Origin: Endomicrobiia bacterium
GTDB lineage: Bacteria > Elusimicrobiota > Endomicrobiia > DTEH01
Length of the DNA stretch: 64,000 nucleotides
Direction: 5' to 3'
Assembly: GCA_039630545.1 (NCBI GenBank)
Contig: JBCNUU010000003.1
Span: 99,250 to 163,249, forward strand
Shown here: positions 1-64,000 of the stretch, piece by piece
How positions within the stretch are numbered: position 1 is the stretch's first letter
How the letters are laid out: the number at the start of each line of letters is the position of its first letter
Translations under genes and position numbers: made by a program
The notes under the pieces: model-generated
Told to the model about the DNA's origin: nothing
The model's database searches: none
The model's input: the letters and a program-made list of their open reading frames with translations, nothing else

Positions 1-395
1 TAATTATTCCTGAGATTAAATACAACTTAGATAAAATCGCTAAAAAAATAAAACAGGACAAACAAAAAGGAAAAGCTTCAGAAATAATTATTTTTGCAGA
101 AGGAGCAGGAAATGTAAAAGAATTTGCGTTAAAACTTGAAGCAAAGACAGAAATTCCAACAAGAATTTCCTCATTAGGATATATTCAAAGAGGAGGTTCT
201 CCGTCTGCACGCTCAAGGATATTAGCAGCACTTTTCGGAGAGTATGCTGTTAAACTTATGAAAGAAAAACAGAAAAACAAAGTTGTAGTAATACAAAACA
301 ATAAAATAACATCACTTGACATAAAAGTTGTCACTGAAAATGAAAAACAAATAGATACACACTTATTGGAGTTGATAGAAAACTTGGGAGGTTAA
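1..395 (+). CDS. pfkA: ATP-dependent 6-phosphofructokinase, 3' portion (5' end lies outside the window)
   Basis: In-frame translation ends ...SSLGYIQRGGSPSARSRILAALFGEYAVKLM...ELIENLGG with a stop at 393-395. The GxIQRGG motif and C-terminal layout are typical of PfkA. There is no start codon inside the window. Confidence 0.75.
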   Translation, partial: IIPEIKYNLDKIAKKIKQDKQKGKASEIIIFAEGAGNVKEFALKLEAKTEIPTRISSLGYIQRGGSPSARSRILAALFGEYAVKLMKEKQKNKVVVIQNNKITSLDIKVVTENEKQIDTHLLELIENLGG

Positions 396-401
396 ATAAA
401 G

Positions 402-818
402 TTGTCAAACAAAAATTTAAATGATTTAAAAAATTTTGGTTTTGAGGAAGCAGGCGAGTGGTATTTATCAGGAGATAAATTACAATATAAACTTGATGAT
501 AGATTTAAAAACAAAAGAGTAATTTATGCTTTCGTTGTTGAGGATGAAGTAAAATATATAGGTATATGTGATAGTTACAATACAACTTTACAGGTTAGAA
601 TGGATAGATACTTAAAAAATCTTTCAGAAACGAATCGCACAAATGTGAGAATCAATGAAGAAATAAAGAAAAAACTAAAGTTGAACCATAAAGTAGAAAT
701 TTATGCACTTCTTCCTGAAACTAAAGACAAGTATGAATTTAACGGAATCAGTATAGATCTTATTAGAGGTTTGGAATATCCATTGATTAAAAAATTTAAC
801 CCTGAATGGAATAAATAA
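402..818 (+). CDS. hypothetical small protein with a GIY-YIG-like nuclease motif (VIYAFVVEDEVKYIG...R)
   Basis: 138-aa ORF with a TTG start and GGGAGG located 10 nt upstream. The sequence VIY-x9-YIG followed by a conserved Arg (VRMDRY) and downstream Glu/Asn resembles the GIY-YIG catalytic core. Confidence 0.4.
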   Translation: MSNKNLNDLKNFGFEEAGEWYLSGDKLQYKLDDRFKNKRVIYAFVVEDEVKYIGICDSYNTTLQVRMDRYLKNLSETNRTNVRINEEIKKKLKLNHKVEIYALLPETKDKYEFNGISIDLIRGLEYPLIKKFNPEWNK

Positions 819-995
819 AAAATTGAGCCCGCTTATTTGTCTATAATTTAAAAAAACCAAATCAAGCTTTTTTATTTTTTCCTTAAACTAATTTGTTTCT
901 TTTTTAAGAAGATATACCCACCTTTCAAAATTTATCTTTAACTTAACAGAAAATTTATATCCTTTTAACAATTTTTAGTATAAATACTAAAAAAT

Positions 996-3335
996 ATGAA
1001 AAAAATAGATTTACATGTACACTCTAAGTATTCAGAGCATCCATCAGAGTGGTTCTTACAAAGGTTAGGCGCAGCTGAATCTTATACAGAGCCAGATCTT
1101 ATCTTTAATTTAGCTAAACAAAATGGTATGGATTTTGTAACAATAACAGACCATAACCGTATAGAAGGATCTTTTTTGCTTAAACAAAAATATCCAAACG
1201 AAGTAATAACTGGAATAGAAACTACTGCTTATTTCCCGGAGGATGGTTGCAAGGTACATATTTTACTTTTTGGTATAAATGAAAAACAATATGATACACT
1301 TCAGAAACTAAGAGAAGATATATATCAACTTAGAGACTGGATAAAATCAGAAAAAATAGCTTATTCTGTTTCTCATCCATTATATTCTGTAAATGGGAAG
1401 TTAAATTTAACTCATCTTGAGAAACTAATTCTACTTTTTGATGTATTTGAAGGTCTTAATGCTGGAAGGGCAAGTATTCATAATGAAGTTTGGGTAGATG
1501 TTTTAAGAAATATAGACAAAAATATAATTGAACAACTTTACGATAAATATAAAATAGAACCTTTTGGAGAAGATTCTCATATAAAAGCCTTTACAGGAGG
1601 CTCAGATGATCATGCTGGCATATTTGTTGGTAAGGGATATACTTTGGTTGATGCTAATAACGCTGAAGGGGTACTTGAAAAAATAAGAGACAAAAAGATT
1701 TCGTTTGCAGGTAAACACAATGATTTTAAATCTTTAGCCTTTACTGTTTATAAAGTTGCCTATGATTTTTCTAGAAGTAAAAATGGCAAGGTGAATCCAT
1801 TAATGGAAAGCATTTTTGAGAGTATTTTAAGAAGAAAAAAATCCATCAGTTTTGTTAATAAAGTAAAAATCTGGCATGCTAAGAGAAAAGATAGAATAGC
1901 TGGTTTTATATTAACACTTATTGAAAATTTAAAAAAGAAAAACGAAAAGGACAAATTAGAAATTTTCTACGAAGACATTACTAATATCTCAGATACTTTC
2001 ATAAAAGAACTCTTTGAATCTTTTGAGAAAAACTTAAAACATGCTGATTTTTTAAATTTAATAAAGAATACAATTTCATCTTTTGCAGGAATTTTCTTAT
2101 CTGTACCTTTCTTTTCAGCATTTAAACACTTACACCAAGATAGAGATTTATTAGACACTTTTAGGAAAAAATTTAAAAATAATCTTACTAGTGACAAAAA
2201 AATATTGTGGTTTACAGATACAATAAACGATTTAAATGGTGTTTCAATAACTCTTAGTAAAATAGCACTTGAAGCATACCATAAAAATAAAAACCTAAAA
2301 ATTGTAACATCCTTGGATGAGGATGATTGCTCTAAATTTTTACCTAACTTAATAAATTTAAAACACATATATAAGTTTCGTCTACCTTATTATGAACAAT
2401 ATGTTCTTAAGATACCTTCTATTCTTAAAACATTACAACAACTTCAAGATTTTATTCCAGATGAAATCTATGTTTCAACTCCAGGACCAGTTGGACTAAT
2501 TGGATTATTAATGTCTAAAATATTTAGTGTTAGATGCATAGGAATTTTTCATACAGATTTTAAAAGGCAAGCTGAAAAAATTGTTGAGGATGAAACATTA
2601 GTTACACTTTTGGATAACTTTGTGAAATGGTTTTATAATAGTTGTGACATAATTGAAGTACCATCTGCTGAGTATATAAATATACTTAAGAATGAAGGAT
2701 TTGAAGAGAACAAATTACGATTATTCAAAAGAGGAATAGATTTAGATACTTTTGCATTTAAACCAGAAGGTAAAAAATTTATAGAAGAGAAATTTGGCAT
2801 AAAAGAAGGTTTAAATTTGTTATATGTTGGTAGAATTTCTAAGGATAAAAATATTGATTTTATTTTAGATGTGTATAAAGAACTAATTAAAAGTAACAGT
2901 TTAATAAATCTTATCATGGTGGGTGACGGGCCATATTTAGAAGAACTTAAAAATAAATATAGAAGTTTGAACAATATAGTATTTACAGGTAAGATAGAAA
3001 ATAAATTTTTACCATATGTGTATTCTGCTTCTCACATATTTTTGTTTCCAAGCACAACTGATACATTCGGCATGGCAGTTTTAGAAGCACAAGCTTGTGG
3101 GTTGCCTGCTATAGTTTCTGACAAAGGTGGACCTAAAAATATAATAATTGACGGGAAAACTGGCTTTATTTCTGAAGCTAATAACTTAAGCAATTGGTTA
3201 GAAAAAACTAATGTTTTGTTGAATATGATTCAAAACAATCCTTCAATGTATTTGCAGTTTAGAGAAGCTTCAAGAAAAAATGTAGAAGAAAATTATAATT
3301 TAGAAGAAGCTATAGAGAAAATTTTCAGTTATTAA
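996..3335 (+). CDS. fusion protein: N-terminal PHP-domain phosphoesterase plus C-terminal GT4 (group 1) glycosyltransferase
   Basis: The N-terminus IDLHVHSKYSEHP...VTITDHN is a PHP His-rich metal site. The C-terminus ...VGRISKDKNIDFIL...MVGDGPY...EAQACGLPAIVSDKGGPKNII.DGKTGF is the canonical GT4 nucleotide-sugar binding fold. It is a single uninterrupted 779-aa ORF. Confidence 0.8.
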   Translation: MKKIDLHVHSKYSEHPSEWFLQRLGAAESYTEPDLIFNLAKQNGMDFVTITDHNRIEGSFLLKQKYPNEVITGIETTAYFPEDGCKVHILLFGINEKQYDTLQKLREDIYQLRDWIKSEKIAYSVSHPLYSVNGKLNLTHLEKLILLFDVFEGLNAGRASIHNEVWVDVLRNIDKNIIEQLYDKYKIEPFGEDSHIKAFTGGSDDHAGIFVGKGYTLVDANNAEGVLEKIRDKKISFAGKHNDFKSLAFTVYKVAYDFSRSKNGKVNPLMESIFESILRRKKSISFVNKVKIWHAKRKDRIAGFILTLIENLKKKNEKDKLEIFYEDITNISDTFIKELFESFEKNLKHADFLNLIKNTISSFAGIFLSVPFFSAFKHLHQDRDLLDTFRKKFKNNLTSDKKILWFTDTINDLNGVSITLSKIALEAYHKNKNLKIVTSLDEDDCSKFLPNLINLKHIYKFRLPYYEQYVLKIPSILKTLQQLQDFIPDEIYVSTPGPVGLIGLLMSKIFSVRCIGIFHTDFKRQAEKIVEDETLVTLLDNFVKWFYNSCDIIEVPSAEYINILKNEGFEENKLRLFKRGIDLDTFAFKPEGKKFIEEKFGIKEGLNLLYVGRISKDKNIDFILDVYKELIKSNSLINLIMVGDGPYLEELKNKYRSLNNIVFTGKIENKFLPYVYSASHIFLFPSTTDTFGMAVLEAQACGLPAIVSDKGGPKNIIIDGKTGFISEANNLSNWLEKTNVLLNMIQNNPSMYLQFREASRKNVEENYNLEEAIEKIFSY

Positions 3336-3337
3336 TT

Positions 3338-4333
3338 TTATACTTCAATAATGTTTTCTTTAATTGAAACTTTACTATTTATAAATTTTTCTACAACTGC
3401 AATGTTTGAGACTATGTGATCCGTAAGTAGCGGTATTCTAACTTTACCACCGACAAGTCCTAAATATGGAATAATTTGATCCGCACTGTATCTATCTAAA
3501 GAAAATTTTTTAAGATCTTCTAATAAAACATTTACACATTCTTTAGCGATATCCTCAGCAGGTGTACCGATTTCACCTGATAACGAACTGCCGACGACAC
3601 CATTTTTTGTATTAGCACAAATTGTTATACCGCATCCATCACATATTGTTTCAACATAGTTAAGTTGTGTTTCTATGGGTAACTTGTGATTTTTTTCTAA
3701 AATCTCTTTAGCTTTATCAACCATTCTTTCTAAGACATTTCTTTTTCTTAAACTATTAGAAGACACAGCAACTATGTTGATTTTTTTGTCTTCACCCAAA
3801 TCAGTAATAAAAATTTTTTCATAAGAGTTTGCTGGTTTTATTTTTACTTCAACTTCAGCACCACCTTTTGGGTAAAATCCATGTTTTATAACATTAATTT
3901 TAACCTCCATCCCGAGTTTTCTTAGCCAGTGACAAAAAACTTTGTCAATAAAATCAATTGATGGTGCCCATTTTCCATAAGTAGCACCACCTGAAATTTT
4001 TATGTTTAACGGATACTTTAATCCAACAATTAACAAACTTTGTAAAACTAATCCTACAGAGCCAGCCGTAGAAATTTTTATTTCCAGCGAAGTTATATTT
4101 ATCTTTTTAGGTGAAAAGTAAAGCTCAGCTGACCCTTTATACGCACCTTTCACTTCAGCATCTGAAAGTTTAGCTAATGCTAACACACATTGTAGATGTT
4201 GTTCTTGAAGGCCAGAGTTAGGTCTGTTTTTTCGAATGTTTGTTATATAAAATGGTTTGTTAAGTAAACAAGATAGTCCTAGTGCTGTTCTTAAAACTTG
4301 TCCACCACCTATAGAACCATCTATTGTAATCAT
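3338..4333 (-). CDS. rtcA: RNA 3'-terminal phosphate cyclase
   Basis: N-terminus MITIDGSIGGGQVLRTALGLS matches the RtcA signature. Length 331 aa. It converges on the GT gene with a 2-bp spacer. Confidence 0.85.
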   Translation of the reverse strand: MITIDGSIGGGQVLRTALGLSCLLNKPFYITNIRKNRPNSGLQEQHLQCVLALAKLSDAEVKGAYKGSAELYFSPKKINITSLEIKISTAGSVGLVLQSLLIVGLKYPLNIKISGGATYGKWAPSIDFIDKVFCHWLRKLGMEVKINVIKHGFYPKGGAEVEVKIKPANSYEKIFITDLGEDKKINIVAVSSNSLRKRNVLERMVDKAKEILEKNHKLPIETQLNYVETICDGCGITICANTKNGVVGSSLSGEIGTPAEDIAKECVNVLLEDLKKFSLDRYSADQIIPYLGLVGGKVRIPLLTDHIVSNIAVVEKFINSKVSIKENIIEV

Positions 4334-4399
4334 AAAGTGTTAATTAGAAATTCAATTTTTCTTTTTCAATAATTTAGTTTTAAAAATATTTTTTTCATC

Positions 4400-4427
4400 T
4401 TGACTTTTTAAAATTTTTTTGTATAAT
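4400..4427 (+). promoter_or_regulatory. sigma70-like promoter upstream of pckG (TTGACT, about 16-nt spacer, TG-TATAAT)
   Basis: TTGACT at 4400-4405 and TATAAT at 4422-4427 preceded by TG. The AAGGAGG RBS and the GTG start at 4471 lie about 40 nt downstream. Confidence 0.35.
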
Positions 4428-4470
4428 AAACAGAAAATTAAAATTTTAAAAAGATAAGGAGGAATAAAAA

Positions 4471-6369
4471 GTGACTGAAGCACTTTCTAAACTTAAAAGT
4501 ATCCTTAAAGATCAAGAATATAAAAAATTAGAAAAGATAAAAAATAAAGAAGTACATGAATTCATATTAAAATCAATTGAATTGTGTACTCCAGCAGATG
4601 TATTTATTTGTTCTGATACACTTGAAGAAATTGCATATATAAGAAATATGGCAATTGTTTCTGGGGAGGAATCAGCAGCACTTCTTACTCCTGGGCATAC
4701 ATTTCACTTTGATGGTATCAACGATCAAGGTAGGGATCGTGGTGTTACAAAATTTTTAGTTCCAAAAGGAGATAAACTTTCGAAAAAACTAAACCAGATT
4801 GACAGAGAAGAAGGCTTAAATGAAATTTTGGGACTTCTTAAAAACTCAATGAAAGGTAGGATAATGATTGTAAGATTCTTAACATTAGGCCCCTCAAATT
4901 CAGTATTTTCAATACCTTGTATGGAATGCACTGATAGTTGGTATGTAGCACATTCTGTAAGTCTACTTTACAGAGAAGGATATAATATGTTTTTAACCCT
5001 ACCAGAGAATGCTGAAATTTTTAAAACCTTACATTCTTCTGGTGAGGTTGAAACAATAAGCAATGGTTTTCCTGTTAGTAAAAATTATGATAAAAAAAGA
5101 ATTTATATTGATTATATCACAAACACTGTATATAGTGTCAACACACAGTACGCAGGTAATTCTGTTGGGTTTAAAAAACTAGCCTTAAGACTTGCAATAA
5201 GAAAAGCGCATAAAGAAGGCTGGCTTGCTGAACATTTTATGCTTATGGGAGTAAAAGGTCCAAATAACAGAAAAACATACTTTGCTGGTGCTTTTCCTTC
5301 TGCTTGTGGAAAAACTTCAACTGCGATGTTACCTGGAGAAACGATTCTTGCTGATGATTTAGCATATGTAAGAAATATAAATGGAGAATGTCGCGCAGTA
5401 AACGTTGAAAAAGGTATTTTTGGTATAATACAGGATGTAAATCCTAAAGATGATCCTTTAATCTGGCAAGTTTTAAACTCTCCTGGTGAGGTGATATTTA
5501 GCAATGTTTTAGTAAAAGATGCCAAAACCTGGTGGCTTGGTATGGGAGTTGAACTTCCAGAAGAAGGAAGAAACTTTAGCGGTCAGTGGTATAAAGGCAA
5601 AAAAGATGACTCAGGCGAAGAAATTCCTGCAGCACATAAAAATGCAAGATATACTGTTTCGCTTAAAGCACTTGCAAATTGTGATGAAGAATTAGAAAAT
5701 CCAGAAGGTGTATATCTTGCTGGTATAATGTTTGGGGGAAGAGACTACAGAGGTTATGTTCCGGTTCAGCAGAGTTTTGACTGGACACATGGAGTTGTAG
5801 CTTTTGGAGCAGCGTTAGAAACAGAAACCACTTTTGCGATTGTAGAAGAAGAAGGTAAATATGAGATAAACATAATGAGTATTCAAGATTTTGTTTCTAT
5901 ACCGTTAGGCACTTATGTAAAAAATTATATTGAGTTTGGTAAGAAATTAAAAAAACCTACAATAATATTTGGTGTGAATTATTTCTTGCGAGATTTAAAA
6001 ACAGGAGAGTTTTTAAATTCTCGTAGAGATAAACATATCTGGGTAAAATGGATGGAGTTGAGAGTTCACAACGATGTAAAAGCAAGGAAGACACCAACTG
6101 GGCTTATACCATTATATGAAGACTTAGTTCCACTTTTTAAATCTATTCTTAACAAAGACTATAAAAAAGAAGATTATATAAAACAGTTCACCATTCGTGT
6201 TCCAGAAAATCTAGCAAAGATAGACAGAGTAGTAAAATTCTGGCAGCAAGAGGAAAACACTCCTCAAGAAATTTACGATGTTTTGGAGGCACAAAAACAG
6301 AGATTACTTGAAGCACAAAAGAAATTCGGTGATTATATTTCTCCTGAAAATTTTGAAGTTGTAATATGA
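4471..6369 (+). CDS. pckG: phosphoenolpyruvate carboxykinase (GTP)
   Basis: FPSACGKTS kinase-1a motif of GTP-PEPCK, 632 aa, GTG start with AAGGAGG RBS. Confidence 0.9.
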   Translation: MTEALSKLKSILKDQEYKKLEKIKNKEVHEFILKSIELCTPADVFICSDTLEEIAYIRNMAIVSGEESAALLTPGHTFHFDGINDQGRDRGVTKFLVPKGDKLSKKLNQIDREEGLNEILGLLKNSMKGRIMIVRFLTLGPSNSVFSIPCMECTDSWYVAHSVSLLYREGYNMFLTLPENAEIFKTLHSSGEVETISNGFPVSKNYDKKRIYIDYITNTVYSVNTQYAGNSVGFKKLALRLAIRKAHKEGWLAEHFMLMGVKGPNNRKTYFAGAFPSACGKTSTAMLPGETILADDLAYVRNINGECRAVNVEKGIFGIIQDVNPKDDPLIWQVLNSPGEVIFSNVLVKDAKTWWLGMGVELPEEGRNFSGQWYKGKKDDSGEEIPAAHKNARYTVSLKALANCDEELENPEGVYLAGIMFGGRDYRGYVPVQQSFDWTHGVVAFGAALETETTFAIVEEEGKYEINIMSIQDFVSIPLGTYVKNYIEFGKKLKKPTIIFGVNYFLRDLKTGEFLNSRRDKHIWVKWMELRVHNDVKARKTPTGLIPLYEDLVPLFKSILNKDYKKEDYIKQFTIRVPENLAKIDRVVKFWQQEENTPQEIYDVLEAQKQRLLEAQKKFGDYISPENFEVVI

Positions 6370-6373
6370 TAAA

Positions 6374-6646
6374 GTGAAGTTAAATATAAAGTTCACAGAG
6401 CATTGTAAAAACAAATTATACCAAAGAAAGATTCCATTGGAGCAAATTAAAAAGGTTTTAACTTCATATGATTTTATGGAAATTGATAAATTTGATACTT
6501 CTGTGTTTCACTTCATTAAAAAAATTTCTGGAAAATTTTTAAGAGTGATTGCGAAACAAATAGAAAATGATTGTTACCTAATTATTACTGCTTTTTTTGA
6601 TAGACGATTATTAAGGAGGTTTAGACGTGATACAAATAAATTATGA
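6374..6646 (+). CDS. DUF4258-family putative toxin (RNase-like)
   Basis: 90 aa. FTEHCKNKL...IPLEQIKKVL...GKFLRVIAKQIENDCYLIITAFF matches the DUF4258 pattern. GTG start 4 nt after the pckG stop. Confidence 0.6.
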   Translation: MKLNIKFTEHCKNKLYQRKIPLEQIKKVLTSYDFMEIDKFDTSVFHFIKKISGKFLRVIAKQIENDCYLIITAFFDRRLLRRFRRDTNKL

Positions 6647-6827
6647 TAAAGAAGGAGATATTCTAGAAATAAAATTTTCAGAGGTCCCTATCCAGGAGAG
6701 TGAATATTTGAAAAAAAGTGGAATAGTAATAGATTATGATAATGAAGGTAAAATTGTTGCTATTGAAGTTCTTTCGTATAGTAAAAGAGTAAAAAAGGAA
6801 ACTCTACCAGAACTAGCTGCGATTTAA
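6627..6827 (+). CDS. DUF2283-family putative antitoxin
   Basis: 66 aa. NYDKEGDILEIKFSE...GIVIDYDNEGKIVAIEVLSYSKRV is a classic DUF2283 sequence. GTG start with AGGAGG RBS, overlapping the upstream ORF by 20 nt. Confidence 0.65.
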   Translation: MIQINYDKEGDILEIKFSEVPIQESEYLKKSGIVIDYDNEGKIVAIEVLSYSKRVKKETLPELAAI

Positions 6828-6964
6828 TACGCTTCTGCTGAAATTTTGAACAAATAATAAATAACCCTTAACCGATGAACAAAAAATTTTATGTTAAGAA
6901 AAAAACCAATTGTTTGAGAAATTAAACCGTTACAATCCAATAATAAAAAGTGAGGTAAAAAATT

Positions 6965-7453
6965 ATGAAAAAATTAATAAGTATAATAATGGGCTCTGAC
7001 TCAGATCTTCCTACAATGAAAGATACAGCAAAAACACTTGAAGAGTTTGAAGTAGGCTATGAGATAAAGATTCTTTCTGCTCACAGAACTCCTGATGATC
7101 TAAAGGAATATATAAAACAGGCAGAACAAACCGGAATAGAACTATTCATAGCAGCTGCAGGTGGAGCTGCACATCTTGCTGGAGTTATTGCAGCACATAC
7201 TACTCTTCCTGTAATTGGGGTTCCAATGGAGTCTCCACTTAATGGATTTGACTCTATACTTTCTATGCTTCAGATGCCACCGGGAGTCCCTGTAGCGGTT
7301 GTGTCTAAAGGTTCATGGGGTGCCAAAAACTCTGCCATATTGGCAATTCAAATTTTGTCTCTAAAATATCCTGAATTAAAAGAAAAACTTAAACAGTACA
7401 AACAAAAAATGGCAGAATCTGTAAGACAAAAAAATAATGCGTTGCAAATCTAA
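6965..7453 (+). CDS. purE: N5-carboxyaminoimidazole ribonucleotide mutase (PurE)
   Basis: [13 protein letters not shown]...[15 protein letters not shown]...PVIGVP are PurE signatures. 162 aa. Confidence 0.85.
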
Positions 7454-8000
7454 AGCAATTTTTTTAGATAGAGACGGAACTATAAATGAGGATGTAGGTG
7501 ATTTTTGTAGTGTAGAAAAACTTAAATTCATTGAAGGTTCTCTTGAAGCTTTAAAGCTTCTCCAAAAAGAGTTTCTTCTTTTTATAATAACAAATCAAAC
7601 GGGCATAGATAAAGGTATTTTCACAGAAGAAGAATTTCTTGAATTTAATAAGACTTATCTGGATATTTTATATACAAATGGAATAGAAATAAAGCAAGTA
7701 CTTTACTGCCCGCATAAAAAAGAAAAAAACTGTGTTTGTAGAAAGCCGAGTACTTATTTTATTAATTTGCTAAAAGATAAATATGATTTAGATTTAAGCA
7801 AATCTTTTTCTATAGGAGATCATCCTCACGATGTTGAAATGGGATTTGCAGCTGGTACCAAGACAATATATCTTCTTACAGGTCACGGGCAAAAACACTT
7901 AGAGGAATTAGTAAAAAAACCTGATTTTGTTGCAAAAAATCTCTATGAAGCATCACTATGGATATTAAATAACATCTATGAAAAACAAAACTCTTGTTAA
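7437..8000 (+). CDS. gmhB: D-glycero-D-manno-heptose 1,7-bisphosphate phosphatase-like HAD phosphatase
   Basis: AIFLDRDGTIN (HAD motif I), CPH...C.CRKP zinc-binding loop and GDHPHD are typical of GmhB / histidinol-phosphatase-like HAD IIIA. It overlaps the purE 3' end. Confidence 0.7.
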   Translation: MRCKSKAIFLDRDGTINEDVGDFCSVEKLKFIEGSLEALKLLQKEFLLFIITNQTGIDKGIFTEEEFLEFNKTYLDILYTNGIEIKQVLYCPHKKEKNCVCRKPSTYFINLLKDKYDLDLSKSFSIGDHPHDVEMGFAAGTKTIYLLTGHGQKHLEELVKKPDFVAKNLYEASLWILNNIYEKQNSC

Positions 8001-8418
8001 TGGGAAAAATTTTATAAACAAATTTCCTAAAAATTTAGTGATTCTATGCAGTGACGGAAGATTTGTTAATCAAACTATGGATTTTGTAGAAAAAAAACTA
8101 AAAATAGAAAAGAAAGATTTAATGGTTTTACCGGGAAGTGTTGTTTTTCTTCGTCTTAAGGAGAAAAATTTAATTAATAGATTAAAACTCTTAATAGAAA
8201 AACATAATATAAACAGAATAATAGTTTTTTCTCATACAGATTGTGGTTTTTATAAAGAGACTTTTAAAACTGACCCGGAAAAAATTAAAAATATTCAAAT
8301 TGAAGATTTAAATTTTTTTAAAAGTAACATCCAAAATCTTTATAAAAACAATATTAAAGTTGAAACCTACTATGTAGATTTACAAGAGAATAAAAAAGTT
8401 TGTTTTATAAAAGTATAA
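7978..8418 (+). CDS. small beta-carbonic-anhydrase-like protein (CSDGR ... HTDCG motifs)
   Basis: 146 aa. The two zinc-ligand motifs C-x-D-x-R and H-x-x-C-G of beta-class CA are present, but the protein is shorter than typical beta-CAs. Translationally coupled to gmhB. Confidence 0.4.
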   Translation: MKNKTLVNGKNFINKFPKNLVILCSDGRFVNQTMDFVEKKLKIEKKDLMVLPGSVVFLRLKEKNLINRLKLLIEKHNINRIIVFSHTDCGFYKETFKTDPEKIKNIQIEDLNFFKSNIQNLYKNNIKVETYYVDLQENKKVCFIKV

Positions 8419-8834
8419 TCATTGTGATTCTTGTTTATAAAATTTTAATAATAACTGTGCTGGTTTTGCATCTTTTGTGGATTTCTTTTATGATTTATGG
8501 ATTTTTTTATAATATCGTAGGGCTATTCTTTAAAAAACAACTTTTGAAAAATTTCTGGTTAAGGACTCTTCATGTTGTAGGGATAATATATGTGGCAGTT
8601 ATTACTTTTTTAGATAAATATTGTCCTTTAACAATATTAGAGATTTATTTAAGAAGAAAGATAGAAAGTTCTTTCTCAGGTATGGATTCTTTTATAGTTT
8701 ATTATCTTGAGAAACTTATCTACCCTGAGGTGAATCCTGATCTGATAATAGTTCCTACTTATTTAATTGCAATTTTAAGTTTAGTAATATATATAATAAA
8801 ACCACCAATAAATTTCCAAATAAGGAGGCCATAA
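8400..8834 (+). CDS. hypothetical integral membrane protein
   Basis: 144 aa, 3-4 predicted hydrophobic helices, TTG start, no recognisable motif. Confidence 0.4.
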   Translation: MFYKSIIIVILVYKILIITVLVLHLLWISFMIYGFFYNIVGLFFKKQLLKNFWLRTLHVVGIIYVAVITFLDKYCPLTILEIYLRRKIESSFSGMDSFIVYYLEKLIYPEVNPDLIIVPTYLIAILSLVIYIIKPPINFQIRRP

Positions 8835-8837
8835 AAA

Positions 8838-10034
8838 GTGAAAGGACTTTCATCAAAAGTTCTAAAAGTATCACCTTCAGCTACATTAGGGATTACAGCT
8901 AAAGCAAAACAACTTAAATCACAGGGAATAAAAGTTATTGCCTTCGCTGCAGGAGAACCGGATTTTGATACTCCGGATTTTATAAAACAGAAAGCAAAAG
9001 AATCTTTAGATAAAGGTCTTACTAAATACACTCCAACAGCAGGTATACCAGAACTTAAACAAGCAATATGTGAAAAATTAAAAAAAGAAAATAACTTAGA
9101 ATACACACCGGAAGAAGTTTTAGTTTCCTGTGGAGCAAAACACTCTATATTTAATGCTGTTATGGCTTTAGTGGATGATGGCGATGAAGTTTTGCTACCA
9201 AAACCATACTGGGTAAGCTATCCAGAAATGATAAAGTTTGCTGGAGGAAAAATAGTAGAGATCCCCACCGATGAAAAAACAAACTTCAAAATTAAAGCAG
9301 AACAACTTAAACAATACATAACTTCAAAAACAAAACTTTTGATTCTAAACTATCCTTCTAACCCTACAGGCATGATGTATACAAAAAAGGAGTTAGAAGA
9401 AATAGCAAAAGTTTTAGTAGAATCACAGATTTACTGCATCTCTGATGAGATATATGAAAAACTTGTATATGACGGCGTAGAGTTTGTAAGTATAGCTTCA
9501 CTTGGTCCAGAAATTAAAAAACTTACAATTACAGTAAACGGTTTATCAAAATCATGCTCTATGACTGGTTGGAGAGTTGGGTATGCATGTGGTCCTAAAG
9601 AGATAATTCAAGCTATGAGTAATCTCCAGGATCATTCCACCTCAAATATTACAACTTTTGTACAGTATGCATCTGTTGATGCTATTAAATTCGGAGAAGA
9701 TTCTATAAGAAAAATGGTTCAAGAATTTAAGATAAGAAGAGATTTTATTGTTGAAGAAATAAACAAAATTCCAGGGCTTTCCACAATTAAACCACAAGGT
9801 GCTTTCTATGTTTGGGTAAACATAAAAAAATTAAAAGGTAAAAACTATAACAATACTACTATCACTGATTCTATGAAATTAACAGAGCTTCTTTTAACAG
9901 AAGCGAAAGTAGCAGTTATACCTGGATGTGTTTTTGGTGACGATGACTACATAAGGTTGTCTTATGCTACATCAATGGAAGATATAAAAGAAGGATTAAA
10001 CAATATAAAAAACTTTGTAAGCAAATTGACATAA
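8838..10034 (+). CDS. aspC: aspartate/aromatic aminotransferase (class I PLP-dependent)
   Basis: GLSKSCSMTGWRVGYACGP PLP-lysine region, 398 aa, GTG start with AGGAGG RBS. Confidence 0.85.
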   Translation: MKGLSSKVLKVSPSATLGITAKAKQLKSQGIKVIAFAAGEPDFDTPDFIKQKAKESLDKGLTKYTPTAGIPELKQAICEKLKKENNLEYTPEEVLVSCGAKHSIFNAVMALVDDGDEVLLPKPYWVSYPEMIKFAGGKIVEIPTDEKTNFKIKAEQLKQYITSKTKLLILNYPSNPTGMMYTKKELEEIAKVLVESQIYCISDEIYEKLVYDGVEFVSIASLGPEIKKLTITVNGLSKSCSMTGWRVGYACGPKEIIQAMSNLQDHSTSNITTFVQYASVDAIKFGEDSIRKMVQEFKIRRDFIVEEINKIPGLSTIKPQGAFYVWVNIKKLKGKNYNNTTITDSMKLTELLLTEAKVAVIPGCVFGDDDYIRLSYATSMEDIKEGLNNIKNFVSKLT

Positions 10035-10061
10035 GGTTTTTATAAAAGGAGGTGAATTACT

Positions 10062-10637
10062 ATGAAAAAATTCATTACGTATTTCTGTTTGATTTTGACA
10101 TTTTCTTTTGGTTATTCTCAAGAAAACTTAAAAAAAATATACGGTACACAAGAAAACGCTATTTATATAAACGTGGTACCTTTTGCTATAGGACACATCA
10201 ATGTAAACTACGAGAGGCTTATTTCTAATAAAGTTTCTTTAATGTTTGGATTAGGTGCATTGAATGGATTTTATGACATCTCCTTTAGTGATGAATGGTC
10301 TGTTTTGACTTTTATGTACAAAATAGGGGTAGGAATTTATCCTGCAGGAAGATATGGAAATACTTTAAGAGGAGTTTATTTTATGCCGTCTTATACCGGT
10401 GCCTTGATTAAACTTCGATATAAACCAGAAGATATCTCAGATACAGTAAGCGCTGCTTTAATTGGAGTAGATGTTGGCTATAAAATTATATGGCAAAATG
10501 GACTTGTTGTGGATTTAAGTATAGGTATGGGTTTTACAACTGATGTTGTAGCAAAAGTTCAAGATAAAAAAGCAGCAGAAAGAGAAGCAAAGATTGGTCC
10601 CACACATGTAGGCATACAGTTTGGATATGCCTGGTAG
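10062..10637 (+). CDS. putative outer-membrane beta-barrel protein with signal peptide
   Basis: N-terminal signal peptide (MKKFITYFCLILTFSFGYS), alternating amphipathic strands, C-terminal aromatic ...GIQFGYAW. AGGAGG RBS. Confidence 0.5.
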   Translation: MKKFITYFCLILTFSFGYSQENLKKIYGTQENAIYINVVPFAIGHINVNYERLISNKVSLMFGLGALNGFYDISFSDEWSVLTFMYKIGVGIYPAGRYGNTLRGVYFMPSYTGALIKLRYKPEDISDTVSAALIGVDVGYKIIWQNGLVVDLSIGMGFTTDVVAKVQDKKAAEREAKIGPTHVGIQFGYAW

Positions 10638-11250
10638 AAGACTCACTTATGAATTCTTCAAACAGCATCCACTGAAAGTAGCAAAGTTACTTTTAGGTAA
10701 ATATCTTGTAAGAATTTTACCTGAAGGCAAAATTGTAGTAAAAATTGTTGAAACAGAGGCGTATGGTGGGAAGGAAGACGATGCATGTCATGTTGGTAGA
10801 TTTGGAAAAACAAAAAAGACCCAAACCTTATTTGGTAAAGTTGGTTGTGCTTATGTTTATCCTGTGCATATTAATACTTATTGTCTAAATGTAGTCTGTC
10901 ACAAAAATGGTCAGGCAGGTGGGGTTCTAATAAGAGCAGCACAACCCACAGAAGGGATAGACCTTATCTTAAAAAATAAAGGTAAAACTATATCTTCTAA
11001 TATAAACAGGAAAATTTTAACAAATCTACTAAACGGACCTGGTAAGTTATGCAAGGGTTTAAAAATTGATAGAAAATTAAACGGAGAGGATATGGTAAAA
11101 GGTAAATTTTTGTATCTGCTTGAAGGAGAAAAAGTAAAAACTTCAGAGATTTTAAAAACACCCAGAATAAATATTCCTTATGCTAAAAAATCTAAAAATT
11201 GGTTGTGGAGATTTTTGATAAAAAATTCAGAGTTTGTGTCAAGAATTTAA
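10621..11250 (+). CDS. mpg: DNA-3-methyladenine glycosylase (Mpg/AAG family)
   Basis: ETEAYGG...DDACHVGR...VYPVHINTYCLNVVC is characteristic of the methylpurine-DNA glycosylase family. Confidence 0.75.
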   Translation: MDMPGRRLTYEFFKQHPLKVAKLLLGKYLVRILPEGKIVVKIVETEAYGGKEDDACHVGRFGKTKKTQTLFGKVGCAYVYPVHINTYCLNVVCHKNGQAGGVLIRAAQPTEGIDLILKNKGKTISSNINRKILTNLLNGPGKLCKGLKIDRKLNGEDMVKGKFLYLLEGEKVKTSEILKTPRINIPYAKKSKNWLWRFLIKNSEFVSRI

Positions 11251-11256
11251 TTTTTT

Positions 11257-11994
11257 ATGGATATAAAAGAAATACTTAGAAAATACAAACAAAACAAGTT
11301 GTCTACAAAACAAGTTTTAAAATATCTTAAAGAATTTCCATATAAGAGACTTTTTGATGCTACCCTTGACATACACAGAGAAATAAGAAAAGGTATCCCG
11401 GAGATTGTATATTGTTTACACAAAAAAGAAAATCAAATTTTAGATATAATCAACAATTTATCTGCTGTTCACAAGTTAGTAATAGGAACAAGATTAGATA
11501 AAGAGAAGTATCTAAAAATAAAAGATAAACTGCCTGAAAACCATGTATACTTTGAAAATGCCCAGATAATAGCTTTAGGAAAACTTCCAAAAAGTAAAAA
11601 AGGATGTATTTTGATTATCACAGCCGGAACAACAGACATTCCTGTAGCAGAGGAAGCAAAAGTTATATGCGAACTTTTAGGAAATAAAGTGATATGTGTG
11701 TATGATGTAGGAGTAGCTGGTCTTCATAGGTTAAACGAAGTTTTAACTTACCTCAACAAGGCAAAAGTAGTAATAGTAGTTGCTGGAATGGATGGAGTTT
11801 TGCCTTCTGTTGTCGGAGGGTTATCAAAAGTTCCTGTGATTGCTGTGCCAACTTCCACAGGGTATGGTGCAAATTTTGGAGGAGTTGCTCCTCTTTTGAC
11901 TATGTTGAATTCTTGTGCTCCAGGGGTTGTGGTGGTAAATATAAATAATGGATTTGGAGCTGGTTATGCTGCCCACCTGATTAATCAAAAGTAA
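11257..11994 (+). CDS. larB: LarB-like PurE-family carboxylase (nickel-pincer cofactor biosynthesis protein LarB / AIR carboxylase-related)
   Basis: C-terminal PurE-like domain ILIITAGTTDIPVAEE...VVAGMDGVLPSVVGG...AVPTSTGYGANFGG with an N-terminal extension typical of LarB. Confidence 0.7.
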   Translation: MDIKEILRKYKQNKLSTKQVLKYLKEFPYKRLFDATLDIHREIRKGIPEIVYCLHKKENQILDIINNLSAVHKLVIGTRLDKEKYLKIKDKLPENHVYFENAQIIALGKLPKSKKGCILIITAGTTDIPVAEEAKVICELLGNKVICVYDVGVAGLHRLNEVLTYLNKAKVVIVVAGMDGVLPSVVGGLSKVPVIAVPTSTGYGANFGGVAPLLTMLNSCAPGVVVVNINNGFGAGYAAHLINQK

Positions 11995-12010
11995 AATAAA
12001 TCTGTATAAC

Positions 12011-12328
12011 TCAGATTACTTTTGTAGTGAGATAAAAATACTTTAACACTTCTGAGGAGTTGTTTACTATATTATGCTTTACATCCTTTGGGATATAAAC
12101 AAAGTAATTAGGATTTAGCTTTTTATATTTTTTACCATTTACTAAAAGCCAACCTTTACCTTCAACAACAAATATAACCTCTTCTTTGTTTTCTGTTGTA
12201 TGCTCACCAACAGATTGACCTTTCTTAAGAACCACAATTCCTGATGAAAATTTAATAGTTTGTTTTTCAGGAGTAAGAAGTTTTAAAGTTTTATTAATTT
12301 TTTTAATATCTTTTAACAAGATCTTCAT
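12011..12328 (-). CDS. cupin-domain protein
   Basis: 105 aa, G.S.G.H......EE...V.EGKG two-motif cupin barrel pattern. Confidence 0.55.
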   Translation of the reverse strand: MKILLKDIKKINKTLKLLTPEKQTIKFSSGIVVLKKGQSVGEHTTENKEEVIFVVEGKGWLLVNGKKYKKLNPNYFVYIPKDVKHNIVNNSSEVLKYFYLTTKVI

Positions 12329-12387
12329 TTTAGAATAAGAAAATTTTTCTATTGAAGATTTACTAACAAAATATAATAAACTTAATT

Positions 12388-12657
12388 TTATTTTTGTTCA
12401 ACAACTGTTGTTGGTTTTTTAGCTAACAATACTATAAACGCCCATACTAATAATATAGCTGCTGTTATTACAACTCCAAGAAGCATATCTTTTAGCCAGT
12501 CAGGAGAGACTAAAAACAACTCTCCATTCCACCAATGATCCACTATACCAAATATCGCTCCACCATAAAACATTAAGGTGAGCCATTTCATACTTTGATT
12601 CTTTTTTTTAACAAAAGTTGTTACTATAGCTGCTGCTGTTGGCACTAAATAACACAT
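12388..12657 (-). CDS. small hypothetical membrane protein
   Basis: 89 aa with two or three hydrophobic helices. Confidence 0.4.
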   Translation of the reverse strand: MCYLVPTAAAIVTTFVKKKNQSMKWLTLMFYGGAIFGIVDHWWNGELFLVSPDWLKDMLLGVVITAAILLVWAFIVLLAKKPTTVVEQK

Positions 12658-12677
12658 AAAATTTGACCTCCTTTTTA

Positions 12678-13331
12678 TTAAAATTCGTTATGAATGCCTG
12701 CAACTATACAAGTAGTATTACTTTGTGTTTCATTTTTCAACAGTTGTCTAATGCCTAAACATATAAAGTGTGACTTAAAAAACTTATATCTTATACCCAA
12801 AAGATAACTTTCCATAGAAAAGTTATTAAATAAAAACTCAAAACCTACATTGAAATTTTTAATATCATATTCAAAAGCTAAACCAAAAAAAGTATCTCCA
12901 GCAAAATTTTTGTCTTCAGAAATATTGTAGCCTATATTTAAGTGAAAAATAACAAAAAGTTCTTTTGTTAAAATTAAATTTAAAAAATATGACCTCGTTC
13001 CTAAAGTATTATTAAATGAAAATGCCAATAGATCCTCCAAAATGAGATATTTTAATCCCAAAGAAGCATCCTCAAATTTTTCTTCCTGATGAGGATAAAT
13101 CTTGTATGGAAATGAAACTAAAAGATCAAGTTTTTGTGTTAATCCTGTTTTCAACCCAAAAGATAAAATCTGCTCGTTGTCTATTTCATCTAAAATATTT
13201 TCATATACAGTTTCTAACTCGTATTTATTTACTTCTATAACACCTGTATCATCTGTAACAAAGGGTATCGCTGAAAAAGAATTGCTGACAAAACACATAA
13301 ATAACAAAAAAGTTATTATATTGTTTTTCAT
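12678..13331 (-). CDS. putative outer-membrane beta-barrel protein with signal peptide
   Basis: Signal peptide MKNNIITFLLFMCFVSNSFSA, beta-strand-rich, C-terminal ...GIHNEF. GGAGG RBS 9 nt upstream of the ATG. Confidence 0.5.
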   Translation of the reverse strand: MKNNIITFLLFMCFVSNSFSAIPFVTDDTGVIEVNKYELETVYENILDEIDNEQILSFGLKTGLTQKLDLLVSFPYKIYPHQEEKFEDASLGLKYLILEDLLAFSFNNTLGTRSYFLNLILTKELFVIFHLNIGYNISEDKNFAGDTFFGLAFEYDIKNFNVGFEFLFNNFSMESYLLGIRYKFFKSHFICLGIRQLLKNETQSNTTCIVAGIHNEF

Positions 13332-13665
13332 ATTTTTGTTCCTCCATTATTTTTATAGTTAACATAAACCTCATAGTTTTCAATTACATTTTCATTTTTA
13401 TTAAGACGAGAATCCTTTGAATATCCTACTATTTTACCACTATATCCAACATCTTTAAGTATTAAAAAGCACTTTCAATTAAACTGTGTTGTATAGTTAC
13501 ATCCCCTACTGGGAATAGCTTTGGTATTTTTGAACACCATATACAGATAATAGTAATCTAAGATAGCCTCATAAAAGCAATTTTTTAGATATCTCTAAGA
13601 AAACTCTCAGATGTTGATGAGGTAAAACCCACTGTTATGTCCACATTAATCCATAAATCTAATGT

Positions 13666-13686
13666 AAATTTACTTTAAGTAAATTT
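13666..13686. promoter_or_regulatory. 21-bp near-perfect palindrome AAATTTACTT-T-AAGTAAATTT in a roughly 1-kb ORF-free region; candidate operator
   Basis: Read directly from the sequence: 10-nt arms that are exact reverse complements around a single central T. Confidence 0.3.
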
Positions 13687-14003
13687 GGTGTTTTACTTAA
13701 TTTTTATATTACCTTAAGTATTCCTTTTGATCTCATTTTTATAGATTTCTTTAATAAAAAAGATAAAATTTGTTTTTTGTCTTACAAAATGGGACATGGA
13801 TGTAAATTTAGTAATTATGCGAAAATTAGTCATAGCTGAATTTGCAAATTTATACCTCGTTTACCGAAAGCTTTTTAATTATCATTTTAAAAATTTTCAC
13901 TATCATCATTTGTGTTACTTTTATAAAATTCGTGCTACTTTGTCAATATCAAAAAATTATTTTTTATTTTGAATATTGAAAACCAAAAGTTACTCGATAA
14001 GTT

Positions 14004-14201
14004 TTATAGTGTATTTCTAAAAATTTCTTTTAGAAGTTCTTTTCTTGTTTGGTAAGAAGACCAATCTTTAATATTTAGTTTCTTTTTTACTTTTGTGAAA
14101 TCTAGCGCACAAGCTACATCATATATCATTGCATCTACAGCACCTATAATTGCAGTTTCTATATTATCTTTGGGTTTTAATTCCTCTAAAATGCTATTCA
14201 A
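14004..14201 (-). CDS. small hypothetical helical protein (start uncertain; ORF stays open upstream to an ATT at about 14291)
   Basis: 65 aa from a TTG. The same frame is open a further 30 codons upstream (ITKQDINQVVKELLKHKANLIKNSKEYKEY) and is preceded by AAGAAGGAGAA 7 nt before an ATT codon. Confidence 0.35.
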   Translation of the reverse strand: MNSILEELKPKDNIETAIIGAVDAMIYDVACALDFTKVKKKLNIKDWSSYQTRKELLKEIFRNTL

Positions 14202-14365
14202 GTATTCTTTATATTCCTTAGAATTTTTTATTAGATTTGCTTTATGTTTTAATAATTCCTTTACTACTTGATTAATGTCTTGTTTTGTAATATTTATTCT
14301 CCTTCTTAATAAAATTATGTTAAAAACTATGTTAACACTATTTTCAAGATAATTTTTGCTGATAG

Positions 14366-14773
14366 TTACACAACAGCTGTTATGCTTAATGTTGAATGTG
14401 TTACACCTTTTATAGCAGAAAGCTTATCTTTGAGTTTTTGAATTTTTTTTGCTTTACCTTTTGTGATTATTACTTCAAGACAGCTGTCATGTGTTAAGTG
14501 GATGTGTTGAGACGCAATTATTATTTTCTGATAATCATGCTGTAAATCCACAATTTTGTCTACTAGTTCTCTTTTGTTGTGATTATAAACAATAGATATA
14601 ACACCTGCTACTTCCTTATTTGTTTTCCATGATTTTCTAACAAACTCTGCACGGATGAGATCTCTTATTGCTTCTGATCTATTTTTGTAGTTTTTGTCTT
14701 TTATATGTTTATCAAATTTTTTAAGAAGATTGTTAGGAATAGCTATACCAAACCTTTTTAGTTTTGCTTTCAT
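14366..14773 (-). CDS. nikR: nickel-responsive transcriptional regulator NikR
   Basis: N-terminal ribbon-helix-helix RFGIAIPNNLLKKFD...NRSEAIRDLIR plus a C-terminal metal-binding domain with H...H.H..C. 135 aa. Confidence 0.8.
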   Translation of the reverse strand: MKAKLKRFGIAIPNNLLKKFDKHIKDKNYKNRSEAIRDLIRAEFVRKSWKTNKEVAGVISIVYNHNKRELVDKIVDLQHDYQKIIIASQHIHLTHDSCLEVIITKGKAKKIQKLKDKLSAIKGVTHSTLSITAVV

Positions 14774-14779
14774 GTGATT

Positions 14780-15574
14780 TTATTGTTTAATTTTTCTTAT
14801 CACTATCAAAAATCCCGTATGTGCAACCATTCTATCTTTAGGACGCAAACTTAAGTCTTTTTTTTGCCATTCTCTTTGAAGAGTTTCATATATTCCCTGT
14901 AAGAAAAATATATTCTTAAATTCTTTTTCTATTTTGTCTATAAGATTAAACACCTGAAGCACTGTAGGAAGCCAAAAACAAGCAACTCCTGAGTCCTTAA
15001 GTAATTTATAGATTTTATGTAAAACTTCCCAGGGGTCAGTGATGTCTATTATTATTCTATCAAAAAACTCATTTGGAAATTCTGCTTGTTTAATATCTGA
15101 TAATTTCAATTCCAGATTTTCTATTTCCTGAATAGGTTTTCTGTAATAGTTTTCTATGTTTCTTTTTGTCATTTCTAACATATCTTCTCTTATATCTATA
15201 GATACTAACCTACCTTTTTCTCCAATTGCTCTTAATATGTATAAACTTAAAGCACCCGAGCCGCAGCCACATTCTAATACATTTGCACCAGGAAAAATAT
15301 CTCCAAGCACTAAAATTTGTCCTGCGTCTTTAGGATATATAACTTGGCTGCTTCTTTTTAATTTATAGAGATTATATTCCATCAAGGTAGGTTTTAAGAC
15401 GATAAGTTTTTCATTCATTGAAGAGTAGACAATATATCCTTCAGGTTTTCCAATTAAATCATTATGGAGAACTTTTCCTTTATGGAAATAAAATACATTG
15501 TCTTTCTTTAATTCTATAATGTATTTTTTTCCCTTTGTGTCAATTAGCATCACAAAGTCATTTTCTTTTAACAT
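14780..15574 (-). CDS. trmI: tRNA (adenine-N1)-methyltransferase (TrmI/GCD14 family)
   Basis: VLECGCGSGALS SAM motif and the N-terminal small beta-domain layout of TrmI. 264 aa. Confidence 0.7.
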   Translation of the reverse strand: MLKENDFVMLIDTKGKKYIIELKKDNVFYFHKGKVLHNDLIGKPEGYIVYSSMNEKLIVLKPTLMEYNLYKLKRSSQVIYPKDAGQILVLGDIFPGANVLECGCGSGALSLYILRAIGEKGRLVSIDIREDMLEMTKRNIENYYRKPIQEIENLELKLSDIKQAEFPNEFFDRIIIDITDPWEVLHKIYKLLKDSGVACFWLPTVLQVFNLIDKIEKEFKNIFFLQGIYETLQREWQKKDLSLRPKDRMVAHTGFLIVIRKIKQ

Positions 15575-15594
15575 AAAATTAGAATATTAAATAA

Positions 15595-16308
15595 ATGAGT
15601 TATTTTTCAATGCTTATAGGATTGTTGTCTAATGAATTCAAATTTTATATTATAGCTTATATGAAAGAAATTAAATTTTTTAAAGAACATTTCTACAAAC
15701 TTGTAAAAACTTCTGGTTGGCCAACAATACAGATTGATGGTATTCAGATGCACAGAATTTCAAAGTTAACTCCTGAAATTGATTCTGCAAAAAAAGTAGA
15801 AGCACTAAATCCTCCTTATGGAAGTTTGGTGTTAGATATATGTACCGGTTTAGGATATACATCTATATTTTTTCTTAAGCGTGGTTGCGGTGTAATTACT
15901 ATAGAAAAGGATGAAAATGTATTATACATAGCCAAACAAAATCCCTATTCAAAATTTTTGTTTGAAAATTTAACTGAAGAAGATATTCCTTCCTGTGGGA
16001 AAGCAAAACTTATAGTTGGTGATGCAAAAGAAGTGATTAAAAGTTTTCCAGATAATTCTTTTAAATATATTCTTCACGATCCACCTAAGTTTAATATAGC
16101 TGAAGATCTTTATTCTTTTGAGTTCTATCTACAGTTATATAGAATTTTAAAACCAGAAGGAAAGATTCTGCACTATGTTGGTTCTCCTCAAATAAAGTCA
16201 AAAAATAAAAACATTATAGGCAACATTATTAAACGGCTAAAAGAAGTAGGTTTTAAAAAAATTCAGCCAGTTGATGAGATAGAGTGTTTTTTGATATTCA
16301 AACAATAA
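15595..16308 (+). CDS. class I SAM-dependent methyltransferase (N6-adenine / rRNA methylase-like, HDPPKF motif)
   Basis: VLDICTGLGY (motif I) and LHDPPKF (motif IV-like DPPY/F). Start uncertain; alternative ATG at 15661. Confidence 0.5.
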   Translation: MSYFSMLIGLLSNEFKFYIIAYMKEIKFFKEHFYKLVKTSGWPTIQIDGIQMHRISKLTPEIDSAKKVEALNPPYGSLVLDICTGLGYTSIFFLKRGCGVITIEKDENVLYIAKQNPYSKFLFENLTEEDIPSCGKAKLIVGDAKEVIKSFPDNSFKYILHDPPKFNIAEDLYSFEFYLQLYRILKPEGKILHYVGSPQIKSKNKNIIGNIIKRLKEVGFKKIQPVDEIECFLIFKQ

Positions 16309-16326
16309 ATTTCTTAATTCCTCAAT

Positions 16327-17340
16327 ATGAAACAAATTCCTGATGGAGTTTACCAAAAATTTGTGTTAAGAGTTAAACCTATTTTTGAGGTTATAAAAAA
16401 ACATAAAAAAATTGTTGTAGCGACCTCGGGTGGTCCTGATAGTATGTTTTTGCTTTTTTTGTTGCATAAACTTTCTTTAAAACACAACTTAGAAGTACTT
16501 GCTGTTTACATTAATCATAATTTAAGAACAAAAAATGAAATTCTTAAGGACATAAAAACAATAGAAAGCTTCTGTAAAACTAATAATTTAAAACTTATAG
16601 TTGATGAAATAAAACCACAAAAATTTGATGAAAATACCTTAAGAGAATTAAGATATAAAAAGCTTCTTAATATTGCATATAAAAATAAATGTTTCGTAAT
16701 AGCTACGGCTCATACTCAAACAGATCTCGCAGAAACATTTATTTTAAACCTTCTTAGAGGTAGTGGTCTTAGAGGTCTTTGTGGTGTTCCTCCAATAAGA
16801 ACTATAAAATACAAAAAAGAAAATATCTATATAATTAGACCCTTAATAGATATAACCAAGCAAGAAATAATTAGAATTCTAAATAAAAATAAAATCTCTT
16901 ATGTCATAGATAAAACTAATCTACAGGATCTATATAAAAGAAATTTTTTGAGAAACAAAATATTTCCTTTGTTTAAAAGAATTAATGAAAATTGTGAAAG
17001 TAATATAGCTTATACTTCACTTTTGATAAACAAGGTTTATGAGAGTATATCAAGTAGTATTGAAAAGAAAATAAAAAACTGTGTAGTTTTTAGGAAATCC
17101 AGCGTTTATATTGATTTAAAAAAATTTTTAATGTATAATGATTTCACACAAAGAGAAATTTTATATAGAATAATCTCAAAGTTGGCTTTAGAGTACGATT
17201 TAGAGATAAAACAAGGATATAGAAATTTTGTAGAACAAATATTAAGTTTGGTAAACAAAAAACTAGTTAAGCTAAATTTTACCAAAAATATTAAAATTTT
17301 AACAACTTACAGGTATATAAAAATAAATATCAATGCCTAA
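16327..17340 (+). CDS. tilS: tRNA(Ile)-lysidine synthetase
   Basis: PP-loop ATPase motif KIVVATSGGPDSMFLL, and the conserved tilS-hpt-ftsH gene order. Confidence 0.8.
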   Translation: MKQIPDGVYQKFVLRVKPIFEVIKKHKKIVVATSGGPDSMFLLFLLHKLSLKHNLEVLAVYINHNLRTKNEILKDIKTIESFCKTNNLKLIVDEIKPQKFDENTLRELRYKKLLNIAYKNKCFVIATAHTQTDLAETFILNLLRGSGLRGLCGVPPIRTIKYKKENIYIIRPLIDITKQEIIRILNKNKISYVIDKTNLQDLYKRNFLRNKIFPLFKRINENCESNIAYTSLLINKVYESISSSIEKKIKNCVVFRKSSVYIDLKKFLMYNDFTQREILYRIISKLALEYDLEIKQGYRNFVEQILSLVNKKLVKLNFTKNIKILTTYRYIKININA

Positions 17341-17845
17341 TTTAAATATTTTAATTACTGAAGAAGAAATTAAAAATAAAGTAACTGAACTTGCCAAAAA
17401 CATATCTAAAGATTATAAAGGGAAAAATCTTCTAATTGTTGGAATTCTTAAAGGCAGCAGTATATTCTTAAGTGATTTGATAAGAAAACTCACTATAAAC
17501 TGTGAGATAGATTTTGTAGCTTTACGTTCTTATAACTCTAAAAAACCAGATAGTTTTATTCAAGTAATTTTGGATTTATATAAAAGCCCTGCAGGTAAGG
17601 ATGTATTAATAGTAGATGACATTTTAGACACAGGAAGAACGCTTGAATTTTTAAAGAAAAATCTTCTTGCAAGGAATACAAAATCTGTGAAAATTTGTGT
17701 GCTTCTTAATAAAATTAAAAAAAGAAATTCTAAAATTAAAGCTGATTATAAAGGTTTTGATATCCCGGATAAATTTGTAGTTGGCTATGGTCTTGACTTT
17801 AAAGAAAAATATCGTAATTTACCTTATATAGCAACAATTAAATGA
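17333..17845 (+). CDS. hpt: hypoxanthine-guanine phosphoribosyltransferase
   Basis: PRPP-binding motif VLIVDDILDTGRTL. 170 aa. Confidence 0.85.
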   Translation: MPNLNILITEEEIKNKVTELAKNISKDYKGKNLLIVGILKGSSIFLSDLIRKLTINCEIDFVALRSYNSKKPDSFIQVILDLYKSPAGKDVLIVDDILDTGRTLEFLKKNLLARNTKSVKICVLLNKIKKRNSKIKADYKGFDIPDKFVVGYGLDFKEKYRNLPYIATIK

Positions 17846-17864
17846 AAAGAGGTTAAAACATTCC

Positions 17865-19667
17865 ATGAAAAAAAATGAGTTAAGATCTTTAATATCGTGG
17901 GTGCTTATTTTCTTTTTAATTTTTATGTTCTTTCGCGGAATAAAAGACATACAGGCAGAGAAAGAAATCCTTTATTCTGATTTTAAATCTCTCTTAAGGG
18001 AAGGGAAAATTCTGGAGGTAAAGTTAAAATCAGATGTAATTTCTGGTAAATATAGAGAGGACTCAAAAGTAATAAATTTTAAAACTTACAGAATCCCTGA
18101 AGACTCCAGACTGGTGGAGGAATTAGAATACTATAATGTAAAATTCACAGCAACTGCTGATAGAGGAAGCTGGTTTTGGTCTGTGCTTTTGAACTTTGGA
18201 CCTGTAGTGTTAATATTTATACTTTGGTATTTATGGACAAAACAACTTCAATCCGGCGGAAAACAAGCAATGATGTTTGGAAAATCTCGTGCGAGGTTAT
18301 ATACAGGTAAAAACAAAAGCGATGTTACATTTAAAGATGTTGCTGGATGTGATGAGGTAAAAGAAGAACTGCAGGAGATAATAGAGTTTTTAAAAGACCC
18401 AAAAAAATTTCAGCGACTTGGAGGAAAAATTCCAAAAGGCGTTTTGCTTTATGGACCTCCAGGAACAGGAAAAACTCTTCTTGCTAAAGCAGTAGCAGGT
18501 GAAGCTGGTGTTCCGTTTTTTTCTGCGTCGGGTTCTGAATTTGTGGAGATGTTTGTTGGAGTTGGGGCATCCAGAGTAAGAGATCTTTTCGAACAAGGAA
18601 GAAAATACGCTCCGTGTTTGCTTTTCATAGATGAACTTGATGCAGTTGGAAGACACAGGTTTGCAGGAATAGGTGGTGGGCATGATGAAAGAGAACAAAC
18701 CTTAAATCAACTCCTTGTAGAATTAGACGGGTTTGATACTACAGAAGGTGTAATTTTAATAGGAGCAACAAATAGGCCCGATGTTTTAGATCCCGCGTTG
18801 TTAAGGCCTGGTCGTTTTGATAGACACATTGTAGTTCCTGTCCCTGATATTAAAGGAAGAGAAGAAATCCTTAAAGTCCACACAAGAAAAGTAAAATTAG
18901 CAGATGATGTAAACTTATCAATAATAGCTCAAAGAACTCCTGGTTTTGTAGGAGCAGACCTTGCAAACTTAGTAAACGAAGCAGCACTCTTAGCAGCAAG
19001 AAAAAATAAAGATGCAGTTGATATGTCTGACTTTGATGAGGCAATTGAAAAAGTAATGGCAGGACCAGCACGAAAATCAAGAGTAATTTCTGAAAGAGAA
19101 AAGAAAATTATCGCCTACCATGAAGCAGGACACGCTTTAGTTGCAAAACTCACACCTGGCTGTGATCCTGTTCATAAAATTTCTCTTATTCCAAGAGGAC
19201 CAGCGTTAGGTTATACATTACAGCTTCCTGCAGAAGACAAATACATAATCTCAAAACAAGAACTGTTAAACAAAATTTCAGTTTTGTTAGGAGGAAGGAC
19301 TGCTGAAAAAATTGTGTTTAACGATATCACAACAGGAGCACAAAATGATCTTTCAAAAGCAACAGAAATAGCAACTAAAATGGTTACAGAATATGGTATG
19401 TCTGAAAAAATAGGTCCTTTAACTTTAAGAAAACGTGAAGAAGAAATTTTTTTAGGCAGGGACTATCTTACAAAAGAAAAAATGTATTCAGAAGCTACTG
19501 CCAGACTTATTGATGAAGAAATTAAAAATATTGTAGAAAGTTGTTCTCAGGGTGTAGAAAATCTATTGTCAAAGAATATAAATAAACTTCACTCATTAGC
19601 ACAAAAGTTAATAGAAAAAGAAGTCCTTGAAGCAGCTGAAATTGATGAGATTATAGCTAACAGTTAA
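17865..19667 (+). CDS. ftsH: ATP-dependent zinc metalloprotease FtsH
   Basis: N-terminal TM segments, Walker [12 protein letters not shown] region and the HEAGH zinc motif. Confidence 0.95.
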
Positions 19668-19672
19668 AATTC

Positions 19673-20248
19673 TTGAAAGTGAAAAAGATAGATAAACAAA
19701 AAATAGAAAAAGCAGTAAAAGATATCTTAACTGCTATAGGTGAAAATCCTGACCGCGAAGGATTAAAAGACACGCCAAAACGAGTTGCAAAATTTTATGA
19801 AGAAGCACTCAGTGGTTACTGGCAGAATCCAGAAGATGTTTTAACAATCTATTATGAAACTGAGGAACACGAAGAAGTTGTTTTAGAAAAAAATATACCT
19901 TTTTATTCAATATGTGAACACCATCTTCTTCCTTTTTTTGGCAAAATTCATATAGCATACATTCCTCACAAAAAACGCTTACTTGGAATATCAAAGTTAG
20001 CAAGGTTAGTTGAAGTTTTTTCAAAACGACTTCAACTTCAGGAGCGCCTTACTAAGCATATTGCAGAGGCTATAATGCAGAAAGCAAAACCATTAGGAGT
20101 AATGGTTGTATGTGAAGCTGAACATCTATGTCTTTCTATGCGAGGTGTTAAAAAGCCAGGTCATAAAGTTGTTACTTCCTGTATGAGGGGAATTTTTCTA
20201 AAAGATCTGCGCGCAAGGATGGAAGTTTTGCAGCTTATTGATCATTAA
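19673..20248 (+). CDS. folE: GTP cyclohydrolase I
   Basis: CEHHLLPF...HIAYIP active-site region. TTG start, with an alternative GTG at 19679. Confidence 0.9.
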
Positions 20249-20262
20249 ATATAAAGCTTCCG

Positions 20263-21093
20263 ATGAAAATAATAGGAATTCTTAATATCACTCCTGACTC
20301 TTTTTATGATGGAGGTAGATATTTTAAGATTGATGATGCACTAAAACACGTAGAAAAGCTTATAAATGAAGGTGCAGATATTATAGATGTTGGTGGAGAA
20401 TCCAGCAGACCTGGAAGCATCCCAGTTTCAGTTGAAGAAGAACTTAGTCGTGTGATTCCTGTGATAAAAGAAATAAAAAAACGCTGGCAGAATGTTGTAT
20501 TATCGATTGACAGTTATAAATATGAAGTAGTAAAACAAGCTTTAGAAAACGGTGTTGAAATTGTAAATGATATTTATGCCTTAAATTACTCACCAGCTAT
20601 TGTAGATTTACTAAAAACATATCCCACTACCAAAATAATCCTTATGCATATGAAAGGCACACCGCAGACAATGCAGTTAAATCCGCAATATCCTGCAGGA
20701 GTAATATCTGAAATTAAAGAATTCTTTATAGAAAGGGTGAAATTTTTGCTCGAACACGAAATAGATATAAAAAGAGTCATACTTGACCCCGGTATTGGTT
20801 TTGGTAAGACGACACAACATAATCTTGAGATATTAAAAAACTTAAAAGAATTAAAACAACTCACAATAAATGGAAAAAATTTCACATTTGATATACTCAT
20901 AGGTCTTTCAAGAAAAAGTTTTATAGGAAGAATTTTAGGTTCTGAAGAAAATCCGTTGCCGCCAGAGGAAAGATACGAAGCAACTGTCGCTTTACACTCT
21001 TATTGTATCTTGCAAGAAGTGGACTATTTGAGAGTGCACGATGTAAAAGCAACAAAGGACGCATTAAAAGTTTTAAGTTTACTTAAATCTTAA
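20263..21093 (+). CDS. folP: dihydropteroate synthase
   Basis: GILNITPDSFYDGG...DVGGESSRPG pterin-binding signature. Confidence 0.9.
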   Translation: MKIIGILNITPDSFYDGGRYFKIDDALKHVEKLINEGADIIDVGGESSRPGSIPVSVEEELSRVIPVIKEIKKRWQNVVLSIDSYKYEVVKQALENGVEIVNDIYALNYSPAIVDLLKTYPTTKIILMHMKGTPQTMQLNPQYPAGVISEIKEFFIERVKFLLEHEIDIKRVILDPGIGFGKTTQHNLEILKNLKELKQLTINGKNFTFDILIGLSRKSFIGRILGSEENPLPPEERYEATVALHSYCILQEVDYLRVHDVKATKDALKVLSLLKS

Positions 21094-21096
21094 GTT

Positions 21097-22059
21097 ATGA
21101 ATACTTTAGCTAAAGTAGTAAATATTCTTATAGAAAATCAGAATAAATATATTTCAGGACAAAAAATTGCAAAAATGTGTGGAATTTCCAGAGTCGCTGT
21201 TTATAAAATAATAAAGAAATTACTTTCCGAAGGATATGAGATAGAAAGAAACAAAAAAATTGGCTACAAACTAGTTTTTTATCCATTTATTGTTGAAGAA
21301 TTTCTTAAAAAAAATTTTAAGACAGTATCTAAAGTATATTATTTTAACCAGGTAACTTCCACTATGGATGTTGCCAAAGAACTTCTACAAAAGAATCCTC
21401 AGATACAAAACACATTAATAGTTGCTCAAAAACAAACCTCTGGTAAAGGGCGACTTCAAAGAAAGTGGTTGTCACCAGAAGGAGGTGTTTACTTTTCTTT
21501 AATTTTGCGACCTGAAGTTTTACCATCTGAAGTATTTTTTTTAAACTATGTGTTTTCTTTGTCTGTAGCAGAACTTCTAAAAGAACAATATTTAATAAAT
21601 GCCACCACAAAATGGCCCAATGATGTTGTAGTAGATAATAAAAAAATATGCGGAATTCTTATAGAAACAGACGCTGAAATAGATAGAGTCAACTGGTGTA
21701 TAGCAGGAGTAGGAGTAAATTTAAATATAAAGCAAACTTTCTTTGACAAAGCAAAGATAGATGCTACATCTGTTATGAGTTTAACTGGTAAAAAAATAAA
21801 TCCAAATCACTTTTTTTCTGAGCTATTTAAAAAAATAGATTTTTACTATGAAATGTTCTTAAAGAAAAAATATAAAGAGCTAACAGAAAAATGGAGTCAA
21901 TTTTCTTCTACCTTAGGAAAAGATGTAGAAGTCATCACACCAAAAGAGATCGTCAAAGGAAAAGCAATTTGTATCTTGCCACAAACAGGAGCCCTCATTA
22001 TAAAAACCTCATCAGGTACAAAAGAAATCCTTTCTGGTGATTGTATCCATTTAAGATAA
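21097..22059 (+). CDS. birA: bifunctional biotin-[acetyl-CoA-carboxylase] ligase / biotin operon repressor
   Basis: N-terminal HTH (ISGQKIAKMCGISRVAVYKIIKKL), catalytic core QTSGKGRLQRKW...KWPNDVVVDNKKICGILIE. Confidence 0.8.
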   Translation: MNTLAKVVNILIENQNKYISGQKIAKMCGISRVAVYKIIKKLLSEGYEIERNKKIGYKLVFYPFIVEEFLKKNFKTVSKVYYFNQVTSTMDVAKELLQKNPQIQNTLIVAQKQTSGKGRLQRKWLSPEGGVYFSLILRPEVLPSEVFFLNYVFSLSVAELLKEQYLINATTKWPNDVVVDNKKICGILIETDAEIDRVNWCIAGVGVNLNIKQTFFDKAKIDATSVMSLTGKKINPNHFFSELFKKIDFYYEMFLKKKYKELTEKWSQFSSTLGKDVEVITPKEIVKGKAICILPQTGALIIKTSSGTKEILSGDCIHLR

Positions 22060-22144
22060 AAATTTTTTGCAACAGTTGATTTTTGTTAACCAAAATTATA
22101 ATTTTAAGTTAACAAAAATTTAGCATATTAAAAAGGAGGAATCC

Positions 22145-23902
22145 ATGAAAAAAACCAAAATTATATTTTTTGTTTTCATATTAAACAGTTTCTGTTTTTC
22201 TTCAGAAGTTTATCTTGAAGCTACTAAGTCACCAAACATATCAGGTATTTATATAATAACCAAACAAGATCTACAAAACTCCGCTTCAGATAATTTAGTT
22301 GAAATTCTTAAAAAATATGGTGTCAACACTTTCAGCAGAAGCAACATCCAAACAGATGTTTCTTTAAATGGTGGAACTTTTGAACAAATAAAAATTTTTA
22401 TAGATGGAATTCCAATAAACGATCCTCAAACAGGCCATCACAACTTAAATATTCCCTTAAGCTTAAAAGATATAGAATCAATACAAATAATAAAAAACGA
22501 TAACTTTTCAAAATATCCTCAGGGTGCATTTTGTGGAGCGATAAATATTATAACTAAAAAAGACACTTCAAACTTTTTTAAACTTTCATATGGAAGTTTT
22601 AATACTTATTTAGCAAAAGCCCATATTTCACATCAAAACACATTAATATCACTTGAAGCAGGTAGTTGTTCCGGGTTCAAAGAAAACACAGACTACAATC
22701 TCTACAATGCATTTTATCAAACACAAATTAAAAATTCTAAATTTATTTTAGGAGTTTTAGACAAAAAATTTGGCGCGCAGGATTTCTACACAGCTCCTTC
22801 TACAAGAAAAGAATATGAACATATCCGAACTATTTTCATGGGTCAATCTTCTGATTTTATACTGAAAGATAATTTGGTGTATAATTTAAATATGTTTCTT
22901 AGAACCGGATATGATTTTTACACAACTCAAAGATATAACCCTCAAGTATACTCAAACTATCACAACAGTTATGTCTGGGGAATTACCAATAAATTTAAGT
23001 TGTACTACAAAAGCTTTATTTTTGAGCCGTTATTAGAGGCAGTATACAAAAACCTTGATAGTAAAGGATTCAGCTCTTTATTTAATTGGAAAGGCATGGG
23101 CGAGTTTTTTGACAGTGAATATAGAGTCGGTATAAACTCTATTTTCAACTACCATAATTTAGCTTTAGAACTTACATTTATTGAAAACTACTATTCAAGA
23201 TATAAATTTGTCCCACAGTTTGGCTCAAAACTTACATTTGATTTCTTACCAAAATCAAGCATCTTTTTTATATTTAGTAAACTTCATAGAGTTCCATCTT
23301 ATACTGAGTTATTTTACTGGGATCCTGCTCACCAGGCAGATGAAAACTTAAAGTTAGAACATACAACAACCTATCAGGCAGGATTAAATAAAAAATTAAA
23401 AAACATAGTTTCATTCTCCTTAGCAGGATTTTTTTATGAACCTACAAACACTATTGATTGGACAAGAACAAAAAACTCCACACAGCCATGGCGTATTACC
23501 AACATAGCAAAGGTAAAAACTTTTGGTGGAAACCTGAAGTTAGATTTTTCATATAAAAATTTTGATGTGAAACTTTACTATGAACATATATTAAAAGAGT
23601 TTAACTTAGATCCAACAAAAGAATTAAAATATATAGAAAACTATCCAAAAAACTTCTTAAGTTTAAGTTTAGGTTTTCATCAAGTTTTTGGATTTAATGT
23701 TTATGTTGAAAGTGTTTACAAACATCTCACTAAGACTAACCCTGATGATTTCACATTATTTAATTTAGGAATAAGAAAAACTTTTAAAAAAGTTAATTTA
23801 ACACTAAGTGTTGAAAATTTGTTTGATATTAAATATGAAGAAATACCAGGTGTTCAGCAACCACCAAGAAACATAATTTTTTCAGCAGAATTAAACTTTT
23901 AA
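22145..23902 (+). CDS. TonB-dependent outer-membrane receptor (short form)
   Basis: Signal peptide and plug-domain motifs (..VSLNGG..IKIFIDGIPINDP..). The C-terminal barrel ends in ...SAELNF with a terminal aromatic. Confidence 0.65.
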   Translation: MKKTKIIFFVFILNSFCFSSEVYLEATKSPNISGIYIITKQDLQNSASDNLVEILKKYGVNTFSRSNIQTDVSLNGGTFEQIKIFIDGIPINDPQTGHHNLNIPLSLKDIESIQIIKNDNFSKYPQGAFCGAINIITKKDTSNFFKLSYGSFNTYLAKAHISHQNTLISLEAGSCSGFKENTDYNLYNAFYQTQIKNSKFILGVLDKKFGAQDFYTAPSTRKEYEHIRTIFMGQSSDFILKDNLVYNLNMFLRTGYDFYTTQRYNPQVYSNYHNSYVWGITNKFKLYYKSFIFEPLLEAVYKNLDSKGFSSLFNWKGMGEFFDSEYRVGINSIFNYHNLALELTFIENYYSRYKFVPQFGSKLTFDFLPKSSIFFIFSKLHRVPSYTELFYWDPAHQADENLKLEHTTTYQAGLNKKLKNIVSFSLAGFFYEPTNTIDWTRTKNSTQPWRITNIAKVKTFGGNLKLDFSYKNFDVKLYYEHILKEFNLDPTKELKYIENYPKNFLSLSLGFHQVFGFNVYVESVYKHLTKTNPDDFTLFNLGIRKTFKKVNLTLSVENLFDIKYEEIPGVQQPPRNIIFSAELNF

Positions 23903-23909
23903 ACTTTTT

Positions 23910-24569
23910 ATGGAAAATTTAACATTAACAACAGCATATATAGCAGGGTTTTTAGCAAGTTTTACTCCGTGTGTTTATCCATTAATTCCTGTAGTAGTAG
24001 CATATATAGGAATACAAGCAGAATCTTCAATTCAAAAGAAGATTTTAGTTACTTTGAGTTATGTTTTAGGAGTATCTATTGTTTATTCCATCTTAGGAGC
24101 GGTAGCTTCTTTAAGTGGAAGTGTGTTTGGACTTACTCAGAATAGTTTCTGGGCTAATTTAGTGGTTGGGGTGGTGTGTCTTTTGTTTTCTTTGAGTATG
24201 TTCGGTTTATTTAAGATAAACTTTCAACTACAAAGATTTATAAATCCATCCATTTTTAGAGGATACTTAGGCGGCTTTATATTAGGAGCAACCTCTGGAC
24301 TTGTTTTTTCACCGTGTAGCACACCTGTATTAGGCACTATTTTAGTTTTGGTTGCAACAAAACAAAATATCTTATACGGTATGTTGTTACTTTTTGTGTT
24401 TTCTTTAGGTCTTTCAACCACACTTCTTTTAGCAGGAATTTTTAGCGGAGTGGCAACAAAACTTCCAAAGTCAGGAAGATGGACATTTGTTGTAGAAAAA
24501 ATTTTTGCATTTATTATTTTAGTTGTAGCGATAATTTATATAAGAAAAGCAATTCTTCTTTTAATTTAA
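23910..24569 (+). CDS. ccdA: cytochrome c-type biogenesis / thiol-disulfide transporter CcdA (DsbD family)
   Basis: Six TM helices with the two conserved Cys (SFTPCVYP and FSPCSTPVLG). Confidence 0.75.
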   Translation: MENLTLTTAYIAGFLASFTPCVYPLIPVVVAYIGIQAESSIQKKILVTLSYVLGVSIVYSILGAVASLSGSVFGLTQNSFWANLVVGVVCLLFSLSMFGLFKINFQLQRFINPSIFRGYLGGFILGATSGLVFSPCSTPVLGTILVLVATKQNILYGMLLLFVFSLGLSTTLLLAGIFSGVATKLPKSGRWTFVVEKIFAFIILVVAIIYIRKAILLLI

Positions 24570-24742
24570 TAGGCAACTTTATTTCTCATCTTAACTTCCA
24601 CACATCAAAAGTAATCATGTTTCTACTCTAAAAAACTTATTAGGACTATTTTCCGACGGAAAATACCTCGACAAATAAATTTGTATTTTGTAAAAAATAA
24701 CACTTTTTAGTTTTAATAATAAATAATTGGAGGTGAGGATTT

Positions 24743-24928
24743 ATGAAGTTTAAAATTTTTTTGTTGTTATTTTTACTTAGTCATATTCTATTTTGTGAAG
24801 TTCATAAAGAATTTCAATACACAGGTTTTTTGCGTGAGTTCGGCCAGACAGTAAGTGGTCAACGCACAATAGTTTTTAATATATATTCACAGCCTACAGT
24901 TGAGGTACCTTCAATCTTGAAAATTTAG
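24743..24928 (+). CDS. small hypothetical signal-peptide ORF (possibly the first fragment of a degraded gene)
   Basis: 61 aa, MKFKIFLLLFLLSHILFC signal-like N-terminus, GGAGGTGAGG RBS. It is followed by several short open stretches in other frames. Confidence 0.2.
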   Translation: MKFKIFLLLFLLSHILFCEVHKEFQYTGFLREFGQTVSGQRTIVFNIYSQPTVEVPSILKI

Positions 24929-25350
24929 CAACTTTATTATTATAAAACAACGGTCCATTTAGAAGGAATCCCATCAATTGAAGGTTATAAATTTGAAGAA
25001 ATGGTCTGAAGATATTGAGGCAGAGGCTAACTCTGTTTCAATTGTTATAAAGATACCTATATAAAAGCACATTTCAAAGAAATATCAAAACAACATGTTC
25101 TGTCAATAATATCTGTGTTAATTGATGGAGGAATAGTAGATAAGGAACCATTTAAGGATCACTCTGAGCACAACGAAGTTGTAAAACTCACACCTGTTGC
25201 TAAAACCTATATATAAATTAAAAGTTGGTCAATAATAATCTCTTCTGAAGGCGAAGAAATAGAAATAACAGATAATCCTTTATATCTTACGATGGGTTCC
25301 TTGAGCAAATGTTATAAATATGAAATCTAATATTTCAATTATAACAGCGT

Positions 25351-26053
25351 TTGTTAAAGAGAAATCTCTTTACTAAAATCTATATACAAAACTCTTTCTT
25401 ATCAGTAATGTTTAATCTTTTGATTTTAGAAAGAAGAACACTTTATGCTGAAAGTTTGAAAGAATTTTTTAAAAAATTAAAGATTTTTGACAAAATAGAA
25501 TATATTGATACAGTAGAGAAATGTTTTAAAATAATACGGAATAAAAACACATCTTTTTCTCTCATAATAATAGGTGAAATTCAACTGAAAAAAATTTTGT
25601 TATTTTTGTTCGTGAGATTAAAAAAATTTCACCTTCTGTTAAAATTCTTTGTTTATATGATCCTTCTGATAAAACTCCGAAAGAAAATTTTATTGTGCCC
25701 TTAATAGATGGATATGTTTCTGTTGAATGGACTGCTTCGGAGTTAAAAAATGGTATTCTGCATCTTCAAAAGGAAGGTATCTTATTCCCCAGAACTCTTT
25801 TTACATGTTTTTTTAGACATTTACATTCATATGACTTAAATAAAGATCAAAAACAGTCAATCATTTTTACGCCTAAAGAACAGATGATATTAAAAATGTT
25901 ATGTGAGGGAAGAATAAATAAAGAAATTGCTACTACTTTAAGAATTAAAGAAAAAAAACTGTTAAAAATCACCTGAATAAAATTTATCTTAAACTTGGGG
26001 TTAAAAAAAGAACAGAAGCAATTTTGCGCATGATTATACTTGGTATAATTTAG
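25351..26053 (+). pseudogene. LuxR/NarL-family response regulator disrupted by two -1 frameshifts in poly-A tracts (A7 at 25588-25594, A8 at 25951-25958)
   Basis: Frame 1: MFNLLILERRTLYAESLKEF...SLIIIGEIQL is a receiver-like N-terminus. Frame 0: ...NFVIFVREIKKISPSVKILCLYDPSD...PLIDGYVSVEW is the receiver C-terminus, followed by the LuxR HTH TPKEQMILKMLCEGRINKEIATTLRIKEK. Frame 2: TVKNHLNKIYLKLGVKKRTEAILRMIILGII* completes the HTH. Adding a single A in each tract restores one ORF. Confidence 0.55.
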
Positions 26054-26059
26054 GATTAA

Positions 26060-27403
26060 TTATTTTAAAAATTTTACAGAAGCTAAAGTTGCACCTAAAA
26101 ATTTTTCTTTTCCGCCATTGAGATAGTTTAGTCCTAATGATTGTCCATAAGTTACTTGTTTTATTATTTCAGGAGCTATTACTACATCAATAGCCCTTCC
26201 ATTAAATTCGCTGGCAGTAAATGTAATTTCAAAGTTTAGTTCGTCTTTAGAAATAGCTAAATCAGTGGCAGCATCTGATTTTACTTCTAATTGTTGTTGA
26301 TTCTGTTGAGATTTTGTGGTTACGATTTTGTCAATAAGTTCTCCAAAAGTATAAACTTCTCCTTCATTGTTTATTAATCTAAAATGTCCTTCTTTCCAGG
26401 TTTCATCTGCATAGATTTTTCCACCTCTAAGGTGGATTTTGTCAAAGCCGTCCGGCATAATTTTTGAAAGAGTATGGGTTATAGCTAAACCTAAATTTTT
26501 GGTTTCTACAAATTTTGAAACAAAAAGTTCACCAAATTTTACAAATTTTCCTTGTTCTGTATCATAATAACCATCTTTAGGTATTACTGGGGAGTCAGGA
26601 GTTGTAACTTTGGTTAATGCGGTTTCATCAAAACCATAAGTCGCGTTCCCTTTGAGTTCAGCTCCCGGAAATCTTATGTCTAAAGCTATCTCTGGGTTTT
26701 CAGTATTCCAGTTTATTATTCCATCAGTAGAATTTATATCAGTGATGCTTACATTAACATATTCTTTTATTTTTTGATAATCAGGTCCCCATATTTTTTC
26801 TCTGTGAGTAAACGATTCTGGCATCCACCAGGTATAAGTTGTTTGTTGTGGCTGGTCTAAAATGTAGTTGTAGTTAGCAGTATAGGTGTGTTTTTGAAGT
26901 TCACCGATTTCGTTTTCAACTCTGTAGTAGTCAACAGTGTTTGAAAGTTCCCATTCTCTTTTTACTAACCTGTTTTGTGGTGGATTTTCTCCTAAGTGAA
27001 ACCAGGTGTGGTTTCTTATTTTTGGCACATCTAAGATGTTTTCTATAGGTTTTTCAAAAGTAAGTAAGTCGTAGTAGTAGTTAAGTTTACGCCACGGTTC
27101 TTCTGCTTCTCTTTTGTTTAATACTAAAAATTTTACCTGGTTTTGTTGTGGTTTAAGGATATATTCTTCCACTCTTACTCTGTAACCATAAGCATCCCTT
27201 AATGATTTACCAAGTTGGTAGTCAGCTTGTTTTAATTCGTTTATGCTTTCATTAAGGTAGCCATCTTGTATAAACTCTATAGCTATTTCAGAGTTTAATT
27301 CTTGTGAGATGGTAAGTTCTTGTTGGACTGAAAGGTCCTCCTGGGAGTGTAGATATAATTGTATTAATAAAATTATTATTGTTGATATTAATATTTTTTT
27401 CAT
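26060..27403 (-). CDS. hypothetical secreted protein (447 aa), last gene of the ECF sigma operon
   Basis: Start reassigned to the ATG at 27403, preceded by GGAGG. Signal peptide MKKILISTIIILLIQLYLHS. No recognisable domain. Confidence 0.55.
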   Translation of the reverse strand: MKKILISTIIILLIQLYLHSQEDLSVQQELTISQELNSEIAIEFIQDGYLNESINELKQADYQLGKSLRDAYGYRVRVEEYILKPQQNQVKFLVLNKREAEEPWRKLNYYYDLLTFEKPIENILDVPKIRNHTWFHLGENPPQNRLVKREWELSNTVDYYRVENEIGELQKHTYTANYNYILDQPQQTTYTWWMPESFTHREKIWGPDYQKIKEYVNVSITDINSTDGIINWNTENPEIALDIRFPGAELKGNATYGFDETALTKVTTPDSPVIPKDGYYDTEQGKFVKFGELFVSKFVETKNLGLAITHTLSKIMPDGFDKIHLRGGKIYADETWKEGHFRLINNEGEVYTFGELIDKIVTTKSQQNQQQLEVKSDAATDLAISKDELNFEITFTASEFNGRAIDVVIAPEIIKQVTYGQSLGLNYLNGGKEKFLGATLASVKFLK

Positions 27404-27419
27404 TTTATTCCTCCTTTTT

Positions 27420-28016
27420 TTAACCTCTAATTCCGCATACATAGGTGTCTAATATAGAATTTTTTTTGCCAAAACTATCATAGGTATAATCTGTCGCGTT
27501 GGGATCGGGAATCCAGATTTCTTTGTCCACTACAAACATATATTGGTATCTTCCAGGTTTTAATGCAATCTCTGCAACCCACTTTCCTTTTTCTTTTTTG
27601 CATTTGGTTTTGTTTATGTCCCATTTGTTAAAGTCTCCTGCTATAGCCACAGATTGTGCTTCAGGTAAATCAATTTCAAACCTTACGACAACTCTTTTTT
27701 GATATATCTTTCTTGATAAAGGAAACCATAAAAGCATAAAAATTAAAATAATCCCAAAAACGAATGCTTGTTTTGGAAGAAAATTCGGTATAAACTTTTC
27801 TTCTTTTTTTGGGAGGTTTGATAAAATTTTAGAAATTAAATATTCAGGTGCTTCGGAGTGAGGTAGAGCTCCCAATTTTTCTAATTTTTCTTCTAATTTT
27901 AAGTAATTTTTGCAAAAAGGACAGTTTTTAATGTGGTGTTGAAGTGTTGAAACTTCTTTTTCACTTAACTGATTTTCCAGGTATTTTTGAAGAAGTTTGA
28001 CATTTTTGCATTTCAT
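27420..28016 (-). CDS. anti-sigma factor: N-terminal zinc-finger anti-sigma domain, one TM helix, C-terminal CBM48/AMPK-beta glycogen-binding-like domain
   Basis: HHIKNCPFCKNY is an H-x3-C-x2-C ZAS-type motif. TM helix AFVFGIILIFMLLWFPL. C-terminus VVRFEIDLPEAQSVAIAGDFNKWD...PGRYQYMFVVDKEIWIPDP resembles the AMPK beta GBD. Confidence 0.65.
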   Translation of the reverse strand: MKCKNVKLLQKYLENQLSEKEVSTLQHHIKNCPFCKNYLKLEEKLEKLGALPHSEAPEYLISKILSNLPKKEEKFIPNFLPKQAFVFGIILIFMLLWFPLSRKIYQKRVVVRFEIDLPEAQSVAIAGDFNKWDINKTKCKKEKGKWVAEIALKPGRYQYMFVVDKEIWIPDPNATDYTYDSFGKKNSILDTYVCGIRG

Positions 28017-28063
28017 ATTTTGTTGCCTCTTATTATATATACGCTTTAAAGTTCAAAAATGTT

Positions 28064-28597
28064 TCATATCTGAATTTTTAGCTTTTTGGCAAGCAATAGC
28101 TTTGCTCTAAACAACAAGGTTTTTACTGTACCAATTGGTTTAGAAGTAACTTCAGCAATTTCTTCATAGGAGAGGTTTTCTATGTATCTTAAAATAAGTA
28201 TATTTAGATATTTTTCTGGTAAAGTCCTTATTAAAGATAGAAGCATTTGGGATTCTAAATTTTTTTGAATAGATTCTTCAACTTTATCTTCACTATAAAT
28301 CAAATTTTTATGGTCTTCTAAAGAAACCGGTAGAAATTTTTTCTTTCTTAAAAAATCTTTAGCAGTGTTGATTGCTATTTTATATAACCAGGTTTTAAAA
28401 TTAAAATTTGATTTGTATTTTTTAAGATTCTTATATAATTTGATAAAAACCTCCTGGGTGAAGTCCTCAGTCTCTGTGTAGTTATTAAAGATAGACATAC
28501 CAAGGTTGTAGATGTAGTTTTTGTATTTCTTGATTATTTCTGCATAAGTGTTTATGTTTCCTTTTAAAACTTCTTTTATTATTTCTTCTTCGGTCAT
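28064..28597 (-). CDS. ECF-type RNA polymerase sigma factor (sigma-70 family, regions 2 and 4)
   Basis: Region 2 ...FTQEVFIKLYKNLKKY...WLYKIAINTAKDFLRKK and region 4 LSYEEIAEVTSKPIGTVKTLLFRAKLLL. Confidence 0.8.
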   Translation of the reverse strand: MTEEEIIKEVLKGNINTYAEIIKKYKNYIYNLGMSIFNNYTETEDFTQEVFIKLYKNLKKYKSNFNFKTWLYKIAINTAKDFLRKKKFLPVSLEDHKNLIYSEDKVEESIQKNLESQMLLSLIRTLPEKYLNILILRYIENLSYEEIAEVTSKPIGTVKTLLFRAKLLLAKKLKIQI

Positions 28598-29232
28598 TAT
28601 CTTTCTATGATTTCCTTCTCTTTTGTTTCCTTAAGAAGTTCTTTTTCTATTATTTCGTGTTTTGACTTGATTATGTTTTCCTTTATTAATTGGAAGGATT
28701 TTTTTGTGGAGATACCGTTTTTTATTATTTCTAAAGAAACCTCAGGACTGATGTTATTTTTTCTGGCATAGTTTATTAATGATAAAAATTTCAAACTTTC
28801 TTTTACAGGTAAATTTGAATTTGATGAAGTTTTTAAAATTTGAATTATTTCATAAAAGGTAATGCCTTGTTCTATCTGGTCAGCTAGATATTGAATGGAA
28901 TATTCCAGTTCACTTTTGGAAATTTTAGGGTAAAATTCGTCTACTAAAATTTTAGCGATTTTGTAGGTGCTGATTTTTTTAATAAGTGTAGTGTAGAAAA
29001 GCAAGTAGTCAACTTTTTTTGCTATAGCTTCTTTTACTCTTAAAAGAGCTAAATTATAAAGTATGTTGTCTGAGTTTATATATTTTTCCAGCGCAGTTGT
29101 AATGTTTAGAATTTGTTGTTCTGAAAAGTTAGTTTGAGTTTTTAAAATTTCTTTTATTTCATTCTGACTTCCAAAAGAAAATTTATATATTGTGAAAGTA
29201 AAAAGAATAAATATAAAGATTCTCTTTGCCAT
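28597..29232 (-). CDS. hypothetical secreted protein (211 aa)
   Basis: Signal peptide MAKRIFIFILFTFTIYKFSFG. Its stop overlaps the sigma-factor start (ATGA). Confidence 0.5.
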   Translation of the reverse strand: MAKRIFIFILFTFTIYKFSFGSQNEIKEILKTQTNFSEQQILNITTALEKYINSDNILYNLALLRVKEAIAKKVDYLLFYTTLIKKISTYKIAKILVDEFYPKISKSELEYSIQYLADQIEQGITFYEIIQILKTSSNSNLPVKESLKFLSLINYARKNNISPEVSLEIIKNGISTKKSFQLIKENIIKSKHEIIEKELLKETKEKEIIER

Positions 29233-29255
29233 TTTATCCTCCTGTTAGTTAGGTG

Positions 29256-30482
29256 TCAATACTTATAGTTTATTCCTAAAAGATAATAACCTCCATTGTA
29301 GTTATATTTATAAAATTTTTCATACTGCATATTGGACTTTGAGGCATAAAGATTAATTATAGTTTTTAAAGAGAAGTTGGAAGTAAATTTGTACTCAAAA
29401 GAAAAAGATAAATTTGTGTAATTGATGTAAATTTTCTCTTCTAAAAATTCTCCAGTATTTTCATCTTGAAGGGGTCTTTGGGGATAGTTTTTCCTTTCAG
29501 AGGTCAATGTAACAGATAAAATGGAAGGTTTTTCGTTTATCATAAATATATAACTAAATGGTAAAGTAACCTTAAAACTATTATAATCGTAGTAATCCTT
29601 GATAAATTTAGGATAATTGGGATCGATATAGAAGTGATTTTGATTTGAGTTAAGTGAACTTAATGTAAAGATTATTCCTATGTTTGAAGCAGAATTTTTA
29701 AAAAAAGTGCTTAAATAGCTAATGCCAAAACTTAAAGAAACTGTTTGATCCTTTCTTTTTTCTTCTATATACTGGGGGCCATCTACTACTAAGTTTTGCT
29801 CTATAAAGTTTTTAGTGTTTGTATTTAGGGAAACTTTTAAGGTTAATTTATCTGTGAGTTTAGCTTCATTTTCAATGTAGAAATGGATACTGTTATAGTC
29901 CAAAGGATGTGTTCCTGCGTTTATGGAATATTCTGCACCAAATGTTTCTTGAGCTTCATAGCTTAAAGATGTATAATTAGGAAAAATAATTTTACTAAAA
30001 TTAATTCCTGAAGATAAAATATTTCTTTTATTGAAATCTTTTGAGACTTCAACTCCTAAAGCGCTTCTTGTGTAGTTGTAAAGTCCATTTTCCCAGGTTT
30101 CATTTTTTGTTTCCTTTATAGCTTGATGTTTCAATACAATTTTTGGTTTTACTGAAAACTCATAAGGAAGTTTATGAATAAGTTTTATCACTAAAAGGCT
30201 ATCAAGTGTTTCCTGGTATAATGTCCCTCCACCTAACAACTCCTCAACTTCTTTAAAACCACAGTATCTTAAGTTTAATATAGGAAGAAGAGTTGTGGAT
30301 AAAGAAAATCTTAATCCTAAAGAAAAATTAGCATCAAGATAACCACTAAAACCACTTGTTTCACCTTCAAATGTATTCTGACCACCTAATAGAGATAAAT
30401 TTATTACTGGTATTAATTTCGTTTCCGAATAAAGACTATTAAAAAATATGGTTAATAATAAAACATATATTACCTTTTTCAT
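29256..30482 (-). CDS. putative outer-membrane beta-barrel protein (408 aa), first gene of the ECF sigma operon
   Basis: Signal peptide MKKVIYVLLLTIFFNSLYS, beta-strand-rich, C-terminal ...GINYKY. Confidence 0.5.
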   Translation of the reverse strand: MKKVIYVLLLTIFFNSLYSETKLIPVINLSLLGGQNTFEGETSGFSGYLDANFSLGLRFSLSTTLLPILNLRYCGFKEVEELLGGGTLYQETLDSLLVIKLIHKLPYEFSVKPKIVLKHQAIKETKNETWENGLYNYTRSALGVEVSKDFNKRNILSSGINFSKIIFPNYTSLSYEAQETFGAEYSINAGTHPLDYNSIHFYIENEAKLTDKLTLKVSLNTNTKNFIEQNLVVDGPQYIEEKRKDQTVSLSFGISYLSTFFKNSASNIGIIFTLSSLNSNQNHFYIDPNYPKFIKDYYDYNSFKVTLPFSYIFMINEKPSILSVTLTSERKNYPQRPLQDENTGEFLEEKIYINYTNLSFSFEYKFTSNFSLKTIINLYASKSNMQYEKFYKYNYNGGYYLLGINYKY

Positions 30483-30536
30483 AATACCCCCTTTTATTTA
30501 ACTACGAACTAAAATTTTAAGAAGTTTCTTTTATTT

Positions 30537-31040
30537 TTAAAATTCTATAAATTCTACACTTTTTGTGGTGGTATTTAAGATGGCTATTGTTTTTGTGTTA
30601 TGTAGCCATCCTCCTGCTTCTCCAGGATTTATGACAATGGTTTTTCCAAAATTTTTAAGGTCTTTTCTGTGTGTATGGCCATATATTATAAAGTCATAAT
30701 CTCCTGATTTTGCTAACTCTTCAAGATTCTGTGGTGGTTCATGAAAGATTATTAGCTTAAAGGATGAGTCATCTTTATGGAGAGAATACTCAAGAGGTGG
30801 AAGCTGAATTATTGAACCACGTTTAGTGTATTTTTCTTTTAGCATTTGTTTTTCTCCATCATTGTTGCCAAAAACAAGATGAATAGGACAGTTAAGTTTA
30901 TCAAAGTGAGAAAATGTTATAGGAGAAATAATGTCTCCTGCGTGGAATACCATTTCTACATTTTTTGAGTTAAAAATTTCTACTGCTTTATCAATTGCAG
31001 GCATATTCTCGTGTGTGTCGGAGATTATTCCGATGAGCAT
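30537..31040 (-). CDS. metallophosphoesterase (YfcE/MJ0936 family phosphodiesterase)
   Basis: IISDTHEN...FHAGD...GNND...GHTH calcineurin-like metal ligands. 167 aa. Confidence 0.75.
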   Translation of the reverse strand: MLIGIISDTHENMPAIDKAVEIFNSKNVEMVFHAGDIISPITFSHFDKLNCPIHLVFGNNDGEKQMLKEKYTKRGSIIQLPPLEYSLHKDDSSFKLIIFHEPPQNLEELAKSGDYDFIIYGHTHRKDLKNFGKTIVINPGEAGGWLHNTKTIAILNTTTKSVEFIEF

Positions 31041-31074
31041 ATATCCCTCCTGTGTTTTTAGCGGAAGTTTTTCT

Positions 31075-31167
31075 CGGAGGGGGCGGGATTCGAACCCGCG
31101 GTCCAGGTTTTAGCCCGGACAACTGCTTAGCAGGCAGCTGCCTTAAACCAATCTCGGCCACCCCTCC
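31075..31167 (-). tRNA. tRNA-Ser (anticodon GCU), long variable arm, no encoded CCA
   Basis: The reverse complement reads GGAGGGGTGGCCGAGATTGGTTTAAGGCAGCTGCCTGCTAAGCAGTTG...GCGGGTTCGAATCCCGCCCCCTCCG. It has a 7-bp acceptor stem, the CT-GCT-AA anticodon loop, a long extra arm and the TTCGAAT T-loop. Confidence 0.85.
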
Positions 31168-31262
31168 TTTAAACTTTTTAATTTTACTAAAATATTTACC
31201 TGTAAATCAACAAGTTGAAAACTCTATAAGAGATATTGTAAAAATTTTTTAAGTTTAAACTT

Positions 31263-32261
31263 ATGAAAAATAAACTTTTTCTTTTTTGTGCTTTGATTTT
31301 GTTTTCTTGTAGAAAAAATTTAAAGGAATTCAAAGAGATAAGATTTTTGATGGATACTATCTGTGAGATAAAAATTTTTTGTTATGATAGCAATTTGGCT
31401 AAAAAAGCTGTTGATGAAGTTTTCAAAGAAGTAGAGAAGATAGATAAAAAATTTGGATATTCTAAAGAAAGTGAAATAGAAAAAATCAATTCTAAAAGTG
31501 GTGTTTCTTTTTGTGAAGTTTCATATGAGGTTTTGAATTTAGTAAAAGAAAGCATAACACTTAGTAAACTTACAGATGGAGCTTTTGATATTACTGTTGG
31601 AGTTTTAAGTCACCTTTGGGGATTTAAAAATTTTAGTAATGAAAAAAAATTTAAAATCCCTCAAAAACATCAGATAGTTGAAGCTTTATCTCTTGTAGGA
31701 TATGAAAAAATTGTTATAGATGAAGAAAAAAATAGAATATTTCTTAAAAAAAGAGGAATGAAAATAGATCTTGGAGGAATTGCAAAAGGATATGCTATAA
31801 AAAAAGCAAAAGAAATTTTAGAATCATATGGGTTTGATAAGTTTTTAATAAATTTTGGAGGAGATATCTATTTAAAAAACAATACAGAAATTCCCTGGAG
31901 AGTTGCTATTCAACATCCACGAGATAGAAATAAGTTTCTGGCTGTTTTAAACCTTTATACAACATCCTGTGTAACATCTGGAGATTATGAAAGATATTTT
32001 ATGTTAGAGAATAAAAGATATCACCATATTTTTGATCCAAAAACAGGATATCCTGCTGATGATATAGTTTCTGTTACAGTTTTATGTGAGGATCCGGTTT
32101 TAGCTGATGCTTTATCCACTGGAATTTTTGTTTTAGGAGAAAAAAAAGGCATACAACTGGCAGAAAAACTAAAAATAGGTTGTATCATAGTAAAAGAAAA
32201 AAAGAACAAACTCTTCATCTATACAACACAAAATTTTAAAGGTATAGATTTTAATTTATAA
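31263..32261 (+). CDS. apbE: FAD:protein FMN transferase (ApbE family lipoprotein)
   Basis: Lipoprotein signal (LILFSC), ApbE core ...DLGGIAKGYA...SGDYERYF. Confidence 0.8.
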   Translation: MKNKLFLFCALILFSCRKNLKEFKEIRFLMDTICEIKIFCYDSNLAKKAVDEVFKEVEKIDKKFGYSKESEIEKINSKSGVSFCEVSYEVLNLVKESITLSKLTDGAFDITVGVLSHLWGFKNFSNEKKFKIPQKHQIVEALSLVGYEKIVIDEEKNRIFLKKRGMKIDLGGIAKGYAIKKAKEILESYGFDKFLINFGGDIYLKNNTEIPWRVAIQHPRDRNKFLAVLNLYTTSCVTSGDYERYFMLENKRYHHIFDPKTGYPADDIVSVTVLCEDPVLADALSTGIFVLGEKKGIQLAEKLKIGCIIVKEKKNKLFIYTTQNFKGIDFNL

Positions 32262-32263
32262 AA

Positions 32264-32626
32264 ATGAAATTAACTAAACCAACATTTCTTGACTACTTCT
32301 TTATTTTTTTATTTCTGTTATCTTCTTTATTTTCATTTAAACTTATGAGTTTCAAAAAAGACAATGACTTATTTGTGGTTATTTTTCAAAACAATAGAGT
32401 TGTTTATAAGGAAAAAATTTCTATTGAAAAAATTATTCAACTTAATAATGCAGTTGTTGAAATAAAAAACAATAAAGTAAAAATTAAGCAGTCTATATGT
32501 CCTTTTAGAATATGTATGCATACAGGCTGGATTAGTAAAGCTGGTCAGCAAATAGTATGTATACCTAACAGAATTTTTATTACTATTGAAAGCAAAAAGA
32601 AAGAGATAGATACTATTGTTTATTAA
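32264..32626 (+). CDS. NusG-domain-II-containing membrane-anchored protein (DUF1312-like), typical ApbE neighbour
   Basis: N-terminal TM helix, then CPFRICMHTGWI...GQQIVCIPNRIFITI beta-rich domain with paired Cys. Located immediately after apbE. Confidence 0.5.
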   Translation: MKLTKPTFLDYFFIFLFLLSSLFSFKLMSFKKDNDLFVVIFQNNRVVYKEKISIEKIIQLNNAVVEIKNNKVKIKQSICPFRICMHTGWISKAGQQIVCIPNRIFITIESKKKEIDTIVY

Positions 32627-34061
32627 ATTTTTTTAATAGTTTTATGATATTATAAGATATAAAATATCCAAAAATACTAGCCAAAAATCCAAAGAGTGAT
32701 GCAGAATAGAAATAATCCATTGTCGTGTCGTCAATCACAAATTTTTTGGTTGTGATGAAGATGTAACCTAACCACACTACTATTCCAGAGATCATTGAAA
32801 TCCATCCAGAGTATATATTTACATATTTTTTCATAAATAAAGCTACTGTGGAAGGAACTAGAATCGCTACAAGCAAAGTCGCCCAGCTGTTAACCATGAG
32901 GTTGTAGATCTGTTGGATATATAGCGCTGTAAACATTGATAAAATTGTAAAAATAACTGTAGAGATTCTGTTTAAAAGCAAAAGAGTTTTTTCTGAAAGA
33001 GTAGGAAAATTTTTATAAACAATATTGTTTACAAATAAAGAAACTCCAGCTAAAAGCGAACTGTCGGCAGAACTCATTATTGCTGCTAATAATCCGCAGA
33101 TAAATATACTAAAAATGAAAGGGTGTAGTTCAAATAAAAACTTCTTTGCAAGTATTGGGATAAGTAGTTCTGGAGTTTCTATATCAGGAAGTATGATTCT
33201 GCTTGCTAAGCCTATTGTAATTATAACTATTCCTAAAACAAAATATATGATACCTGCTACTATAGCACTCCATCTAGCTACAAATTCATTTTTGCTTGAT
33301 AAAGAACGCTGAATTAAATCTTGTCCTACAACGCATCCAAGTCCTATTATAAACCACTTTCCTAAAAAAGTAGACCACATAGAAAAAGTATTTTTTTCAG
33401 GAAGGAAATTAAAAAATTCTTTAGGCGTAGAATGCAATATGTGTATAAGACCACCTGCATTTTTTAAAACAAACGGCAAAATAGCTATTATTCCTACAAT
33501 TAGTATAATCATCTGAAAAAAGTCAGTAATTGTTACAGCCCACATGCCTCCTGTAAGAGTATAGATTAACACCACAGCTGTTCCTAAAATCATCCCTAAG
33601 TTAGGAGGTAGTTGTGTGAAAACACTAAATATGTATCCTATAGCAACAATTTGAGCACCAAGCCATCCTATATATACTGGTAGCATAAGTAAAGTTGCGA
33701 AAGTTTCCAGTTTTTTATTATAATGTAATCCAAAAACTTCTACTACAGTTAAAAGTTTAAGTTTATAAAAAGCTACTGCATAAAAAAGACCTGCAAGAAT
33801 TAATGCTAAACTTGCACCAAAAGGGTCTGCTATGACTCCTTTTAGCCCTTGTTTATAAACTGTAGCTGCTGTTCCCATTACACTTTCTGCTCCGAACCAG
33901 GTGGCAAACATTGTTGCTGTGGCTAAGATAAATCCTAATTTTCTGCCTGCTACTAAAAAATCAGTTAAATTTTTTACTTTATAAGAAGTAAACCAACCAA
34001 TGAAAAGCATTCCTGAAAAGTAAATTCCAACTGTTATAGGTGTAAAAAATTTTTCTGTCAT
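32613..34061 (-). CDS. sodium:solute symporter family transporter
   Basis: SSS-family N-terminus FLVAGRKLGFILATATMFATWFGAESVMG. Start moved to the ATG at 34061 (MTEKFF...), which has AGGAAA 9 nt upstream. Confidence 0.75.
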   Translation of the reverse strand: MTEKFFTPITVGIYFSGMLFIGWFTSYKVKNLTDFLVAGRKLGFILATATMFATWFGAESVMGTAATVYKQGLKGVIADPFGASLALILAGLFYAVAFYKLKLLTVVEVFGLHYNKKLETFATLLMLPVYIGWLGAQIVAIGYIFSVFTQLPPNLGMILGTAVVLIYTLTGGMWAVTITDFFQMIILIVGIIAILPFVLKNAGGLIHILHSTPKEFFNFLPEKNTFSMWSTFLGKWFIIGLGCVVGQDLIQRSLSSKNEFVARWSAIVAGIIYFVLGIVIITIGLASRIILPDIETPELLIPILAKKFLFELHPFIFSIFICGLLAAIMSSADSSLLAGVSLFVNNIVYKNFPTLSEKTLLLLNRISTVIFTILSMFTALYIQQIYNLMVNSWATLLVAILVPSTVALFMKKYVNIYSGWISMISGIVVWLGYIFITTKKFVIDDTTMDYFYSASLFGFLASIFGYFISYNIIKLLKKFNKQ

Positions 34062-34096
34062 GTCTTTGGTTTCCTGTTGAAAAGTAAAATAAAATT

Positions 34097-35194
34097 TTGT
34101 TTTTTTTATTAAAAATTGCAATGGAACTCAATAGTAATACAAAAAAAATTATAAATCTTATCCTTATTGCTTCATCTCTTCAAATTTTAGAAGGATTTTT
34201 ACCTCATCCTGTCCCTGCTGCAAGATTGGGTTTAGCAAATTTAGTAAGTTTAATAGCTATTGTTAATTATGGAACAAAAACTGCTTTACAAGTTGTTATG
34301 GGAAGAACTATAGTTTCTGCTATTTTTTTAGGGACATTTCTGTCTATTCCTTTTATCTTGAGTTTTTTGTCTGGTATTTTTTCAGTGCTGGTTATGGGTG
34401 GAGTATTTTTGGTTTCCTCATATAGTTTTTTAAAATTTAGTATCTTAGGAATTTCTGTGTTTGGAGCAGTTTTTCATAATATTTCCCAGATTTTTTTAGT
34501 CTATTTTTTATTTATTAAAAATAAATCGATTCTACTGCTTTTGCCATTATTAGTTGTTTCAGGTGTAATAAGTGGAGTGGTTATAGGTAGTGTAGCAATT
34601 TTAATTTTTAAGAAATTAGATGAGAAAAAAAGTGTTGGAGTTTGGAATAAACACAACTATAAAAGTTTTACTTTTTTAGAAAGAAAACACATTCCTGAGC
34701 TTAAAATTTCTAAAATAATTTTTTTGTGTTTTATGCTGGTAGTATTAATACTTGTTTTTTTTGTGAATAAAGTTTTTTGTTTATGGTTTTTGTTCATGTT
34801 TTTAATTTTTTTGTATTTTTTTACCAGAAAAAATTTTTCCAGACTTTTTTATAATTTTAAAGCAGTTTTATGGATTTTACTTTTTTCTTTTTTTTTACAA
34901 GTGTTAACTATTAAAACTAATGGTTTAATTTTGGGTCTAATTTTTGTATTAAAGATTTTAAACATAGTTGTTTTTACTAGTTGGCTTTCGCAGTATTATT
35001 CAAAGGAAGAGTTTATATTTATTTTGCAAAAGTTGTTTTTCTTTGACAAAAGTTTTGCAAAAATTTTAGCAGTTAGTTTTTACTCTTTACCAGAATTTCT
35101 GCATGATTTTAAAGCTAAAATTGATTGGATAAAAAATTCTAATATAAAAGAAATACCTAATATAATCTCAGAAATTCTTTTAGATTATTTTTAA
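34097..35194 (+). CDS. Gx-transporter-family membrane protein (heptaprenyl-diphosphate-synthase component I-like) fused to an EcfT/CbiQ-like C-terminal TM domain
   Basis: N-terminus ...LPHPVPAARLGLANLVSLIAIVNYGTKTALQVVMGRT...GISVFGAVFHNISQ matches PF07456-type proteins. C-terminal 180 aa have multi-TM EcfT-like character. Start TTG at 34097, or ATG at 34121. Confidence 0.5.
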   Translation: MFFLLKIAMELNSNTKKIINLILIASSLQILEGFLPHPVPAARLGLANLVSLIAIVNYGTKTALQVVMGRTIVSAIFLGTFLSIPFILSFLSGIFSVLVMGGVFLVSSYSFLKFSILGISVFGAVFHNISQIFLVYFLFIKNKSILLLLPLLVVSGVISGVVIGSVAILIFKKLDEKKSVGVWNKHNYKSFTFLERKHIPELKISKIIFLCFMLVVLILVFFVNKVFCLWFLFMFLIFLYFFTRKNFSRLFYNFKAVLWILLFSFFLQVLTIKTNGLILGLIFVLKILNIVVFTSWLSQYYSKEEFIFILQKLFFFDKSFAKILAVSFYSLPEFLHDFKAKIDWIKNSNIKEIPNIISEILLDYF

Positions 35195-35267
35195 AATTTT
35201 AAGAAACTCTTTATGAGTTTTAACATCTAAATATAGTGAAAAAATTAAGTTTTAAAGAGAAAAAGTT

Positions 35268-37892
35268 ATGAATCCAGAAAAGTTTACTTTAAAATTACAA
35301 GAAGTTTTATATAATGCACAAAGATTAGCTGAAAAAAAATCAAATCCAGAGTTGACACCAGAGCACTTATTATATTCACTTCTTACCACCGAAGATTCTT
35401 TTGCTGTTGATATAATAAAGAAAATAGGTGCTGATGTAAATAAGATAATAAGTGATTTAGAAATACAGATAAATACTCTGCCACAAACAAAGACACACTC
35501 AGGGAGCACTAATGCTATTTATATTACTGGTAGAACAAAAAAAGTATTAGATATCGCTTTAGATGCTTTAGAGGAATTTAAGGATGAATATATATCTGTA
35601 GAACATCTTCTTTTGGGTATACTTCAAGAGGGAGGTATTGCCTCTAAAATTCTTCAAAGATACGGTGTTACTAAAGAAAATGTTCTTAAAGCTCTTCAAT
35701 CTTTAAGAGGAACAGAAAGAGTTACTGATCAGACTCCTGAGGAGAGGTTTAAACCTCTGGAGAGATATGGAAGAGACCTTACACGTCTTGCGAGATTAGG
35801 AAAGTTAGATCCTGTGATAGGTAGGGATCAAGAGATAAGAAGAGCAATCCAGGTTCTTTCAAGAAGAACAAAAAACAATCCTGTGTTAATAGGTGATCCT
35901 GGTGTAGGTAAGACAGCAATAGTTGAGGGTCTTGCTCAAAGAATTGTGGCAGGAGATGTCCCAGAAAGTTTGAAAGATAAAGTAGTTTTTCAGTTAGATC
36001 TTGGAGCTCTTATAGCAGGGACAAAATTTAGAGGAGAGTTTGAAGAAAGGTTAAAATCTGTATTAAAAACAATCTCAGAATCCAAAGGTCAAATCGTTCT
36101 TTTTATAGATGAAATACATACATTAGTTGGTGCAGGAGCTGCAGAAGGTGCAATTGACGCATCTAACATGTTAAAACCCATGCTTGCAAGGGGTGAACTT
36201 AGGTGTATTGGAGCCACCACTATTGAAGAGTATAGAAAGTATATAGAGAAAGATAGAGCTTTAGAAAGAAGATTCCAGCCAATTTTAGTTTCCGAACCTA
36301 CAGTAGAAGATACTATAGCAATTTTGCGTGGATTAAAAGAAAGATATGAAGTTCATCATGGGATAAAAATAAAAGATGAGGCAATTGTTGCAGCTGCTGT
36401 GCTTTCAAATAGATATATAACTGATAGATACCTACCTGATAAAGCAATAGACTTAATTGATGAAGCAGCCAGTAAGTTAAGGATAGAAATTGATTCAATG
36501 CCTGCTGAAATTGACGATATCCAAAGAAAGATTAAACAACTTGAAATAGAAAAGCAAGCTGTAAAAGCTGGAGTCGGTGGTGAACCAGTTGGAGAAAAGG
36601 AGATCGAAACAAAACTTATTGAAATAGATAAACAGATACTGGAGTTAAAACAGAAATACGAGACACTCCATAGTCAGTGGCAGAAAGAAAAAGATTTAAT
36701 TACAAAAATCAAAAGTGTAAAACAGGAAATTGAGAATTATAAAATTACAAAGCAACAAGCAGAAAGAGAAGGTAACCTTGCGTTAGCTGCAGAGATACAG
36801 TACGGTCATCTCCCTGCAAAAGAAAAAGAGTTAAACGAATTATATTCAAAACTTAGAGAAGCACAGAAGGATGCAAAAATGTTAAAAGAAGAAGTTGATG
36901 AAGAGGATATTGCGGAGGTTATATCGAAATGGACAGGAATTCCTGTAAAAAAACTTGTTCAAAGCGAAAAAGAAAAGCTTCTTGAGATGGAAAAATATTT
37001 AGCTCAGTATATTGTAGGACAACAGCATGCAATTGAGAAAATTTCCGATTGTATAAGAAGAGCACGTTCAGGTCTTTCTGATCCAAATCGTCCATTAGGA
37101 GTGTTTTTATTTTTAGGTCCTACAGGGGTTGGTAAAACAGAACTTGCAAAACGGCTTGCTGAGTTTTTGTTTAACGACCAAAAATATCTTACAAGAATAG
37201 ATATGTCTGAGTATATGGAAAAACATTCTGTTGCAAGATTAATTGGTGCTCCTCCTGGTTATGTTGGATATGAAGAAGGAGGTCAGCTTACAGAAGCTGT
37301 AAGAAGAAAGCCTTATTCAGTGATTTTATTTGATGAAATCGAAAAAGCACATCCTGAGGTTTTTAATGTATTGCTTCAGGTGTTTGATGATGGTAGGTTA
37401 ACCGATGGTAAAGGAAGAACAGTCGATTTTAAAAATACTGTAATAATTATGACTTCAAATATAGCTACAGATACAATAACCGAACTGGAAACCAAAGAAA
37501 AACTTTCATATGAACAGATTCATCAATATGTTTTAGATGAACTTAAAAAATTTTTTAAGATAGAGTTTATAAATCGCATAGACGAAATAATAATATTTAA
37601 CAGATTGACACTTAAAGATATTGTAAAGATAGTAGAAATTCAACTAAGAGATGTAGAAAATCGTCTAAAAGATAAAAACATAGAAGTAAAATTTACTGAG
37701 GATCTAAAAGAGCTTTTAGCAAAACAGGGATTTGATGTTTCTTTTGGAGCAAGGCCACTTAAAAGAGTAATACATCAGAAAATTTATAATGTGATTGCGA
37801 AGAATATAATTGAGGGAAATATAAAGGAAAATGATAAAATTATAATTGATATTGATTCCCGCGGTAACATTGTAATAAAAAAATCTGAGTAA
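35268..37892 (+). CDS. clpB: ATP-dependent chaperone ClpB
   Basis: Two AAA+ modules (GDPGVGKTA and GPTGVGKTE Walker A motifs) with a long coiled-coil M-domain between them. 874 aa. Confidence 0.95.
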
Positions 37893-38101
37893 TGGAAAAA
37901 TCAATTTTTAAAAACACTTAAGGAAATTTTGGATTTATGAATACACTATAATATGAAAGCAGAACTGTTAGATAAAAAATCAAAGAGTGACATACACTTA
38001 AAAAACTTTACAGATAATCTCAAGAAAGATTTTAGAGCTTAAAAGATAACAAAGAATAACATCTTAAAAAAAATAACAGATTTTCTTAATAAATTAAAAG
38101 T

Positions 38102-39481
38102 TTAATCTAGGAAATTTTTAAGTTCTTCTAAGTAGTTTTCGTAACCTTTTCTTCCTAATAATGCATATGTATAGTTTTTCCCTAAAACAACACCTGGTTG
38201 GTTAAAAGCATTAATGTTGAATAGTTCTCCTGCATAAGCTGTTGCTAACTCTAACATATAAATCAACTCTCCTATAGATTCTTCATCAATTTTTGGCAAA
38301 AGGATTGTCATATTGGGTCTTTGTGCTTGAGTAAGGGAAGCTACGGTTGCCTTTTCTTCTGCTTTAAATAGTTCGTTAAGTGTATGGTTGGATAGATAGT
38401 GTTCCTGTGGAAATTTTGGAATTTTTACTTCATAGGTAAACTTTTCTACTGAGAGGAAAACGATTATTTTATCATTTGGTCCCTCTCTGTAAAGCTGTAG
38501 CTGGGAATGCTGGTCTGTTACACCTAGAGCTTTAATTGGTGTAGGACCTATATTTACTATTTTACCATTATTATCTTTTTCTTTTCCTAAACTTTCAGCC
38601 CATAGTTGTCTAAACCAGTCTGCAAACCCATATAATCTGTCTGAATAAGAAAACATGACACATATGTGTTTACCTTTTTGATATAGTAGATAGTTTATCA
38701 GTGCAAACATAAATGCAGGATTATTAAACATTTCATTTTCATTAGTTTCCTTACATATTTTGCAGTTTTCAGCCATGTTTTTTGCGCCGGTTAAAAGTTT
38801 TTTTATGTTTATACCGGTAGCTGCTGCCGAGACAAGTCCTACAGGAGATAAGACAGAAAACCTACCTCCTACATTTTCAGGAATTGTGAAATCAAATTGA
38901 GAGTATCCTTTATTTACAAGTTCTCTTAAAAAACCAGTTTTTGGTCCGGTTGTTATTATTATATGCTTTTTTGCTTTGTCTTTACCAACTTTCTTAACAA
39001 GTTCGTTGTAAAATACAAAAAATGTAGCAAGAGTTTCTGCTGTATCACCTGCTTTTGAAATTACATTTATCAGTGTCTTTTTGATGTCAATGTGGTTTAT
39101 TAAACTTTTTGCCGTATCAGGATCAACATTGTCAAACACATAAAGTTTTAAGTAACCTTTTCTTTGCCTTTTAGACAGAGAATTCCAAAATTTATCTCTT
39201 AAAGCAGTCTGGAGGGCTATATTTCCTAACGCAGAACCCCCTATGCCTAAAACTAAAAGTGTGTCAAAATTATTTTTTAGTTGTTTTATCATTTTTAGAA
39301 TTTTATCGACCTCAAAGTTCTCATAAGGTAATGTTGCCCATCCAAGCATATTTGATTTATCTTTTATTTTTTGGTTTAAATTATTATGAACCTCAACAAA
39401 TTTTTTCTGATATTGCAGTAATTCCTTTTCACTTAGACCTTCTTTAACTTTTAAGATATTCTTGTAGTTTAAAGATATCAT
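38102..39481 (-). CDS. pgi: glucose-6-phosphate isomerase
   Basis: GGRFSVLSPVGL and the C-terminal PGI signature region. Start moved to the ATG at 39481 (MISLNY...), preceded by AAGGAGGG. Confidence 0.85.
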   Translation of the reverse strand: MISLNYKNILKVKEGLSEKELLQYQKKFVEVHNNLNQKIKDKSNMLGWATLPYENFEVDKILKMIKQLKNNFDTLLVLGIGGSALGNIALQTALRDKFWNSLSKRQRKGYLKLYVFDNVDPDTAKSLINHIDIKKTLINVISKAGDTAETLATFFVFYNELVKKVGKDKAKKHIIITTGPKTGFLRELVNKGYSQFDFTIPENVGGRFSVLSPVGLVSAAATGINIKKLLTGAKNMAENCKICKETNENEMFNNPAFMFALINYLLYQKGKHICVMFSYSDRLYGFADWFRQLWAESLGKEKDNNGKIVNIGPTPIKALGVTDQHSQLQLYREGPNDKIIVFLSVEKFTYEVKIPKFPQEHYLSNHTLNELFKAEEKATVASLTQAQRPNMTILLPKIDEESIGELIYMLELATAYAGELFNINAFNQPGVVLGKNYTYALLGRKGYENYLEELKNFLD

Positions 39482-39703
39482 CTTACCCTCCTTATTGTTT
39501 GCAATTTTTTTGATATCAACCTTACATTTACAATTTTTTATTTTGTTTTCCAATAGGTTGGAAATTGTAAGTATTCGTCTTTTTTATTTGGGTTTTTAAA
39601 ACTCATTTCTAAAATATAAGAGTTATGTAATCCAACACATCTAAAATGAAAGGTTGTTGAAATTTAAATTATAAGGTCAAAAGCTGAAATTTATATTAAA
39701 CTG

Positions 39704-40843
39704 TTATTTTCTCCATACACCTGCGATTTTATAACCACAATATTTACATTTACCCTCCTTTATACTGTTTTCTAAAACTTCAAAATGTATTCTGTAAATT
39801 AGGATTTTATTGCAGTTAGGACAATAAGTAGAGTTATATTTATGTCCAGGAACATTACCAATATAGACATATTTGAGTCCAACCTCTTTTGCAATTTTAT
39901 AACAACTTTCTAAAGTCTTAACAGGTGTTGCTGGAAGATGTGTGGTTTTGTAGGTAGGAAAAAATCTTGTAAAATGTAAAGGAACATCGTCTGATAAATT
40001 TTCTTTTATCCATAAGCACATCTTTCTAACATCTTTTGGGTTATCATTTAGTGTAGGAATTACTAAATTTACAATCTCCAGCCATATATTTTTATGTTCT
40101 TTTATTATTTTTAATGAATTAAGAACAGGTTGTAGTTTTGCTAAAGATTGATTTTTATAAAACTCTTCAGTAAAACCTTTAAGATCCACCGTAACCGCGT
40201 CTGTAAATTTTAACATTTCTTTAAGTGCTGAAGGATTGATTGAGGCATTTGTATGCCATATGATTTTTATTTTTTCTTTTTTTGCTATCTTTGCTATTTC
40301 ATACATATATTCATAAAACGCAATTGGGTCATTATATGTAAAAGATATAGAGGGAATGTTGTATCTCTTTGCAAGTTTTACTGCTTCCTGAGGAGTTAGA
40401 AAATAATGTGTTATTTCTTCAAGTTGTTTCTGGGAGAGATGCCAGTTATGGCAATGTTTACATTTAAAGTTACAACCTGCTGTGCCAAAACAAAGAATTT
40501 CTGTTGATGGTAAAAAGTGATACACAGGTTCTTTCTCTATAGGGTCAACTGCTACAGCAGACGGTTTTGAATATACTATGTTGTACAGAGTACCGTTTTT
40601 ATTTTCTCTATTAAAACACATACCACGTTTGCCTGAAGGAATAATACATTCTCTAAAACATAAAAGACATTTAACAGAATTCTTGTTTGCTTTTTGATAA
40701 AACATGGCTTCTTTTTGAGGAATGATTAAAGTTGAGGTTGCTGCTTCGTGTTGAAAAAGTATATTTTTTAAAAAAATAACCATAAAGAGTATTATGAGTT
40801 TAAATCCTTTCAAGGTTTTATATTTTATATAATTCACCGACAA
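39704..40843 (-). CDS. AmmeMemoRadiSam-type radical SAM enzyme (PFL-activase-like) with N-terminal hydrophobic extension
   Basis: VKCLLCFRECIIPSGKRGMCFNRENKNGTLY N-terminal Cys cluster and CNFKCKHC (Cx3Cx2C) radical SAM motif. TTG start at 40843; alternative ATG at 40705. Confidence 0.6.
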   Translation of the reverse strand: MSVNYIKYKTLKGFKLIILFMVIFLKNILFQHEAATSTLIIPQKEAMFYQKANKNSVKCLLCFRECIIPSGKRGMCFNRENKNGTLYNIVYSKPSAVAVDPIEKEPVYHFLPSTEILCFGTAGCNFKCKHCHNWHLSQKQLEEITHYFLTPQEAVKLAKRYNIPSISFTYNDPIAFYEYMYEIAKIAKKEKIKIIWHTNASINPSALKEMLKFTDAVTVDLKGFTEEFYKNQSLAKLQPVLNSLKIIKEHKNIWLEIVNLVIPTLNDNPKDVRKMCLWIKENLSDDVPLHFTRFFPTYKTTHLPATPVKTLESCYKIAKEVGLKYVYIGNVPGHKYNSTYCPNCNKILIYRIHFEVLENSIKEGKCKYCGYKIAGVWRK

Positions 40844-41708
40844 TAAAAGTTTTTATTGTGTTATAGTGAAGTTCTACTGTGTCATTAATGTCAAATGCAT
40901 ATCCTCCACCTAAAGTGACAACTACTGGAGTGTCTTTAAAAAATTTTTTTACGAGCTCATCTCTTTTTTTTATTCCTTCTTTTGTAATTTTAAGTCCACC
41001 TAGTTGATCATTTTCATAAATATCAACTCCTGCCTGATAAAACACTACTTCAGCAGAAAAATTTTTTACTTTTTTAAGGCCTTCTTCTAGCAAAGATAAA
41101 TACTTTTCATCAGTAGTGCCTGCGTATACTTCAATATCAAGTGTGCTTTTCTCTTTTGGTTCAGGATAAATTTCTTTTTGATGGATTGAAAATGTGAACA
41201 CATCTTTATCGTCCTGAAAAATTTTTGCTGTACCGTTTCCTTGATGTACATCACAATCAACAACTGCTACTTTTTTGATTTTATAGGTTTTTTTAAGATA
41301 TTTTATAGCAACCGCGATATCGTTAAACACACAGAATCCTTCTCCATGTTCAGGATATGCATGGTGATAACCACCACCTATGTGGATGCCAACTTTCTGT
41401 TGTAGAGCAATTTCAGCTGCTAAAATAGTTCCAGCTACACTTATTAATGATGCCTCAACTATTTGAGGTGTTAATGGGATTTCTAATTTCAAAATTTCTT
41501 CGTAAGAAAGTTTGAGATTGAGAACTTTTTCTACATAACTTCTGGTATGGACCTCATAGAGATATTCTAAGACTACTTTTTGAGGCTCCACGAAGACTAA
41601 GCCTAAGAAAGTTTGTTCTAATTTTTGTTTTATTAAACGATATATTTTTGTAGAAAAAGGATGAACTCCTAAGTCTACCTCATATTTAGGAGAGTATACT
41701 ATTTTCAT
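40818..41708 (-). CDS. histone-deacetylase-superfamily amidohydrolase (AcuC / acetylpolyamine amidohydrolase-like)
   Basis: HIGGGYHHAYPEHGEGFCVFNDIAVA and VAVVDCDVHQGNGT are the metal-binding and catalytic motifs of the arginase/deacetylase fold. Confidence 0.75.
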   Translation of the reverse strand: MKIVYSPKYEVDLGVHPFSTKIYRLIKQKLEQTFLGLVFVEPQKVVLEYLYEVHTRSYVEKVLNLKLSYEEILKLEIPLTPQIVEASLISVAGTILAAEIALQQKVGIHIGGGYHHAYPEHGEGFCVFNDIAVAIKYLKKTYKIKKVAVVDCDVHQGNGTAKIFQDDKDVFTFSIHQKEIYPEPKEKSTLDIEVYAGTTDEKYLSLLEEGLKKVKNFSAEVVFYQAGVDIYENDQLGGLKITKEGIKKRDELVKKFFKDTPVVVTLGGGYAFDINDTVELHYNTIKTFIVGELYKI

Positions 41709-42804
41709 TATCTAAAAAATTTGATAGTTTTTTTAGAATATAAAATTTTTGTTTGTCATCTATTTTTGATTTTTCTACTAAACAGGTGAATAAACTCAAT
41801 GTTTCATCGTAATGTTTTTTGTCTATAGGATAAGGGTGTCCGTCTTTTCCACCAAAAGCAAATGAAAATCTTGCTGGATCCTGAGTGGAGACAGGATATC
41901 CATATATTACCTCAGATATTAAACCTAAAGCTCTCAAAGTTTTAGCTCCAACTCCTTCTACTGATATTAGATTTTTGAATGTGGTAATCTCTGTATCTTT
42001 AATTTTTGTAAATATTTTATAAAGTTTTTTGTAATCAAAATCTTCAGTTTTTATGTAATGCCTTTGAGGCAAAAATAAATCAGGTTGAGATTTTGAATTG
42101 ACGATTTTTTGCAATTCTTTTATGATGTTTTCGGGTTTTTGTAAAGTTGTATATTCAAGTATGCTGTTTTGGAGTGGTTCTGCATCTTTATTTACAAAAT
42201 TTAAAATTTTAGCTTCTTTTTTATCAGAAATAATTCCTGTGTGAGGAGAAATAATAAACTTTTCAGAGCCAGTTGTTGTGATTTTGTTAAACCAGTGGTA
42301 TCTTCTTGCGTATCCTGTGTTTGTGTTCATTCCCTGTTGAATCACACACCAGTTGCCATGTTTGTCTACAAAAATTGTATGATGATAAAGTTGATATCCA
42401 TCTTGAATACAACAGTTGTCTACCTTTGCTGTTAGTTTTGATAAAGCGATGAAAATTTCATTTTCAGATAAGTGTTTGCATTGCATGATTTCTTTTGGAG
42501 TATTTATTGCTGTTTTGCCTTTCCCCCCAAATATATATATACCATATTCAGGATAAGCTCTAAAAGCCTCTTTTATAGCAGCAGTTACTGTAGTTGTGAC
42601 ACCACTTGAATGCCAGTCAAATCCAGATATACATCCTAGAACTTGAAACCATACAGGATCAGAAAGTCGTTTGAGTAATTCTTGGCTACCATACTCTGTT
42701 ATTACTACCTTACAAATCTCAAATAAAAGTTTTTTTTGTCTTTCAAATAGCCATCTAGGAGCTTTTCCTGTGTGTAGGGGTAGATCAGCAGTTTTATATT
42801 TCAT
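41686..42804 (-). CDS. conserved hypothetical protein, DUF763-like (family assignment from memory), with C-terminal helix-hairpin-helix motif
   Basis: 372 aa. LHTGKAPRWLFERQ N-terminal conserved block. VEGVGAKTLRALGLISEVIYG is a canonical HhH (GIGxKTA) DNA-binding motif. Confidence 0.45.
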   Translation of the reverse strand: MKYKTADLPLHTGKAPRWLFERQKKLLFEICKVVITEYGSQELLKRLSDPVWFQVLGCISGFDWHSSGVTTTVTAAIKEAFRAYPEYGIYIFGGKGKTAINTPKEIMQCKHLSENEIFIALSKLTAKVDNCCIQDGYQLYHHTIFVDKHGNWCVIQQGMNTNTGYARRYHWFNKITTTGSEKFIISPHTGIISDKKEAKILNFVNKDAEPLQNSILEYTTLQKPENIIKELQKIVNSKSQPDLFLPQRHYIKTEDFDYKKLYKIFTKIKDTEITTFKNLISVEGVGAKTLRALGLISEVIYGYPVSTQDPARFSFAFGGKDGHPYPIDKKHYDETLSLFTCLVEKSKIDDKQKFYILKKLSNFLDNENSILS

Positions 42805-43762
42805 CTGTTAGAGTTGATATTTGTGGTAAAGTTTTTATTTTTAAATTACAGTCATCCCATATATAGTCAAATTCAAATGATAGAAATACTTTTTTAATAA
42901 ATTCTTTGCTTAAATTTTCTATAAAATTTATAAGGCTTCTGTAAATAGTTACTCTTATAGGTCTTGAATATCTAAATTTGCCGTCACTACACAAAATCAT
43001 TTCTGGAAAACACAGTTTGCTTTTTTTTTCTTTTAAAAATTTAAACTGTGTTTTTGTTAATCTTAATGTTGAAATAGATATAGAATGAAGATTTTTGGCT
43101 TCTATAGATGCTAATGCTTGAGCTATTATTTTTTTATATTCTTCAATAGTATTAAAAACTGACTCTACAAGAGTTTGATATGTTATGTCAAAGACTGGAT
43201 AAATAATAATGGGTTCTAATCTTAAACCTATAAGAAATCCAATTTTTTGAGCATACCATAAAGCTCTTATTCTTTCTTCTAAATTTAAAGTTTTATCTTC
43301 AAAGTTATTAATTATTATTTTTGGGGATAAGGTTACACCATATACGATTTTTATGTTATCATATAAAATTTCCTTGTTTTGCAATTCAAATATATTTGCA
43401 GTTTTTGTTCTTAATTCAACAAAACATTTTTTAGAATAAAACTTTGCTTTTTGAGAAATTATTAAACAGCATTTACTGAAAACTTCGATGTGTTTTTTAG
43501 TTAAAAAAGAGTCTGTAGTTTCTCCGAAGTTGAAATAGAAAACTTTCTTATTGGAATTTTTAAATAATTCTTCTGTTTCTGTTGCAAAATTTTCTATGTT
43601 CTCATAAATAACAGGTTTTGTTGAAATTTTTGAAAATTTCAAGTAACAGTACTCACAGTTAAAATTGCAGGTCTCCGCAAAAGATACAACAAACTCCTCT
43701 AAATCTATGACGTTTTTACCGTATAGATATTTTGAAATAAAACCTTTTTTTCTTAAATGCAT
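42794..43762 (-). CDS. radical SAM protein, spore-photoproduct-lyase-like (SplB / COG1533 'DNA repair photolyase' family)
   Basis: AETCNFNCEYCYL radical SAM cluster motif, in the arrangement seen in SPL-family enzymes. 322 aa. Confidence 0.6.
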   Translation of the reverse strand: MHLRKKGFISKYLYGKNVIDLEEFVVSFAETCNFNCEYCYLKFSKISTKPVIYENIENFATETEELFKNSNKKVFYFNFGETTDSFLTKKHIEVFSKCCLIISQKAKFYSKKCFVELRTKTANIFELQNKEILYDNIKIVYGVTLSPKIIINNFEDKTLNLEERIRALWYAQKIGFLIGLRLEPIIIYPVFDITYQTLVESVFNTIEEYKKIIAQALASIEAKNLHSISISTLRLTKTQFKFLKEKKSKLCFPEMILCSDGKFRYSRPIRVTIYRSLINFIENLSKEFIKKVFLSFEFDYIWDDCNLKIKTLPQISTLTDEI

Positions 43763-43765
43763 AAT

Positions 43766-44119
43766 TTATAAAGTTGTAAGAATATTCTTTATCGTTGAGA
43801 GATGTTTATGGATGTTTCTTTTTTGTGTTATAACATGTTTTAAGTTTACTTCTAAATCAAATATTTTAAATTTTTTAAGTTGATTCAGTTTTTTTGAAGT
43901 TATTGGATATCGCAGCTGATAAGTTTTTCTAAAAAATAACTCGCCATTTTTTATTCTATCTTTTGAAGATAAAATAGAAGTTTCAAAGTTATATTTGAAG
44001 ATTTTATCAACTTCTTTTTTGAAAATAGAAAGTATTTCGTAGGTTTCTTTAATAAAAATCTTCTGCGAATGAGTAAGATGAAGTTTTTCTGAGTTAAAGA
44101 TTTCTGATAGGATGTTCAT
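43766..44119 (-). CDS. small hypothetical protein (118 aa)
   Basis: Start set to an ATG overlapping the permease stop (ATGA). Lys-rich, no motif recognised. Confidence 0.35.
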   Translation of the reverse strand: MNILSEIFNSEKLHLTHSQKIFIKETYEILSIFKKEVDKIFKYNFETSILSSKDRIKNGELFFRKTYQLRYPITSKKLNQLKKFKIFDLEVNLKHVITQKRNIHKHLSTIKNILTTL

Positions 44120-45492
44120 CTTAAAAATATGATTGAAAATATGAAAGAGATAACCATTGTTAAAATTCCTACAGGAAAACCTATCTTTAGCCATTGAAAG
44201 AAGTTAATTTTAATATTGTAGTTTTTTTCAAGAAGGCCTAAGGCAATAATATTTGCGGTAGAACCTATCATGGTGATATTTCCTCCGAAACAACCACCCC
44301 AGAGTATAATCCACCAGAAAGAGGAATTGTTAATGATTAATTTTTTAAGGCTGTTTACTATTGGGATATAAGAAGCTACAACAACTACATTGTCTAAAAC
44401 ACTGGATAGCAATCCTGAAGAGAAAAGTAACCAAAAAGAAAGAAAATTTTTGTTATTACTTATGCTTAAAATTTTCTGTGCGATTTTTTCTGCTATGCCA
44501 GAAGATTGTATAACTCCTGCCTGTGCAAAAAGGAATAAGAAAAATAACAGAGAATTCCATTCAACTTCTTTTTCAATATATTTTTTTGATTGTTCTTTAT
44601 TTATTATTAAAACCAGACCAGCCACTATTATAGGTAGTATAATTAGAATTGTGTTTTCCTCTAAGTTTAAAAACACTTCGATTCTTCTGTGAAAAGCAAT
44701 TAAAATAACAGTAATTAAAAAAATGATACTACTTATTCTGGCTTTTTTATTCATCGGTGTAGATATAAGACACATAAAAAATGTGTTTTCCAGATGAGGT
44801 TTAAGTTTTTCAGAAATTTCCTTTATATATTTTCTGTAAAACCAGGATAATATAACTACAGTTGTAACTAAACAGATAAGTGTGACGGGCATAGAGTTAA
44901 ATATAAAATCTTCAAAAGAAAGTTTTCCTCTTAATGCTATAAGCACTCCAATTGGATTTCCTAAAACAGTAGTGGCAGATCCTATATTTGTTGTAATTAT
45001 GCAGGATAAAAGAAGTGGAATTGGTGAAACTTCAAGAAAATTACATAAAGAAAAAATTATTGTTGAAACAAACATAATAGAGGTGACTTCATCCATTAAA
45101 CCAGAAAGAACATAAGATATAACTAATAACGAAACAAATACTTTTATTCCGTTTAGATTTTTTAGGCATAGTATTTTTGTAGTTATATAATAAAAAACGC
45201 CAGCTTCTTTCAACATTGCTAAAATAATCATCATACCAACTAAAAACCAGATTACATCAAGTGAAGCGTACTTTACAAAATGTTCTAAATCAGTCATGTG
45301 AAGAATAAGCATTATCCCACTTCCTATAAATACAAATCCTACTCTAAATTCCCAAAAAAACAATGTCCCTAAAATTGATAAAGAAAAAATGCTTAAAATT
45401 AAAGATTGCTGTAAAGAAAAGCTGAATAGATTATAGGAAAGAAAACCTACTAGTATAGATAAAAAAATCAAAAATAATATTTTTTCTTTCAT
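44116..45492 (-). CDS. anion permease of the ArsB/NhaD (ion-transporter superfamily) type
   Basis: About 12 TM helices with the duplicated-halves architecture of ArsB/NhaD/CitMHS permeases. Start set to MKEKILF at 45492, which is preceded by TATATAAT roughly 10 nt upstream (possible leaderless mRNA). Confidence 0.6.
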   Translation of the reverse strand: MKEKILFLIFLSILVGFLSYNLFSFSLQQSLILSIFSLSILGTLFFWEFRVGFVFIGSGIMLILHMTDLEHFVKYASLDVIWFLVGMMIILAMLKEAGVFYYITTKILCLKNLNGIKVFVSLLVISYVLSGLMDEVTSIMFVSTIIFSLCNFLEVSPIPLLLSCIITTNIGSATTVLGNPIGVLIALRGKLSFEDFIFNSMPVTLICLVTTVVILSWFYRKYIKEISEKLKPHLENTFFMCLISTPMNKKARISSIIFLITVILIAFHRRIEVFLNLEENTILIILPIIVAGLVLIINKEQSKKYIEKEVEWNSLLFFLFLFAQAGVIQSSGIAEKIAQKILSISNNKNFLSFWLLFSSGLLSSVLDNVVVVASYIPIVNSLKKLIINNSSFWWIILWGGCFGGNITMIGSTANIIALGLLEKNYNIKINFFQWLKIGFPVGILTMVISFIFSIIFLR

Positions 45493-45546
45493 TAAAGATT
45501 GAATTATATAAAAATTTATAATAAAATTCAACAAAATTTAAAAGTT

Positions 45547-45969
45547 ATGAATAAAACGAAGAAGATTTTAGCGTGGTTTTATGTTGTAAACTGGTGCGGA
45601 ATTATTTTTTTTCTTTCAAGTATTCCTGAATTGAAAATAGAAGAGCTTGGATTGTGGGATTTAATTTTAAGAAAAATAGCACATCTTATAGAATATTTAA
45701 TCTTATCAGTTTTGGTTTCCAATGCTCTGTTTGTCTCTTTTAATATGAAGTTTTTAAATTCGTGTCTTTTTAGTTTTGTTTTCAGTGTGATATATGCTAT
45801 ATCAGATGAAATACACCAATACTTTGTGCCTGGAAGACATTTTTCTTTATTGGATGTGTTTATAGACACAATGGGAATTATTTTTGGTATAATTTTATGG
45901 ATAAAGTTTTTAAGATATAGAATATATAAAAATCATATAAATCTTGAAAATAAAAATTTAGTTTTGTAA
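45547..45969 (+). CDS. VanZ-family membrane protein
   Basis: WCGIIFFLSSIP...LRKIAHLIEYLILS...ISDEIHQYFVPGR is the VanZ-like pattern. Confidence 0.6.
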   Translation: MNKTKKILAWFYVVNWCGIIFFLSSIPELKIEELGLWDLILRKIAHLIEYLILSVLVSNALFVSFNMKFLNSCLFSFVFSVIYAISDEIHQYFVPGRHFSLLDVFIDTMGIIFGIILWIKFLRYRIYKNHINLENKNLVL

Positions 45970-45995
45970 ATAGTTTTGTAAAATAACAAAACAAT

Positions 45996-46068
45996 TCCGC
46001 GGTAGCTCAATCGGTGGAGCGTCCGGCTGTTAACCGGATGGTTGCTGGTTCGAGTCCAGCCCGCGGAG
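45996..46068 (+). tRNA. tRNA-Asn (anticodon GUU), no encoded CCA
   Basis: TCCGCGGTAGCTCAATCGGTGGAGCGTCCGGCTGTTAACCGGATGGTTGCTGGTTCGAGTCCAGCCCGCGGAG. The anticodon loop is CT-GTT-AA and the T-loop is GGTTCGAGTCC. Confidence 0.9.
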
Positions 46069-46106
46069 TTTTTTATAAACAATTTCGGTAATTTGTGGAG
46101 GAAAAA

Positions 46107-46448
46107 ATGAATAGATATTATGAAACAGTTATAATATTTTCGCCCACCATAAAAGAAGAAAAAATGAAATCAGATATAGAAAGAGTAAAAAATATTATCG
46201 TCAATTGTGGAGGTAATGTTATAAAAGAAGAAAATTGGGGTAGAAAAAAACTTGCATATGAAATTAAAAAATTTGAAGAAGGTATTTATTATTTTATCTT
46301 TTGTGAAGTAGAAAAAACATCTTTCCCTGAAGAACTTAAGAAGTTCTTTGCTACTAACGAGAATGTGATTAGATATGGAATTAAAAAAATAGAAAAACCT
46401 AAAAAGAAATTAGAATCAAAAGATATAGAGGTATCCAGAGTAATTTAA
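46107..46448 (+). CDS. rpsF: 30S ribosomal protein S6
   Basis: MNRYYETVIIFSPT... S6 N-terminus. GGAGG RBS 7 nt upstream of the ATG at 46107. Confidence 0.85.
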   Translation: MNRYYETVIIFSPTIKEEKMKSDIERVKNIIVNCGGNVIKEENWGRKKLAYEIKKFEEGIYYFIFCEVEKTSFPEELKKFFATNENVIRYGIKKIEKPKKKLESKDIEVSRVI

Positions 46449-46453
46449 TTTGA

Positions 46454-46789
46454 ATGGTTAATGCTTTCAAGGAAGAAAATAAGGTTTATCTATCAGGAAG
46501 GTTAACTCAAGATACTTCATTAAAATATACCAAAACAAAAACTCCGGTTTTAAGATTTACAATAGCTGTTAATACATATATTAAAAATAAAAAAGAAACT
46601 CTTTTTATTCCAGTAGTAGCATATGGAGAATTAGCACTAGAAGTATCTTCTTTCGTAAAACAAGGGACTCCTGTGAGAATAGAAGGTCGTCTTGTAAATC
46701 GGATAGTAAAAATAAATAATGAAGAACATAAGTTTATAGAAGTAATAGCAAACAAAATAGAGGTTTATTCAAAACCAAAGGAGGAATAA
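46454..46789 (+). CDS. ssb: single-stranded DNA-binding protein (short form, no acidic DIPF tail)
   Basis: OB-fold SSB core (...[29 protein letters not shown]...PVVAYGELA...). It ends ...SKPKEE without the canonical C-terminal D-D-D-I-P-F. Confidence 0.75.
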
Positions 46790-46791
46790 AT

Positions 46792-47790
46792 ATGGTAAAA
46801 ATCTACTACGATAAAGATGTAGATTTAGAGATACTAAAAGATAAAGTTGTAGGTATTATTGGATACGGAATTCAGGGTAGAGGACAAAGTTTATGTTTGA
46901 GAGAGTCAAAAATTAAGGTTCTTATTGCTGAACTTGAGGGAACACAAAATTATCTTCAAGCAAAACAGGATGGTTTTGAAGTTTATTCTGCAGATGAAGT
47001 TGCAAAACAGGCAGATATAATTCAAATTCTAACACAGGATCATGTGCAAGCAGAAGTTTATAAAAAATCTATACAAAAGCATCTTAAATCAGGAAAAGCT
47101 CTTTGTTTCTCTCATGGATTTAATATCCACTTTAAACAGATAAAGCCTCCTAAAAATGTTGATGTTTTTATGGTAGCACCAAAAGGACCTGGTGCACTGG
47201 TATGGGAGATGTATCAAAAAGGAGCAGGTGTTCCTGCGTTAATAGCTGTGTATCAAGATGCTTCAGGGAAAGCAAAACAGCTAGCTTTAGCATATGCAAA
47301 AGCAATAGGTGCCACTAAAGCAGGAGTTATTGAAACAACCTTTAAAGAAGAAACAGAAACAGATTTATTTGGTGAACAAGTGGTTTTGTGTGGTGGAGTT
47401 AGTGCTCTTATACATGCTGGCTTTGAGACGCTTGTTGAAGCAGGTTATCAGCCAGAAATAGCTTACTTTGAGGTCTTACATGAACTTAAGCTTATTACTG
47501 ATCTTATTCAACAGTATGGTATTTCTGGTATGAGAAGAAGAGTTTCAAATACAGCCTGTTATGGAGATCTCACTCGTGGTCCAAGAGTAATAGACGCTAG
47601 AGTAAGAAAGACAATGAAAAAGATATTAAGAGAAATTCAATCAGGGAAATTTGCTAGGGAATGGATTAAAGAAAACAAAACAGGTAGAAAAAAATTTAAT
47701 CAACTGCTAGCAAAAGGAGACCAACATCCTATTGAAGAGGTTGGAAGAAGATTAAGAGAAATGATGCCATGGATGAAAGAAAAAAGTTAA
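46792..47790 (+). CDS. ilvC: ketol-acid reductoisomerase
   Basis: [25 protein letters not shown]-binding N-terminus and the conserved C-terminal knotted domain. Confidence 0.9.
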
Positions 47791-47793
47791 AAA

Positions 47794-48426
47794 ATGCTCA
47801 AAGAAGCTAGAGGTTTAGTTTTTATCTTTTGCTGTATAAGTTTAGTTTTTTTTACCTTAAGTTTTTTTTTAAACAAGATCTTTAATGTTTTTTCTGCTAT
47901 TTTTGCGGTTGTAACTCTTCTTTTAATCTATTTTTTTAGAGATCCTCTAAGAGATATAAAAATAAACAAAAATGTTCTTTACTCACCTGCAGATGGTAGA
48001 ATATTTGATATTACAGAAAATGAAAACTTTTATTGTGTAAGAATTTTTATGTCAATTTTTGATGTACATGTTCAGAGAGCTCCTGTTTCTGGAGTTATTA
48101 AAAGAATAGAGTATAAAAAGGGAAAATTTAGTTTAGCGCATAAAACAGAAGCAGGTTTTATAAATGAAAGAAATTTAATAGAAATTTATATTCCTGAAGT
48201 TAATGTGACTGTAAAAATAACCCAGGTAGCAGGAGCTATCGCAAGAAGAATAGTTTGTTGGGTAAAAGAAGACTTTGCAGTAAGACAGGGACAAAAAATT
48301 GGTGCAATTTTGCTAGGTTCACAGGTAAGTTTCGAATTCCCTAAAATTTATAAACTTTTGGTAACAAAAAATCAAAAAGTTTTTGCAGGAATTTCAGCTG
48401 TAGCTGTTTTAAGTAAACCGGAATAG
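47794..48426 (+). CDS. psd: phosphatidylserine decarboxylase proenzyme (archaeal-type, short)
   Basis: N-terminal TM helix, GVIKRIEYKKGKF..., and a C-terminal ...ILLGSQVSF with the G-S self-cleavage site. Confidence 0.8.
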   Translation: MLKEARGLVFIFCCISLVFFTLSFFLNKIFNVFSAIFAVVTLLLIYFFRDPLRDIKINKNVLYSPADGRIFDITENENFYCVRIFMSIFDVHVQRAPVSGVIKRIEYKKGKFSLAHKTEAGFINERNLIEIYIPEVNVTVKITQVAGAIARRIVCWVKEDFAVRQGQKIGAILLGSQVSFEFPKIYKLLVTKNQKVFAGISAVAVLSKPE

Positions 48427-48434
48427 CAAAAGAC

Positions 48435-49229
48435 ATGTTTTCTGAAAATTTATATCTTTTCCCTATGATATTTACTGCGGGTAATATGTTTTGTGGATTG
48501 CTTTCAATTATATTGAGTATCAAAGGAAACTTTTCTAAAGCTTCGTGGCTTATAATTTTAGGAATACTTTTTGATGGAGCAGATGGACTTATTGCAAAAC
48601 TAAAAAAAGCTTCTTCTTCTGTGGGAGTAGAGTTAGACTCTTTTGCTGACTTTGTTACATTTTGCATAGCTCCTATGGTATTGGTTTGGCAGTTAGTTAT
48701 GTATAGATATAAGTTTCCAGGAGCTGTAGTATGTTTTATATATGTTTTCTTTGGAGCTTTAAGACTAGCAAGATTTAATATAGTATCTCATAATTTAAAA
48801 CAAACATTATATTGCAGTAAATTTATAGAAGGACTACCAACGCCAGCTGCTGCAGGAGTTGTGGTGTCTATTATGCTGCTATTTGAGGTCTCTTTAGGTC
48901 CTGATATATCTATTTCAAAAAGTCATCTAACTTTTCTTATAGCGCTTATTCCTTGGTTGTTGAATTTTTTTCCAGCAATAATATTGTTTTTGGCTTTTTT
49001 GATGATCACTAAATTAAAATATCCAAAAGTAAATAATTTAAGATTAACTCAGAGAGTTTCGTTTAAATTTTTTAGTATAGTGCTTGTTTTAATTCTTCTG
49101 GTTTTTGCTTATCCTGAAACTTTTGTGTTTTTAGTGTTTTCTATGTATCTTCTTTATGGTTTAGTGGAATATTTGAGTAGAAGTTATAAAATCTTTAAAG
49201 AAAAAAGAATATCTAATGACACTAAGTAA
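48435..49229 (+). CDS. pssA: CDP-diacylglycerol--serine O-phosphatidyltransferase (CDP-alcohol phosphatidyltransferase family)
   Basis: DGADGLIAKL...GVELDSFADFV is the D-G-x2-A-R...G-x3-D-x3-D motif. The psd-pssA pairing supports the call. Confidence 0.75.
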   Translation: MFSENLYLFPMIFTAGNMFCGLLSIILSIKGNFSKASWLIILGILFDGADGLIAKLKKASSSVGVELDSFADFVTFCIAPMVLVWQLVMYRYKFPGAVVCFIYVFFGALRLARFNIVSHNLKQTLYCSKFIEGLPTPAAAGVVVSIMLLFEVSLGPDISISKSHLTFLIALIPWLLNFFPAIILFLAFLMITKLKYPKVNNLRLTQRVSFKFFSIVLVLILLVFAYPETFVFLVFSMYLLYGLVEYLSRSYKIFKEKRISNDTK

Positions 49230-49851
49230 GTTAAAAAAAGAAATAATTGAGGTATCCAGATATTTAGTTATTAAAAACTATATTGATATTTTTGATGGAA
49301 ATATTTCCTGTAGAATAAATAACAACCAGATTCTTATTACCCCTAAAAGAAAAAACAAATACAAACTTTCCTTAGAAGATTTAGTAGTTATAGATTATGA
49401 TGGAAAAAAAATACAAGGAAAAAATGAACCATCCGGTGAATGGAGACTTCATTGTATGGTTTATAAAGAAAGACAGGATGTAAATTCTGTAGTGCATACT
49501 CATCCTTTATTTTCTGTAGCACTTTCTGTGGCAGGAATTTCTTTTAATAAACCTATTTTAGCTGAAACAGTTAGTTTTGTTGAAAATATAAAAGAGATAA
49601 AATATGTTTGTTTCTATACTGAGAAATTAGCAGAAAATATAAAAAGATTTGTTAAAACTTCAAATATCTTTTTGTTAAAAAATCACGGGTTAGTAACTTT
49701 AGGAAAAACATTAGATGAGGCTTTATTTTTTACAGAAAAAATTGAGCATTTAGCAAAAACTATTTTTGTTTTAAAAATGTTAAGAAAAAAAATAAAAAGG
49801 CTTTCTAATAAAGAAATTGAAGAGATAAAAAATTTAGTTTTAAAAACTTAA
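49216..49851 (+). CDS. class II aldolase/adducin-family protein (fuculose-phosphate aldolase / MTRu-1-P dehydratase-like)
   Basis: SVVHTHP zinc-ligand motif and an overall length of 211 aa. Confidence 0.7.
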   Translation: MTLSKLKKEIIEVSRYLVIKNYIDIFDGNISCRINNNQILITPKRKNKYKLSLEDLVVIDYDGKKIQGKNEPSGEWRLHCMVYKERQDVNSVVHTHPLFSVALSVAGISFNKPILAETVSFVENIKEIKYVCFYTEKLAENIKRFVKTSNIFLLKNHGLVTLGKTLDEALFFTEKIEHLAKTIFVLKMLRKKIKRLSNKEIEEIKNLVLKT

Positions 49852-49869
49852 GGGAGGTGAAAAATCCTT

Positions 49870-51393
49870 ATGGAAAAAAAAGTTAGAGAAAGTTGGGGTT
49901 CAAAATTAGGTGTTGTATTAGCAGTTGCCGGTTCTGCTGTTGGGTTGGGTAATTTTTTGCGATTTCCTGTTCAGGCAGTAAAAAACGGTGGAGGTGTGTT
50001 TATGATTCCTTATATTATTTCTTTTCTTATTCTGGGACTTCCTCTTATGTGGATAGAATGGACAGTAGGAAGATTTGGGGGTGGATTTGGACATGGAACT
50101 GCTCCTGGTGTTTTCCACACTATGTGGCAAAAAAACAGGTTTATAAAATATTTTGGTGTAATAGGGATATTTGGGCCTCTGGTTATTTTTATGTATTACA
50201 CTTATATAGAATCATGGCTTTTAGGTTATACCTTTTTTAGTTTGACTCCAAAATATATTTCTTTATCTACTGCTCAACAGATCAAAGAATTTCTTAGTTG
50301 GTATAGAAACAGCTGGTATTCTTATTTGTTCTTTGTGATAACTTTTTCTTTAAATATCATAGTTGTTTACTTTGGGATAAAAAAAGGAATAGAAAAATTT
50401 TGTAATTGGGCTATGCCTGTGCTTTTAGGGCTTGCTATATTTTTAGTAATAAGAGTTTTAACTCTTAAAAGTTTTGATCCACAATTTCCAGAAAACAATC
50501 CTATAAAAGGACTTGAGTTCTTATGGAATCCCGATTTTAGCAAACTTTTAGATCCTAAAGTATGGTTGGCAGCGGCAGGACAGATATTTTTTACACTTTC
50601 TGTTGGCATTGGTGTTATACTTACATATGCAAGTTATCTTAAAAAAACTGATGATGTAATTCTTTCAGGATTGGCTTCTTCTGCTACCAATGAGTTTGTA
50701 GAGGTAGTTCTTGGAGGTAGCATTGTAATACCTGCTGCTTTTACTTTTTTAGGTGCTCAGGCAGCAGTAGATATTGCAAAATATGGTGCTTTTGATTTAG
50801 GGTTTGTTACCATGCCTCTTATATTTAAACAAATTCCATTTGGAACAATTTTTTCTTTCTGCTGGTTTTTGTTGTTATTTTTAGCGGGGATAACTTCTTC
50901 TGTCTCCTTAGCACAACCGTCAGTTGCATTTTTAGAAGATGAATTTGATATACCAAAAAAAGACGCTGTGTTAATATATGGAGTTTTATCTTTTCTTCTG
51001 TGTCAACCATCTATATTTCTTTTAAAATATGGAGTAGTAGATGAACTTGATTTTTGGGGAGGAACTTTCTGTCTTGTTTTGTTTGGTTGTATTGAGGCAA
51101 TTTTGTTTTCTTGGGTGTTTGGAATAAATAGAGCCTGGGATGAAATGCATTCCGGAGCACAGATGAAACTACCAAAAATATATAAATTTATAATAAAATA
51201 TGTAACACCACTTGTTTTGATTGTTATTCTTGTAAGTTATTTAGCTACAGAAGGAATAAATGTTATTTTGCTTAAAAATGTGCCTCCTGAAAACTTACCT
51301 GTAGTTATATTTACGAGAATTTATCTTCTTACAATATTTGTAATACTTGCGGTGTTGGTAAGAGAAGCTTGGAGGAAAAGAAAACCTTTATAG
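49870..51393 (+). CDS. sodium-dependent transporter of the neurotransmitter:sodium symporter (SNF) family
   Basis: WGSKLGVVLAVAGSAVGLGNFLRFP...GGVFMIPY is the NSS family N-terminal signature. Confidence 0.8.
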   Translation: MEKKVRESWGSKLGVVLAVAGSAVGLGNFLRFPVQAVKNGGGVFMIPYIISFLILGLPLMWIEWTVGRFGGGFGHGTAPGVFHTMWQKNRFIKYFGVIGIFGPLVIFMYYTYIESWLLGYTFFSLTPKYISLSTAQQIKEFLSWYRNSWYSYLFFVITFSLNIIVVYFGIKKGIEKFCNWAMPVLLGLAIFLVIRVLTLKSFDPQFPENNPIKGLEFLWNPDFSKLLDPKVWLAAAGQIFFTLSVGIGVILTYASYLKKTDDVILSGLASSATNEFVEVVLGGSIVIPAAFTFLGAQAAVDIAKYGAFDLGFVTMPLIFKQIPFGTIFSFCWFLLLFLAGITSSVSLAQPSVAFLEDEFDIPKKDAVLIYGVLSFLLCQPSIFLLKYGVVDELDFWGGTFCLVLFGCIEAILFSWVFGINRAWDEMHSGAQMKLPKIYKFIIKYVTPLVLIVILVSYLATEGINVILLKNVPPENLPVVIFTRIYLLTIFVILAVLVREAWRKRKPL

Positions 51394-52071
51394 ATCTTTT
51401 ATGTATATTTTTACTTTTAAGTTGTTATTTAGCTGTTTATACCAATTCTCTAAAACAGCAGTTTGTTTTTCTTGCAATAGTTCTTTTTGAAGTTTTTCTT
51501 TTTCTTCTTCAGTTTTTGGATTTTTAAGTTTAATATAATCTTCTATTTCTTTCTGAGAAAGTTTCACTCCAGAGGCTATAAATTCTCTAAGTTTAAACAT
51601 TGCTATTCTTTTTCTTTGCGATTCTTCAAATTCTTTTGGTGTCATTTTTAATCTTAAAATAACAACTTTATAATATGTTTCTCTATCAAAGTAACCATTT
51701 TTTTGAAAAGCAGGAATGCTCATTATGTGGTAGTTAAGTTCCTGATCTGTTACTTTGATACCATATTTTTTAGCTTCTTGCCAGAAAACTTCTTCACGAA
51801 TTAAATCTCCTAAAACTTGTTGTTTGATGGACTTTATTATCTCATCATTTATTTCGTTATTTTGGTTCCTGTAGTTTTCAATTGATTGGTTTACAAGTCT
51901 ATTATATTTAGAAATAGGTATTTTTGTTCCGTTTACCACAGCAGCTGTGTGTACTATGTTTGAGTATCTTATATACCCACCAAATCCTAAAAATATGCCG
52001 CCAATAAACCCAACAGTGGTAATGATTAAAATATTCTGTTTATGTTTTCTTAAATAGTTAAATATATTCAT
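51388..52071 (-). CDS. SurA N-terminal-domain-containing periplasmic chaperone-like protein (membrane anchored)
   Basis: N-terminal TM anchor, then a SurA_N-like helical domain (...VNGTKIPISKYNRLVNQ...). ATG start chosen at 52071; the track TTG is at 52110. Confidence 0.5.
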   Translation of the reverse strand: MNIFNYLRKHKQNILIITTVGFIGGIFLGFGGYIRYSNIVHTAAVVNGTKIPISKYNRLVNQSIENYRNQNNEINDEIIKSIKQQVLGDLIREEVFWQEAKKYGIKVTDQELNYHIMSIPAFQKNGYFDRETYYKVVILRLKMTPKEFEESQRKRIAMFKLREFIASGVKLSQKEIEDYIKLKNPKTEEEKEKLQKELLQEKQTAVLENWYKQLNNNLKVKIYIKDL

Positions 52072-52134
52072 AAGTTTTGATTTTCTATAAAAAAAATAAT
52101 AATTAGTCAACTGTTCTTTTAAAATTTAACAAAG

Positions 52135-52163
52135 TTGACAAAATAAAAAAATTTTTGTAGAAT
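52135..52163 (+). promoter_or_regulatory. sigma70-like promoter TTGACA-17 nt-TAGAAT upstream of the lipoprotein gene
   Basis: TTGACA at 52135-52140, a 17-nt spacer, TAGAAT at 52158-52163 with TG immediately upstream. Confidence 0.35.
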
Positions 52164-52215
52164 ATAAAAACTTTTGTTTTCATTCAAGAAATATGTCTTT
52201 ATATCTTTACAATTA

Positions 52216-53058
52216 ATGAAAAATATAAAAGGCTTTCTTCTAATAAAGTATATTTTTTTATTTTTAATTTTCTCTTGTAGTAGTCCAGATAGGTTGTTAA
52301 AAAGCGCAATAGAAGATGAGAAAAAAAATAGATACGATAAAGCTGAACAGAAATACTTGACATTAATTGTAAAGTTTCCTCATAGTAGAGATGTGGTTGA
52401 AGCAAAATATAGATTGGGTTTAATCTATAAAGATATAATGAAAGACTATGCTCAAGCAATAATGTGGTTTTCAGATATTATAAAGAATCATCAAGATTCA
52501 GAATTTTACAAACCAGCAGAAGTAGGAATTTTGGAGTCACCTGATTATATAGGAGCTTTAGATAATAACTCAGTTATATTAGGAGATGTGGAAACTGGCG
52601 GAAAAAACATGAAGATAGTTAATGAGTTTGACAAAATTGATTTTGACCTTTACAAGTGTATATGCAAATTGTATGCAGGTGAAAAGCTTGTGCGTCAGGA
52701 GATTAAGTTTTATTTAAAGACATCTCAAGAAATAAGAGAATACGATGTTAATCCAAAAATGTCTAAAGAAAAAAATTTGAAATATTCTATAGTATTTAGA
52801 CTTCCTGTAGAAGCAGGTACCAAATGGGTAACAAAAAAAGAAGATAAAGAGGTCATATATACTATTGTAGCAAAAGATATAAGGGTTAAATTAAAAAATC
52901 ATGAATTTAACAATTGTGTTAAGATTTTAGAAACCTATAAGGGTCAGGAAGGGATAAGATATCTTTATTATGCTGCTGGTAAGGGATGTATAAAAATTGC
53001 AACTTCTTCTGTTAAAAAACCAAATCAAGAATTTAGTGTTTTAGAACTAATAGAATAA
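52216..53058 (+). CDS. lipoprotein with TPR-like repeats (hypothetical)
   Basis: Signal plus lipobox MKNIKGFLLIKYIFLFLIFSC. Contains ...AEQKYLTLIVKFPHSRDVVEAKYRLGLIYKD... as a TPR-like segment. The track TTG at 52174 is an alternative start. Confidence 0.5.
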   Translation: MKNIKGFLLIKYIFLFLIFSCSSPDRLLKSAIEDEKKNRYDKAEQKYLTLIVKFPHSRDVVEAKYRLGLIYKDIMKDYAQAIMWFSDIIKNHQDSEFYKPAEVGILESPDYIGALDNNSVILGDVETGGKNMKIVNEFDKIDFDLYKCICKLYAGEKLVRQEIKFYLKTSQEIREYDVNPKMSKEKNLKYSIVFRLPVEAGTKWVTKKEDKEVIYTIVAKDIRVKLKNHEFNNCVKILETYKGQEGIRYLYYAAGKGCIKIATSSVKKPNQEFSVLELIE

Positions 53059-53085
53059 TTTTTATGTCCAAGGAGAATTACTTAA

Positions 53086-54144
53086 ATGAAAACTTATAAA
53101 ATTGCAGTAATTCCTGGTGATGGGACAGGACCTGAGGTTGTTGCTGAAGGAATTAAAGTTTTAAAAGAAGCAGCCAAAAAATATAATATTAAAATTGAGT
53201 TCGTTAAATTTGATTTTGGAGGTGAAAGATATTTAAGAACAGGTGAAACATTACCTGATAGTGCTATTGAAGAACTAAGAAAGTTTGATGCAATATACCT
53301 TGGAGCGATTGGTCATCCAGATGTAAAACCGGGAATTTTAGAAGTAGGAATATTGTTGAAGTTAAGATTTGTGTTTGATCAATATATAAATTTAAGGCCG
53401 GTAAAGCTTTACAGAAAGGAAGATACTCCACTAAAAGACAAAGAACCGCAAGATATAGATTTTGTTGTAATAAGAGAAAATACAGGTGGTCTGTATAGTG
53501 GTATAGGAGGAATTCAACAAAAGAACACCAAAAATGAAATAGCTACTCAACTTATGATTTATTCATATCATCAAGTGGAAAGATGTATAAGATATGCTTA
53601 TGAATATACAAAAAAAAGAAACAAAAAAAAACAACTCACTTTAGTTCATAAAATAAATGTTTTAACTTACTGTGGAGATTTATGGTGGAGAGTTTTTCAG
53701 GAAGTAGGCAAAGAATATCCAGATATAAAACAAGATTACAACCATGTAGATGCATGCTGTATGTGGTTTGTTAAATCTCCAGAGTTTTATGATGTAATAG
53801 TAACAGAAAATATGTTTGGAGATATTATTACTGATTTAGCTGCTATAATCCAGGGAGGGTTAGGGATCGCAGCTGGAGCAAACATAAATCCATCAGGAAT
53901 TTCAATGTTTGAGCCAATGGGTGGTTCTGCACCAAAATATACTGGTAAAAATGTAATAAATCCTCTAGCAGCAATATACGCAGCAGCAATGATGATGGAT
54001 TTTTTAGGTGAAAAAGAAGCATCCCAAGCAATTGAAGAAGCTATAAAGAAAGCACTTTTAAGTGGAAAAATAAAAAGTTTATCTGCAGGAAAGATGGGGC
54101 TTTCAACTACAGAAGTTGGTGATTTAGTTGCAAGTTTGATTTGA
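53086..54144 (+). CDS. decarboxylating dehydrogenase of the isopropylmalate/tartrate/isocitrate DH family (LeuB-like)
   Basis: KIAVIPGDGTGPEV N-terminus and NMFGDIITDLAA signature. Confidence 0.7.
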   Translation: MKTYKIAVIPGDGTGPEVVAEGIKVLKEAAKKYNIKIEFVKFDFGGERYLRTGETLPDSAIEELRKFDAIYLGAIGHPDVKPGILEVGILLKLRFVFDQYINLRPVKLYRKEDTPLKDKEPQDIDFVVIRENTGGLYSGIGGIQQKNTKNEIATQLMIYSYHQVERCIRYAYEYTKKRNKKKQLTLVHKINVLTYCGDLWWRVFQEVGKEYPDIKQDYNHVDACCMWFVKSPEFYDVIVTENMFGDIITDLAAIIQGGLGIAAGANINPSGISMFEPMGGSAPKYTGKNVINPLAAIYAAAMMMDFLGEKEASQAIEEAIKKALLSGKIKSLSAGKMGLSTTEVGDLVASLI

Positions 54145-54176
54145 TTATAGATTTTTATTTTTTATTATTATGAATT

Positions 54177-55544
54177 ATGAGTAAAAATAAGCTATATATA
54201 AAAACACAAACAAAACGAGATATAAAAATAATAAAAGAAACGAGTGAACAATTTACAATGTTTAAGGTTGAAAAATTTCCCTCATATGATGAGATACTTA
54301 AAGATTATTCAAAAGAATTTTCAAATTATATCCTCCCACAAGGAGATACAACTTTTGGATTTTGGATGCAAACATTAGCAGATCTAGAACTGTTAGATTT
54401 AGAGTTACAAGGATTGGTTGAAGAGTATGAGATAAACCCCTTAAAAAGAACAGTCAAATTTAAAGGAGATGAAGAATTAGTGAGGATGAGAATAGCACAT
54501 CTTGAAAAAGTTGAAAACAAACCAACACTTTATGCAGAATTGGTTGATATGTTTGGAGATACAAATGCATATGGATTTCATAATTTATATCCTTATAAAG
54601 GTAAGTTTTATCCAAGAGTTGTAAGAACTCTGATAAATGCGTTTAAATTAGATAGAAATTCAATAATTCTTGATCCATTTAATGGTTCAGGGACAACTAC
54701 TCATGAAGCTTCATTAATGGGGATAAAAAGTGTTGGTGTAGATATTACACCTATGGGGGTAATTTTAGCAGAACTTAAAAATGAATTACTTTTTTTAAAA
54801 GAAAAAGAACTTAATTTCACAATAGATGAATTAGAAGAAATTTTGAAATTAATAGAAGAAAAAAAATGGAAACACAGTAACTCAACAGTTTATAAGTTGA
54901 TGTTAGTAATATATTTTGACACTGTAGATGCTCTTTTGAGGACTTCGAAGTATAACAGAAAAGGAAAGATTAAGCTTTTTATTGAAAAATTTAATTATAT
55001 AGTAGATTGTCATAAAAAAATACAAAAAGTAAAGGATAAATATAAACTTAATTTTGAACATGCTAAAATTATTCAAGGAGATGCTCTTGAAATTAAAAAT
55101 ATAAATGAAATAAAAGAAAAATTTGATGCTTGCATTACAAGCCCTCCTTATTATTTTTCTATAGATTATGTAGGTAAAGATAAAATAGCATATGATTATT
55201 TAGGCATCGACATAAAGCAAATAGAAAGTAAATATTTAGGTATGAAAAGTGAAGTTTCCTATCGTCAAAATACTTTTGATAGGTTACCATTGAAGGTATT
55301 AAGATATTATGAGGATCTAAAGGAAGCTATAAAAAATATTTATTGGGCATTAAAGACAGGTGCTAATCTTGCAATTATAATTGGAGATAGTACTGTAAAT
55401 GGGAGAAAGATCCCCACAACTATGGTTACTAAAAAATTCTGTGAAGAAATAGGATTCAAATTCGAAAAATTGATATTTAATCCTTTGTTAGGTGTAAGAA
55501 ATAGAGCAATAAGAGGAGAAAGTATAATAATTTGTCACAAATAA
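54177..55544 (+). CDS. site-specific DNA methyltransferase (N6-adenine or N4-cytosine), with motif I (DPFNGSGTT) preceding motif IV (SPPYY)
   Basis: LDPFNGSGTTTHEASLMG at about residue 165 and ACITSPPYYFSIDY at about residue 320, followed by ...WALKTGANLAIIIGDS. Confidence 0.7.
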   Translation: MSKNKLYIKTQTKRDIKIIKETSEQFTMFKVEKFPSYDEILKDYSKEFSNYILPQGDTTFGFWMQTLADLELLDLELQGLVEEYEINPLKRTVKFKGDEELVRMRIAHLEKVENKPTLYAELVDMFGDTNAYGFHNLYPYKGKFYPRVVRTLINAFKLDRNSIILDPFNGSGTTTHEASLMGIKSVGVDITPMGVILAELKNELLFLKEKELNFTIDELEEILKLIEEKKWKHSNSTVYKLMLVIYFDTVDALLRTSKYNRKGKIKLFIEKFNYIVDCHKKIQKVKDKYKLNFEHAKIIQGDALEIKNINEIKEKFDACITSPPYYFSIDYVGKDKIAYDYLGIDIKQIESKYLGMKSEVSYRQNTFDRLPLKVLRYYEDLKEAIKNIYWALKTGANLAIIIGDSTVNGRKIPTTMVTKKFCEEIGFKFEKLIFNPLLGVRNRAIRGESIIICHK

Positions 55545-56785
55545 TTATGAAAATAAGAAGACTACTTATTTCTTCAGAGCCTAAGAATGAAATTGAATCT
55601 GGGCTTAAAAGAATGTATTTAAAAAGAATTCAAGAAATGTTCAAAAGGACTATAAGTATGGAGTCAATTTTTAATGTTTTTGATGAAATTTTTCATGGAT
55701 TGTCTCAAGTATCTTCGTTAAGTGAAGATTTACATAGCTTTTATGAGTCATTGTTGACGATAACATCATATTATCATCATAGTCAAGCAGGACGAGGTAA
55801 TTTAGTAGCAAGGCTATTGGAAACATTAGGTAGCGCAGAGAAAATGGAATTTGAGTTTATTTTAACAAAAATTCCACAATTTTTAAACCAAAACATAGAA
55901 TTGGAAGAAAATGAGTTAACAAAATTAAAGTTTGATGTGGTTAATTTAGTCAAAAATAATCTTATTTTTTGTGAATTAAAAATGAAAGTATATTCTGGTT
56001 GTACTGCTGGGCGTATTGAATTAATGGAGAAGTTTAATAAATTTGTTAAATTGGTTATAGAAAATGAAAGTTTCAGAAAATGTTTACAAAATTCTGGGAT
56101 CAAAAATATTTTTTTAATAGGCGGTATCTTATTTGATATCCAAGGAGAACCAGCGACTCTTAAAAAAGACAAAGAATGGGGAATTTGTTATAATGGTTTG
56201 TTAAGGGGAAAGGACGATATATTAAAGACGTTAAAAAGTAAAAACATTAAATATGAAATTGAAGAAGAAAAATCATTACAGAGGGCATTTGTGATTAACT
56301 TTATACATGGAGATATAAAGATCAATATAATTACAGTCTATGGTAATGAAGTTATAAAATCAATTTTTGGTGGGAAAAATAAATTTGATATTAAATATTT
56401 TAAAAAACTTTTAGAAAATATGTTATATGATGATTTATGGTTAGGACAAATAATTACCCTTAGTGAACGAGCATTATTGAGTAAAAACTTTAAAATAAAT
56501 AAAAAGTTGAAAAATTATATTATCTCAATAATTAAAAGTGAAGAATTAATGTCTGAGATAAAAAAGTTTTCTTTTACTAGAGAAGATGAAAAAATTCTTA
56601 AGGGAATTGTAAGTTTTGTATCTGAAAAGATTAGAAAATATGATAAGGACCTGTTAGGACTTCATCCGACAATTGCAGAGATAATTATTAGTTCGTGTGG
56701 CGAGAAATATGACAGAGAAGATTATATAGCAGATATTATACAATTTTTATCTTGTGAAGAAATAACTAAAAATTTACTCAATTAG
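55532..56785 (+). CDS. hypothetical protein coupled to the DNA methyltransferase; candidate restriction endonuclease
   Basis: 417 aa. Start overlaps the MTase stop (TTG at 55532 or ATG at 55547). Possible PD-(D/E)xK-like element FDVVNLVKNNLIFCELKMK. No other motif recognised. Confidence 0.4.
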   Translation: MSQIIMKIRRLLISSEPKNEIESGLKRMYLKRIQEMFKRTISMESIFNVFDEIFHGLSQVSSLSEDLHSFYESLLTITSYYHHSQAGRGNLVARLLETLGSAEKMEFEFILTKIPQFLNQNIELEENELTKLKFDVVNLVKNNLIFCELKMKVYSGCTAGRIELMEKFNKFVKLVIENESFRKCLQNSGIKNIFLIGGILFDIQGEPATLKKDKEWGICYNGLLRGKDDILKTLKSKNIKYEIEEEKSLQRAFVINFIHGDIKINIITVYGNEVIKSIFGGKNKFDIKYFKKLLENMLYDDLWLGQIITLSERALLSKNFKINKKLKNYIISIIKSEELMSEIKKFSFTREDEKILKGIVSFVSEKIRKYDKDLLGLHPTIAEIIISSCGEKYDREDYIADIIQFLSCEEITKNLLN

Positions 56786-56802
56786 AAAGGAGTTTTAAAA
56801 CA

Positions 56803-57885
56803 ATGTTTAACATAGCAGTAGTAGGAGCAACAGGAGCAGTTGGACAGGAGATGTTGAATATGCTTGATATAAGGAATTTTCCTGTAAATAAAATATATCC
56901 TTTTGCTTCAGAGAGATCAAAAGGTAAAAAAATTATTTTTAAAAATAAAGAATATGAAGTAATTGAACTAACAAAAGAAAATGTTAAAAAATATTCAAAA
57001 GAAATCCAGCTAGCATTGTTTTCAGCTGGAGCTTCAGTTTCAAAAGAATTTGCTCCTGTTTTTGCTGAAGAAGGAATTTTTGTAGTGGATAACTCTTCTG
57101 CCTGGAGGATGGAACCAGAAGTACCACTTGTAGTCCCACAGGTAAACTCACATACTTTGTCAAAAGATAAGAAAATAATAGCAAATCCAAACTGTTCCAC
57201 GATACAGATGGTTGTTGTATTGGCACCTATTCACAAAGTAGCAAAAATCAAAAGAATAATTGTTTCCACCTACCAATCTGTTTCAGGTGCTGGTGGCAAA
57301 GCAATGATTGAACTTTATAATGAATCTCAGAAAGTTTTAGCTAATCTTTCTAAACTTGAGTCTCTTATTACAAAAGATAATACTGGTTTTTTAGTTGAAA
57401 AACAAACTCCTTCTGTGTTTCCTGTTCAGATAGCATTTAACCTGATCCCTCAGATTGATATTTTTATGGAAAATTTGTATACTAAAGAAGAAATGAAGAT
57501 GGTAAATGAAACTAAAAAAATTTTAGAATCTCCGGATATTAAAATTTCAGCACAGTGTGTAAGAGTACCTGTATTTAGAGCACATTCCGAATCAGTATGG
57601 ATTGAAACAGAAAAGAAAATATCTTCTCAAGAAGCAAGAAATATTCTTTCATCTTTAAAAGAAGTAAAAGTAATAGATGATGTGTTCAACAAAGAGGCAA
57701 GTTTTAGATATCCTACTCCACTGGAGGCAACATGTAAGCAGGTCACCTATGTTGGAAGAATAAGAGAAGATATATCCTGCGAAAATGGGTTAGTGATGTG
57801 GATAGTTTCTGATAATCTTCTTAAAGGTGCAGCACTAAATGCTGTGGAGATTTTGGAAGAACTTTTGAATAAAAAAATCATATGA
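56803..57885 (+). CDS. asd: aspartate-semialdehyde dehydrogenase
   Basis: NIAVVGATGAVGQEM NAD(P)-binding N-terminus and IANPNCSTI catalytic cysteine. Confidence 0.9.
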   Translation: MFNIAVVGATGAVGQEMLNMLDIRNFPVNKIYPFASERSKGKKIIFKNKEYEVIELTKENVKKYSKEIQLALFSAGASVSKEFAPVFAEEGIFVVDNSSAWRMEPEVPLVVPQVNSHTLSKDKKIIANPNCSTIQMVVVLAPIHKVAKIKRIIVSTYQSVSGAGGKAMIELYNESQKVLANLSKLESLITKDNTGFLVEKQTPSVFPVQIAFNLIPQIDIFMENLYTKEEMKMVNETKKILESPDIKISAQCVRVPVFRAHSESVWIETEKKISSQEARNILSSLKEVKVIDDVFNKEASFRYPTPLEATCKQVTYVGRIREDISCENGLVMWIVSDNLLKGAALNAVEILEELLNKKII

Positions 57886-57901
57886 AGTTTGGAGAAATTT
57901 T

Positions 57902-58612
57902 ATGAAAAAATTAATAGTTAATGCTGACGATTTTGGTTTTAATTCTAAAATAAATCAAGGTATAATATATGCGTTTAAAAATGGAGTTGTAACCTCAACA
58001 AGCTTAATGGTTACAAGAGAAGGATTTAAAGATGCTGTTAATCTTGCAAAGGATAATCCCAGACTTTCGGTAGGTATCCATATAGATCTGGATGATTTTT
58101 TCGAAATAGATCACAGCAGAGGAAAAATAGTGGCTAATAAAATAAATCCCCTTCCTATAGAAGAGATAAGGAAAGAAATTAAAAGACAAATAGAGATGCT
58201 TCTAAATGAAGGAATTGTGCCTGATCATTTAAGTGGACATCATCATGTACATGTGGTGGATGAAATTTTTCCTTTAATTGTTGAGATTTTAAAAGAATAT
58301 AAAATCCCATCTGTAAGATTTCATAAAAAAATTCTTTATTCTGTGGAAAAATATGATGAATTTAAGAATTTATTAGATTCAAATAACATAATTTATCCGC
58401 CGTATTTTATAGAAGGGTGGTACTGGGGAAACATTGATGAACCTTATACTATAGCTGAGCTTTTAACTCATCCAGGGTATGGTGAGCTTTGGAGAGAGTA
58501 TGAGTTGTCTTCAAGTTGTGATACAAAGTTAAAAATATATTTAAGAGAAAAAAACATTCAACTTATCACCTATAAGGATTTAGTTGAGGAGTTTAAAACA
58601 AAAAATAATTAA
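57902..58612 (+). CDS. ChbG/HpnK/YdjC-family carbohydrate deacetylase
   Basis: MKKLIVNADDFGFNSKINQGI... and DHLSGHHHVH are YdjC-family signatures. Confidence 0.7.
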   Translation: MKKLIVNADDFGFNSKINQGIIYAFKNGVVTSTSLMVTREGFKDAVNLAKDNPRLSVGIHIDLDDFFEIDHSRGKIVANKINPLPIEEIRKEIKRQIEMLLNEGIVPDHLSGHHHVHVVDEIFPLIVEILKEYKIPSVRFHKKILYSVEKYDEFKNLLDSNNIIYPPYFIEGWYWGNIDEPYTIAELLTHPGYGELWREYELSSSCDTKLKIYLREKNIQLITYKDLVEEFKTKNN

Positions 58613-58615
58613 GTT

Positions 58616-59347
58616 GTGGCAATTTATAAATTATACTTAGAATATAATGGAAAAAATTTTTATGGCAGTCAGATACAGAAAAATTTAAGGACTGTCGAGA
58701 AGGTTTTAAGAGACACTCTTAATAATGTGTTGCTTAATAAATACAAACTTGCTTTAGCTTCAAGAACAGATGTTGGAGTACATGCTTTATGTAATGTCGC
58801 AAAGTTGCATGTAGATACTATTTTAGATGTCGAAGAATTTTTGACAAAGCTTAATTATTTTCTACCCGATGATTTGCAGGTAACAAAAATTTTAAAGGTA
58901 AAAAAGGATTTTGATATAAGAGAGGTAAAATATAAACTATATCAATATACTATTTATAATTCTTTAAATAAACCTGTTTTGTATAAAGACTATGTATGGT
59001 GGATAAAAGATAAAATTTCATATTCTACTTTGAAAAAAGCTGCTAAATTTTTTTCTTCAATTAAAAAGTTTAATTTTGCAACTGCAAAAGAAGTAATCGA
59101 TAAAAAAAGAAATACGATCTGTAGAATAAAAATAAAGGTGAGGAAGTTTCAAAATTTTATAATACTTAGTTTTTATGGTGATAGATTTATTTATAGACTA
59201 ATAAGAAATTTAGTGTCTTTAATGGTTGATGTAGCTACAAAAAAAATTGATTTTAAACAACTTTACAAAATAGTAGATAGCTGGGAGTGGTTTAAAAATA
59301 AACCAGCTCCTGCTTGTGGATTAGTTTTAACTAAAATAGTCTTTTAA
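58616..59347 (+). CDS. truA: tRNA pseudouridine(38-40) synthase
   Basis: YKLYLEYNGKNFYGSQIQ...ASRTDVGVHAL contains the catalytic Asp motif. GTG start. Confidence 0.8.
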   Translation: MAIYKLYLEYNGKNFYGSQIQKNLRTVEKVLRDTLNNVLLNKYKLALASRTDVGVHALCNVAKLHVDTILDVEEFLTKLNYFLPDDLQVTKILKVKKDFDIREVKYKLYQYTIYNSLNKPVLYKDYVWWIKDKISYSTLKKAAKFFSSIKKFNFATAKEVIDKKRNTICRIKIKVRKFQNFIILSFYGDRFIYRLIRNLVSLMVDVATKKIDFKQLYKIVDSWEWFKNKPAPACGLVLTKIVF

Positions 59348-59352
59348 AACTT

Positions 59353-60741
59353 ATGAAAAATTTTAAAGTTGGATGTGTCTTGCTTGCTGCTGGAAAAGGA
59401 ACAAGGATGAAGTCCGAAACACCCAAGGTACTTTTTGACATTTGTGGCAAGCCGATGATAGTTCATCTTCTTGACACAGTTATAAAAGTCAAAGAATTTG
59501 AAAAAATATATATAGTTATAGGATATAAAGCAGATGAAGTAAAAAATAAAATTTTGTCTTTATATGACCATAAAATTTTGAACAAAGTAATATTTGTAAA
59601 ACAAGATGAGCAAAAAGGTTCGGGAGATGCTCTTTTAAAAGTAAAGAGATACTCAGAAAAGATGAATTGTTTAGCTGTTATTTCTGCTGATGTTCCATTA
59701 ATTTCAGAAGCAACCATTAAGATGTTAGTAGAGTCGCATCTTAAGGAAAAAGTTGAATGCACCGTTTTGACTACAACAATGGATAATCCATATGGTTATG
59801 GTAGAATAATAAGAGATATCTCTAAAAAATTTATTGAAATAGTAGAAGAAGTAGATGCCAATGATTCACAGAAAAAAATAAAAGAAATAAACACAGGGAT
59901 ATATGTATTTAGTCTTCCTGTGTTATGGAAAGCTTTAAGTAAAATAAAGCCAGATAACAAAAAAAAGGAATATTATTTGACAGACGCAGTGAAGTATTTA
60001 ACTACTAAAAATGCTTTACTATGTAGCAATTCAGATGAGCTTAAAGGTGTAAACACAAAAGAAGACCTAACAGAAATAATAGATATTGTAAGAAAAAGAA
60101 TAATAAAAAAACTTTTGTTAGATGGAGTAAATATACATTCACCTGACACTATATATATTGATTTAAATACAAAAATTTTACAAGATACAGAAATATTTCA
60201 GGGATCTACTATCTGTAATTCAGAAATTAAAAGTTTCTGTAAAATAGGACCTTTTTCTTACATAGATACCTCAAGGATTGAAAATAACACTCATATATTA
60301 TATTCATATATTGTTAACACTCAAATAGGCAATAACTGCAAAATAGGTCCTTTTAGCAAAATTTTAGATACAAAAATTTGTAACAATGTAATAATAGGTA
60401 ACTTTGCAGAGGTTATACGAAGTGTAATAAGTGATAATGTTAAGATAAAACATCACAGCTACATAGGTGATACAGAAATTGAAAATAAAGTAAATATTGG
60501 AGCAGGAGTTATTACTTGCAATTATGATGGAGTAAGGAAGAATAAAACTTATATAGGTCAAAATACTTTTGTTGGTTCTAATGTAAACTTAGTGGCACCT
60601 ATAAAAATTGGTAAAAATGTATTGATAGCAGCAGGTTCTACTATAACAAAGGATGTCCCAGACAATACTTTAGCAATCGCTCGAACAAAAGAAATTTTTA
60701 AACAGAATCATCCTATAATAAAAAATTTAGTTGGTAAATAA
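59353..60741 (+). CDS. glmU: bifunctional UDP-N-acetylglucosamine pyrophosphorylase / glucosamine-1-phosphate N-acetyltransferase
   Basis: LLAAGKGTRMKS nucleotidyltransferase motif and C-terminal left-handed beta-helix hexapeptide repeats. Confidence 0.9.
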   Translation: MKNFKVGCVLLAAGKGTRMKSETPKVLFDICGKPMIVHLLDTVIKVKEFEKIYIVIGYKADEVKNKILSLYDHKILNKVIFVKQDEQKGSGDALLKVKRYSEKMNCLAVISADVPLISEATIKMLVESHLKEKVECTVLTTTMDNPYGYGRIIRDISKKFIEIVEEVDANDSQKKIKEINTGIYVFSLPVLWKALSKIKPDNKKKEYYLTDAVKYLTTKNALLCSNSDELKGVNTKEDLTEIIDIVRKRIIKKLLLDGVNIHSPDTIYIDLNTKILQDTEIFQGSTICNSEIKSFCKIGPFSYIDTSRIENNTHILYSYIVNTQIGNNCKIGPFSKILDTKICNNVIIGNFAEVIRSVISDNVKIKHHSYIGDTEIENKVNIGAGVITCNYDGVRKNKTYIGQNTFVGSNVNLVAPIKIGKNVLIAAGSTITKDVPDNTLAIARTKEIFKQNHPIIKNLVGK

Positions 60742-60756
60742 ATTATGAAATAAATT

Positions 60757-61701
60757 ATGAACACACTTCGTATATTTAGCGGGAATGCAAATATTGAGCT
60801 TTACAAAGAAATAGTAGCTAATTTAAGTATTCCAGAAGGTAGAATTTATGTAGGAAGATTTGCAGATGGAGAAATTGAAGTAAAAATTGAAGAAAACATT
60901 CGTGGAAAAGATTGTTTTGTAGTGCAACCAACATCTCCTCCTGTTAATGAAAATTTGATGGAGCTTCTGGTAATAATTGATGCATTAAAAAGAGCCTCCG
61001 CTGCAAGAATAACAGCAGTTATTCCTTATTTTGGATATGCAAGACAAGACAGGAAATCAGAACCAAGGGTTCCTATTACTTCAAAACTGGTTGCTAACTT
61101 GTTGGTAGCTGCTGGAACAAATAGAGTTTTGACTATAGATCTTCATGCTGGGCAGATTCAGGGTTTTTTTGATATTCCTGTAGATCATTTGTACGCAACT
61201 CCTGTTTTTTTAGAGTATCTTTCTTCTCATCCTGATTTTGAAGATAAACAGAAAGTAGTAGTGGTTTCTCCGGATGCAGGTGGTGTAGAGAGAGCAAGAG
61301 CTTTTGCTAAAAGATTAGATACTTCACTAGCTATTGTAGATAAAAGAAGGCCTTCACCTAATCAAGCCGAGGTTTTAAATGTGATAGGAGATGTGAAAAA
61401 TAAAGTTGCTGTGATATTTGATGATATTATAGATACTGGTGGTACGATAATAAAGGTAGTTGAAAGATTAAAAAAAGAAGGTGCAAAAAAGGTGTATGCT
61501 ATATGTACTCATCCTGTATTAAGTAAAGGTGCTGAAAAGAAAGTAGAAGAGTCACCGCTTGAAAAACTTTTAGTAACCAATACAATTCCGATAGGGAACA
61601 AAAAAAATATAAAAATAGAAGTACTGTCGGTTGGCAAACTTTTAGCAGAGGCAATTAAAAGAATTCATCTTAATACTTCAGTAAGTGAGTTATTTGTTTA
61701 A
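60757..61701 (+). CDS. prs: ribose-phosphate pyrophosphokinase
   Basis: PYFGYARQDRK and DDIIDTGGT PRPP-binding motifs. Confidence 0.9.
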   Translation: MNTLRIFSGNANIELYKEIVANLSIPEGRIYVGRFADGEIEVKIEENIRGKDCFVVQPTSPPVNENLMELLVIIDALKRASAARITAVIPYFGYARQDRKSEPRVPITSKLVANLLVAAGTNRVLTIDLHAGQIQGFFDIPVDHLYATPVFLEYLSSHPDFEDKQKVVVVSPDAGGVERARAFAKRLDTSLAIVDKRRPSPNQAEVLNVIGDVKNKVAVIFDDIIDTGGTIIKVVERLKKEGAKKVYAICTHPVLSKGAEKKVEESPLEKLLVTNTIPIGNKKNIKIEVLSVGKLLAEAIKRIHLNTSVSELFV

Positions 61702-61720
61702 TTTTAGAAAGGAGAAAAAA

Positions 61721-62389
61721 ATGGCTGAAGAATTAGAAATAATAGCAGAAAAAAGGGATATTACTACAAAAGGAAAACTAAAAGAATACAGAAATAAAGG
61801 ATATATTCCAGCAGTTTCTTATGGGGCTAAACATCAAAATTTGAACTTATGGGTTAAGTATAAAGACATTCTAAACCTTATGAAAAAGGGGTCAATAGAA
61901 GGGACAATTTTTAGTTTAAAAGTGGACAATAAAAATTATCATGTGATAATTAAAGAAATTCAAAAACATCCTATTACCGACAGACCAATTCATATTGATT
62001 TTCAAGTAATTTCACTTAAAGAAAAAATTGAGGTTAAAGTTCCAATTCATCTTATTGGTGAAGAAGAAGCTTTAAAACATACTGGAGGGGTAATTGATTT
62101 TCCGTTGAGGGAAATAAGAATAAGGTGTTTACCAAAAGACATTCCTAAATATGTGGAAGTTGATATCTCTCATTTGAAAATTGGTCAATCAATTATGGTA
62201 AAAGATATACCTCAAGAAAAATTTGTAATTTTAGAACCTCCGGATACGATCGTGGTTCATATATTATCTAAGAAAACAGAAGAAATACCAACCACAGAAA
62301 TTGTAGATACAGCAACAATGAAGGAGCCAGAAGTGATTTCTAAAGGTAAAAAAGTTGAACAGGAAGCTACAGATGAATCTAAAAAATAG
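61721..62389 (+). CDS. rplY: 50S ribosomal protein L25 / general stress protein Ctc
   Basis: Start set to the ATG at 61721 (MAEELEI...), preceded by AGGAGAAAAAA. The L25/Ctc fold has a C-terminal acidic extension. The glmU-prs-ctc-pth gene order supports the call. Confidence 0.85.
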   Translation: MAEELEIIAEKRDITTKGKLKEYRNKGYIPAVSYGAKHQNLNLWVKYKDILNLMKKGSIEGTIFSLKVDNKNYHVIIKEIQKHPITDRPIHIDFQVISLKEKIEVKVPIHLIGEEEALKHTGGVIDFPLREIRIRCLPKDIPKYVEVDISHLKIGQSIMVKDIPQEKFVILEPPDTIVVHILSKKTEEIPTTEIVDTATMKEPEVISKGKKVEQEATDESKK

Positions 62390-62425
62390 ATTTTTATCTT
62401 TTATGGTCGGAGGTGATGCATTTTT

Positions 62426-63004
62426 ATGGGGATAAAATTAATTGTTGGGTTAGGAAATCCTGGAAGAGCCCATATTTATGACAGACACAACATAGGTTTT
62501 ATGATGATTGACTATATGGCAAATAAATTTAATTTTAAGATGTTTAATCATAGAGATTTTTCTATAGGAAGAAAAAAAATATTAGGTAGGGATATACACT
62601 TTCTTAAACCGTTGACATATATGAATTTAAGTGGTTTGGCTGTAAAACAATATGTTGAAAAGAAAGAAATTTCTCCGCAGGAAGTATTAGTTATTACTGA
62701 TGATTTTTCAATAAGTCTCGGGACAATAAGAGTCCGTCAGAGAGGTTCTTCAGGAGGGCACAATGGTTTGGGCTCAATAATAGATTGGTTAAAAACAGAG
62801 TTTATCCCACGCATAAGAATTGGTATAGGACCTATACCTGAAGGTGTAAAGCCAGAGGATTTTGTTTTGGATAAATTTTCAAGGAAAGAACTACCTGTAG
62901 TGGCAAAAATAAAAGAAGAAGTGGTAAAATTGATTAAAAATATTATAAAAAATGGAGTAGAGAATACAACCCTTGAAATTCAAGAAAAGGAGGTGAAAAA
63001 ATAA
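62426..63004 (+). CDS. pth: peptidyl-tRNA hydrolase
   Basis: LIVGLGNPG...HNIGFM N-terminal Pth signature. GGAGGTG RBS. Confidence 0.9.
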   Translation: MGIKLIVGLGNPGRAHIYDRHNIGFMMIDYMANKFNFKMFNHRDFSIGRKKILGRDIHFLKPLTYMNLSGLAVKQYVEKKEISPQEVLVITDDFSISLGTIRVRQRGSSGGHNGLGSIIDWLKTEFIPRIRIGIGPIPEGVKPEDFVLDKFSRKELPVVAKIKEEVVKLIKNIIKNGVENTTLEIQEKEVKK

Positions 63005-63019
63005 ACCAGGAAATAGAAA

Positions 63020-63093
63020 GGGTGCGTAGCTCAGTTGGTTAGAGTGCCGCTTTGACATGGCGGAGGTCACAGGTTCAAGTCCTGTCGCACCCA
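63020..63093 (+). tRNA. tRNA-Val (anticodon GAC), no encoded CCA
   Basis: GGGTGCGTAGCTCAGTTGGTTAGAGTGCCGCTTTGACATGGCGGAGGTCACAGGTTCAAGTCCTGTCGCACCCA. The anticodon loop is TT-GAC-AT. Confidence 0.9.
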
Positions 63094-63108
63094 TATTTTT
63101 TTTAATAT

Positions 63109-64000
63109 ATGGATAAAAATATAGAACTTCAAAAATTAAGACATTCTGCATCTCACATAATGGCTTCTGCCGTAATGGAACTTTTCCCTGATACTAAGCT
63201 TGGGATAGGCCCTGCAATAGAGGATGGATTTTACTACGATTTTGATCTTCCATGTAAGATAACAGAAGAAGATCTTATCAAAATAGAAAAAAAGATGTTG
63301 GAAATAATAGAAAAAGATTATAAATTTATTAAAGAAGAAATTCCTAAAGAGAAGGCTGTGGAACTTTTTAAAAAGAGCAACCAGATTTATAAATTAGAAC
63401 TTTTAAAAGAAATAGAAGAGAATAAAGTTTCAATTTATACTCATAACAACTTTGTTGATTTATGTAAAGGACCTCATGTAAATTCAACTTCAGAAGTTAA
63501 ATATTTTAAATTACTTTCTATTTCTGGAGCTTATTGGAAAGGAAATGAAAAAAATCCTCAACTTACCCGGATATACGGAACAGCTTTTTTTACTAAAGAA
63601 GAACTTGATGAATATCTTAATAAATTAGAAGAAGCAAAAAAAAGAGATCACAGAAAAATTGGAAGAGAACTTGAACTTTTTGAAATTTTTGAGGAAGAGT
63701 TTGGAAGCGGGCTAGTATTTTGGCTTCCTAAAGGAGCTATTGTAAGAAAAATTATTGAAGATTATTTAAGAGAATACCATATTAAAAAAGGGTACGAAAT
63801 TGTATATACACCACATATTGCAAAAACCTCGTTATGGGAAATTTCAGGTCATTTGCAGTTTTATTCAGATTATATGTTTTCTCCTATGGATGTTGAGGGA
63901 CAAAAATATATTATAAAGCCAATGAATTGTCCTGGCCATGTGTTGATATATAAATCTAAACTTCGTTCATATAAAGAACTTCCAATAAAATTTTTTGAAT
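63109..64000 (+). CDS. thrS: threonine--tRNA ligase, 5' portion (continues beyond the window)
   Basis: MDKNIELQKLRHSASHIMASAVMELFPDTKLGIGPAIEDGFYYDFD is the ThrRS N-terminal editing/TGS region. The ORF is open to the window end. Confidence 0.85.
   Translation, partial: MDKNIELQKLRHSASHIMASAVMELFPDTKLGIGPAIEDGFYYDFDLPCKITEEDLIKIEKKMLEIIEKDYKFIKEEIPKEKAVELFKKSNQIYKLELLKEIEENKVSIYTHNNFVDLCKGPHVNSTSEVKYFKLLSISGAYWKGNEKNPQLTRIYGTAFFTKEELDEYLNKLEEAKKRDHRKIGRELELFEIFEEEFGSGLVFWLPKGAIVRKIIEDYLREYHIKKGYEIVYTPHIAKTSLWEISGHLQFYSDYMFSPMDVEGQKYIIKPMNCPGHVLIYKSKLRSYKELPIKFFE

What the first reader, a model, noticed from the sequence alone, without database searches (positions are those of the whole stretch)
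25351..26053. LuxR-family response regulator broken by two single-A deletions in A7 and A8 homopolymers; receiver domain also atypical
Three consecutive reading frames carry the receiver N-terminus, the receiver C-terminus plus first half of the HTH, and the rest of the HTH. Each junction falls exactly in a poly-A run (25588-25594 and 25951-25958), and inserting one A at each restores a single roughly 230-aa ORF. That is the signature of homopolymer sequencing error, of slipped-strand phase variation, or of a recent pseudogene. Even when repaired the receiver is unorthodox. It reads LLILERRTLY where ILIVDDHPLF is expected, and LIIIGEIQL where the phospho-acceptor Asp is expected. This suggests a phosphorylation-independent orphan regulator.
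Basis: seen in the sequence. Interest (0 to 1): 0.55.

Follow-up and report, generated by a model that had tools for sequence, protein, structure and literature searches.

The report
Frameshifted, dead LuxR-type regulator gene
This is an ordinary, recently inactivated regulator gene in an uncultured Endomicrobiia bacterium, broken by length changes in two runs of A that appear identically in four independent assemblies, so it is neither a sequencing error nor an on/off switch.

Summary
A7 (25588-25594) and A8 (25951-25958) split one LuxR/GerE-type regulator gene (ATG 25408, stop 26051-26053) over three frames.

One correction is needed. Site 1 is a 1-base loss. Site 2 is best read as a 2-base gain, because three of four relatives read GAA AAA ACT (A6) there.

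The window comes from an NCBI MAG (Endomicrobiia bacterium, ABDH23_*). Three independent Logan assemblies of other runs carry the locus at 99.87-99.93% identity. Their SNP patterns differ, but all have the same A7 and A8. Elsewhere in the window, 138 A/T runs of 7 or more lie in frame inside open ORFs. A random assembly error is therefore effectively excluded, and no tract-length variation is seen.

Intact, syntenic orthologues exist at 56-61% identity. dN/dS (0.18) matches the neighbouring genes, and a relative-rate test is balanced (19 vs 20 changes). The decay is therefore recent.

The receiver-like domain lacks the phospho-acceptor Asp, the second acidic Asp, the Thr/Ser and the Lys in every clade member. 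It is an inherited pseudo-receiver, not a result of the decay.

GenBank annotates only the 93-aa middle fragment as a regulator. Verdict: a fixed recent pseudogene of low interest.

The parts
25408..26053 (+). Whole pseudogene: a LuxR/GerE-family regulator with an Asp-less receiver-like N-terminal domain, split over three frames
   Evidence: The syntenic intact orthologue is P0001 in L001.
25408..25587 (+). Segment 1 (frame of 25408): receiver-like beta1-alpha1-beta2-alpha2-beta3, residues 1-60
   Evidence: tblastn of P0001 residues 1-58 maps to 25408-25584. See also the codon alignment.
25588..25594 (+). Lesion 1: an A7 tract, one base short of the in-frame A8 (CTG AAA AAA AAT TTT)
   Evidence: The tract is identical in L012, L013 and L014.
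25702..25704 (+). Premature stop reached in frame 1 after 36 out-of-frame codons. The product as it stands is 98 aa with no HTH.
25595..25950 (+). Segment 2 (second frame): the rest of the receiver-like domain (alpha3 to alpha5, the DGYVSVEW motif), the linker helix and the first half of the HTH
   Evidence: tblastn of P0001 residues 58-177 maps to 25587-25955.
25695..25976 (+). The 93-aa ORF (GTG start) that GenBank annotates as 'LuxR C-terminal-related transcriptional regulator' (MEN3013558.1). It is only the middle fragment and lacks the recognition helix.
25951..25958 (+). Lesion 2: an A8 tract where three of four relatives have A6 (GAA AAA ACT), so a +2 expansion. In frame it forms an A_AAA_AAA heptamer.
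   Evidence: The tract is identical in L012, L013 and L014.
25959..26053 (+). Segment 3 (third frame): the HTH recognition helix and C-terminus (TVKNHLNKIYLKLGVKKRTEAILRMIILGII), with the natural stop at 26051-26053
25351..25379 (+). Weak sigma-70-like promoter match (TTGTTA-17-TAAAAT) 29 nt upstream of the ATG. The window has no Shine-Dalgarno where the close orthologues have AGAGG or AGGAG.
   Evidence: One search found 12 sites against 9.4 expected, which is not significant.

Best explanation
This is a recently inactivated regulator gene, a pseudogene fixed in this Endomicrobiia population. The ancestral gene encoded a protein of about 214 aa. It had an N-terminal receiver-fold domain that cannot be phosphorylated (a pseudo-receiver) and a C-terminal LuxR/GerE helix-turn-helix. 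Replication slippage changed the length of two ordinary Lys-codon A-runs: A8 to A7 at 25588-25594, and A6 to A8 at 25951-25958. The first change stops translation after 62 native and 36 junk residues. The second puts the DNA-recognition helix out of frame. Fixing either one alone therefore gives no working protein. Once the first hit had removed function, further tract changes were neutral. That explains why both lesions sit in one gene while all other runs in the window stay in frame. Shown here: the lesions, their reproducibility across assemblies, the intact orthologues and the absence of long-term relaxation. Inferred: the order of events, slippage as the mutational mechanism, and that little or no functional protein is made.
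For: The lesions and three-frame layout are. The closest one, P0001, shares the gene order pterin-binding gene, BirA, TonB receptor, CcdA, then regulator and the 444/447-aa gene. The codon alignment gives the ancestral states at both sites. The window is NCBI MAG ABDH23_*. Three Logan assemblies from runs SRR28200751, SRR28200752 and SRR28200759 match at 99.87-99.93% with 5-9 differences each. All three have the same A7 and A8, and none of the 18-19 A/T runs of 7 or more that were compared changes length. No repaired allele (full-length, or fixed at site 1 or site 2 only) is in the 15-billion-protein collection. In the window, 138 A/T runs of 7 or more lie inside open ORFs, and only these two break a frame. 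The chance that two random hits fall in one gene is 0.017. The adjoining ORFs whose boundaries lie near A/T runs are separate genes, most with their own full-length Pfam domain. dN/dS against the orthologue is 0.18, compared with 0.19, 0.18 and 0.20 for BirA, the TonB receptor and CcdA. The relative-rate test gives 19 window-specific against 20 orthologue-specific changes, mostly conservative. Decay is therefore recent. No significant RNA structure lies downstream of either site.
Against: Apart from the two tract changes the gene looks pristine: no nonsense codon, no other indel and no rate acceleration. That is also what a still-functional gene would look like. Both sites are slippery for -1 ribosomal slippage or for transcriptional insertion of an A, so trace amounts of full-length protein cannot be excluded. 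All the evidence is at consensus level from short-read-type assemblies of what is probably one project. Minority alleles in the population were not examined.
Confidence: 0.85

Rival explanations
1. Sequencing or assembly error at homopolymers: the real gene is intact and the MAG consensus miscounts both A-runs.
For: Both junctions lie exactly in homopolymers. The gene is otherwise undamaged and shows the same selective constraint as its neighbours. The source is a MAG.
Against: Three other assemblies from different runs, each differing from the window by SNPs, give the same A7 and A8. In the window, 138 other A/T runs of 7 or more, including the other A8/T8 and 9-mer runs, are in frame inside ORFs. 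The chance that two random errors share one gene is 0.017. Site 2 is longer than the orthologues' A6. An error would therefore need a +2 overcall, or a true A9 allele carrying an extra Lys in the HTH turn that no homologue has.
Confidence: 0.03
2. Slipped-strand phase variation: the gene is a contingency locus that switches on and off through tract-length changes.
For: Frame-breaking homopolymers in an otherwise intact regulator gene. The gene has 5 runs of 7 or more in 646 bp, about three times the window average.
Against: Two separate tracts are out of frame at once, so the ON state needs two simultaneous changes. Four assemblies with at least three haplotypes show no tract-length difference. 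No ON allele is in the protein collection. A7 and A8 are commonplace here, with 163 runs in 64 kb. Tracts in known contingency loci are usually longer (background knowledge). The orthologues have plain in-frame Lys codons at both sites and no extended tract.
Confidence: 0.05
3. A functional gene expressed by recoding. Either -1 ribosomal frameshifting or transcriptional insertion of one A at both runs yields some full-length regulator.
For: Both shifts go in the same direction, -1. Site 2 is a perfect in-frame A_AAA_AAA heptamer. Site 1 allows P-site slippage of tRNA-Lys on A_AAA. Transcriptional insertions occur in A/T runs and rise exponentially with run length (PMC5574713). The gene shows no other decay.
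Against: Orthologues at 44-61% identity are unbroken, so no recoding signal is conserved. There is no significant downstream RNA structure (z = -0.94 and -0.45). Two low-efficiency events would have to occur on the same message, so the yield is the product of two small numbers (inference). The product would carry an extra Lys in the HTH turn. The transcriptome study of Buchnera found no case of a frame restored by a transcription error (PMC5574713). The Shine-Dalgarno present in the close orthologues is missing here.
Confidence: 0.04

Closest known systems
NarL/FixJ (LuxR-type, GerE HTH) response regulators such as VraR, LiaR, RcsB, DesR and NarL
   Same: The domain order is the same: a receiver fold, a linker helix and a four-helix GerE HTH. 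The family profile hits VraR at 7e-16 and LiaR at 2.4e-15. The AF2 model of orthologue P0001 (pLDDT 85.7) matches LiaR, VraR, spr1814 and RcsB over the full length. Its N-terminal domain superposes on the VraR and RcsB REC domains (TM 0.80-0.81, rmsd 2.5-2.8 A).
   Different: Four of the five phosphotransfer residues are missing. The second acidic Asp is R or S, the phospho-acceptor Asp is G or C, the Thr/Ser is Y and the Lys is V. Pfam PF00072 does not score. No kinase gene is nearby. The window copy is also frameshifted.
Pseudo-receiver / aspartate-less receiver (ALR) regulators of the same superfamily, such as VpsT and CsgD
   Same: A receiver fold without phosphotransfer chemistry is fused to a LuxR-type HTH. 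The best full-length NCBIfam match is CsgD (1.7e-18, far below its cut-off). VpsT appears among both the sequence and the fold matches. Pseudo-receivers make up several percent of annotated receiver domains (PMC12632262; PMC4395418).
   Different: It is not a member of the CsgD or VpsT families (67 bits against a cut-off of 250). By eye the sequence has no W[FLM][TS]R c-di-GMP motif (the motif is recalled from memory and was not formally tested). Instead it has its own conserved DGY[IV]SVEW motif. The activating signal is unknown.
Homopolymer-frameshift pseudogenes in AT-rich bacterial genomes
   Same: A/T-run length changes are the first lesions in a gene that is otherwise intact. The genome has 29.6% G+C and dense A/T runs.
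   Different: There is no sign of genome-wide decay in this window. All other sizeable ORFs are open and densely packed.

Membership tests
LuxR/GerE-type HTH transcription regulators (Pfam PF00196) | C-terminal four-helix GerE HTH scoring above Pfam's gathering threshold | tested here: met
   The repaired product scores 52.5 bits against a cut-off of 23.5, over residues 154-207. This holds only after repair, because in the DNA as it stands the recognition helix is in another frame.
Two-component response regulators (phosphorylatable receiver, PF00072) | Conserved DD, phospho-acceptor D, T/S and K of the receiver active site | tested here: not met
   At these columns 75-77 of 78 canonical homologues have D, D, S/T and K. 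The window and P0001-P0004 have R/S, G/C, Y and V. The wider clade also has G at the acceptor column. PF00072 is not detected.
Two-component response regulators (phosphorylatable receiver, PF00072) | (beta/alpha)5 CheY-like fold of the N-terminal domain | tested here: met
   The AF2 model of orthologue P0001 shows E2-7, H11-22, E27-33, H36-45, E51-54, H61-71, E76-81, E99-102 and H107-118. Foldseek gives TM 0.80-0.81 to the VraR and RcsB REC domains. Only the orthologue was modelled, not the window sequence.
Pseudo-receiver / aspartate-less receiver regulators | Receiver fold lacking the phospho-acceptor Asp, conserved as such among intact relatives | tested here: met
   Searches cover the residues, and searches cover the fold. 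The definition is taken from PMC12632262 and PMC4395418.
CsgD / VpsT family | Score above the NCBIfam CsgD equivalog cut-off | tested here: not met
   67 bits against a cut-off of 250.
Pseudogene (fixed, non-functional copy) | Frame-disrupting lesions relative to intact orthologues, reproduced in independent data | tested here: met
   Searches show the lesions against orthologues. Searches show the same lesions in three further assemblies.
Pseudogene (fixed, non-functional copy) | Absence of a functional product | not testable with these tools
   This needs expression, proteomic or read-level data.
Phase-variable contingency locus | Tract-length heterogeneity between or within populations, with a single tract toggling the frame | tested here: not met
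   Tract lengths are identical in four assemblies. Two tracts are out of frame. No ON allele is on record. Within-sample heterogeneity was not testable.
Programmed -1 ribosomal frameshift / transcriptional slippage gene | Shift site conserved in orthologues, with a stimulatory element | tested here: not met
   The orthologues are unbroken. No significant downstream structure is present. A slippery heptamer does exist at site 2.

The most novel reading that the evidence does not exclude
The two frameshifts are tolerated because slippage on both A-runs still yields a trickle of full-length regulator. The slippage could be transcriptional insertion of an A or -1 ribosomal slippage on G_AAA_AAA and A_AAA_AAA. 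The locus would then be a doubly recoded, strongly down-tuned gene rather than a dead one. Separately, the intact relatives define an uncharacterised clade of Asp-less LuxR-type regulators. The clade has G at the acceptor position and a DGYISVEW motif, and it is always found next to BirA, a TonB receptor and CcdA. Its activating signal is unknown.
Probability: 0.04. Interest if true: 0.55.

Novelty: new member of a known kind. Interest (0 to 1): 0.14.

Why it matters
The result matters mainly for annotation. The public record (MEN3013558.1) presents a 93-aa middle fragment as a LuxR-type regulator. The locus should be marked as a frameshifted pseudogene, and its regulatory function should not be counted for this organism. 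It is also a clean small example of how the first lesions of gene decay in an AT-rich genome fall in A/T runs. It shows how independent public assemblies can settle the question of sequencing error versus real frameshift without raw reads. The intact relatives point to an unstudied clade of pseudo-receiver regulators, but pseudo-receivers as a class are well known.

Tried and rejected
Scans of genome contigs and metagenome contigs with the repaired protein and with the family alignment found only the contig already known (JANXCA010000020) and one unrelated HTH hit. No closer genome turned up that way.

Exact look-ups of the neighbours in the gene-position index failed. The source was identified only through the protein search with the 447-aa neighbour and through cluster look-ups.

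The word-index search with the repaired protein did not return the 93-aa fragments, although they are in the collection. Absence from that list is therefore not evidence of absence.

I suspected a second decayed gene in the 780-bp gap 24570-25350, where one frame has five in-frame stops. Pfam and the homologue search found nothing, so this is unsupported.

I checked adjoining same-strand ORFs whose boundaries lie near A/T runs for further frameshifts. The ORFs were 6965-8834, 42794-45534, 56803-58612 and 27420-28016. All but one (43766-44194, no Pfam hit) carry their own Pfam domain and look like separate genes.

I searched for -1 frameshift stimulators downstream of both sites and found none of significance.

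A search of the paper library for the run accessions and the locus-tag prefix found nothing. The sequencing platform therefore remains unknown to me.

Full report
THE OBSERVATION. The window has 29.6% G+C. It reads G-A7-T at 25588-25594 and G-A8-C at 25951-25958. From ATG 25408, the first frame encodes MFNLLILERRTLY...IIIGEIQLKK and then runs into junk, ending at a stop at 25702-25704. The next frame, one base back, carries NFVIFVREIKK...DGYVSVEW...IATTLRIKEKK and ends at 25974-25976. The third frame, again one base back, carries TVKNHLNKIYLKLGVKKRTEAILRMIILGII and ends at 26051-26053. tblastn with the closest intact homologue hits these three frames in order, with breaks at the two A-runs. 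The repaired product matches Pfam GerE at 3.9e-14. Its best full-length NCBIfam match is CsgD, far below that family's cut-off.

WHAT THE LESIONS ARE. A database search found intact full-length relatives. P0001 is 208 aa, 56% identical by BLAST and 61% over the aligned columns. P0002 and P0003 are 216 and 221 aa and about 44% identical. P0004 is partial. A codon alignment with their DNA shows two things. At site 1 the repaired CTG AAA AAA AAT TTT (QLKKNF) matches CAA AAA AAT TTC (QKNF) in the orthologue, so the window is one A short. At site 2, L001, L004 and L006 read GAA AAA ACT (A6), and L010 reads GAA AGA ACT. The window's A8 is therefore two bases longer than the ancestral tract. None of the roughly 30 aligned homologues has a residue there. 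So there is one contraction and one expansion, not two single-A deletions.

SOURCE AND REPRODUCIBILITY. The 447-aa neighbour is identical to MEN3013559.1 (ABDH23_02950) of an NCBI MAG named 'Endomicrobiia bacterium', on a 237.5-kb contig. In that record CcdA is MEN3013556.1 and a 61-aa ORF is MEN3013557.1. The 93-aa middle fragment (25695-25976) is annotated as 'LuxR C-terminal-related transcriptional regulator', MEN3013558.1. The N-terminal fragment has no protein entry.

The same 93-aa product, or a one-residue variant of it, is also called on Logan contigs from three other runs: SRR28200751, SRR28200752 and SRR28200759. Aligned to the window over 6.8-7.6 kb, these contigs are 99.87-99.93% identical. 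They differ from the window and from each other by 5-9 changes. All three have A7 and A8 at the two sites. None of the 18-19 A/T runs of 7 or more in the compared stretches differs in length. None of the conceivable repaired alleles is in the 15-billion-protein collection.

Within the window, 138 A/T runs of 7 or more lie inside open ORFs without breaking them. The only two frame-breaking runs share one 646-bp gene, and two random hits would do that with probability 0.017. The adjoining ORFs whose boundaries lie near A/T runs look like separate genes; nine of the ten tested have their own Pfam domain.

AGE OF THE LESIONS. P0001 lies in the same gene order as the window copy: pterin-binding protein, BirA, TonB-dependent receptor, CcdA, then the regulator, then the 444/447-aa gene on the other strand. 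Against that orthologue the repaired gene has dN/dS 0.18. BirA, the receptor and CcdA give 0.19, 0.18 and 0.20. Synonymous sites are close to saturation, so this test is blunt. With P0002/P0003 as outgroup, 19 amino-acid changes are specific to the window lineage and 20 to the orthologue lineage. The window-specific ones are mostly L/I, K/R or I/V exchanges. The gene was therefore under normal constraint for nearly all of its history. The frameshifts are recent on that scale, but they pre-date the approximately 0.1% haplotype diversity of the present population.

One SNP inside the gene, 25872 C>T in L012, changes Pro to Ser. The two closest orthologues have AGAGG or AGGAG 6-7 nt before the ATG, and the window has no such motif. 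This may be a third lesion. However, only about 45% of genes in the window have such a motif, so the point is weak.

ALTERNATIVES. Phase variation would require two tracts to change together, and no length variation is seen. The tracts are no longer than 160 others in the window, and the orthologues have plain Lys codons at both sites.

Recoding is mechanistically conceivable. Both shifts are -1. Site 2 is an in-frame A_AAA_AAA heptamer, and site 1 allows P-site slippage. Transcriptional insertions do occur in A/T runs and rise exponentially with run length (PMC5574713). Against recoding, there is no significant downstream structure (z = -0.94 and -0.45). No orthologue conserves a shift site. 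Both events would be needed on one message. The product would also carry the extra Lys.

I therefore commit to a dead gene. The 98-aa product from the ATG lacks the HTH. The annotated 93-aa fragment lacks the recognition helix.

THE RECEIVER-LIKE DOMAIN. In an 82-sequence alignment, 75-77 of 78 canonical homologues have D, D, S/T and K at four signature columns. These are the second acidic Asp, the phospho-acceptor Asp, the beta4 Thr/Ser and the beta5 Lys. The window and P0001-P0004 have R/S, G/C, Y and V there. The first acidic position is E or D. Pfam PF00072 scores on none of them.

An AlphaFold2 model of P0001 (pLDDT 85.7) has a (beta/alpha)5 N-terminal domain with a weak alpha4, then a long linker helix and a four-helix HTH. 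Foldseek matches LiaR, VraR, spr1814, RcsB, DesR and VpsT over the full length. It also matches isolated REC domains at TM 0.80-0.81.

An exhaustive HMM search found about ten more 50%-identity clusters of the same architecture. Ten of these clusters were aligned with the family. Eight have G at the acceptor column (the other two have F and E), and all ten keep the Trp that follows beta5. The atypical receiver is therefore an inherited feature of a clade of intact proteins. It is a pseudo-receiver in the sense of PMC12632262 and PMC4395418, not a symptom of decay. How the intact proteins are activated is unknown.

CONTEXT. In every relative seen, the regulator sits beside the BirA, TonB-receptor and CcdA cluster. 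The closest relatives (L001, L011) also have TrbC/TrbI-like genes upstream and a 798-aa DUF4434/Big_7/CHU_C gene immediately downstream. The window lacks all of these. It is tempting to think the regulator became dispensable when those neighbours were lost. That is inference only.

VERDICT. This is a real, reproducible, recent pseudogene of a pseudo-receiver LuxR-type regulator, mis-annotated in GenBank as a short regulator. It is an ordinary kind of feature and of low interest.

Noticed in passing
window 24570-25350: A 780-bp gap lies upstream of the broken gene. It holds only a 61-aa signal-peptide-like ORF (24743-24928, MEN3013557.1). That frame reads on through five in-frame stops with protein-like text, but Pfam and the homologue search found nothing. 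In relatives L001 and L011 the equivalent interval is about 4 kb and holds TrbC/TrbI-like genes.
   Followed up: partly
window 26054-26059, compared with L001 8674-11073 and L011 1421-3817: The closest relatives carry a 798-799-aa DUF4434/Big_7/CHU_C gene between the regulator and the 444-aa gene. It is absent here, and tblastn finds no trace of it anywhere in the window. Its loss may be linked to the regulator becoming dispensable.
   Followed up: partly
window 25380-25407, compared with L001 7975-8000 and L011: The close orthologues have AGAGG or AGGAG 6-7 nt before the ATG. The window has none, and the pairwise alignment shows a 6-nt gap there. This may be an additional lesion. Only about 45% of window genes have such a motif.
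   Followed up: partly
window 42794-44194 (- strand): The spore-photoproduct-lyase-like ORF 42794-43762 matches its Pfam profile only from position 78. It is preceded in the same frame by a 142-aa ORF without Pfam hits (43766-44194), separated from it by a single stop. This could be a nonsense-split gene or simply two tightly packed genes.
   Followed up: no
L012, L013, L014 against window 19694-31976: The population carries several haplotypes, with 5-9 differences per roughly 7 kb. These include a Pro-to-Ser change inside the pseudogene (25872 C>T, L012) and a 1-bp deletion at 25380 in its leader (L014).
   Followed up: yes
P0129, P0130, P0132-P0134, P0137, P0141, P0148, P0154, P0155 (alignment A6): There is a wider, uncharacterised clade of LuxR-type regulators. 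Most have G in place of the phospho-acceptor Asp, all keep a conserved Trp after beta5, and most have a KEG..(F/I/L)P(K/R) motif. All those seen with context lie next to BirA, a TonB receptor and CcdA.
   Followed up: partly
window 13384-14003: A roughly 620-bp stretch has no sizeable ORF, tRNA or Rfam hit. It lies between an outer-membrane-like gene and a 65-aa ORF next to a NikR-like gene.
   Followed up: no

Follow-up and report, generated by a model that had tools for sequence, protein, structure and literature searches.

A CBM48/AMPK-beta-type domain on an anti-sigma factor as candidate input of an ECF sigma switch in Endomicrobiia

A five-gene operon of an Endomicrobiia bacterium (Elusimicrobiota) encodes an ECF sigma factor next to a single-pass anti-sigma factor, the periplasmic part of which is a beta-sandwich of the CBM48/AMPK1_CBM type. 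We propose that the pair acts as an autoregulated switch of the SigW–RsiW kind with the sandwich as its glycan-binding input, a reading to which we give a probability of roughly 0.5. We found no published description of a CBM48-type sensor domain on an anti-sigma factor.

Gene layout, sigma factor and promoter motifs

The window, i.e. the whole stretch of 64,000 nucleotides that was analysed, carries the operon on its minus strand. In order of transcription, the ORF calls are OMP408 (29256–30482, 408 aa), P211 (28597–29232, 211 aa), the ECF sigma factor (28064–28597, 177 aa), the anti-sigma factor (27420–28016, 198 aa) and P447 (26060–27403 or 26060–27442, giving 447 or 460 aa by the start chosen); all five ORFs of the layout given in a preliminary description were found in their places. 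The stop codon of P211 overlaps the sigma start. Directly upstream of OMP408, a minus-strand gene at 30537–31040 encodes a metallophosphoesterase (Metallophos_2, 112 bits in Pfam). This gene order is the same in the sister locus L001 and is absent from other related loci, and the metallophosphoesterase is probably a neighbour rather than a member of the operon. The scan of neighbouring genes (12.7–52 kb of the window) turned up no glycan-metabolism genes, those for alpha-glucans included, which counts against a glycan as the ligand.

The 177-aa sigma factor matches Sigma70_r2 (60.9 bits) and Sigma70_r4_2 (58.8 bits) in Pfam, having regions 2 and 4 only and no region 3, and scores 113.6 with TIGR02937 in NCBIfam (cut-off 42.9); by these matches it is an ECF (group 4) sigma factor. 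Together with the RsiW-like N-terminus of the anti-sigma factor described below, they bear out the earlier claim of an ECF sigma/anti-sigma module. Judged from sequence, the 177-aa and 198-aa proteins very probably form a functional pair.

Two ECF-type motifs lie on the minus strand within the operon. P1 (GAAAC-N17-CGTA, 30503–30528) precedes the start codon of OMP408 by about 20 nt, and P2 (TGAAACATTTT-N12-CGTA, 28040–28065) is in the gap between the sigma and anti-sigma genes. Searching both strands of the 64-kb window for GAAAC-N16-18-CGTA returned only these two matches, where 0.44 were expected; both fall between genes, on the coding strand, and have the form GAAAC-N17-CGTA. In this Elusimicrobiota host they read TGAAAC(n)TTTT...CGTA, in agreement with the B. 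subtilis ECF/sigmaW consensus tGAAACnTTTt...CGTA (PMC5758882). Four further Elusimicrobiota loci (L001, L003, L004 and L005) carry the P2 motif in the equivalent position, and in the Firestonebacteria locus L019 a P2-type motif is located upstream of the sigma gene, the invariant columns across loci being GAAA..T..T....GTA..T. The Nitrospirota loci have a motif of their own upstream of sigma, GTTTAC-N16-CGTCTAAT; a GTTTAC...CGT-type motif occurs in 63 of the loci scanned, with the N16 spacer in 47 of those. We consider P1 and P2 likely sigma-dependent promoters. P1 with equal spacing is not conserved in L001, which speaks against P1 as a promoter.

The anti-sigma factor and its periplasmic domain

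The anti-sigma factor (minus strand) comprises a cytoplasmic class I anti-sigma domain (residues 1–70, 27807–28016), a single transmembrane helix (residues 78–104, 27705–27785) and a C-terminal domain (CTD, residues 108–192, 27441–27695) that Pfam and Foldseek place in the CBM48/AMPK1_CBM type and that is the presumed input domain. The ZAS zinc ligands, C3 and H28-x3-C32-x2-C35, can be read directly from the sequence, and the lone hydrophobic segment, residues 78–104, has a Kyte–Doolittle peak of 2.14 and contains an AF2 helix at 82–104, as expected from the ZAS-like H-x3-C-x2-C N-terminus and one transmembrane helix first described. The AF2 model has four N-terminal helices (3–13, 19–31, 33–50 and 58–66). 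The anti-sigma family profile matches the RsiW anti-sigma domain 5wuq_C (E 5.6e-6), and Pfam zf-HC2 scores 19.7 bits, just under its cut-off of 22.2. A Pfam search found no RsgI-type domain in the module proteins. The zinc ligands are also present in Elusimicrobiota and Fibrobacteria relatives, and they are absent from all ~100 Nitrospirota-type homologues and all 24 diverse full-length members taken from the census, in which the CTD is nearly unchanged. As the ligands are lost while the CTD is kept, the conserved function must reside in the CTD.

The CTD scores 38.5 bits with AMPK1_CBM and 31.5 bits with CBM_48, against curated Pfam cut-offs of 26.8 and 22.4. In the predicted structure, pLDDT exceeds 90 over most of residues 109–191. 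The best solved-structure matches in Foldseek are the CBMs of AMPK beta1 and beta2 (1z0m_B, TM 0.88, rmsd 1.7 Å, E ~1e-7), with the starch phosphatase SEX4 (3nme/4pyh) also among them. Contact with sigma requires the anti-sigma domain to be cytoplasmic, which puts the sandwich in the periplasm. The CBM48/AMPK-beta fold originally claimed is thus upheld by both the HMM search and the superposition on 1z0m, and neither of the findings named beforehand as refuting, a CTD failing CBM48/E-set models or lying in the cytoplasm, was obtained. GH13 alpha-amylase/pullulanase proteins hold, in tandem, the closest multi-copy relatives of the CTD, and its top sequence match in the PDB is a type II pullulanase.

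In AMPK beta1, glycogen is contacted by W100, K126, W133, L146 and T148 (PMC2642990). These positions map onto W132, M160, W168, F182 and K184 of the anti-sigma factor, a mapping confirmed by a HMMER alignment with PDB AMPK beta2, and Asn150 of AMPK is retained as well. Among 37 diverse family members, W132, W168 and N186 are invariant (100%), F182 is conserved in 92% and M160 in 84%, and the position of K184 is not conserved; mean identity to the window protein is 46% over the CTD vs 21% over the anti-sigma domain. The CTD is very probably a periplasmic sensor domain. That it binds carbohydrate is plausible, with the odds about even: the stacking tryptophans are part of the general AMPK1_CBM signature, so their retention is necessary and yet insufficient evidence of binding. 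The replacement of K126 by Met in most members and the loss of T148 speak against a glycan.

The conserved core and the accessory genes

P211 is predicted to be a secreted helical-repeat (alpha-solenoid-like) protein and is the third component of the core. It has no Pfam or NCBIfam match. Its family profile matches designer PPR solenoids through summed weak-repeat matches (E 2e-8), and the family shares the motif GLPxxxLxxRxxEGLAKGV. An HMM built from four low-GC P211 seeds detects ORFs beside the anti-sigma gene in Nitrospirota loci (E down to 1e-11, bias 0). Of 82 loci, 79 have a P211-family ORF on the same strand and no more than 3 kb away, and an ECF sigma gene is immediately upstream of the CBM48-type anti-sigma gene in 79 of the 82, the three exceptions being contig ends or ORF-start calls. 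By these gene-neighbourhood comparisons, sigma, CBM48-type anti-sigma and P211-family gene form a three-gene core in 79/82 loci. The core occurs in loci of Elusimicrobiota, Nitrospirota, Firestonebacteria and further groups. Nitrospirota, known as nitrite-oxidising autotrophs, account for most family members, and an alpha-glucan signal is not obvious for them.

OMP408 is predicted to be an outer-membrane beta-barrel with a signal peptide; its AF2 model is all-beta with ~16 strands (pLDDT 87, pTM 0.82), and its Foldseek matches are generic porin, BcsC, AlgE, FadL and CymA only (TM ~0.45). It has no Pfam or NCBIfam match, and Pfam finds no Plug, TonB-dependent or signalling domain in it. Its 20 homologues, where named, belong to Elusimicrobia/Endomicrobia, plus one unclassified 'bacterium', and adjoin P447/FecR-type genes in L005 and L083. 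In Elusimicrobiota as well as in Nitrospirota the module has a barrel gene beside it, from the OMP408 family in the former and MetA-type in the latter (68 loci); these families share no homology.

P447 is a secreted protein, a FecR-less version of the module that follows FecR (PF04773) in relatives. It has no Pfam match and only two marginal NCBIfam matches far under cut-off, and the view that OMP408, P211 and P447 have no recognisable family holds, with zero above-cut-off matches. Residues 35–414 of P447 align with residues 214–532 of a 547-aa FecR-domain protein in L005, and P447 also aligns with a 448-aa FecR protein in L083, itself beside an OMP408 homologue; a word-index search gave two close homologues only. 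Directly after the anti-sigma gene, L003 and L005 encode a secreted protein with a FecR domain, and in L083 the barrel and P447-type gene occur without sigma/anti-sigma. P447 and OMP408 form a separate conserved gene pair.

Proposed mechanism and alternative readings

In the proposed switch, the periplasmic sandwich would bind a glycan, with an oligo- or polysaccharide of alpha-glucan type as the likeliest candidate, on a platform of Trp132, Trp168, Asn186 and Phe182, and the co-conserved P211 may help or modulate sensing of the ligand. Ligand occupancy would alter the susceptibility of the anti-sigma factor to regulated intramembrane proteolysis; that sigma is released by proteolysis is somewhat favoured. 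Free sigma would then transcribe from P1 and P2, whose motifs are seen and whose activity we infer. P1 would drive OMP408–P211–sigma and so supply both positive feedback and an outer-membrane channel; P2 would drive anti-sigma–P447 and so supply negative feedback and the partner protein of the barrel. The coupling of a glycan signal to the flanking genes, as first suggested, thus gains support on its transcriptional side from the two motifs within the operon, while carbohydrate sensing is made only more plausible.

The nearest parallel is B. subtilis sigmaW–RsiW, in which an ECF sigma factor is co-transcribed with a single-pass anti-sigma factor bearing an N-terminal H-x3-C-x2-C domain. SigW is also the best equivalog-type NCBIfam match of the sigma factor, yet at 131 bits it is far below the cut-off of 209. 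The extracytoplasmic part of RsiW, trimmed by PrsW, is not known to have a CBM48 fold, and the Endomicrobiia host differs in being diderm and in having P211 and an outer-membrane barrel attached. RsgI anti-sigma factors, as in sigmaI–RsgI of C. thermocellum, couple outside polysaccharides to transcription through extracellular CBMs (PMC10328401, PMC6852018, PMC4711584). However, RsgI partners with sigmaI rather than an ECF sigma factor, differs in its N-terminal fold, carries a periplasmic domain capable of autoproteolysis, and belongs to Gram-positive hosts. Its known sensor modules are of CBM3, PA14 and GH types, not CBM48. The CBM48 domains of AMPK beta, SEX4 and amylopullulanases share the fold, the Pfam membership, both stacking tryptophans and Asn150 with the CTD, but sit on a kinase scaffold, a phosphatase or glycoside hydrolases, and the CTD differs in being periplasmic and, from AMPK beta, in having Met for K126, Phe for L146 and a variable T148 position. 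As in FecI–FecR–FecA and the sigma/anti-sigma/SusC systems of Bacteroidota PULs, ECF control is tied to an outer-membrane protein; unlike there, relatives carry the FecR domain on a secreted protein of its own, P447 and the anti-sigma factor lack it, and OMP408 has no Plug, TonB-dependent or signalling domain.

A tentative alternative, less probable than glycan binding, is that the same switch uses its sandwich to dock a protein, either P211 in the manner of RseA–RseB/MucA–MucB or the P447/OMP408 pair, and signals stress in the envelope or in outer-membrane assembly, or passes on a signal from the outer membrane. E. coli sigmaE–RseA–RseB and AlgU–MucA–MucB share the logic of ECF sigma, single-pass anti-sigma and secreted protein, together with an outer-membrane regulon, and in such systems the secreted protein guards the periplasmic domain of the anti-sigma factor and reads an envelope glycolipid; there is, however, no relationship in sequence or fold, RseB being mostly beta and P211 helical-repeat, and the periplasmic domain of the Endomicrobiia anti-sigma factor is a CBM48 sandwich. 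The near-universal presence of P211 across phyla is explained by a protein partner no less well than by a glycan, and the overlap of its stop with the sigma start, the adjacent barrels, the FecR-domain proteins of L003 and L005, the very high conservation of the CTD and the Met in place of K126 agree with docking. Yet invariance falls on precisely those tryptophans and the Asn that form the sugar platform, starch-binding repeats of GH13 enzymes are the domains most closely related to the CTD, and P211 could just as well be an output gene. Docking and glycan binding are not mutually exclusive.

We regard as improbable an input through thiol/redox or zinc chemistry at the ZAS motif in the manner of RsrA/ChrR, with the sandwich only an anchor or vestige. 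The four ligands and a weak NCBIfam RsrA match (29.8 bits vs cut-off 62.5) suit it, but the homologues that lack the ligands keep the CTD, and for ZAS proteins bound to the membrane, RsiW among them, the known mode of control is proteolysis rather than redox. Least probable of all is a constitutive housekeeping pair for the adjacent OMP in which the sandwich is a generic Ig-like spacer that senses nothing: E-set/Ig-like domains are common spacers and L083 has the barrel and P447 alone, yet the CTD, with its solvent-exposed aromatic platform residues invariant, is the best-conserved part across phyla, unlike a spacer.

Beyond the switch proposed for this Endomicrobiia operon, the CBM48-type anti-sigma architecture constitutes a widespread cross-phylum family.

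The sigma factor operon and its promoter motifs

The five co-directional genes lie on the minus strand as the preliminary description had placed them, separated by short intergenic gaps in a window of ~29% GC. They encode OMP408 (29256-30482), P211 (28597-29232), a 177-aa sigma factor (28064-28597), a 198-aa anti-sigma factor (27420-28016) and P447 (26060-27403; also 447 aa in the NCBI call). The stop of P211 overlaps the sigma start, and the anti-sigma gene begins 47 nt past sigma. A metallophosphoesterase gene precedes the operon and has tRNA-Ser(GCU) directly upstream (31075-31167, minus). On the plus strand beyond P447 are two short adjoining ORFs (25351-25976), the second matching a GerE/LuxR helix-turn-helix over its first half only (profile positions 3-32 of 57); the pair looks like a decayed response-regulator gene. 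Just past the operon's downstream end, 22145-24569 (plus) encodes a 585-aa TonB-dependent-receptor-like protein, with Plug as the sole domain detected, and then a DsbD/CcdA-type membrane protein.

The sigma factor matches Sigma70_r2 (60.9 bits) and Sigma70_r4_2 (58.8 bits) in Pfam, where regions 1 and 3 gave no match, and passes the ECF superfamily model TIGR02937 at 113.6 against a cut-off of 42.9. With regions 2 and 4 only, it is an ECF (group 4) sigma-70 factor, and the adjacent cognate anti-sigma gene and candidate autoregulatory promoter motifs (AAC at -35, CGT at -10) are those expected of this group. The nearest models are SigW and RpoE, and the scores are far under their equivalog cut-offs. 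Assignment as a SigW equivalog was rejected at 131.3 vs 209 bits for PRK09641 and 112.8 vs 243 bits for TIGR02948; by these scores the protein is SigW-like, not SigW. The pairing is conserved, as an ECF sigma gene stands immediately upstream of the anti-sigma gene in 79 of 82 related loci, the other three being contig ends or an ORF-start artefact.

The motif GAAAC-N16-18-CGTA occurs twice in the 64-kb window, both strands included, against 0.44 matches expected. Both occurrences have the form GAAAC-N17-CGTA and fall in this operon only, on the coding strand and in intergenic gaps: P1 (30503-30528, minus) ~20 nt upstream of the OMP408 start, and P2 (28040-28065, minus; TGAAACATTTT...CGTATAT) within the 47-nt gap between sigma and anti-sigma. 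The motif is identical to the ECF consensus published for B. subtilis, tGAAACnTTTt with CGTA, which is typical of sigmaW (PMC5758882). P2 recurs in the same place in the sister locus (L001) and in a second Elusimicrobiota locus (L004), and likewise, with a GTAT -10, in two more (L003 and L005). In Firestonebacteria (L019) the motif is upstream of sigma, because sigma and anti-sigma overlap there. P1 was not confirmed in the sister locus, where the spacing is off by 2 nt, and it is therefore less certain than P2. Looser patterns were not enriched: GAAC-N16-19-CGT was found twice vs 3.9 expected, neither time within the operon, and GAAAC-N18-GTA alone three times vs 2.15 expected. Hence it is the stricter motif, taken with its positions and conservation, that carries the promoter claim; a scan for generic sigma-70 promoters and terminators was uninformative. 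The Nitrospirota analogue upstream of sigma, GTTTAC-N16-CGTCTAAT, differs from the P1/P2 motif; a GTTTAC...CGT-type motif was present in 63 of the loci scanned, 47 of them with the N16 spacer.

Two stretches of the Elusimicrobiota locus L005 carry related words. Directly upstream of its sigma start (6281-6332) is an 8-nt tandem array (AAACACTG x 6.5, 97% matches) that repeats a -35-like TGAAAC/TGGAAC word about six times and could be either stacked -35 boxes or a slippage-prone tract. An ECF near-match, TGAAAC-N18-ATATAT, with A for G at -10, lies at 10780-10830, in the intergenic stretch that precedes the gene of a CarboxypepD_reg-repeat protein of >1240 aa, which suggests that this giant surface protein may share the regulon.

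The anti-sigma factor and its CBM48-type domain

In the AlphaFold2 model the anti-sigma factor has four helices at the N-terminus, followed by a single transmembrane helix (82-104) and then a beta-sandwich (109-191). The ZAS-like N-terminus and single membrane helix of the preliminary description are both borne out, with zinc ligands at C3 and H28-x3-C32-x2-C35. The H-x3-C-x2-C motif, the upstream fourth ligand and the predicted helical N-terminal domain are those of the ZAS subgroup of class I anti-sigma factors, in which the protein may be placed. A profile built from 25 family sequences matched the RsiW anti-sigma domain in the PDB (E 5.6e-6), and Pfam zf-HC2 scored 19.7 bits, marginally under its cut-off of 22.2. 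Given a single transmembrane segment and an anti-sigma domain that has to lie in the cytoplasm, the beta-sandwich is presumably periplasmic, in line with the extracytoplasmic position first proposed. In all 24 diverse full-length relatives read, a helical N-terminus and one transmembrane segment precede the same C-terminal domain, and the zinc ligands are absent; the ZAS motif is therefore a trait of the Elusimicrobiota and Fibrobacteria branch, not of the whole family.

The identification of the C-terminal domain (CTD) as a CBM48/AMPK-beta fold holds on two counts. It scores above the Pfam gathering thresholds for AMPK1_CBM (38.5 vs 26.8) and CBM_48 (31.5 vs 22.4), and the predicted sandwich, with pLDDT mostly >90, has the AMPK beta1/beta2 carbohydrate-binding modules as its best solved structural neighbours in Foldseek (1z0m_B, TM 0.88, rmsd 1.7 A), followed by the starch phosphatase SEX4. 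By profile score and modelled fold together, the domain qualifies as CBM48/AMPK1_CBM. On both checks that the preliminary description had set as decisive, profile score and topology, the observation stands. In AMPK beta1, glycogen is contacted by W100, K126, W133, L146 and T148 (PMC2642990). A HMMER alignment with PDB AMPK beta sequences puts these at W132, M160, W168, F182 and K184 of the anti-sigma factor, and AMPK N150 at N186. Across 37 diverse anti-sigma factors W132, W168 and N186 are 100% invariant, F182 is kept in 92% and M160 in 84%, and K184 is variable. In the same set, all positions at least 85% conserved lie within the periplasmic domain, Met1 excepted, and the CTD averages 46% identity to that of the window protein, vs 21% for the N-terminal anti-sigma domain.

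Outside the anti-sigma factors, the top-scoring relatives hold 3-18 tandem copies of a CTD-type domain, and 4 of 9 tandem-copy relatives scanned also have a GH13 alpha-amylase/pullulanase catalytic domain. Among PDB sequences the domain matches a type II pullulanase best, ahead of AMPK beta and GlgB. Many of the individual relatives P0132-P0151 show the same 3-18 copies of this CBM48-like subfamily, a frequent form being a protein of ~480 aa in which four copies are the only domains; others are fused to GH13 or TPR repeats. One four-copy protein (P0003) is labelled '1,4-alpha-glucan branching enzyme' at source; Pfam finds CBM-type binding domains only, and no catalytic domain.

Whether the CTD binds carbohydrate is, in our judgement, an even bet. 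The kept site residues, the conservation of the domain, the GH13-linked relatives and the pullulanase as best PDB match all speak for sugar binding. Counted against it are the Lys-to-Met change at the K126 position and the neighbourhood, as a scan of the genes around the module, from 12.7 to 52 kb of the window, found none for alpha-glucan or other glycan metabolism. Most hosts are autotrophic, which also counts against it. So does the tight linkage of the anti-sigma factor to P211: this protein may be what the CTD really binds, and the domain would then be a protein-docking module, a role we hold less probable than sugar binding, the two being not mutually exclusive.

P211, the outer-membrane genes and the distribution of the family

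As the preliminary description had it, P211 and P447 belong to no recognisable family: nothing exceeded the Pfam or NCBIfam cut-offs, P211 having no family in either database and P447 no Pfam match and two marginal NCBIfam matches far under cut-off. P211 is nonetheless part of a conserved core. An HMM built from it and three relatives (L001, L004 and L019) detects ORFs just downstream of the anti-sigma gene in Nitrospirota loci, with E-values down to 1e-11 and zero composition bias, and by iterated search a family member lies within 3 kb on the same strand in 79 of 82 loci. The family alignment has the common motif GLPxxxLxxRxxEGLAKGV, and its profile gives summed weak-repeat matches to designer pentatricopeptide solenoids, so that P211 is probably a secreted helical-repeat protein. 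In one Nitrospira contig (L002) a 315-aa family ORF (7084-8031) falls where the source gene calls have nothing between 7124 and 8213; the P211 family may therefore be under-annotated publicly.

Most Nitrospirota loci add two further genes, a small CBM48-like lipoprotein and an upstream MetA-type outer-membrane barrel. A second copy of the CBM48-like domain occurs in 72 of 82 loci, and the barrel gene in 68. In Nitrospirota the second copy (e.g. L002 6741-7124), encoded between the anti-sigma and P211-like genes, bears a signal peptide of the lipoprotein type and keeps the same Trp/Trp/Asn positions. In a Thermodesulfovibrionales locus (L074 3689-7636), the sole fetched locus with an adjacent alpha-glucan enzyme, a GH57 glycoside hydrolase and a small CBM48-like lipoprotein are directly upstream of the sigma, anti-sigma and P211-like genes.

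OMP408 is a predicted barrel of ~16 strands (pLDDT 87, pTM 0.82). Foldseek gave generic likeness only (porins, CymA, AlgE, BcsC and FadL, TM ~0.45) and no specific barrel family, and hhalign found no homology to the Nitrospirota MetA-type protein (probability 0.6%). Its 20 homologues are all unannotated, the named ones being from Elusimicrobia/Endomicrobia plus one unclassified 'bacterium'. A word search returned only 2 close homologues of P447, which aligns to the part following FecR (PF04773) in a 547-aa protein of L005, whose gene lies directly after the anti-sigma gene and before an OMP408 homologue. In L083/L084 a FecR-domain protein and an OMP408 homologue are again paired, beside a giant CarboxypepD_reg-repeat protein, with no sigma gene nearby. 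From this recurrence, OMP408 and P447 form a conserved gene pair, which appears to have been captured by the sigma system in some Elusimicrobiota; on this alignment the window P447 is a FecR-less version of the relatives' FecR-domain protein. In L083/L084 (1-12700) the trio adjoins Wzz/GNVR tyrosine-kinase and Poly_export (Wza-like) polysaccharide-export genes, and a UPF0164 barrel is also beside it.

The architecture is widespread. By word-index search, 109 anti-sigma homologues were found, the majority from Nitrospira and 226-241 aa long. A scan across 185,579 species-representative genomes turned up 430 stretches with related architecture, the best 80 of which belong to Elusimicrobiota, Nitrospirota (including Nitrospira moscoviensis, N. 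defluvii and N. lenta), Firestonebacteria, Thermodesulfovibrionales and Fibrobacteria. Searching 1.84 billion representative proteins with a profile yielded 516 matches at E<=1e-30; among the best 150 are ~27 full-length single-stretch proteins of 194-243 aa, in at least 27 separate 50%-identity clusters. Public names for the anti-sigma factor are "isoamylase early set domain-containing protein" or "hypothetical". In the literature we found no relevant work that links an anti-sigma or sigma factor with an AMPK1_CBM, CBM48 or glycogen-binding domain. The search covered the main texts of the papers on ECF reclassification and on class I anti-sigma factors, where no such domain is mentioned; the supplementary group tables of the reclassification may already list the module's ECF group. 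An anti-sigma factor with a CBM48-type domain is a real and well-supported feature for which we found no describing paper.

Proposed mechanism and comparison with known systems

In the mechanism we propose, the zinc-type anti-sigma domain would keep the sigma factor sequestered at the membrane in a SigW/RsiW-like switch, and the periplasmic CBM48-like domain would read a glycan, possibly together with P211. The anti-sigma factor would then be removed, most likely by regulated proteolysis, given the precedents of RsiW, RseA and RsgI. Freed sigma would fire P1 (OMP408-P211-sigma) and P2 (anti-sigma-P447), yielding positive and negative feedback and an outer-membrane channel with its partner protein.

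Three known systems share parts of this design: sigmaW-RsiW has the same sigma type, anti-sigma domain and promoter motif, RsgI also carries a CBM on the anti-sigma factor, and sigmaE-RseA-RseB follows the same three-gene logic. An RsgI-type system is defined by three features: the N-terminal domain of RsgI, sigmaI as partner and a periplasmic domain that is autoproteolytic. The module is not of this type: Pfam gave no RsgI-type match at E<=1, and an ECF sigma takes the place of sigmaI. It may nevertheless work like RsgI without being a member. A FecR/TonB trans-envelope reading was likewise rejected. Such systems have FecR on the anti-sigma factor and a TonB-dependent transducer with a signalling domain, whereas here FecR is found only on the relatives' separate secreted proteins; Pfam detected no FecR domain on P447 or the anti-sigma factor and neither Plug nor TonB_dep_Rec on OMP408. 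Because the defining features were tested and were absent, the module is not a SigW equivalog, RsgI-type or FecR-type system.

The most far-reaching reading, to which we give a probability of roughly 0.3, is that sigma, the CBM48 anti-sigma factor and P211 constitute an undescribed three-component envelope signalling system common to Nitrospirota, Elusimicrobiota, Firestonebacteria, Fibrobacterota and Thermodesulfovibrionales. In it, a starch-binding-type module would serve, after recruitment, as the periplasmic receptor for a glycan and would be read out together with a helical-repeat co-sensor; the system would control lineage-specific outer-membrane channels.

Few bacterial signalling devices are as common as ECF sigma/anti-sigma pairs, but to our knowledge the signal is known for only a few of these pairs. 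The CTD has a well-understood fold and a defined ligand-binding platform, so that glycan binding can be tested concretely and cheaply. The architecture is no one-off, occurring in cultured nitrifiers such as Nitrospira moscoviensis that are amenable to physiology; public annotation hides the regulator, and the always-linked P211 represents a second uncharacterised family. If the three-component reading is true, it would represent a minimal non-TonB pathway for glycan sensing or envelope-glycan surveillance in diderm bacteria.

Follow-up and report, generated by a model that had tools for sequence, protein, structure and literature searches.

A string of six minus-strand genes in the compact genome of an Endomicrobiia bacterium (Elusimicrobiota) is, in our view, best read as a set of separable units and not as one six-step pathway, a reading to which we give a probability of roughly 0.6. 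We analysed a 64,000-nucleotide stretch of a MAG (the window; Table 1) and compared the string with loci from relatives and from other phyla, and we infer the functional independence of the units from phyletic and syntenic patterns only. The sole strictly conserved linkage is that between a small ORF and a gene for a radical SAM enzyme resembling spore photoproduct lyase (SPL-like). This pair is rare, and of all the combinations in the string it alone is co-localised beyond the immediate lineage and independently of housekeeping neighbours.

In this reading, the first unit consists of a 117-aa basic helical protein and an SPL-family radical SAM enzyme shorn of its N-terminal alpha/beta domain. 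The two proteins would form a complex in which a [4Fe-4S]/SAM site makes the 5'-deoxyadenosyl radical, and this radical may take a hydrogen from a flipped-out nucleic-acid lesion, with DNA as the presumed substrate. The second unit is DUF763, a separate and putative helix-hairpin-helix (HhH) enzyme. The remaining three units are a lysine deacylase of the HDAC11 type, a radical SAM enzyme of the AmmeMemoRadiSam type whose N-terminus bears a hydrophobic anchor, and a permease of the IT superfamily. Each of these is present or absent independently of the others among close relatives, and they would share their site with the glucose-6-phosphate isomerase gene (PGI) through inherited gene order.

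Table 1. The six genes of the string and the adjoining PGI gene, in window coordinates.
Feature	Coordinates	Strand	Basis of assignment
Permease, CitMHS / ArsB-NhaD (IT) superfamily	44116-45492; extendable to TTG at 45534	minus	PF03600
Small ORF, 117 aa	43766-44119 (alternative start 44194)	minus	orthologue alignment; without Pfam family
SPL-like radical SAM (COG1533 type)	42794-43762	minus	PF20903
DUF763	41686-42804	minus	PF05559
HDAC, class IV (HDAC11 type, clade B)	40818-41708	minus	PF00850
AmmeMemoRadiSam-type radical SAM	39704-40843, start within 40783-40843	minus	TIGR04337
Glucose-6-phosphate isomerase (PGI)	38102-39553	minus	PF00342 and NF010697 matches

The gene arrangement described in an initial annotation of this DNA was reproduced. 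The AmmeMemoRadiSam-type gene overlaps the HDAC gene by 26 nt, the HDAC gene overlaps that for DUF763 by 23 nt, and the latter overlaps the SPL-like gene by 11 nt. A 3-nt gap separates the SPL-like gene from the small ORF, and a 4-nt overlap (ATGA) joins the small ORF to the permease gene if the small ORF starts at 44119, the start that the gene caller chose and with which the orthologue alignment agrees. The 26-nt overlap is conditional on a TTG start at 40843; further in-frame starts are GTG 40837, TTG 40813 (4 nt past the HDAC stop), ATG 40783 (the one picked by the gene caller) and ATG 40705. The five domain calls of that annotation were likewise confirmed, by the profile scores given below, and its interpretation as a whole is partly supported.

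The overlaps had been taken to indicate a single translationally coupled six-gene pathway, a step that we do not follow: tight packing is the norm here, and the set splits between relatives. The window holds 55 adjacent ORF pairs on the same strand; in 15 of them the ORFs overlap, and in 26 the gap is at most 5 nt (median gap 6 nt). An unrelated run of genes (KARI, Psd, PssA-like and class II aldolase; 46792-49851) is packed as tightly as the six-gene string, and the spacing of the string is unexceptional. Five successive junctions of 5 nt or less would nevertheless be uncommon if junctions were independent (about 0.42^5 = 1.3%, from the pair counts in the window), and this counts against the separable-units view. 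No terminator-like site was found within the six-gene string or between the PGI gene and the neighbouring radical SAM gene, so co-expression of the six genes with PGI is likely, a further point against that view. The string is co-directional and tightly packed, and it is probably co-transcribed.

Conservation of the six genes as a set in related genomes largely fails, with the caveat that metagenomic loci are phylogenetically non-independent samples. The set is confined to one Endomicrobiia lineage, and it breaks up gene by gene. For example, locus L085 has DUF763, HDAC and PGI without the SPL-like or the other radical SAM gene, whereas L090 and L093 have the small ORF, the SPL-like gene and DUF763 without HDAC. 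In L102, about 4 kb encoding a toxin-antitoxin pair, a sigma factor and a kinase is inserted between the SPL-like gene and DUF763, and in L092 these two genes are separated by a 500-nt gap. The PGI gene, a housekeeping gene that lies co-directionally 150 nt downstream of the AmmeMemoRadiSam-type gene, provides an internal control. It follows either HDAC or that radical SAM gene in all eight HDAC-bearing loci. PGI is as syntenic as the remaining genes of the string and forms part of one conserved syntenic block with them.

The small ORF is a genuine gene, with orthologues at 36-60% identity, and it lies directly upstream of the SPL-like gene in all 17 close loci that could be assessed. In six WOR-3-type loci (L088, L089, L095, L096, L098 and L099) the pair is kept with no DUF763, HDAC or AmmeMemoRadiSam-type gene nearby, and without permease, tailoring or export genes. 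The small protein is mostly basic and all-helical, with no match in Pfam, the SplA family included. The strict placement of the small ORF upstream of a radical SAM gene could also mean that its product is the substrate of the SPL-like enzyme, in the manner of a RiPP or another modified protein, with the deacylase, the second radical SAM enzyme and the permease serving in tailoring and export. The N-terminal half of the protein is better conserved than its C-terminal third, and a transporter and a second radical SAM enzyme are indeed close by in this genome. However, the protein is predicted to be well folded, with seven helices (pLDDT 89.7 overall and 92-98 over the first 70 residues), it has only 0-1 cysteines, and Pfam and NCBIfam scans found neither a SPASM nor a RiPP-recognition domain in the SPL-like enzyme. 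With the bare pair of the WOR-3 loci also against it, we consider this substrate role improbable.

The SPL-like enzyme belongs to a narrow subfamily, found chiefly in Endomicrobia and WOR-3. It scores 44.7 bits against PF20903 (threshold 27), in a match that begins at position 78 of the 338 in the profile, and it stays below the cutoffs of the equivalog TIGR04070 (54 bits, cutoff 400) and of TIGR03886 (23 bits, cutoff 437). Across 20 subfamily members there is no variation in the cluster motif C32-x3-C36-x2-C39 or in the two YCYL tyrosines, Y38 and Y40, and these residues correspond to 'ChYCYL' in the Geobacillus thermodenitrificans SPL structure 4FHC; the active-site tyrosines of that SPL are Tyr96 and Tyr98. 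[quoted passage not shown] In true SPLs a beta-hairpin with an aromatic and basic tip flips the lesion, and the motif DGK[FY]RYxRPxR, invariant in the SPL-like subfamily, matches their 'GKFKY' by alignment transitivity only. Clostridial SPL has its H-donor role at Cys77, and the alignment places no cysteine in residues 1-31 of the SPL-like protein as an equivalent. In the G. thermodenitrificans and B. subtilis enzymes, a fourth cysteine (Cys140 and Cys141, respectively) is the H-atom donor (PMC3467042). Opposite 'EAACTSD' in the wild-type 4FHC sequence, the SPL-like protein has the invariant 'NFGETTD', and the position of Cys140 corresponds to G80-E81. Without the N-terminal domain and the H-donor cysteine, the SPL-like enzyme is therefore not a canonical SP lyase. 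Because Gly-Glu stands in place of the cysteine that completes repair, either its substrate or its route of radical quenching must differ from those of SP lyase.

DUF763 is a widespread, strongly conserved stand-alone HhH protein, a putative enzyme whose role is most likely in DNA transactions. It matches PF05559 at 401.8 bits (threshold 35.5) over positions 2-319 of 319, has all family-invariant residues, and carries conserved Lys, Asp and His residues and a C-terminal HhH motif, as originally proposed. An HhH-GPD glycosylase (Nth, OGG, AlkA or MutY) was rejected, since a Pfam scan gave PF05559 alone; two structure searches found no solved relative, and neither had Nth, OGG or AlkA among its matches. 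The only mention of DUF763 (PF05559, COG1415) that we found in the literature is in a 2005 domain census. In 80 DUF763-bearing loci of other phyla, the other five genes do not recur as conserved neighbours: HDAC, permease and small ORF are absent nearby in all 80, an SPL-family gene occurs in one (with one gene between), and three have weak generic radical SAM matches only. When 135 immediate neighbours of DUF763 were classified by Pfam, 217 families were represented, none by more than six members. DUF763 is joined to the small ORF and SPL-like gene only in Elusimicrobiota-type loci.

It is possible, although we think it doubtful, that these three genes form a DNA-repair or DNA-modification module, in which the small protein and the SPL-like enzyme would carry out radical chemistry on a DNA lesion, DUF763 would use its HhH motif and its conserved Lys, Asp and His residues to bind the same DNA and process the product, and the other three genes would be bystanders. 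The three genes are contiguous in the window and in seven relatives (L083, L090, L091, L093, L094, L100 and L101) that span at least three flanking contexts at about 50% SPL identity, with overlaps of 4-11 nt between the SPL-like gene and DUF763, and this contiguity could mean functional coupling beyond the pair. Elsewhere, DUF763 adjoins genes for LigA (in L001, at 14 nt, and in L087), a PD-(D/E)XK nuclease (five Dehalococcoidia loci) and PolX/Nth (Actinomycetota), and SPL-family genes are SOS-regulated in several phyla (PMC4951493). However, such repair-gene neighbours, although found in four or more lineages, are infrequent overall and group by lineage. Moreover, thousands of lineages have DUF763 but not the pair, the pair persists without DUF763 nearby in WOR-3, the insertion in L102 and the gap in L092 fall between the SPL-like gene and DUF763, and at this divergence the synteny of PGI is just as strong.

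The AmmeMemoRadiSam-type enzyme scores 360.3 bits against TIGR04337 (cutoff 220), has the cluster motif CNFKCKHC, and is matched by the model from residue 47. Its N-terminal hydrophobic segment and a TKT(T/S)ATxK(I/V)EPKEV linker are common to the orthologues in L083 and L091; these two loci and the window are the three of the eight HDAC-bearing loci that have the gene at this site. The absence of its usual partners, noted earlier, holds within the window: no AMMECR1 (PF01871) or Memo (PF01875) gene is among the 38 ORFs scanned, and no frame of the six contains RGC[IVL]G (LRGCIG-type) or PHAG, motifs that we take to be markers of AMMECR1/Memo-type partners.

The presence of two radical SAM enzymes beside an HhH protein, in contiguous genes with no internal terminator-like site, had suggested a single DNA-directed system, for repair, modification or defence, made up of the whole string. 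For the full set this is hardly probable, and the proposal keeps some possibility for the small protein, the SPL-like enzyme and DUF763 only. The AmmeMemoRadiSam-type gene, the permease and HDAC are each dispensable at the locus in close relatives and do not travel with DUF763 in the 80 other-phylum loci, and HDAC bears the signatures of a protein-lysine deacylase. When the six proteins were compared with the PADLOC defence models, the only hits were to pVip (27 and 21 bits) and reflected generic similarity of the radical SAM core.

Of the neighbours, the permease is conserved least. It scores 188.8 bits against PF03600, and its scores against the NCBIfam equivalogs (MamN, DASS, NhaD and ArsB) are all far under their cutoffs. 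Only in the window, L094, L100, L101 and L102 does the gene lie upstream in the same orientation. In L083 it is split and points the other way, L091 has a TatD gene at its position, and L090 and the WOR-3 loci lack it. These differences bear on a second earlier proposal, an import-and-catabolism or cofactor-maturation pathway for an N-acylated anion that would combine the permease with the amidohydrolase and radical SAM rearrangements. In its favour, the CitMHS-superfamily permease gene runs 4-8 nt into its neighbour in the window, L094, L100 and L102, and the string does encode an amidohydrolase-fold enzyme. However, no catabolic enzyme is conserved alongside the set, and HDAC matches clade B of HDAC11, which has been tied to peptide substrates, clade A being tied to small molecules (PMC13325672). 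We regard such a pathway as very improbable.

HDAC scores 213 bits against PF00850 and, judged by its sequence, is a class IV HDAC11 clade-B zinc-dependent deacylase. Its best solved match is HDAC11/B of Leptospira interrogans (9GZ5/9RJD), with 259 bits over residues 3-289, compared with 161 bits for the clade-A structure 9RJE. The two clade-B signatures are an aromatic gatekeeper of the foot pocket and a glutamate at the rim, Phe122 and Glu84 in L. interrogans, and the characterised clade-B enzymes are protein-lysine deacylases (PMC13325672). In the window HDAC, 'igggYhh' pairs with 'higggFhh' and 'lEiplt' with 'sElplt' of L. interrogans, which places the gatekeeper at the Tyr of GGGYHH and the glutamate in LEIPLT. 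The two enzymes have in common the catalytic HH dyad, the D-x-H...D zinc ligands, the GGGY tyrosine, the clade-B glutamate and an aromatic gatekeeper, although the gatekeeper is Phe in L. interrogans and Tyr here.

The other comparisons are with radical SAM systems. In the AmmeMemoRadiSam system, the radical SAM enzyme (TIGR04337) is accompanied by homologues of AMMECR1 (TIGR04335) and Memo (TIGR04336). The window enzyme passes TIGR04337 and has the same cysteine-rich N- and C-terminal segments, but it differs in its missing partners, in the additional N-terminal hydrophobic segment, and in being only sporadic at the locus.

[quoted passage not shown] As in the Bacillus splA-splB operon, a small gene lies directly upstream of the lyase-type gene, although here its product is a helical protein of 117 aa without a SplA-family match, and the host lineage does not form spores. 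SPL-family radical SAM proteins are also found in other non-sporeformers, for example the splB/COG1533 'DNA repair photolyase' proteins, whose genes LexA controls in several phyla (PMC4951493). At about 330-350 aa, these proteins are full-length and include the N-terminal domain, whereas the SPL-like enzyme is truncated, and no small partner gene has been described for them, whereas the SPL-like gene has one. In a family alignment, the 'GE..D' motif of non-canonical SPL-family members is shared by the subfamily in the window, and a link to the DNA-damage response is likely common to the LexA-regulated proteins and the SPL-like enzyme.

The six genes are probably best read as a lineage-specific string of separable units, probably co-transcribed. 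They lie in a row on the minus strand at 39704-45534, and all of the family calls in the initial annotation were borne out by Pfam and NCBIfam profile scores (see table). The junctions described there were also reproduced: overlaps of 26, 23 and 11 nt, a 3-nt gap and, if the small ORF begins at 44119, a 4-nt ATGA overlap. That start is the choice of a public gene caller in two identical contigs (L081 and L082) and agrees with the alignment of orthologues. The 26-nt overlap of the radical SAM gene (rSAM) with the HDAC gene depends on TTG 40843; the other in-frame starts are GTG 40837, TTG 40813 (4 nt past the HDAC stop), ATG 40783 and ATG 40705. Because the orthologues in two relatives (L083 and L091) have the hydrophobic N-terminus in common, the rSAM start should be upstream of 40705; any such start gives a tight junction.

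Coordinates of the genes under study and of other features in the window and in comparison loci
Feature	Locus	Coordinates	Strand	Profile, score (cutoff)
rSAM (AmmeMemoRadiSam-type)	window	39704-40843	(-)	TIGR04337, 360 bits (220)
HDAC (HDAC-family amidohydrolase)	window	40818-41708	(-)	PF00850, 213 bits (27.9)
DUF763	window	41686-42804	(-)	PF05559, 402 bits (35.5)
SPL-like (radical SAM)	window	42794-43762	(-)	PF20903, 44.7 bits (27)
Small ORF (117 aa)	window	start 44119	(-)	
Permease	window	44116-45492	(-)	PF03600, 189 bits (31.9)
rSAM hydrophobic segment	window	40705-40843	(-)	
rSAM hydrophobic segment	L083	11967-12060		
rSAM hydrophobic segment	L091	8561-8650		
Functionally unrelated run	window	46792-49851		
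Apparently non-coding, ~1.0 kb	window	13332-14365		
Apparently non-coding, ~0.8 kb	window	24570-25350		
460-aa ORF	window	26060-27442	(-)	
211-aa ORF	window	28597-29232	(-)	
Split permease	L083	7335-8653		
Best match to window permease	L083	17166-18539		
Insertion	L102	7910-12044		
DUF763 with LigA	L087	8001-17107		
DUF763 with LigA	L001	2045-5163		
PD-(D/E)XK nuclease	L026	9274-10593		
Secreted 335-aa protein	L088	8033-9040		
Secreted 335-aa protein	L089	4318-5325		

The tight packing of the six genes does not carry much information. The window, which its best homologues place in an Endomicrobiia (Elusimicrobiota) MAG, has a GC content of ~29%. Among its 55 same-strand adjacent pairs of longest ORFs, 15 overlap, and for 26 the gap is at most 5 nt (median 6 nt). 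A functionally unrelated run (ketol-acid reductoisomerase, phosphatidylserine decarboxylase, CDP-alcohol phosphatidyltransferase and class II aldolase) is equally tight, with spacings of 3, 8 and -14 nt. A scan found no terminator-like site within the six genes, nor between them and the gene for glucose-6-phosphate isomerase (PGI) 150 nt downstream; counts in the promoter and terminator scans were at or under the shuffled expectation, and these scans are thus uninformative. The window is tightly packed outside its two largest apparently non-coding stretches, neither of which matches Rfam at E values up to 0.1; an ORF scan of the larger gave short ORFs only. Two ORFs without a Pfam match (460 and 211 aa) are closely packed together with genes for an ECF-type sigma factor and a CBM48/AMPK-CBM protein.

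Gene neighbourhoods differ among relatives and among phyla, and the single six-gene pathway proposed in the initial annotation is not supported. In 80 DUF763 loci sampled across many other phyla, all from species-representative genomes, DUF763 was present in 80/80, and the HDAC, permease and small ORF genes were near it in none. An SPL-family gene was near DUF763 at one locus (L039, with one gene between) and weak generic radical SAM matches alone at three; by a rough estimate the single SPL-family case is compatible with chance, and we do not take it as a conserved link. Neither neighbour clustering nor a Pfam survey of 135 directly adjacent genes found a conserved partner of DUF763 across phyla. 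The survey gave 217 families, the largest being PCMT (n=6) followed by PD-(D/E)XK (n=5), and the top clusters of neighbour ORFs were antisense artefacts from high-GC genomes.

Closer relatives have different subsets of the string. The small ORF, SPL-like, DUF763, HDAC, rSAM and PGI genes occur together in the window, L083 and L091. L092, L094 and L101 have this set without rSAM, as does L102, in which a 4-kb insertion separates SPL-like from DUF763. L085 has DUF763, HDAC and PGI only, L090 and L093 have the small ORF, SPL-like and DUF763 only, and in L086, L087 and L001 DUF763 is beside unrelated genes or LigA. In L102, an Endomicrobiia-type relative, the inserted genes include those for a Ser/Thr kinase with TPRs, an ECF sigma factor and, running on the opposite strand, a HepT/MNT toxin-antitoxin pair. 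Only the window, L094, L100, L101 and L102 have the permease gene upstream in the same orientation. Its position in L091 is taken by a divergent TatD gene, and in L083, a 71%-identical relative, a CitMHS permease gene on the opposite strand is split into 307- and 131-aa ORFs and may be a pseudogene. The best L083 match to the window permease (64% identity) is 5 kb further downstream. PGI, at ~80% identity, is downstream in 8/8 loci that have HDAC, indicating that unrelated housekeeping genes, too, keep their order at this divergence. We advise against treating the six-gene "operon" as a new pathway.

The suggestion that the genes function in import and catabolism of a substrate has essentially no support. 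The permease is an IT-superfamily member to which NCBIfam scoring assigns no substrate. HDAC falls in class IV and is closest, among solved structures, to Leptospira interrogans HDAC11 (clade B, 259 bits); it carries the clade-B glutamate and aromatic gatekeeper, signatures that go with acyl-lysine peptide rather than small-molecule activity (PMC13325672). PADLOC defence models gave no specific match. As originally called, rSAM is a bona fide TIGR04337 member without its usual partners in the window: a scan of 38 window ORFs found no AMMECR1 or Memo gene, and their hallmark motifs are absent from every frame. The literature searched for "AmmeMemoRadiSam" yielded incidental mentions only. In the window, L083 and L091, the TIGR04337 domain of rSAM is preceded by a conserved hydrophobic segment of ~20 aa and then a TKT(T/S)ATxK(I/V)EPKEV linker. 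Judged from its sequence, the segment looks like a signal-anchor, in our view an unexpected feature for a radical SAM enzyme.

DUF763 is among the larger function-less families, with at least 8000 clusters at 90% identity. It is strongly constrained (53 invariant columns in 69 aligned sequences), has a C-terminal helix-hairpin-helix (HhH) motif, GVGxKTLRAL, and has recurring DNA-repair neighbours, and thus offers structural studies and biochemistry a clearly defined target. We found no solved structural relative, and in the literature searched DUF763/PF05559 came up in a 2005 domain census alone. The initial annotation had asked whether the HhH protein is a known repair glycosylase; it was not an HhH-GPD glycosylase in any test run. 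Its repair-gene neighbours are rare overall and clustered by lineage, and in our view they point towards DNA metabolism without proving it. LigA is near DUF763 in L001 (14 nt downstream), L087, L004, L078 and L090; a Cas4-like PD-(D/E)XK nuclease is directly 3' of DUF763 in five Dehalococcoidia loci (L011, L020, L022, L026 and L037); and PolX and Nth are near it in a group of Actinomycetota MAGs. In L087 and L001 (Ratteibacteria and Omnitrophota MAGs) LigA immediately follows DUF763, and L087 also has XerC, an Ogg-type HhH glycosylase, MutL and MutS within 8 kb. The Dehalococcoidia nuclease (~440 aa, PDDEXK_1) has a C-terminal cysteine cluster that gives it a Cas4/RecB-like look, and it either overlaps DUF763, by up to 10 nt, or follows it after as much as 230 nt. 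The Actinomycetota MAG loci L009, L019, L030, L048 and L075 have in common a block of PolX/PHP (opposite strand), protein-isoaspartate methyltransferase and DUF763, with endonuclease III 0-5 kb away.

In our best reading, the core of the string is a new two-component variant of the SPL-family (spore photoproduct lyase family) radical SAM enzymes. An orthologue of the small ORF is immediately upstream of the SPL-like gene in 17/17 distinct close loci with upstream sequence, with junctions from a few-base overlap to a short spacer; six of these, all WOR-3-type, have the pair without DUF763, HDAC or rSAM. The small-protein orthologues are 36-49% identical, share the motifs HLT[FH]SQKxF[IV]KET and LRYP, and are mostly basic with few or no cysteines. 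In four second-tier loci, their family HMM has a weak match to the ORF adjoining SPL-like. A word-indexed homologue search gave 5 matches only, and an exhaustive search was required; this found 12 representative clusters in a set of 1.84 billion representative proteins. The AlphaFold (AF2) model is confident and all-helical (pLDDT 89.7), and a structure search returned generic helical bundles only, none specific. The small protein was also considered as an SPL N-terminal domain detached by gene fission, and hhalign does align its FFxxIY..LRYPIT..KL..LKKF with SPL F..IYIE..AL.YP.T..IL..F. However, that alignment is insignificant (E 0.05-0.11, probability ~1%), and the predicted secondary structure differs, the SPL N-terminal domain being four-stranded alpha/beta (PMC3467042). 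Fission is thus unproven and disfavoured. With its own helical partner, the two-component variant is a tractable system for learning what SPL-like enzymes do outside spores. The WOR-3 gene downstream of SPL-like was considered as a divergent DUF763 and is actually a secreted repeat protein. This conserved 335-aa protein, 3' of the pair in L088 and L089 and with homologues in L095-L098, has a signal peptide and internal repeats, matches no Pfam family, and is followed by a PKD/beta-propeller protein.

The most interesting possibility left, albeit an unlikely one, is that the pair and DUF763 form a three-gene DNA-repair module. We speculate, with a probability of roughly 0.18, that they belong to an undescribed, anaerobe-specific radical DNA-repair pathway. 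The split SPL-family enzyme, composed of a helical subunit and a truncated radical SAM subunit without the hydrogen-donor cysteine, would act on some DNA lesion that is not spore photoproduct, reversing or opening it, and DUF763 would be the downstream HhH-dependent processing enzyme. If true, this would be the first functional assignment of DUF763, a very large and structurally unprecedented family, as a DNA-repair enzyme. In several phyla COG1533/splB genes are under LexA control (PMC4951493), giving family-level support for a role in DNA damage.

The SPL-like subfamily is narrow, with ~35 clusters at 42-63% identity, chiefly from Endomicrobia and WOR-3, and a second tier at 33-38%. Its members keep the cluster motif of SPL and both active-site tyrosines (CEYCYL), as well as a basic/aromatic motif, DGK[FY]RYxRPxR, that an indirect alignment places opposite 'GKFKY' in the hairpin region of true SPLs. 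In contrast, the fourth cysteine of spore photoproduct lyase, the hydrogen-atom donor to the thymine allylic radical (PMC3467042), is replaced: 'EAACTSD' in wild-type 4FHC (G. thermodenitrificans) aligns with an invariant 'NFGETTD'. The cluster motif lies at residue 32, and profile position 78 is where the match to Pfam begins; there is no cysteine ahead of the motif, so the clostridial Cys77 alternative is absent too. Scores are far under the equivalog cutoffs (54 vs 400 and 23 vs 437 bits). Given these losses and misses, the sequence places the enzyme in the SPL superfamily and not among the spore photoproduct lyases: a rare cassette in which an SPL-family radical SAM enzyme, minus the N-terminal domain and the catalytic cysteine, always comes with a helical partner of its own.

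Follow-up and report, generated by a model that had tools for sequence, protein, structure and literature searches.

When a gene for a DNA-repair-like enzyme overlaps a gene for a protein with a DNA-binding motif, do the two encode one machine or are they merely neighbours? The question is raised by a pair of minus-strand genes in a 64,000-nucleotide stretch of an Endomicrobiia bacterium genome (the window): a radical SAM enzyme of the spore photoproduct lyase (SPL) family (322 aa, 42794..43762) and a 372-aa protein (41686..42804) with a helix-hairpin-helix (HhH). SPL repairs 5-thyminyl-5,6-dihydrothymine and is, to our knowledge, among the very few radical SAM enzymes that act on DNA; the role of its homologues in non-spore-forming bacteria is a standing question. 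The initial annotation proposed that the pair acts on DNA: the HhH protein would be a lesion or flip-out binder, and the lyase would be the radical SAM enzyme. We think it about an even bet (probability close to 0.5) that the genes belong to two separate, probably DNA-directed modules, which are neighbours by local gene order and do not make up a dedicated two-part enzyme.

We found both ORFs, with their lengths, where the initial annotation had placed them, as well as the peptides LHTGKAPRWLF and VEGVGAKTLRALGL quoted from the 372-aa protein. The 11-nt overlap of the two ORFs, both on the minus strand, is also real; however, it is nothing special, since they are part of a six-gene minus-strand run, from a CitMHS transporter to AmmeMemoRadiSam, in which every junction overlaps or abuts (−4, +3, −11, −23 and −26 nt with mechanically called ORF starts, the last value assuming a TTG start of the AmmeMemoRadiSam ORF). 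The CitMHS stop overlaps by 4 nt (ATGA) the start of a small helical protein, which we call the ‘RYP’ protein (43766..44119, minus strand; motifs LT.SQK.FIKET and LRYP); its length of 117 aa is the same in the NCBI annotation, and its 3′-end is separated by 3 nt from the start of the radical SAM gene. Downstream of the 372-aa protein, as a context gene, lies a histone-deacetylase-family protein (40818..41708, minus strand, 296 aa; PF00850, 6.5e-63). A scan for promoters and terminators returned fewer sites than shuffled sequence did. For these proteins, identity of the window to an Endomicrobiia MAG was 100%. Growth temperature estimated from IVYWREL amino-acid content, by a formula reportedly due to Zeldovich (2007), was roughly 61 °C.

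Placement of the 322-aa protein in the SPL family was borne out. It matched the Pfam SPL model PF20903 with 44.7 bits (1.1e-11; gathering cut-off 27) and the solved SPL chains with E=1e-4 as a single sequence and E=5.6e-14 as a clade profile, the latter over residues 23–186 only; SPL of Geobacillus thermodenitrificans (PDB 4FHC/4FHD) was the sole solved structure matched. The score against TIGR04070, the canonical SPL equivalog, was 54 bits, below the cut-off of 400. The [4Fe-4S]/SAM cluster motif CNFNCEYCY (43643..43669, minus strand) aligns to CMGHCHYCY of the G. thermodenitrificans enzyme; the residues C32, C36, C39, Y38 and Y40 do not vary across the clade alignments, the CX3CX2C arrangement of SPL is present, and Y38/Y40 correspond to Tyr96/Tyr98 of SPL in the shared C-x-Y-C-Y signature. 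The short-form clade to which the protein belongs is small (64 matches), and its hosts, Endomicrobiia, WOR-3 and Elusimicrobia, are non-sporulating.

On the other hand, parts of SPL are missing from this enzyme. The position of Cys140, the hydrogen donor in SPL (PMC3467042), is taken by Glu81 in the segment YFNFGETTDSF (43505..43537, minus strand), as seen in alignment to the Cys140 mutants 4fhg/4fhe; G80 and E81 of G-E-T-T-D are invariant in the short-form clade. There is no equivalent of the Clostridium-type Cys77, as residues 1–31 contain no Cys, and the clade has no invariant Cys besides the cluster cysteines. [quoted passage not shown] Because both the hydrogen-donor Cys and the N-terminal domain are missing, the enzyme, judged from its sequence, cannot bring the canonical reaction to its end as SPL does. 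A basic/aromatic segment, CFPEMILCSDGKFRYSRPIRV (42950..43012, minus strand), falls in the region of the SPL beta-hairpin; D260, K262, R264, Y265, R267 and R270 are invariant here in the clade alignment (core DGKFRYSRPIR), while Arg304/Tyr305 of the SPL hairpin tip fall on S259/D260 and are not conserved, an uncertain mapping made by alignment only. Compared with SPL, the enzyme has an extra insertion of ∼14 residues.

The 372-aa protein was initially described as having only two recognisable features. In fact, it is a DUF763 protein from end to end (PF05559, E=2.8e-120, 401.8 bits against a cut-off of 35.5, profile positions 2–319 of 319), and it carries all of the ∼60 positions that are invariant in a 33-sequence alignment of the family. 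DUF763 (PF05559; COG1415) has at least 8000 clusters at 90% identity and at least 595 matches in species genomes, and is spread over many bacterial phyla. Archaeal and xanthomonad members were reported in a 2005 domain list (PMC554113), the only item that a literature search for DUF763, PF05559, COG1415 and IPR008482 returned. The branch of Endomicrobiia, Omnitrophota and Ratteibacteria has FAFGG where other members have FAHGG, along with a short insertion near residue 175; otherwise the protein is a typical DUF763 member, distinctive only by its neighbourhood.

In the conserved N-terminal block LHTGKAPRWLF (42745..42777, minus strand) and just before it, P9, L10, H11, G13, P16, L19 and F20 are invariant; residues 1–13 were modelled with pLDDT below 50. 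The HhH, FKNLISVEGVGAKTLRALGLISEVIY (41902..41979, minus strand; the quoted VEGVGAKTLRALGL at 41920..41961), is real at the level of motif and model. Its residues F276, G286, L293, L295 and E298 are invariant in the DUF763 alignment; the AF2 model, in which the initial annotation would have taken a missing HhH as refutation, shows helices 276–280 and 287–301 around E-G-V-G with pLDDT ∼90 (86–97); and hhalign places the motif onto the HhH of endonuclease III (24 columns, E=5.7e-4, 29% probability). The Pfam models HHH (PF00633) and HHH_5 (PF14520) hit the right place below threshold (E=0.22 and 0.15; 12–13 bits against cut-offs of 24–27); short single motifs often score so low against profiles. 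As in the HhH-GPD glycosylases (endonuclease III, Ogg), a single HhH of the form hxxhxGhGxKT is followed, ∼20 residues further on, by a Gly/Pro stretch and an invariant Asp (D309); however, the likeness is limited to the 24 columns. Membership in HhH-GPD was rejected, with no match to PF00730, nothing against Ogg by hhalign and no glycosylase found by Foldseek. The rest of the model (overall pLDDT 79) is mixed alpha/beta. Neither sequence nor profile searches nor Foldseek (E<=0.001) found a relative in PDB, and the fold, as modelled, is apparently new.

Considering DUF763 elsewhere, we saw that its immediate neighbours in 80 loci from many phyla were heterogeneous. Repair enzymes recur beside the gene: PolX directly downstream with overlapping or abutting ORFs (L019, L030), LigA alongside (L001, L134, L004, L073) and a PD-(D/E)XK nuclease downstream in five Dehalococcoidia loci. 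LigA was present within ∼5 genes of DUF763 in 3 of the 80 loci, with a rough binomial p of 0.001–0.017. Given this same-strand coupling to PolX, LigA and the nuclease, and the large number of invariant His, Asp, Lys and Arg, we infer for DUF763 a role in DNA repair or in the processing of DNA ends; the repair role is based on gene neighbourhood, several instances coming from single lineages. Radical SAM genes located a few kilobases from DUF763 in some loci were unrelated generic members, not of the SPL family.

Does the radical SAM gene then travel with DUF763? Strict co-occurrence, the check named by the initial annotation, fails both ways when counted by locus. An SPL-family gene was present within 10 kb of DUF763 in a single locus out of 80 (L039), leaving 79 without; conversely, 6 of the 11 loci with a short-form radical SAM gene had no DUF763 within one gene, and the five that did were all of Endomicrobiia-type (low-GC) sequence. 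A metagenome scan for the clade listed mainly distant relatives among its matches, which served as a negative control for linkage to DUF763; of the 51 SPL-family loci first collected, one had DUF763. Close relatives of the DUF763 gene (L132, 66% identity; L134, 56%) lack the radical SAM gene nearby, and so do the copies on rhizobial megaplasmids. A 335-aa protein downstream of the WOR-3-type radical SAM gene was considered as a divergent DUF763 and rejected (hhalign, 1.6%). As the counts are at locus level, DUF763 may still be located elsewhere in every genome that bears the radical SAM gene.

Still, complete absence of co-occurrence, which would have spoken against any pairing, was not what we saw; adjacency recurs in the Endomicrobiia-type loci and in L039, and this recurrence leaves a looser pathway-level link open. 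One could speculate that in these loci a facultative three-gene pathway operates, with the small partner, the SPL-like radical SAM enzyme and DUF763 all directed at one and the same DNA lesion. The radical step would fall to the radical SAM enzyme and its partner, and DUF763 would recognise the site or process the product, each module having other partners elsewhere. The radical SAM and DUF763 genes overlap at their stop and start codons in the window, in L081 and in L136; L136 retains all three genes, the one for the small protein included, between flanks that both differ, and L133 and L135 keep the gene order despite one insert each. The order of DUF763 and the histone-deacetylase-family gene is kept in L132, L133 and L135, and in L081 the latter lies 3 kb from DUF763. 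Independent recurrence comes from L039, a sequence of 55% GC from an unrelated lineage, where genes for a ParB-like partner, a long-form SPL-like enzyme, an enoyl-CoA hydratase and DUF763 are tightly packed on one strand; such packing is improbable for two genes that are rare or independent, and is a hint that the two are in fact functionally linked. That DUF763 adjoins other repair enzymes elsewhere fits this pathway as well. However, L132 and L137, Endomicrobiia-like contigs from one sample, carry the two genes separately and with other neighbours; the pair is interrupted by an antisense gene in L135 and by an extra radical SAM gene in L133; and the WOR-3-type and Elusimicrobia-type radical SAM modules have no DUF763 nearby. 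We regard the shared pathway as possible but unlikely.

The regular companion of the short-form enzyme is a different gene. Homologues of the ‘RYP’ protein (∼100–180 aa, helical) were directly upstream of the radical SAM gene in 10 of the 11 loci, including the WOR-3-type and Elusimicrobia-type loci just mentioned. The family is tiny, with 15 representative clusters among 1.84e9 proteins. The motif region IKNGELFFRKTYQLRYPITSKKLNQ (43880..43954, minus strand) has R70, Y71 and P72 as invariant residues. In the AF2 model (pLDDT 75.6) the protein is all-helical; searches of Pfam and NCBIfam gave no match, and Foldseek against PDB gave nothing at E<=0.001. The protein is not a detached N-terminal domain of SPL produced by gene fission, an idea rejected by hhalign against long-form SPL-family proteins (0.1% probability).

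Further characterization of the small protein came from long-form SPL-like enzymes, which are homologous to the short form (26–30% identity) and retain the N-terminal domain that it lacks. In L090, L102, L096, L100, L097 and L039 these enzymes adjoin ParB-like proteins; the partner is encoded upstream, by a gene that overlaps or abuts, as in the window, and the loci also encode LexA and PolB, EndoIII, or UvrA and LigA. The RYP region matched the C-terminal part of the ParB-like partners (hmmsearch of a small database, E=3e-6; hhalign probability 74–76%, E ∼2.5e-5), with a common motif K-G...(L/I)RYP.L. The small protein has neither the ParB N-terminal domain nor the HTH domain, being 117 aa long against ∼340 aa of the ParB-like partner. 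A literature search for SPL with ParB found nothing.

Many radical SAM enzymes modify a protein encoded next to them, and the tight, near-universal coupling of the two ORFs, the invariant RYP motif and the fact that the small protein matched no fold or family would all be consistent with such a role here: the enzyme would modify its upstream neighbour, e.g. at the Arg-Tyr-Pro, in a function unrelated to DNA, with DUF763 adjacent by chance. We consider this quite improbable. Among characterised proteins, the enzyme is closest to SPL, which repairs DNA; it showed no detected SPASM or peptide-recognition domain, and the RYP motif is part of a helical bundle, modelled with confidence, and not of a free tail; moreover, the RYP region is common to C-termini of proteins of a DNA-binding type, and the relatives adjoin LexA, PolB, EndoIII, UvrA and LigA.

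An obligate lesion lyase with DUF763 as its HhH binder, as first proposed, may draw on the overlap in the window, on the HhH itself and on the base flipping by which SPL acts on DNA (PMC3467042), but it is highly improbable and largely refuted by the phylogenetic profile: DUF763 exceeds the radical SAM clade in spread by a factor of >100, the enzyme has the small protein as its constant neighbour, and DUF763, with ∼60 invariant residues that are largely polar, looks like an enzyme and not like a simple binder. What stands of the proposal that the pair acts on DNA is a plausible DNA-directed role for each gene; the idea that DUF763 binds the lesion on behalf of the radical SAM enzyme is unsupported.

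We thus return to two modules placed side by side by local gene order, a reading favoured because the regular partner of the radical SAM enzyme is the small protein and DUF763 is widespread as a stand-alone gene. The first module would consist of the ‘RYP’ protein (43766–44119) and the short-form enzyme (42794–43762). The enzyme would cleave SAM to give a 5′-deoxyadenosyl radical, which would take a hydrogen atom off a substrate carried on a polymer, most probably DNA; the small protein, a putative cut-down version of the ParB-like partner, would serve as recognition or adaptor subunit. The second module would be DUF763, autonomous, very widespread and equipped with one HhH. Where the two adjoin, in the Endomicrobiia-type loci and one further lineage, genes for DNA maintenance would have been clustered by theme in compact operons, with no mechanistic dependence. 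Searches of PADLOC (anti-phage defence) and PHROGs (phage) gave nothing for DUF763 or the small protein; the radical SAM enzyme had just a generic cluster-motif match to viperin. No fold match was found in BFVD.

A more far-reaching idea is that DUF763 founds a class of HhH DNA-repair enzymes with a new fold, that SPL-like enzymes with ParB-type or ‘RYP’ partners form a second, so far unrecognised radical-based system of DNA repair or modification, and that in Endomicrobiia-type genomes and L039 the two are joined in one operon to deal with the same lesion; taken as a whole, this is rather unlikely. Both families remain uncharacterised, and the leads on both are at the level of gene-neighbourhood inference. 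For the SPL homologues of non-spore-forming bacteria, the analysis shifts the focus from DUF763 to the partner that truly travels with these enzymes, the ‘RYP’ protein or, in the long-form relatives, the ParB-like protein; the small protein and the radical SAM enzyme make a defined two-protein unit for reconstitution. For DUF763, a large orphan family, coupling to PolX, LigA and a nuclease provides a concrete hypothesis, testable in culturable rhizobia and xanthomonads (PMC554113).

The SPL-like radical SAM ORF (SPL, spore photoproduct lyase; 322 aa, 42794-43762, minus strand) and the DUF763 ORF (372 aa, 41686-42804, minus strand) overlap by 11 nt, just as the initial annotation had it, and both peptides that it quoted from the 372-aa protein were found in place. 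The two proteins are 100% identical to those of an Endomicrobiia MAG. We saw that the pair sits in a minus-strand run with the order CitMHS transporter, small ORF (43766-44119; 117 aa, length as annotated by NCBI), radical SAM, DUF763, histone-deacetylase-family gene (40818-41708) and, directly after it, an AmmeMemoRadiSam-type radical SAM gene (39704-40843; TIGR04337, 360 bits). Every junction of this six-gene run, measured on mechanically called ORF starts, overlaps or abuts (-4, +3, -11, -23 and -26 nt), the ATG of the small ORF overlapping the transporter's stop codon; thus, the 11-nt overlap alone says little.

We identified neither an AMMECR1 nor a Memo gene in the part examined for them, 38-48 kb of the window; the deacetylase/AmmeMemoRadiSam order was seen again in L135 (L-numbers denote comparison loci from other genomes). 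Divergent from the transporter gene (44116-45534, minus strand) is a small membrane-protein ORF (45499-45969, plus strand), a position held by VanZ-family genes in L133, L135 and L137; in L133 and L135 the VanZ/CitMHS order is followed by the small-ORF/radical SAM module. The window has three tRNA genes (31075-31167, minus strand; 45996-46068 and 63020-63093, plus strand), one just past the membrane-protein ORF, which is itself divergent from the six-gene run. The GC content is ∼29%, and a crude amino-acid-composition estimate gave ∼61 C; on this estimate the thermophilic host assumed earlier is plausible.

The 322-aa protein scores above the broad Pfam SPL cut-off (44.7 bits versus 27) and far below the SPL equivalog cut-off (54 bits versus 400); the sole solved proteins that it matched were SPL chains, in the core region only. 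Set against the features described for the SPL of G. thermodenitrificans (PMC3467042), it keeps the cluster motif (CNFNCEYCY) and two tyrosines, whereas the position of the hydrogen donor, Cys140, is held by an invariant Glu81 in the segment G-E-T-T-D. A putative counterpart of the SPL beta-hairpin region has many invariant Lys, Arg and Tyr residues; the residues of the hairpin tip fail to align. The protein has no upstream cysteine of the Clostridium type, and the short-form clade (enzymes without the SPL N-terminal domain) has no invariant cysteine beyond the cluster motif. The segment with Glu81 resembles the 'GGE' motif with which radical SAM enzymes in general bind SAM. Because of the features kept, replaced and absent, we regard the protein, as judged by sequence, as an SPL-like enzyme and not an SPL. 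The clade of this enzyme is small (64 matches, ∼38 at 33% identity or more) and comes from Endomicrobia, WOR-3 and Elusimicrobia. Elsewhere in the family we observed a tandem pair of SPL-family genes (377 and 373 aa; L119:374-2638) and PNP_UDP_1 (nucleoside phosphorylase family) genes abutting SPL-like genes (L090:3439-4179, L109:335-1366).

The initial annotation had taken DUF763 as the partner of the radical SAM; the regular neighbour, which it missed, is the small protein, encoded immediately upstream in 10 of the 11 distinct short-form loci compared (L137 lacks it), overlapping or within ∼60 nt except in L135 (gap ∼400 nt). Its family is very small, with 15 representative clusters among 1.84 billion proteins; its model is all-helical (pLDDT 75.6, first 75 residues confident), and neither fold nor family searches returned a match. 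The small protein's invariant K-G..FF...LRYP.LS region resembles the C-terminal portion of ∼340-aa ParB-like proteins (hmmsearch E=3e-6, small database; hhalign probability 74-76%, E∼2.5e-5). Genes for the latter immediately precede long-form SPL-like genes in L090, L102 and L039, and follow at a distance of 2.5 kb in L096, L100 and L097. Also present are LexA, PolB and an N6/N4 DNA methylase in L090:1377-8186; endonuclease III, a B12-radical SAM and a GT4 glycosyltransferase in L100:4588-10034; UvrA and LigA in L102:34-10155. The ParB-like/SPL-like pair looks like an undescribed module among DNA-repair or SOS genes. The partner's match to ParB-like proteins and the repair genes in their loci suggest that the SPL-like family comprises two-component, DNA-directed systems, of which the window's small protein and radical SAM may be a reduced form.

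The 372-aa protein, credited earlier with only two recognisable features, is a complete DUF763/PF05559 member, covering positions 2-319 of the 319-position profile at E=2.8e-120. An alignment of 33 sequences has ∼60 invariant positions, including the N-terminal block, DWHSSG.TTT, GGK, QDGY..HH, QQGMN, ARRYHW, PH, the HhH and DPARFSFA.GGKDG.PYP. The family is large, with at least 8000 90%-identity clusters and at least 595 matches in a one-genome-per-species collection, from about 20 phyla or candidate groups of bacteria; it occurs also on rhizobial megaplasmids and in two Haladaptatus plasmid records. The single paper that our literature search on DUF763 found, a domain survey from 2005 (PMC554113), lists many archaea. 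Sequence and profile searches found no related solved structure. The HhH motif is real, as claimed: the model has helices 276-280 and 287-301 around E-G-V-G (pLDDT ∼90), Pfam HHH models match at the right place below threshold (E∼0.2), and profile alignment with an endonuclease III from one of the comparison loci covers 24 columns (E=5.7e-4, 29% probability), exactly the annotated HhH of that enzyme. An HhH-GPD glycosylase assignment is unsupported, with no similarity to endonuclease III outside the motif and no alignment to Ogg.

The main reason to think that DUF763 acts on DNA is its neighbourhoods, which span three different repair functions (PolX, LigA and PD-(D/E)XK), each association being lineage-limited; the directly adjoining genes are heterogeneous. 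In Actinomycetota, PolX is directly downstream in two loci (ORFs overlapping or abutting) and nearby in a third, and a second, different paralogue lies upstream in all three (L019:5103-12806, L030:3581-9010, L046:4906-6849), where a protein-isoaspartate methyltransferase gene also precedes DUF763. LigA is directly downstream in L134 (Ratteibacteria, 56% identity) and L001 (Omnitrophota, 58%), and two more phyla have it no more than five genes away; single-copy LigA within ∼5 genes was seen in 3 of 80 loci (rough binomial p 0.001-0.017). Five Dehalococcoidia loci have a 450-aa PD-(D/E)XK-family protein at +1. L132 (DUF763 66% identity), without the SPL-like radical SAM, has chorismate synthase upstream and the deacetylase-family gene downstream. 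The gene stands alone in Rhizobium and S. meliloti; on pSymA of the latter, a UdgX-family uracil-DNA-binding protein gene lies 3 kb away (L138:10096-10737).

Strict co-occurrence of radical SAM and DUF763 failed from both sides. DUF763 directly follows the short-form gene in three of the 11 loci (window, L081, L136), comes one gene further on in two and is absent from six (two WOR-3-type, three Elusimicrobia-type, L137); it was present in 1 of 51 SPL-family loci of the first collection (L081). The inserted gene is an antisense nucleotidyltransferase in L135 and an extra, generic radical SAM in L133, an Endomicrobiia relative (4072-5004; 310 aa, overlapping the DUF763 start). Conversely, an SPL-family gene was found in one of 80 DUF763 loci (L039), scanned up to 10 kb each side by tblastn and clade HMM; close DUF763 relatives such as L132 and L134 have none, nor do the rhizobial copies. 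Of the proposed DNA-directed pair, the DNA theme is plausible and the specific pairing is not general. Our leading view (probability roughly 0.5) is that the radical SAM and DUF763 modules would be autonomous, clustered by theme. A facultative, pathway-level link is possible though rather unlikely; it would fit L136, where the small protein/radical SAM/DUF763 trio is kept (4-nt overlap) with both flanks unlike the window's, and L039 (55% GC, clearly another lineage), where ParB-like, long-form SPL-like, enoyl-CoA hydratase and DUF763 genes follow in close succession on a single strand. That so rare a module should have come to lie beside DUF763 twice independently exceeds what we would expect by chance, hence the probability left to this link; an obligate two-component model is very improbable.

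No part of this segment belongs to a described system other than at the level of family; the short-form SPL-like enzyme and its RYP partner (the small protein) on the one hand, and DUF763 on the other, give two leads that can be tested, both on families that are uncharacterised.
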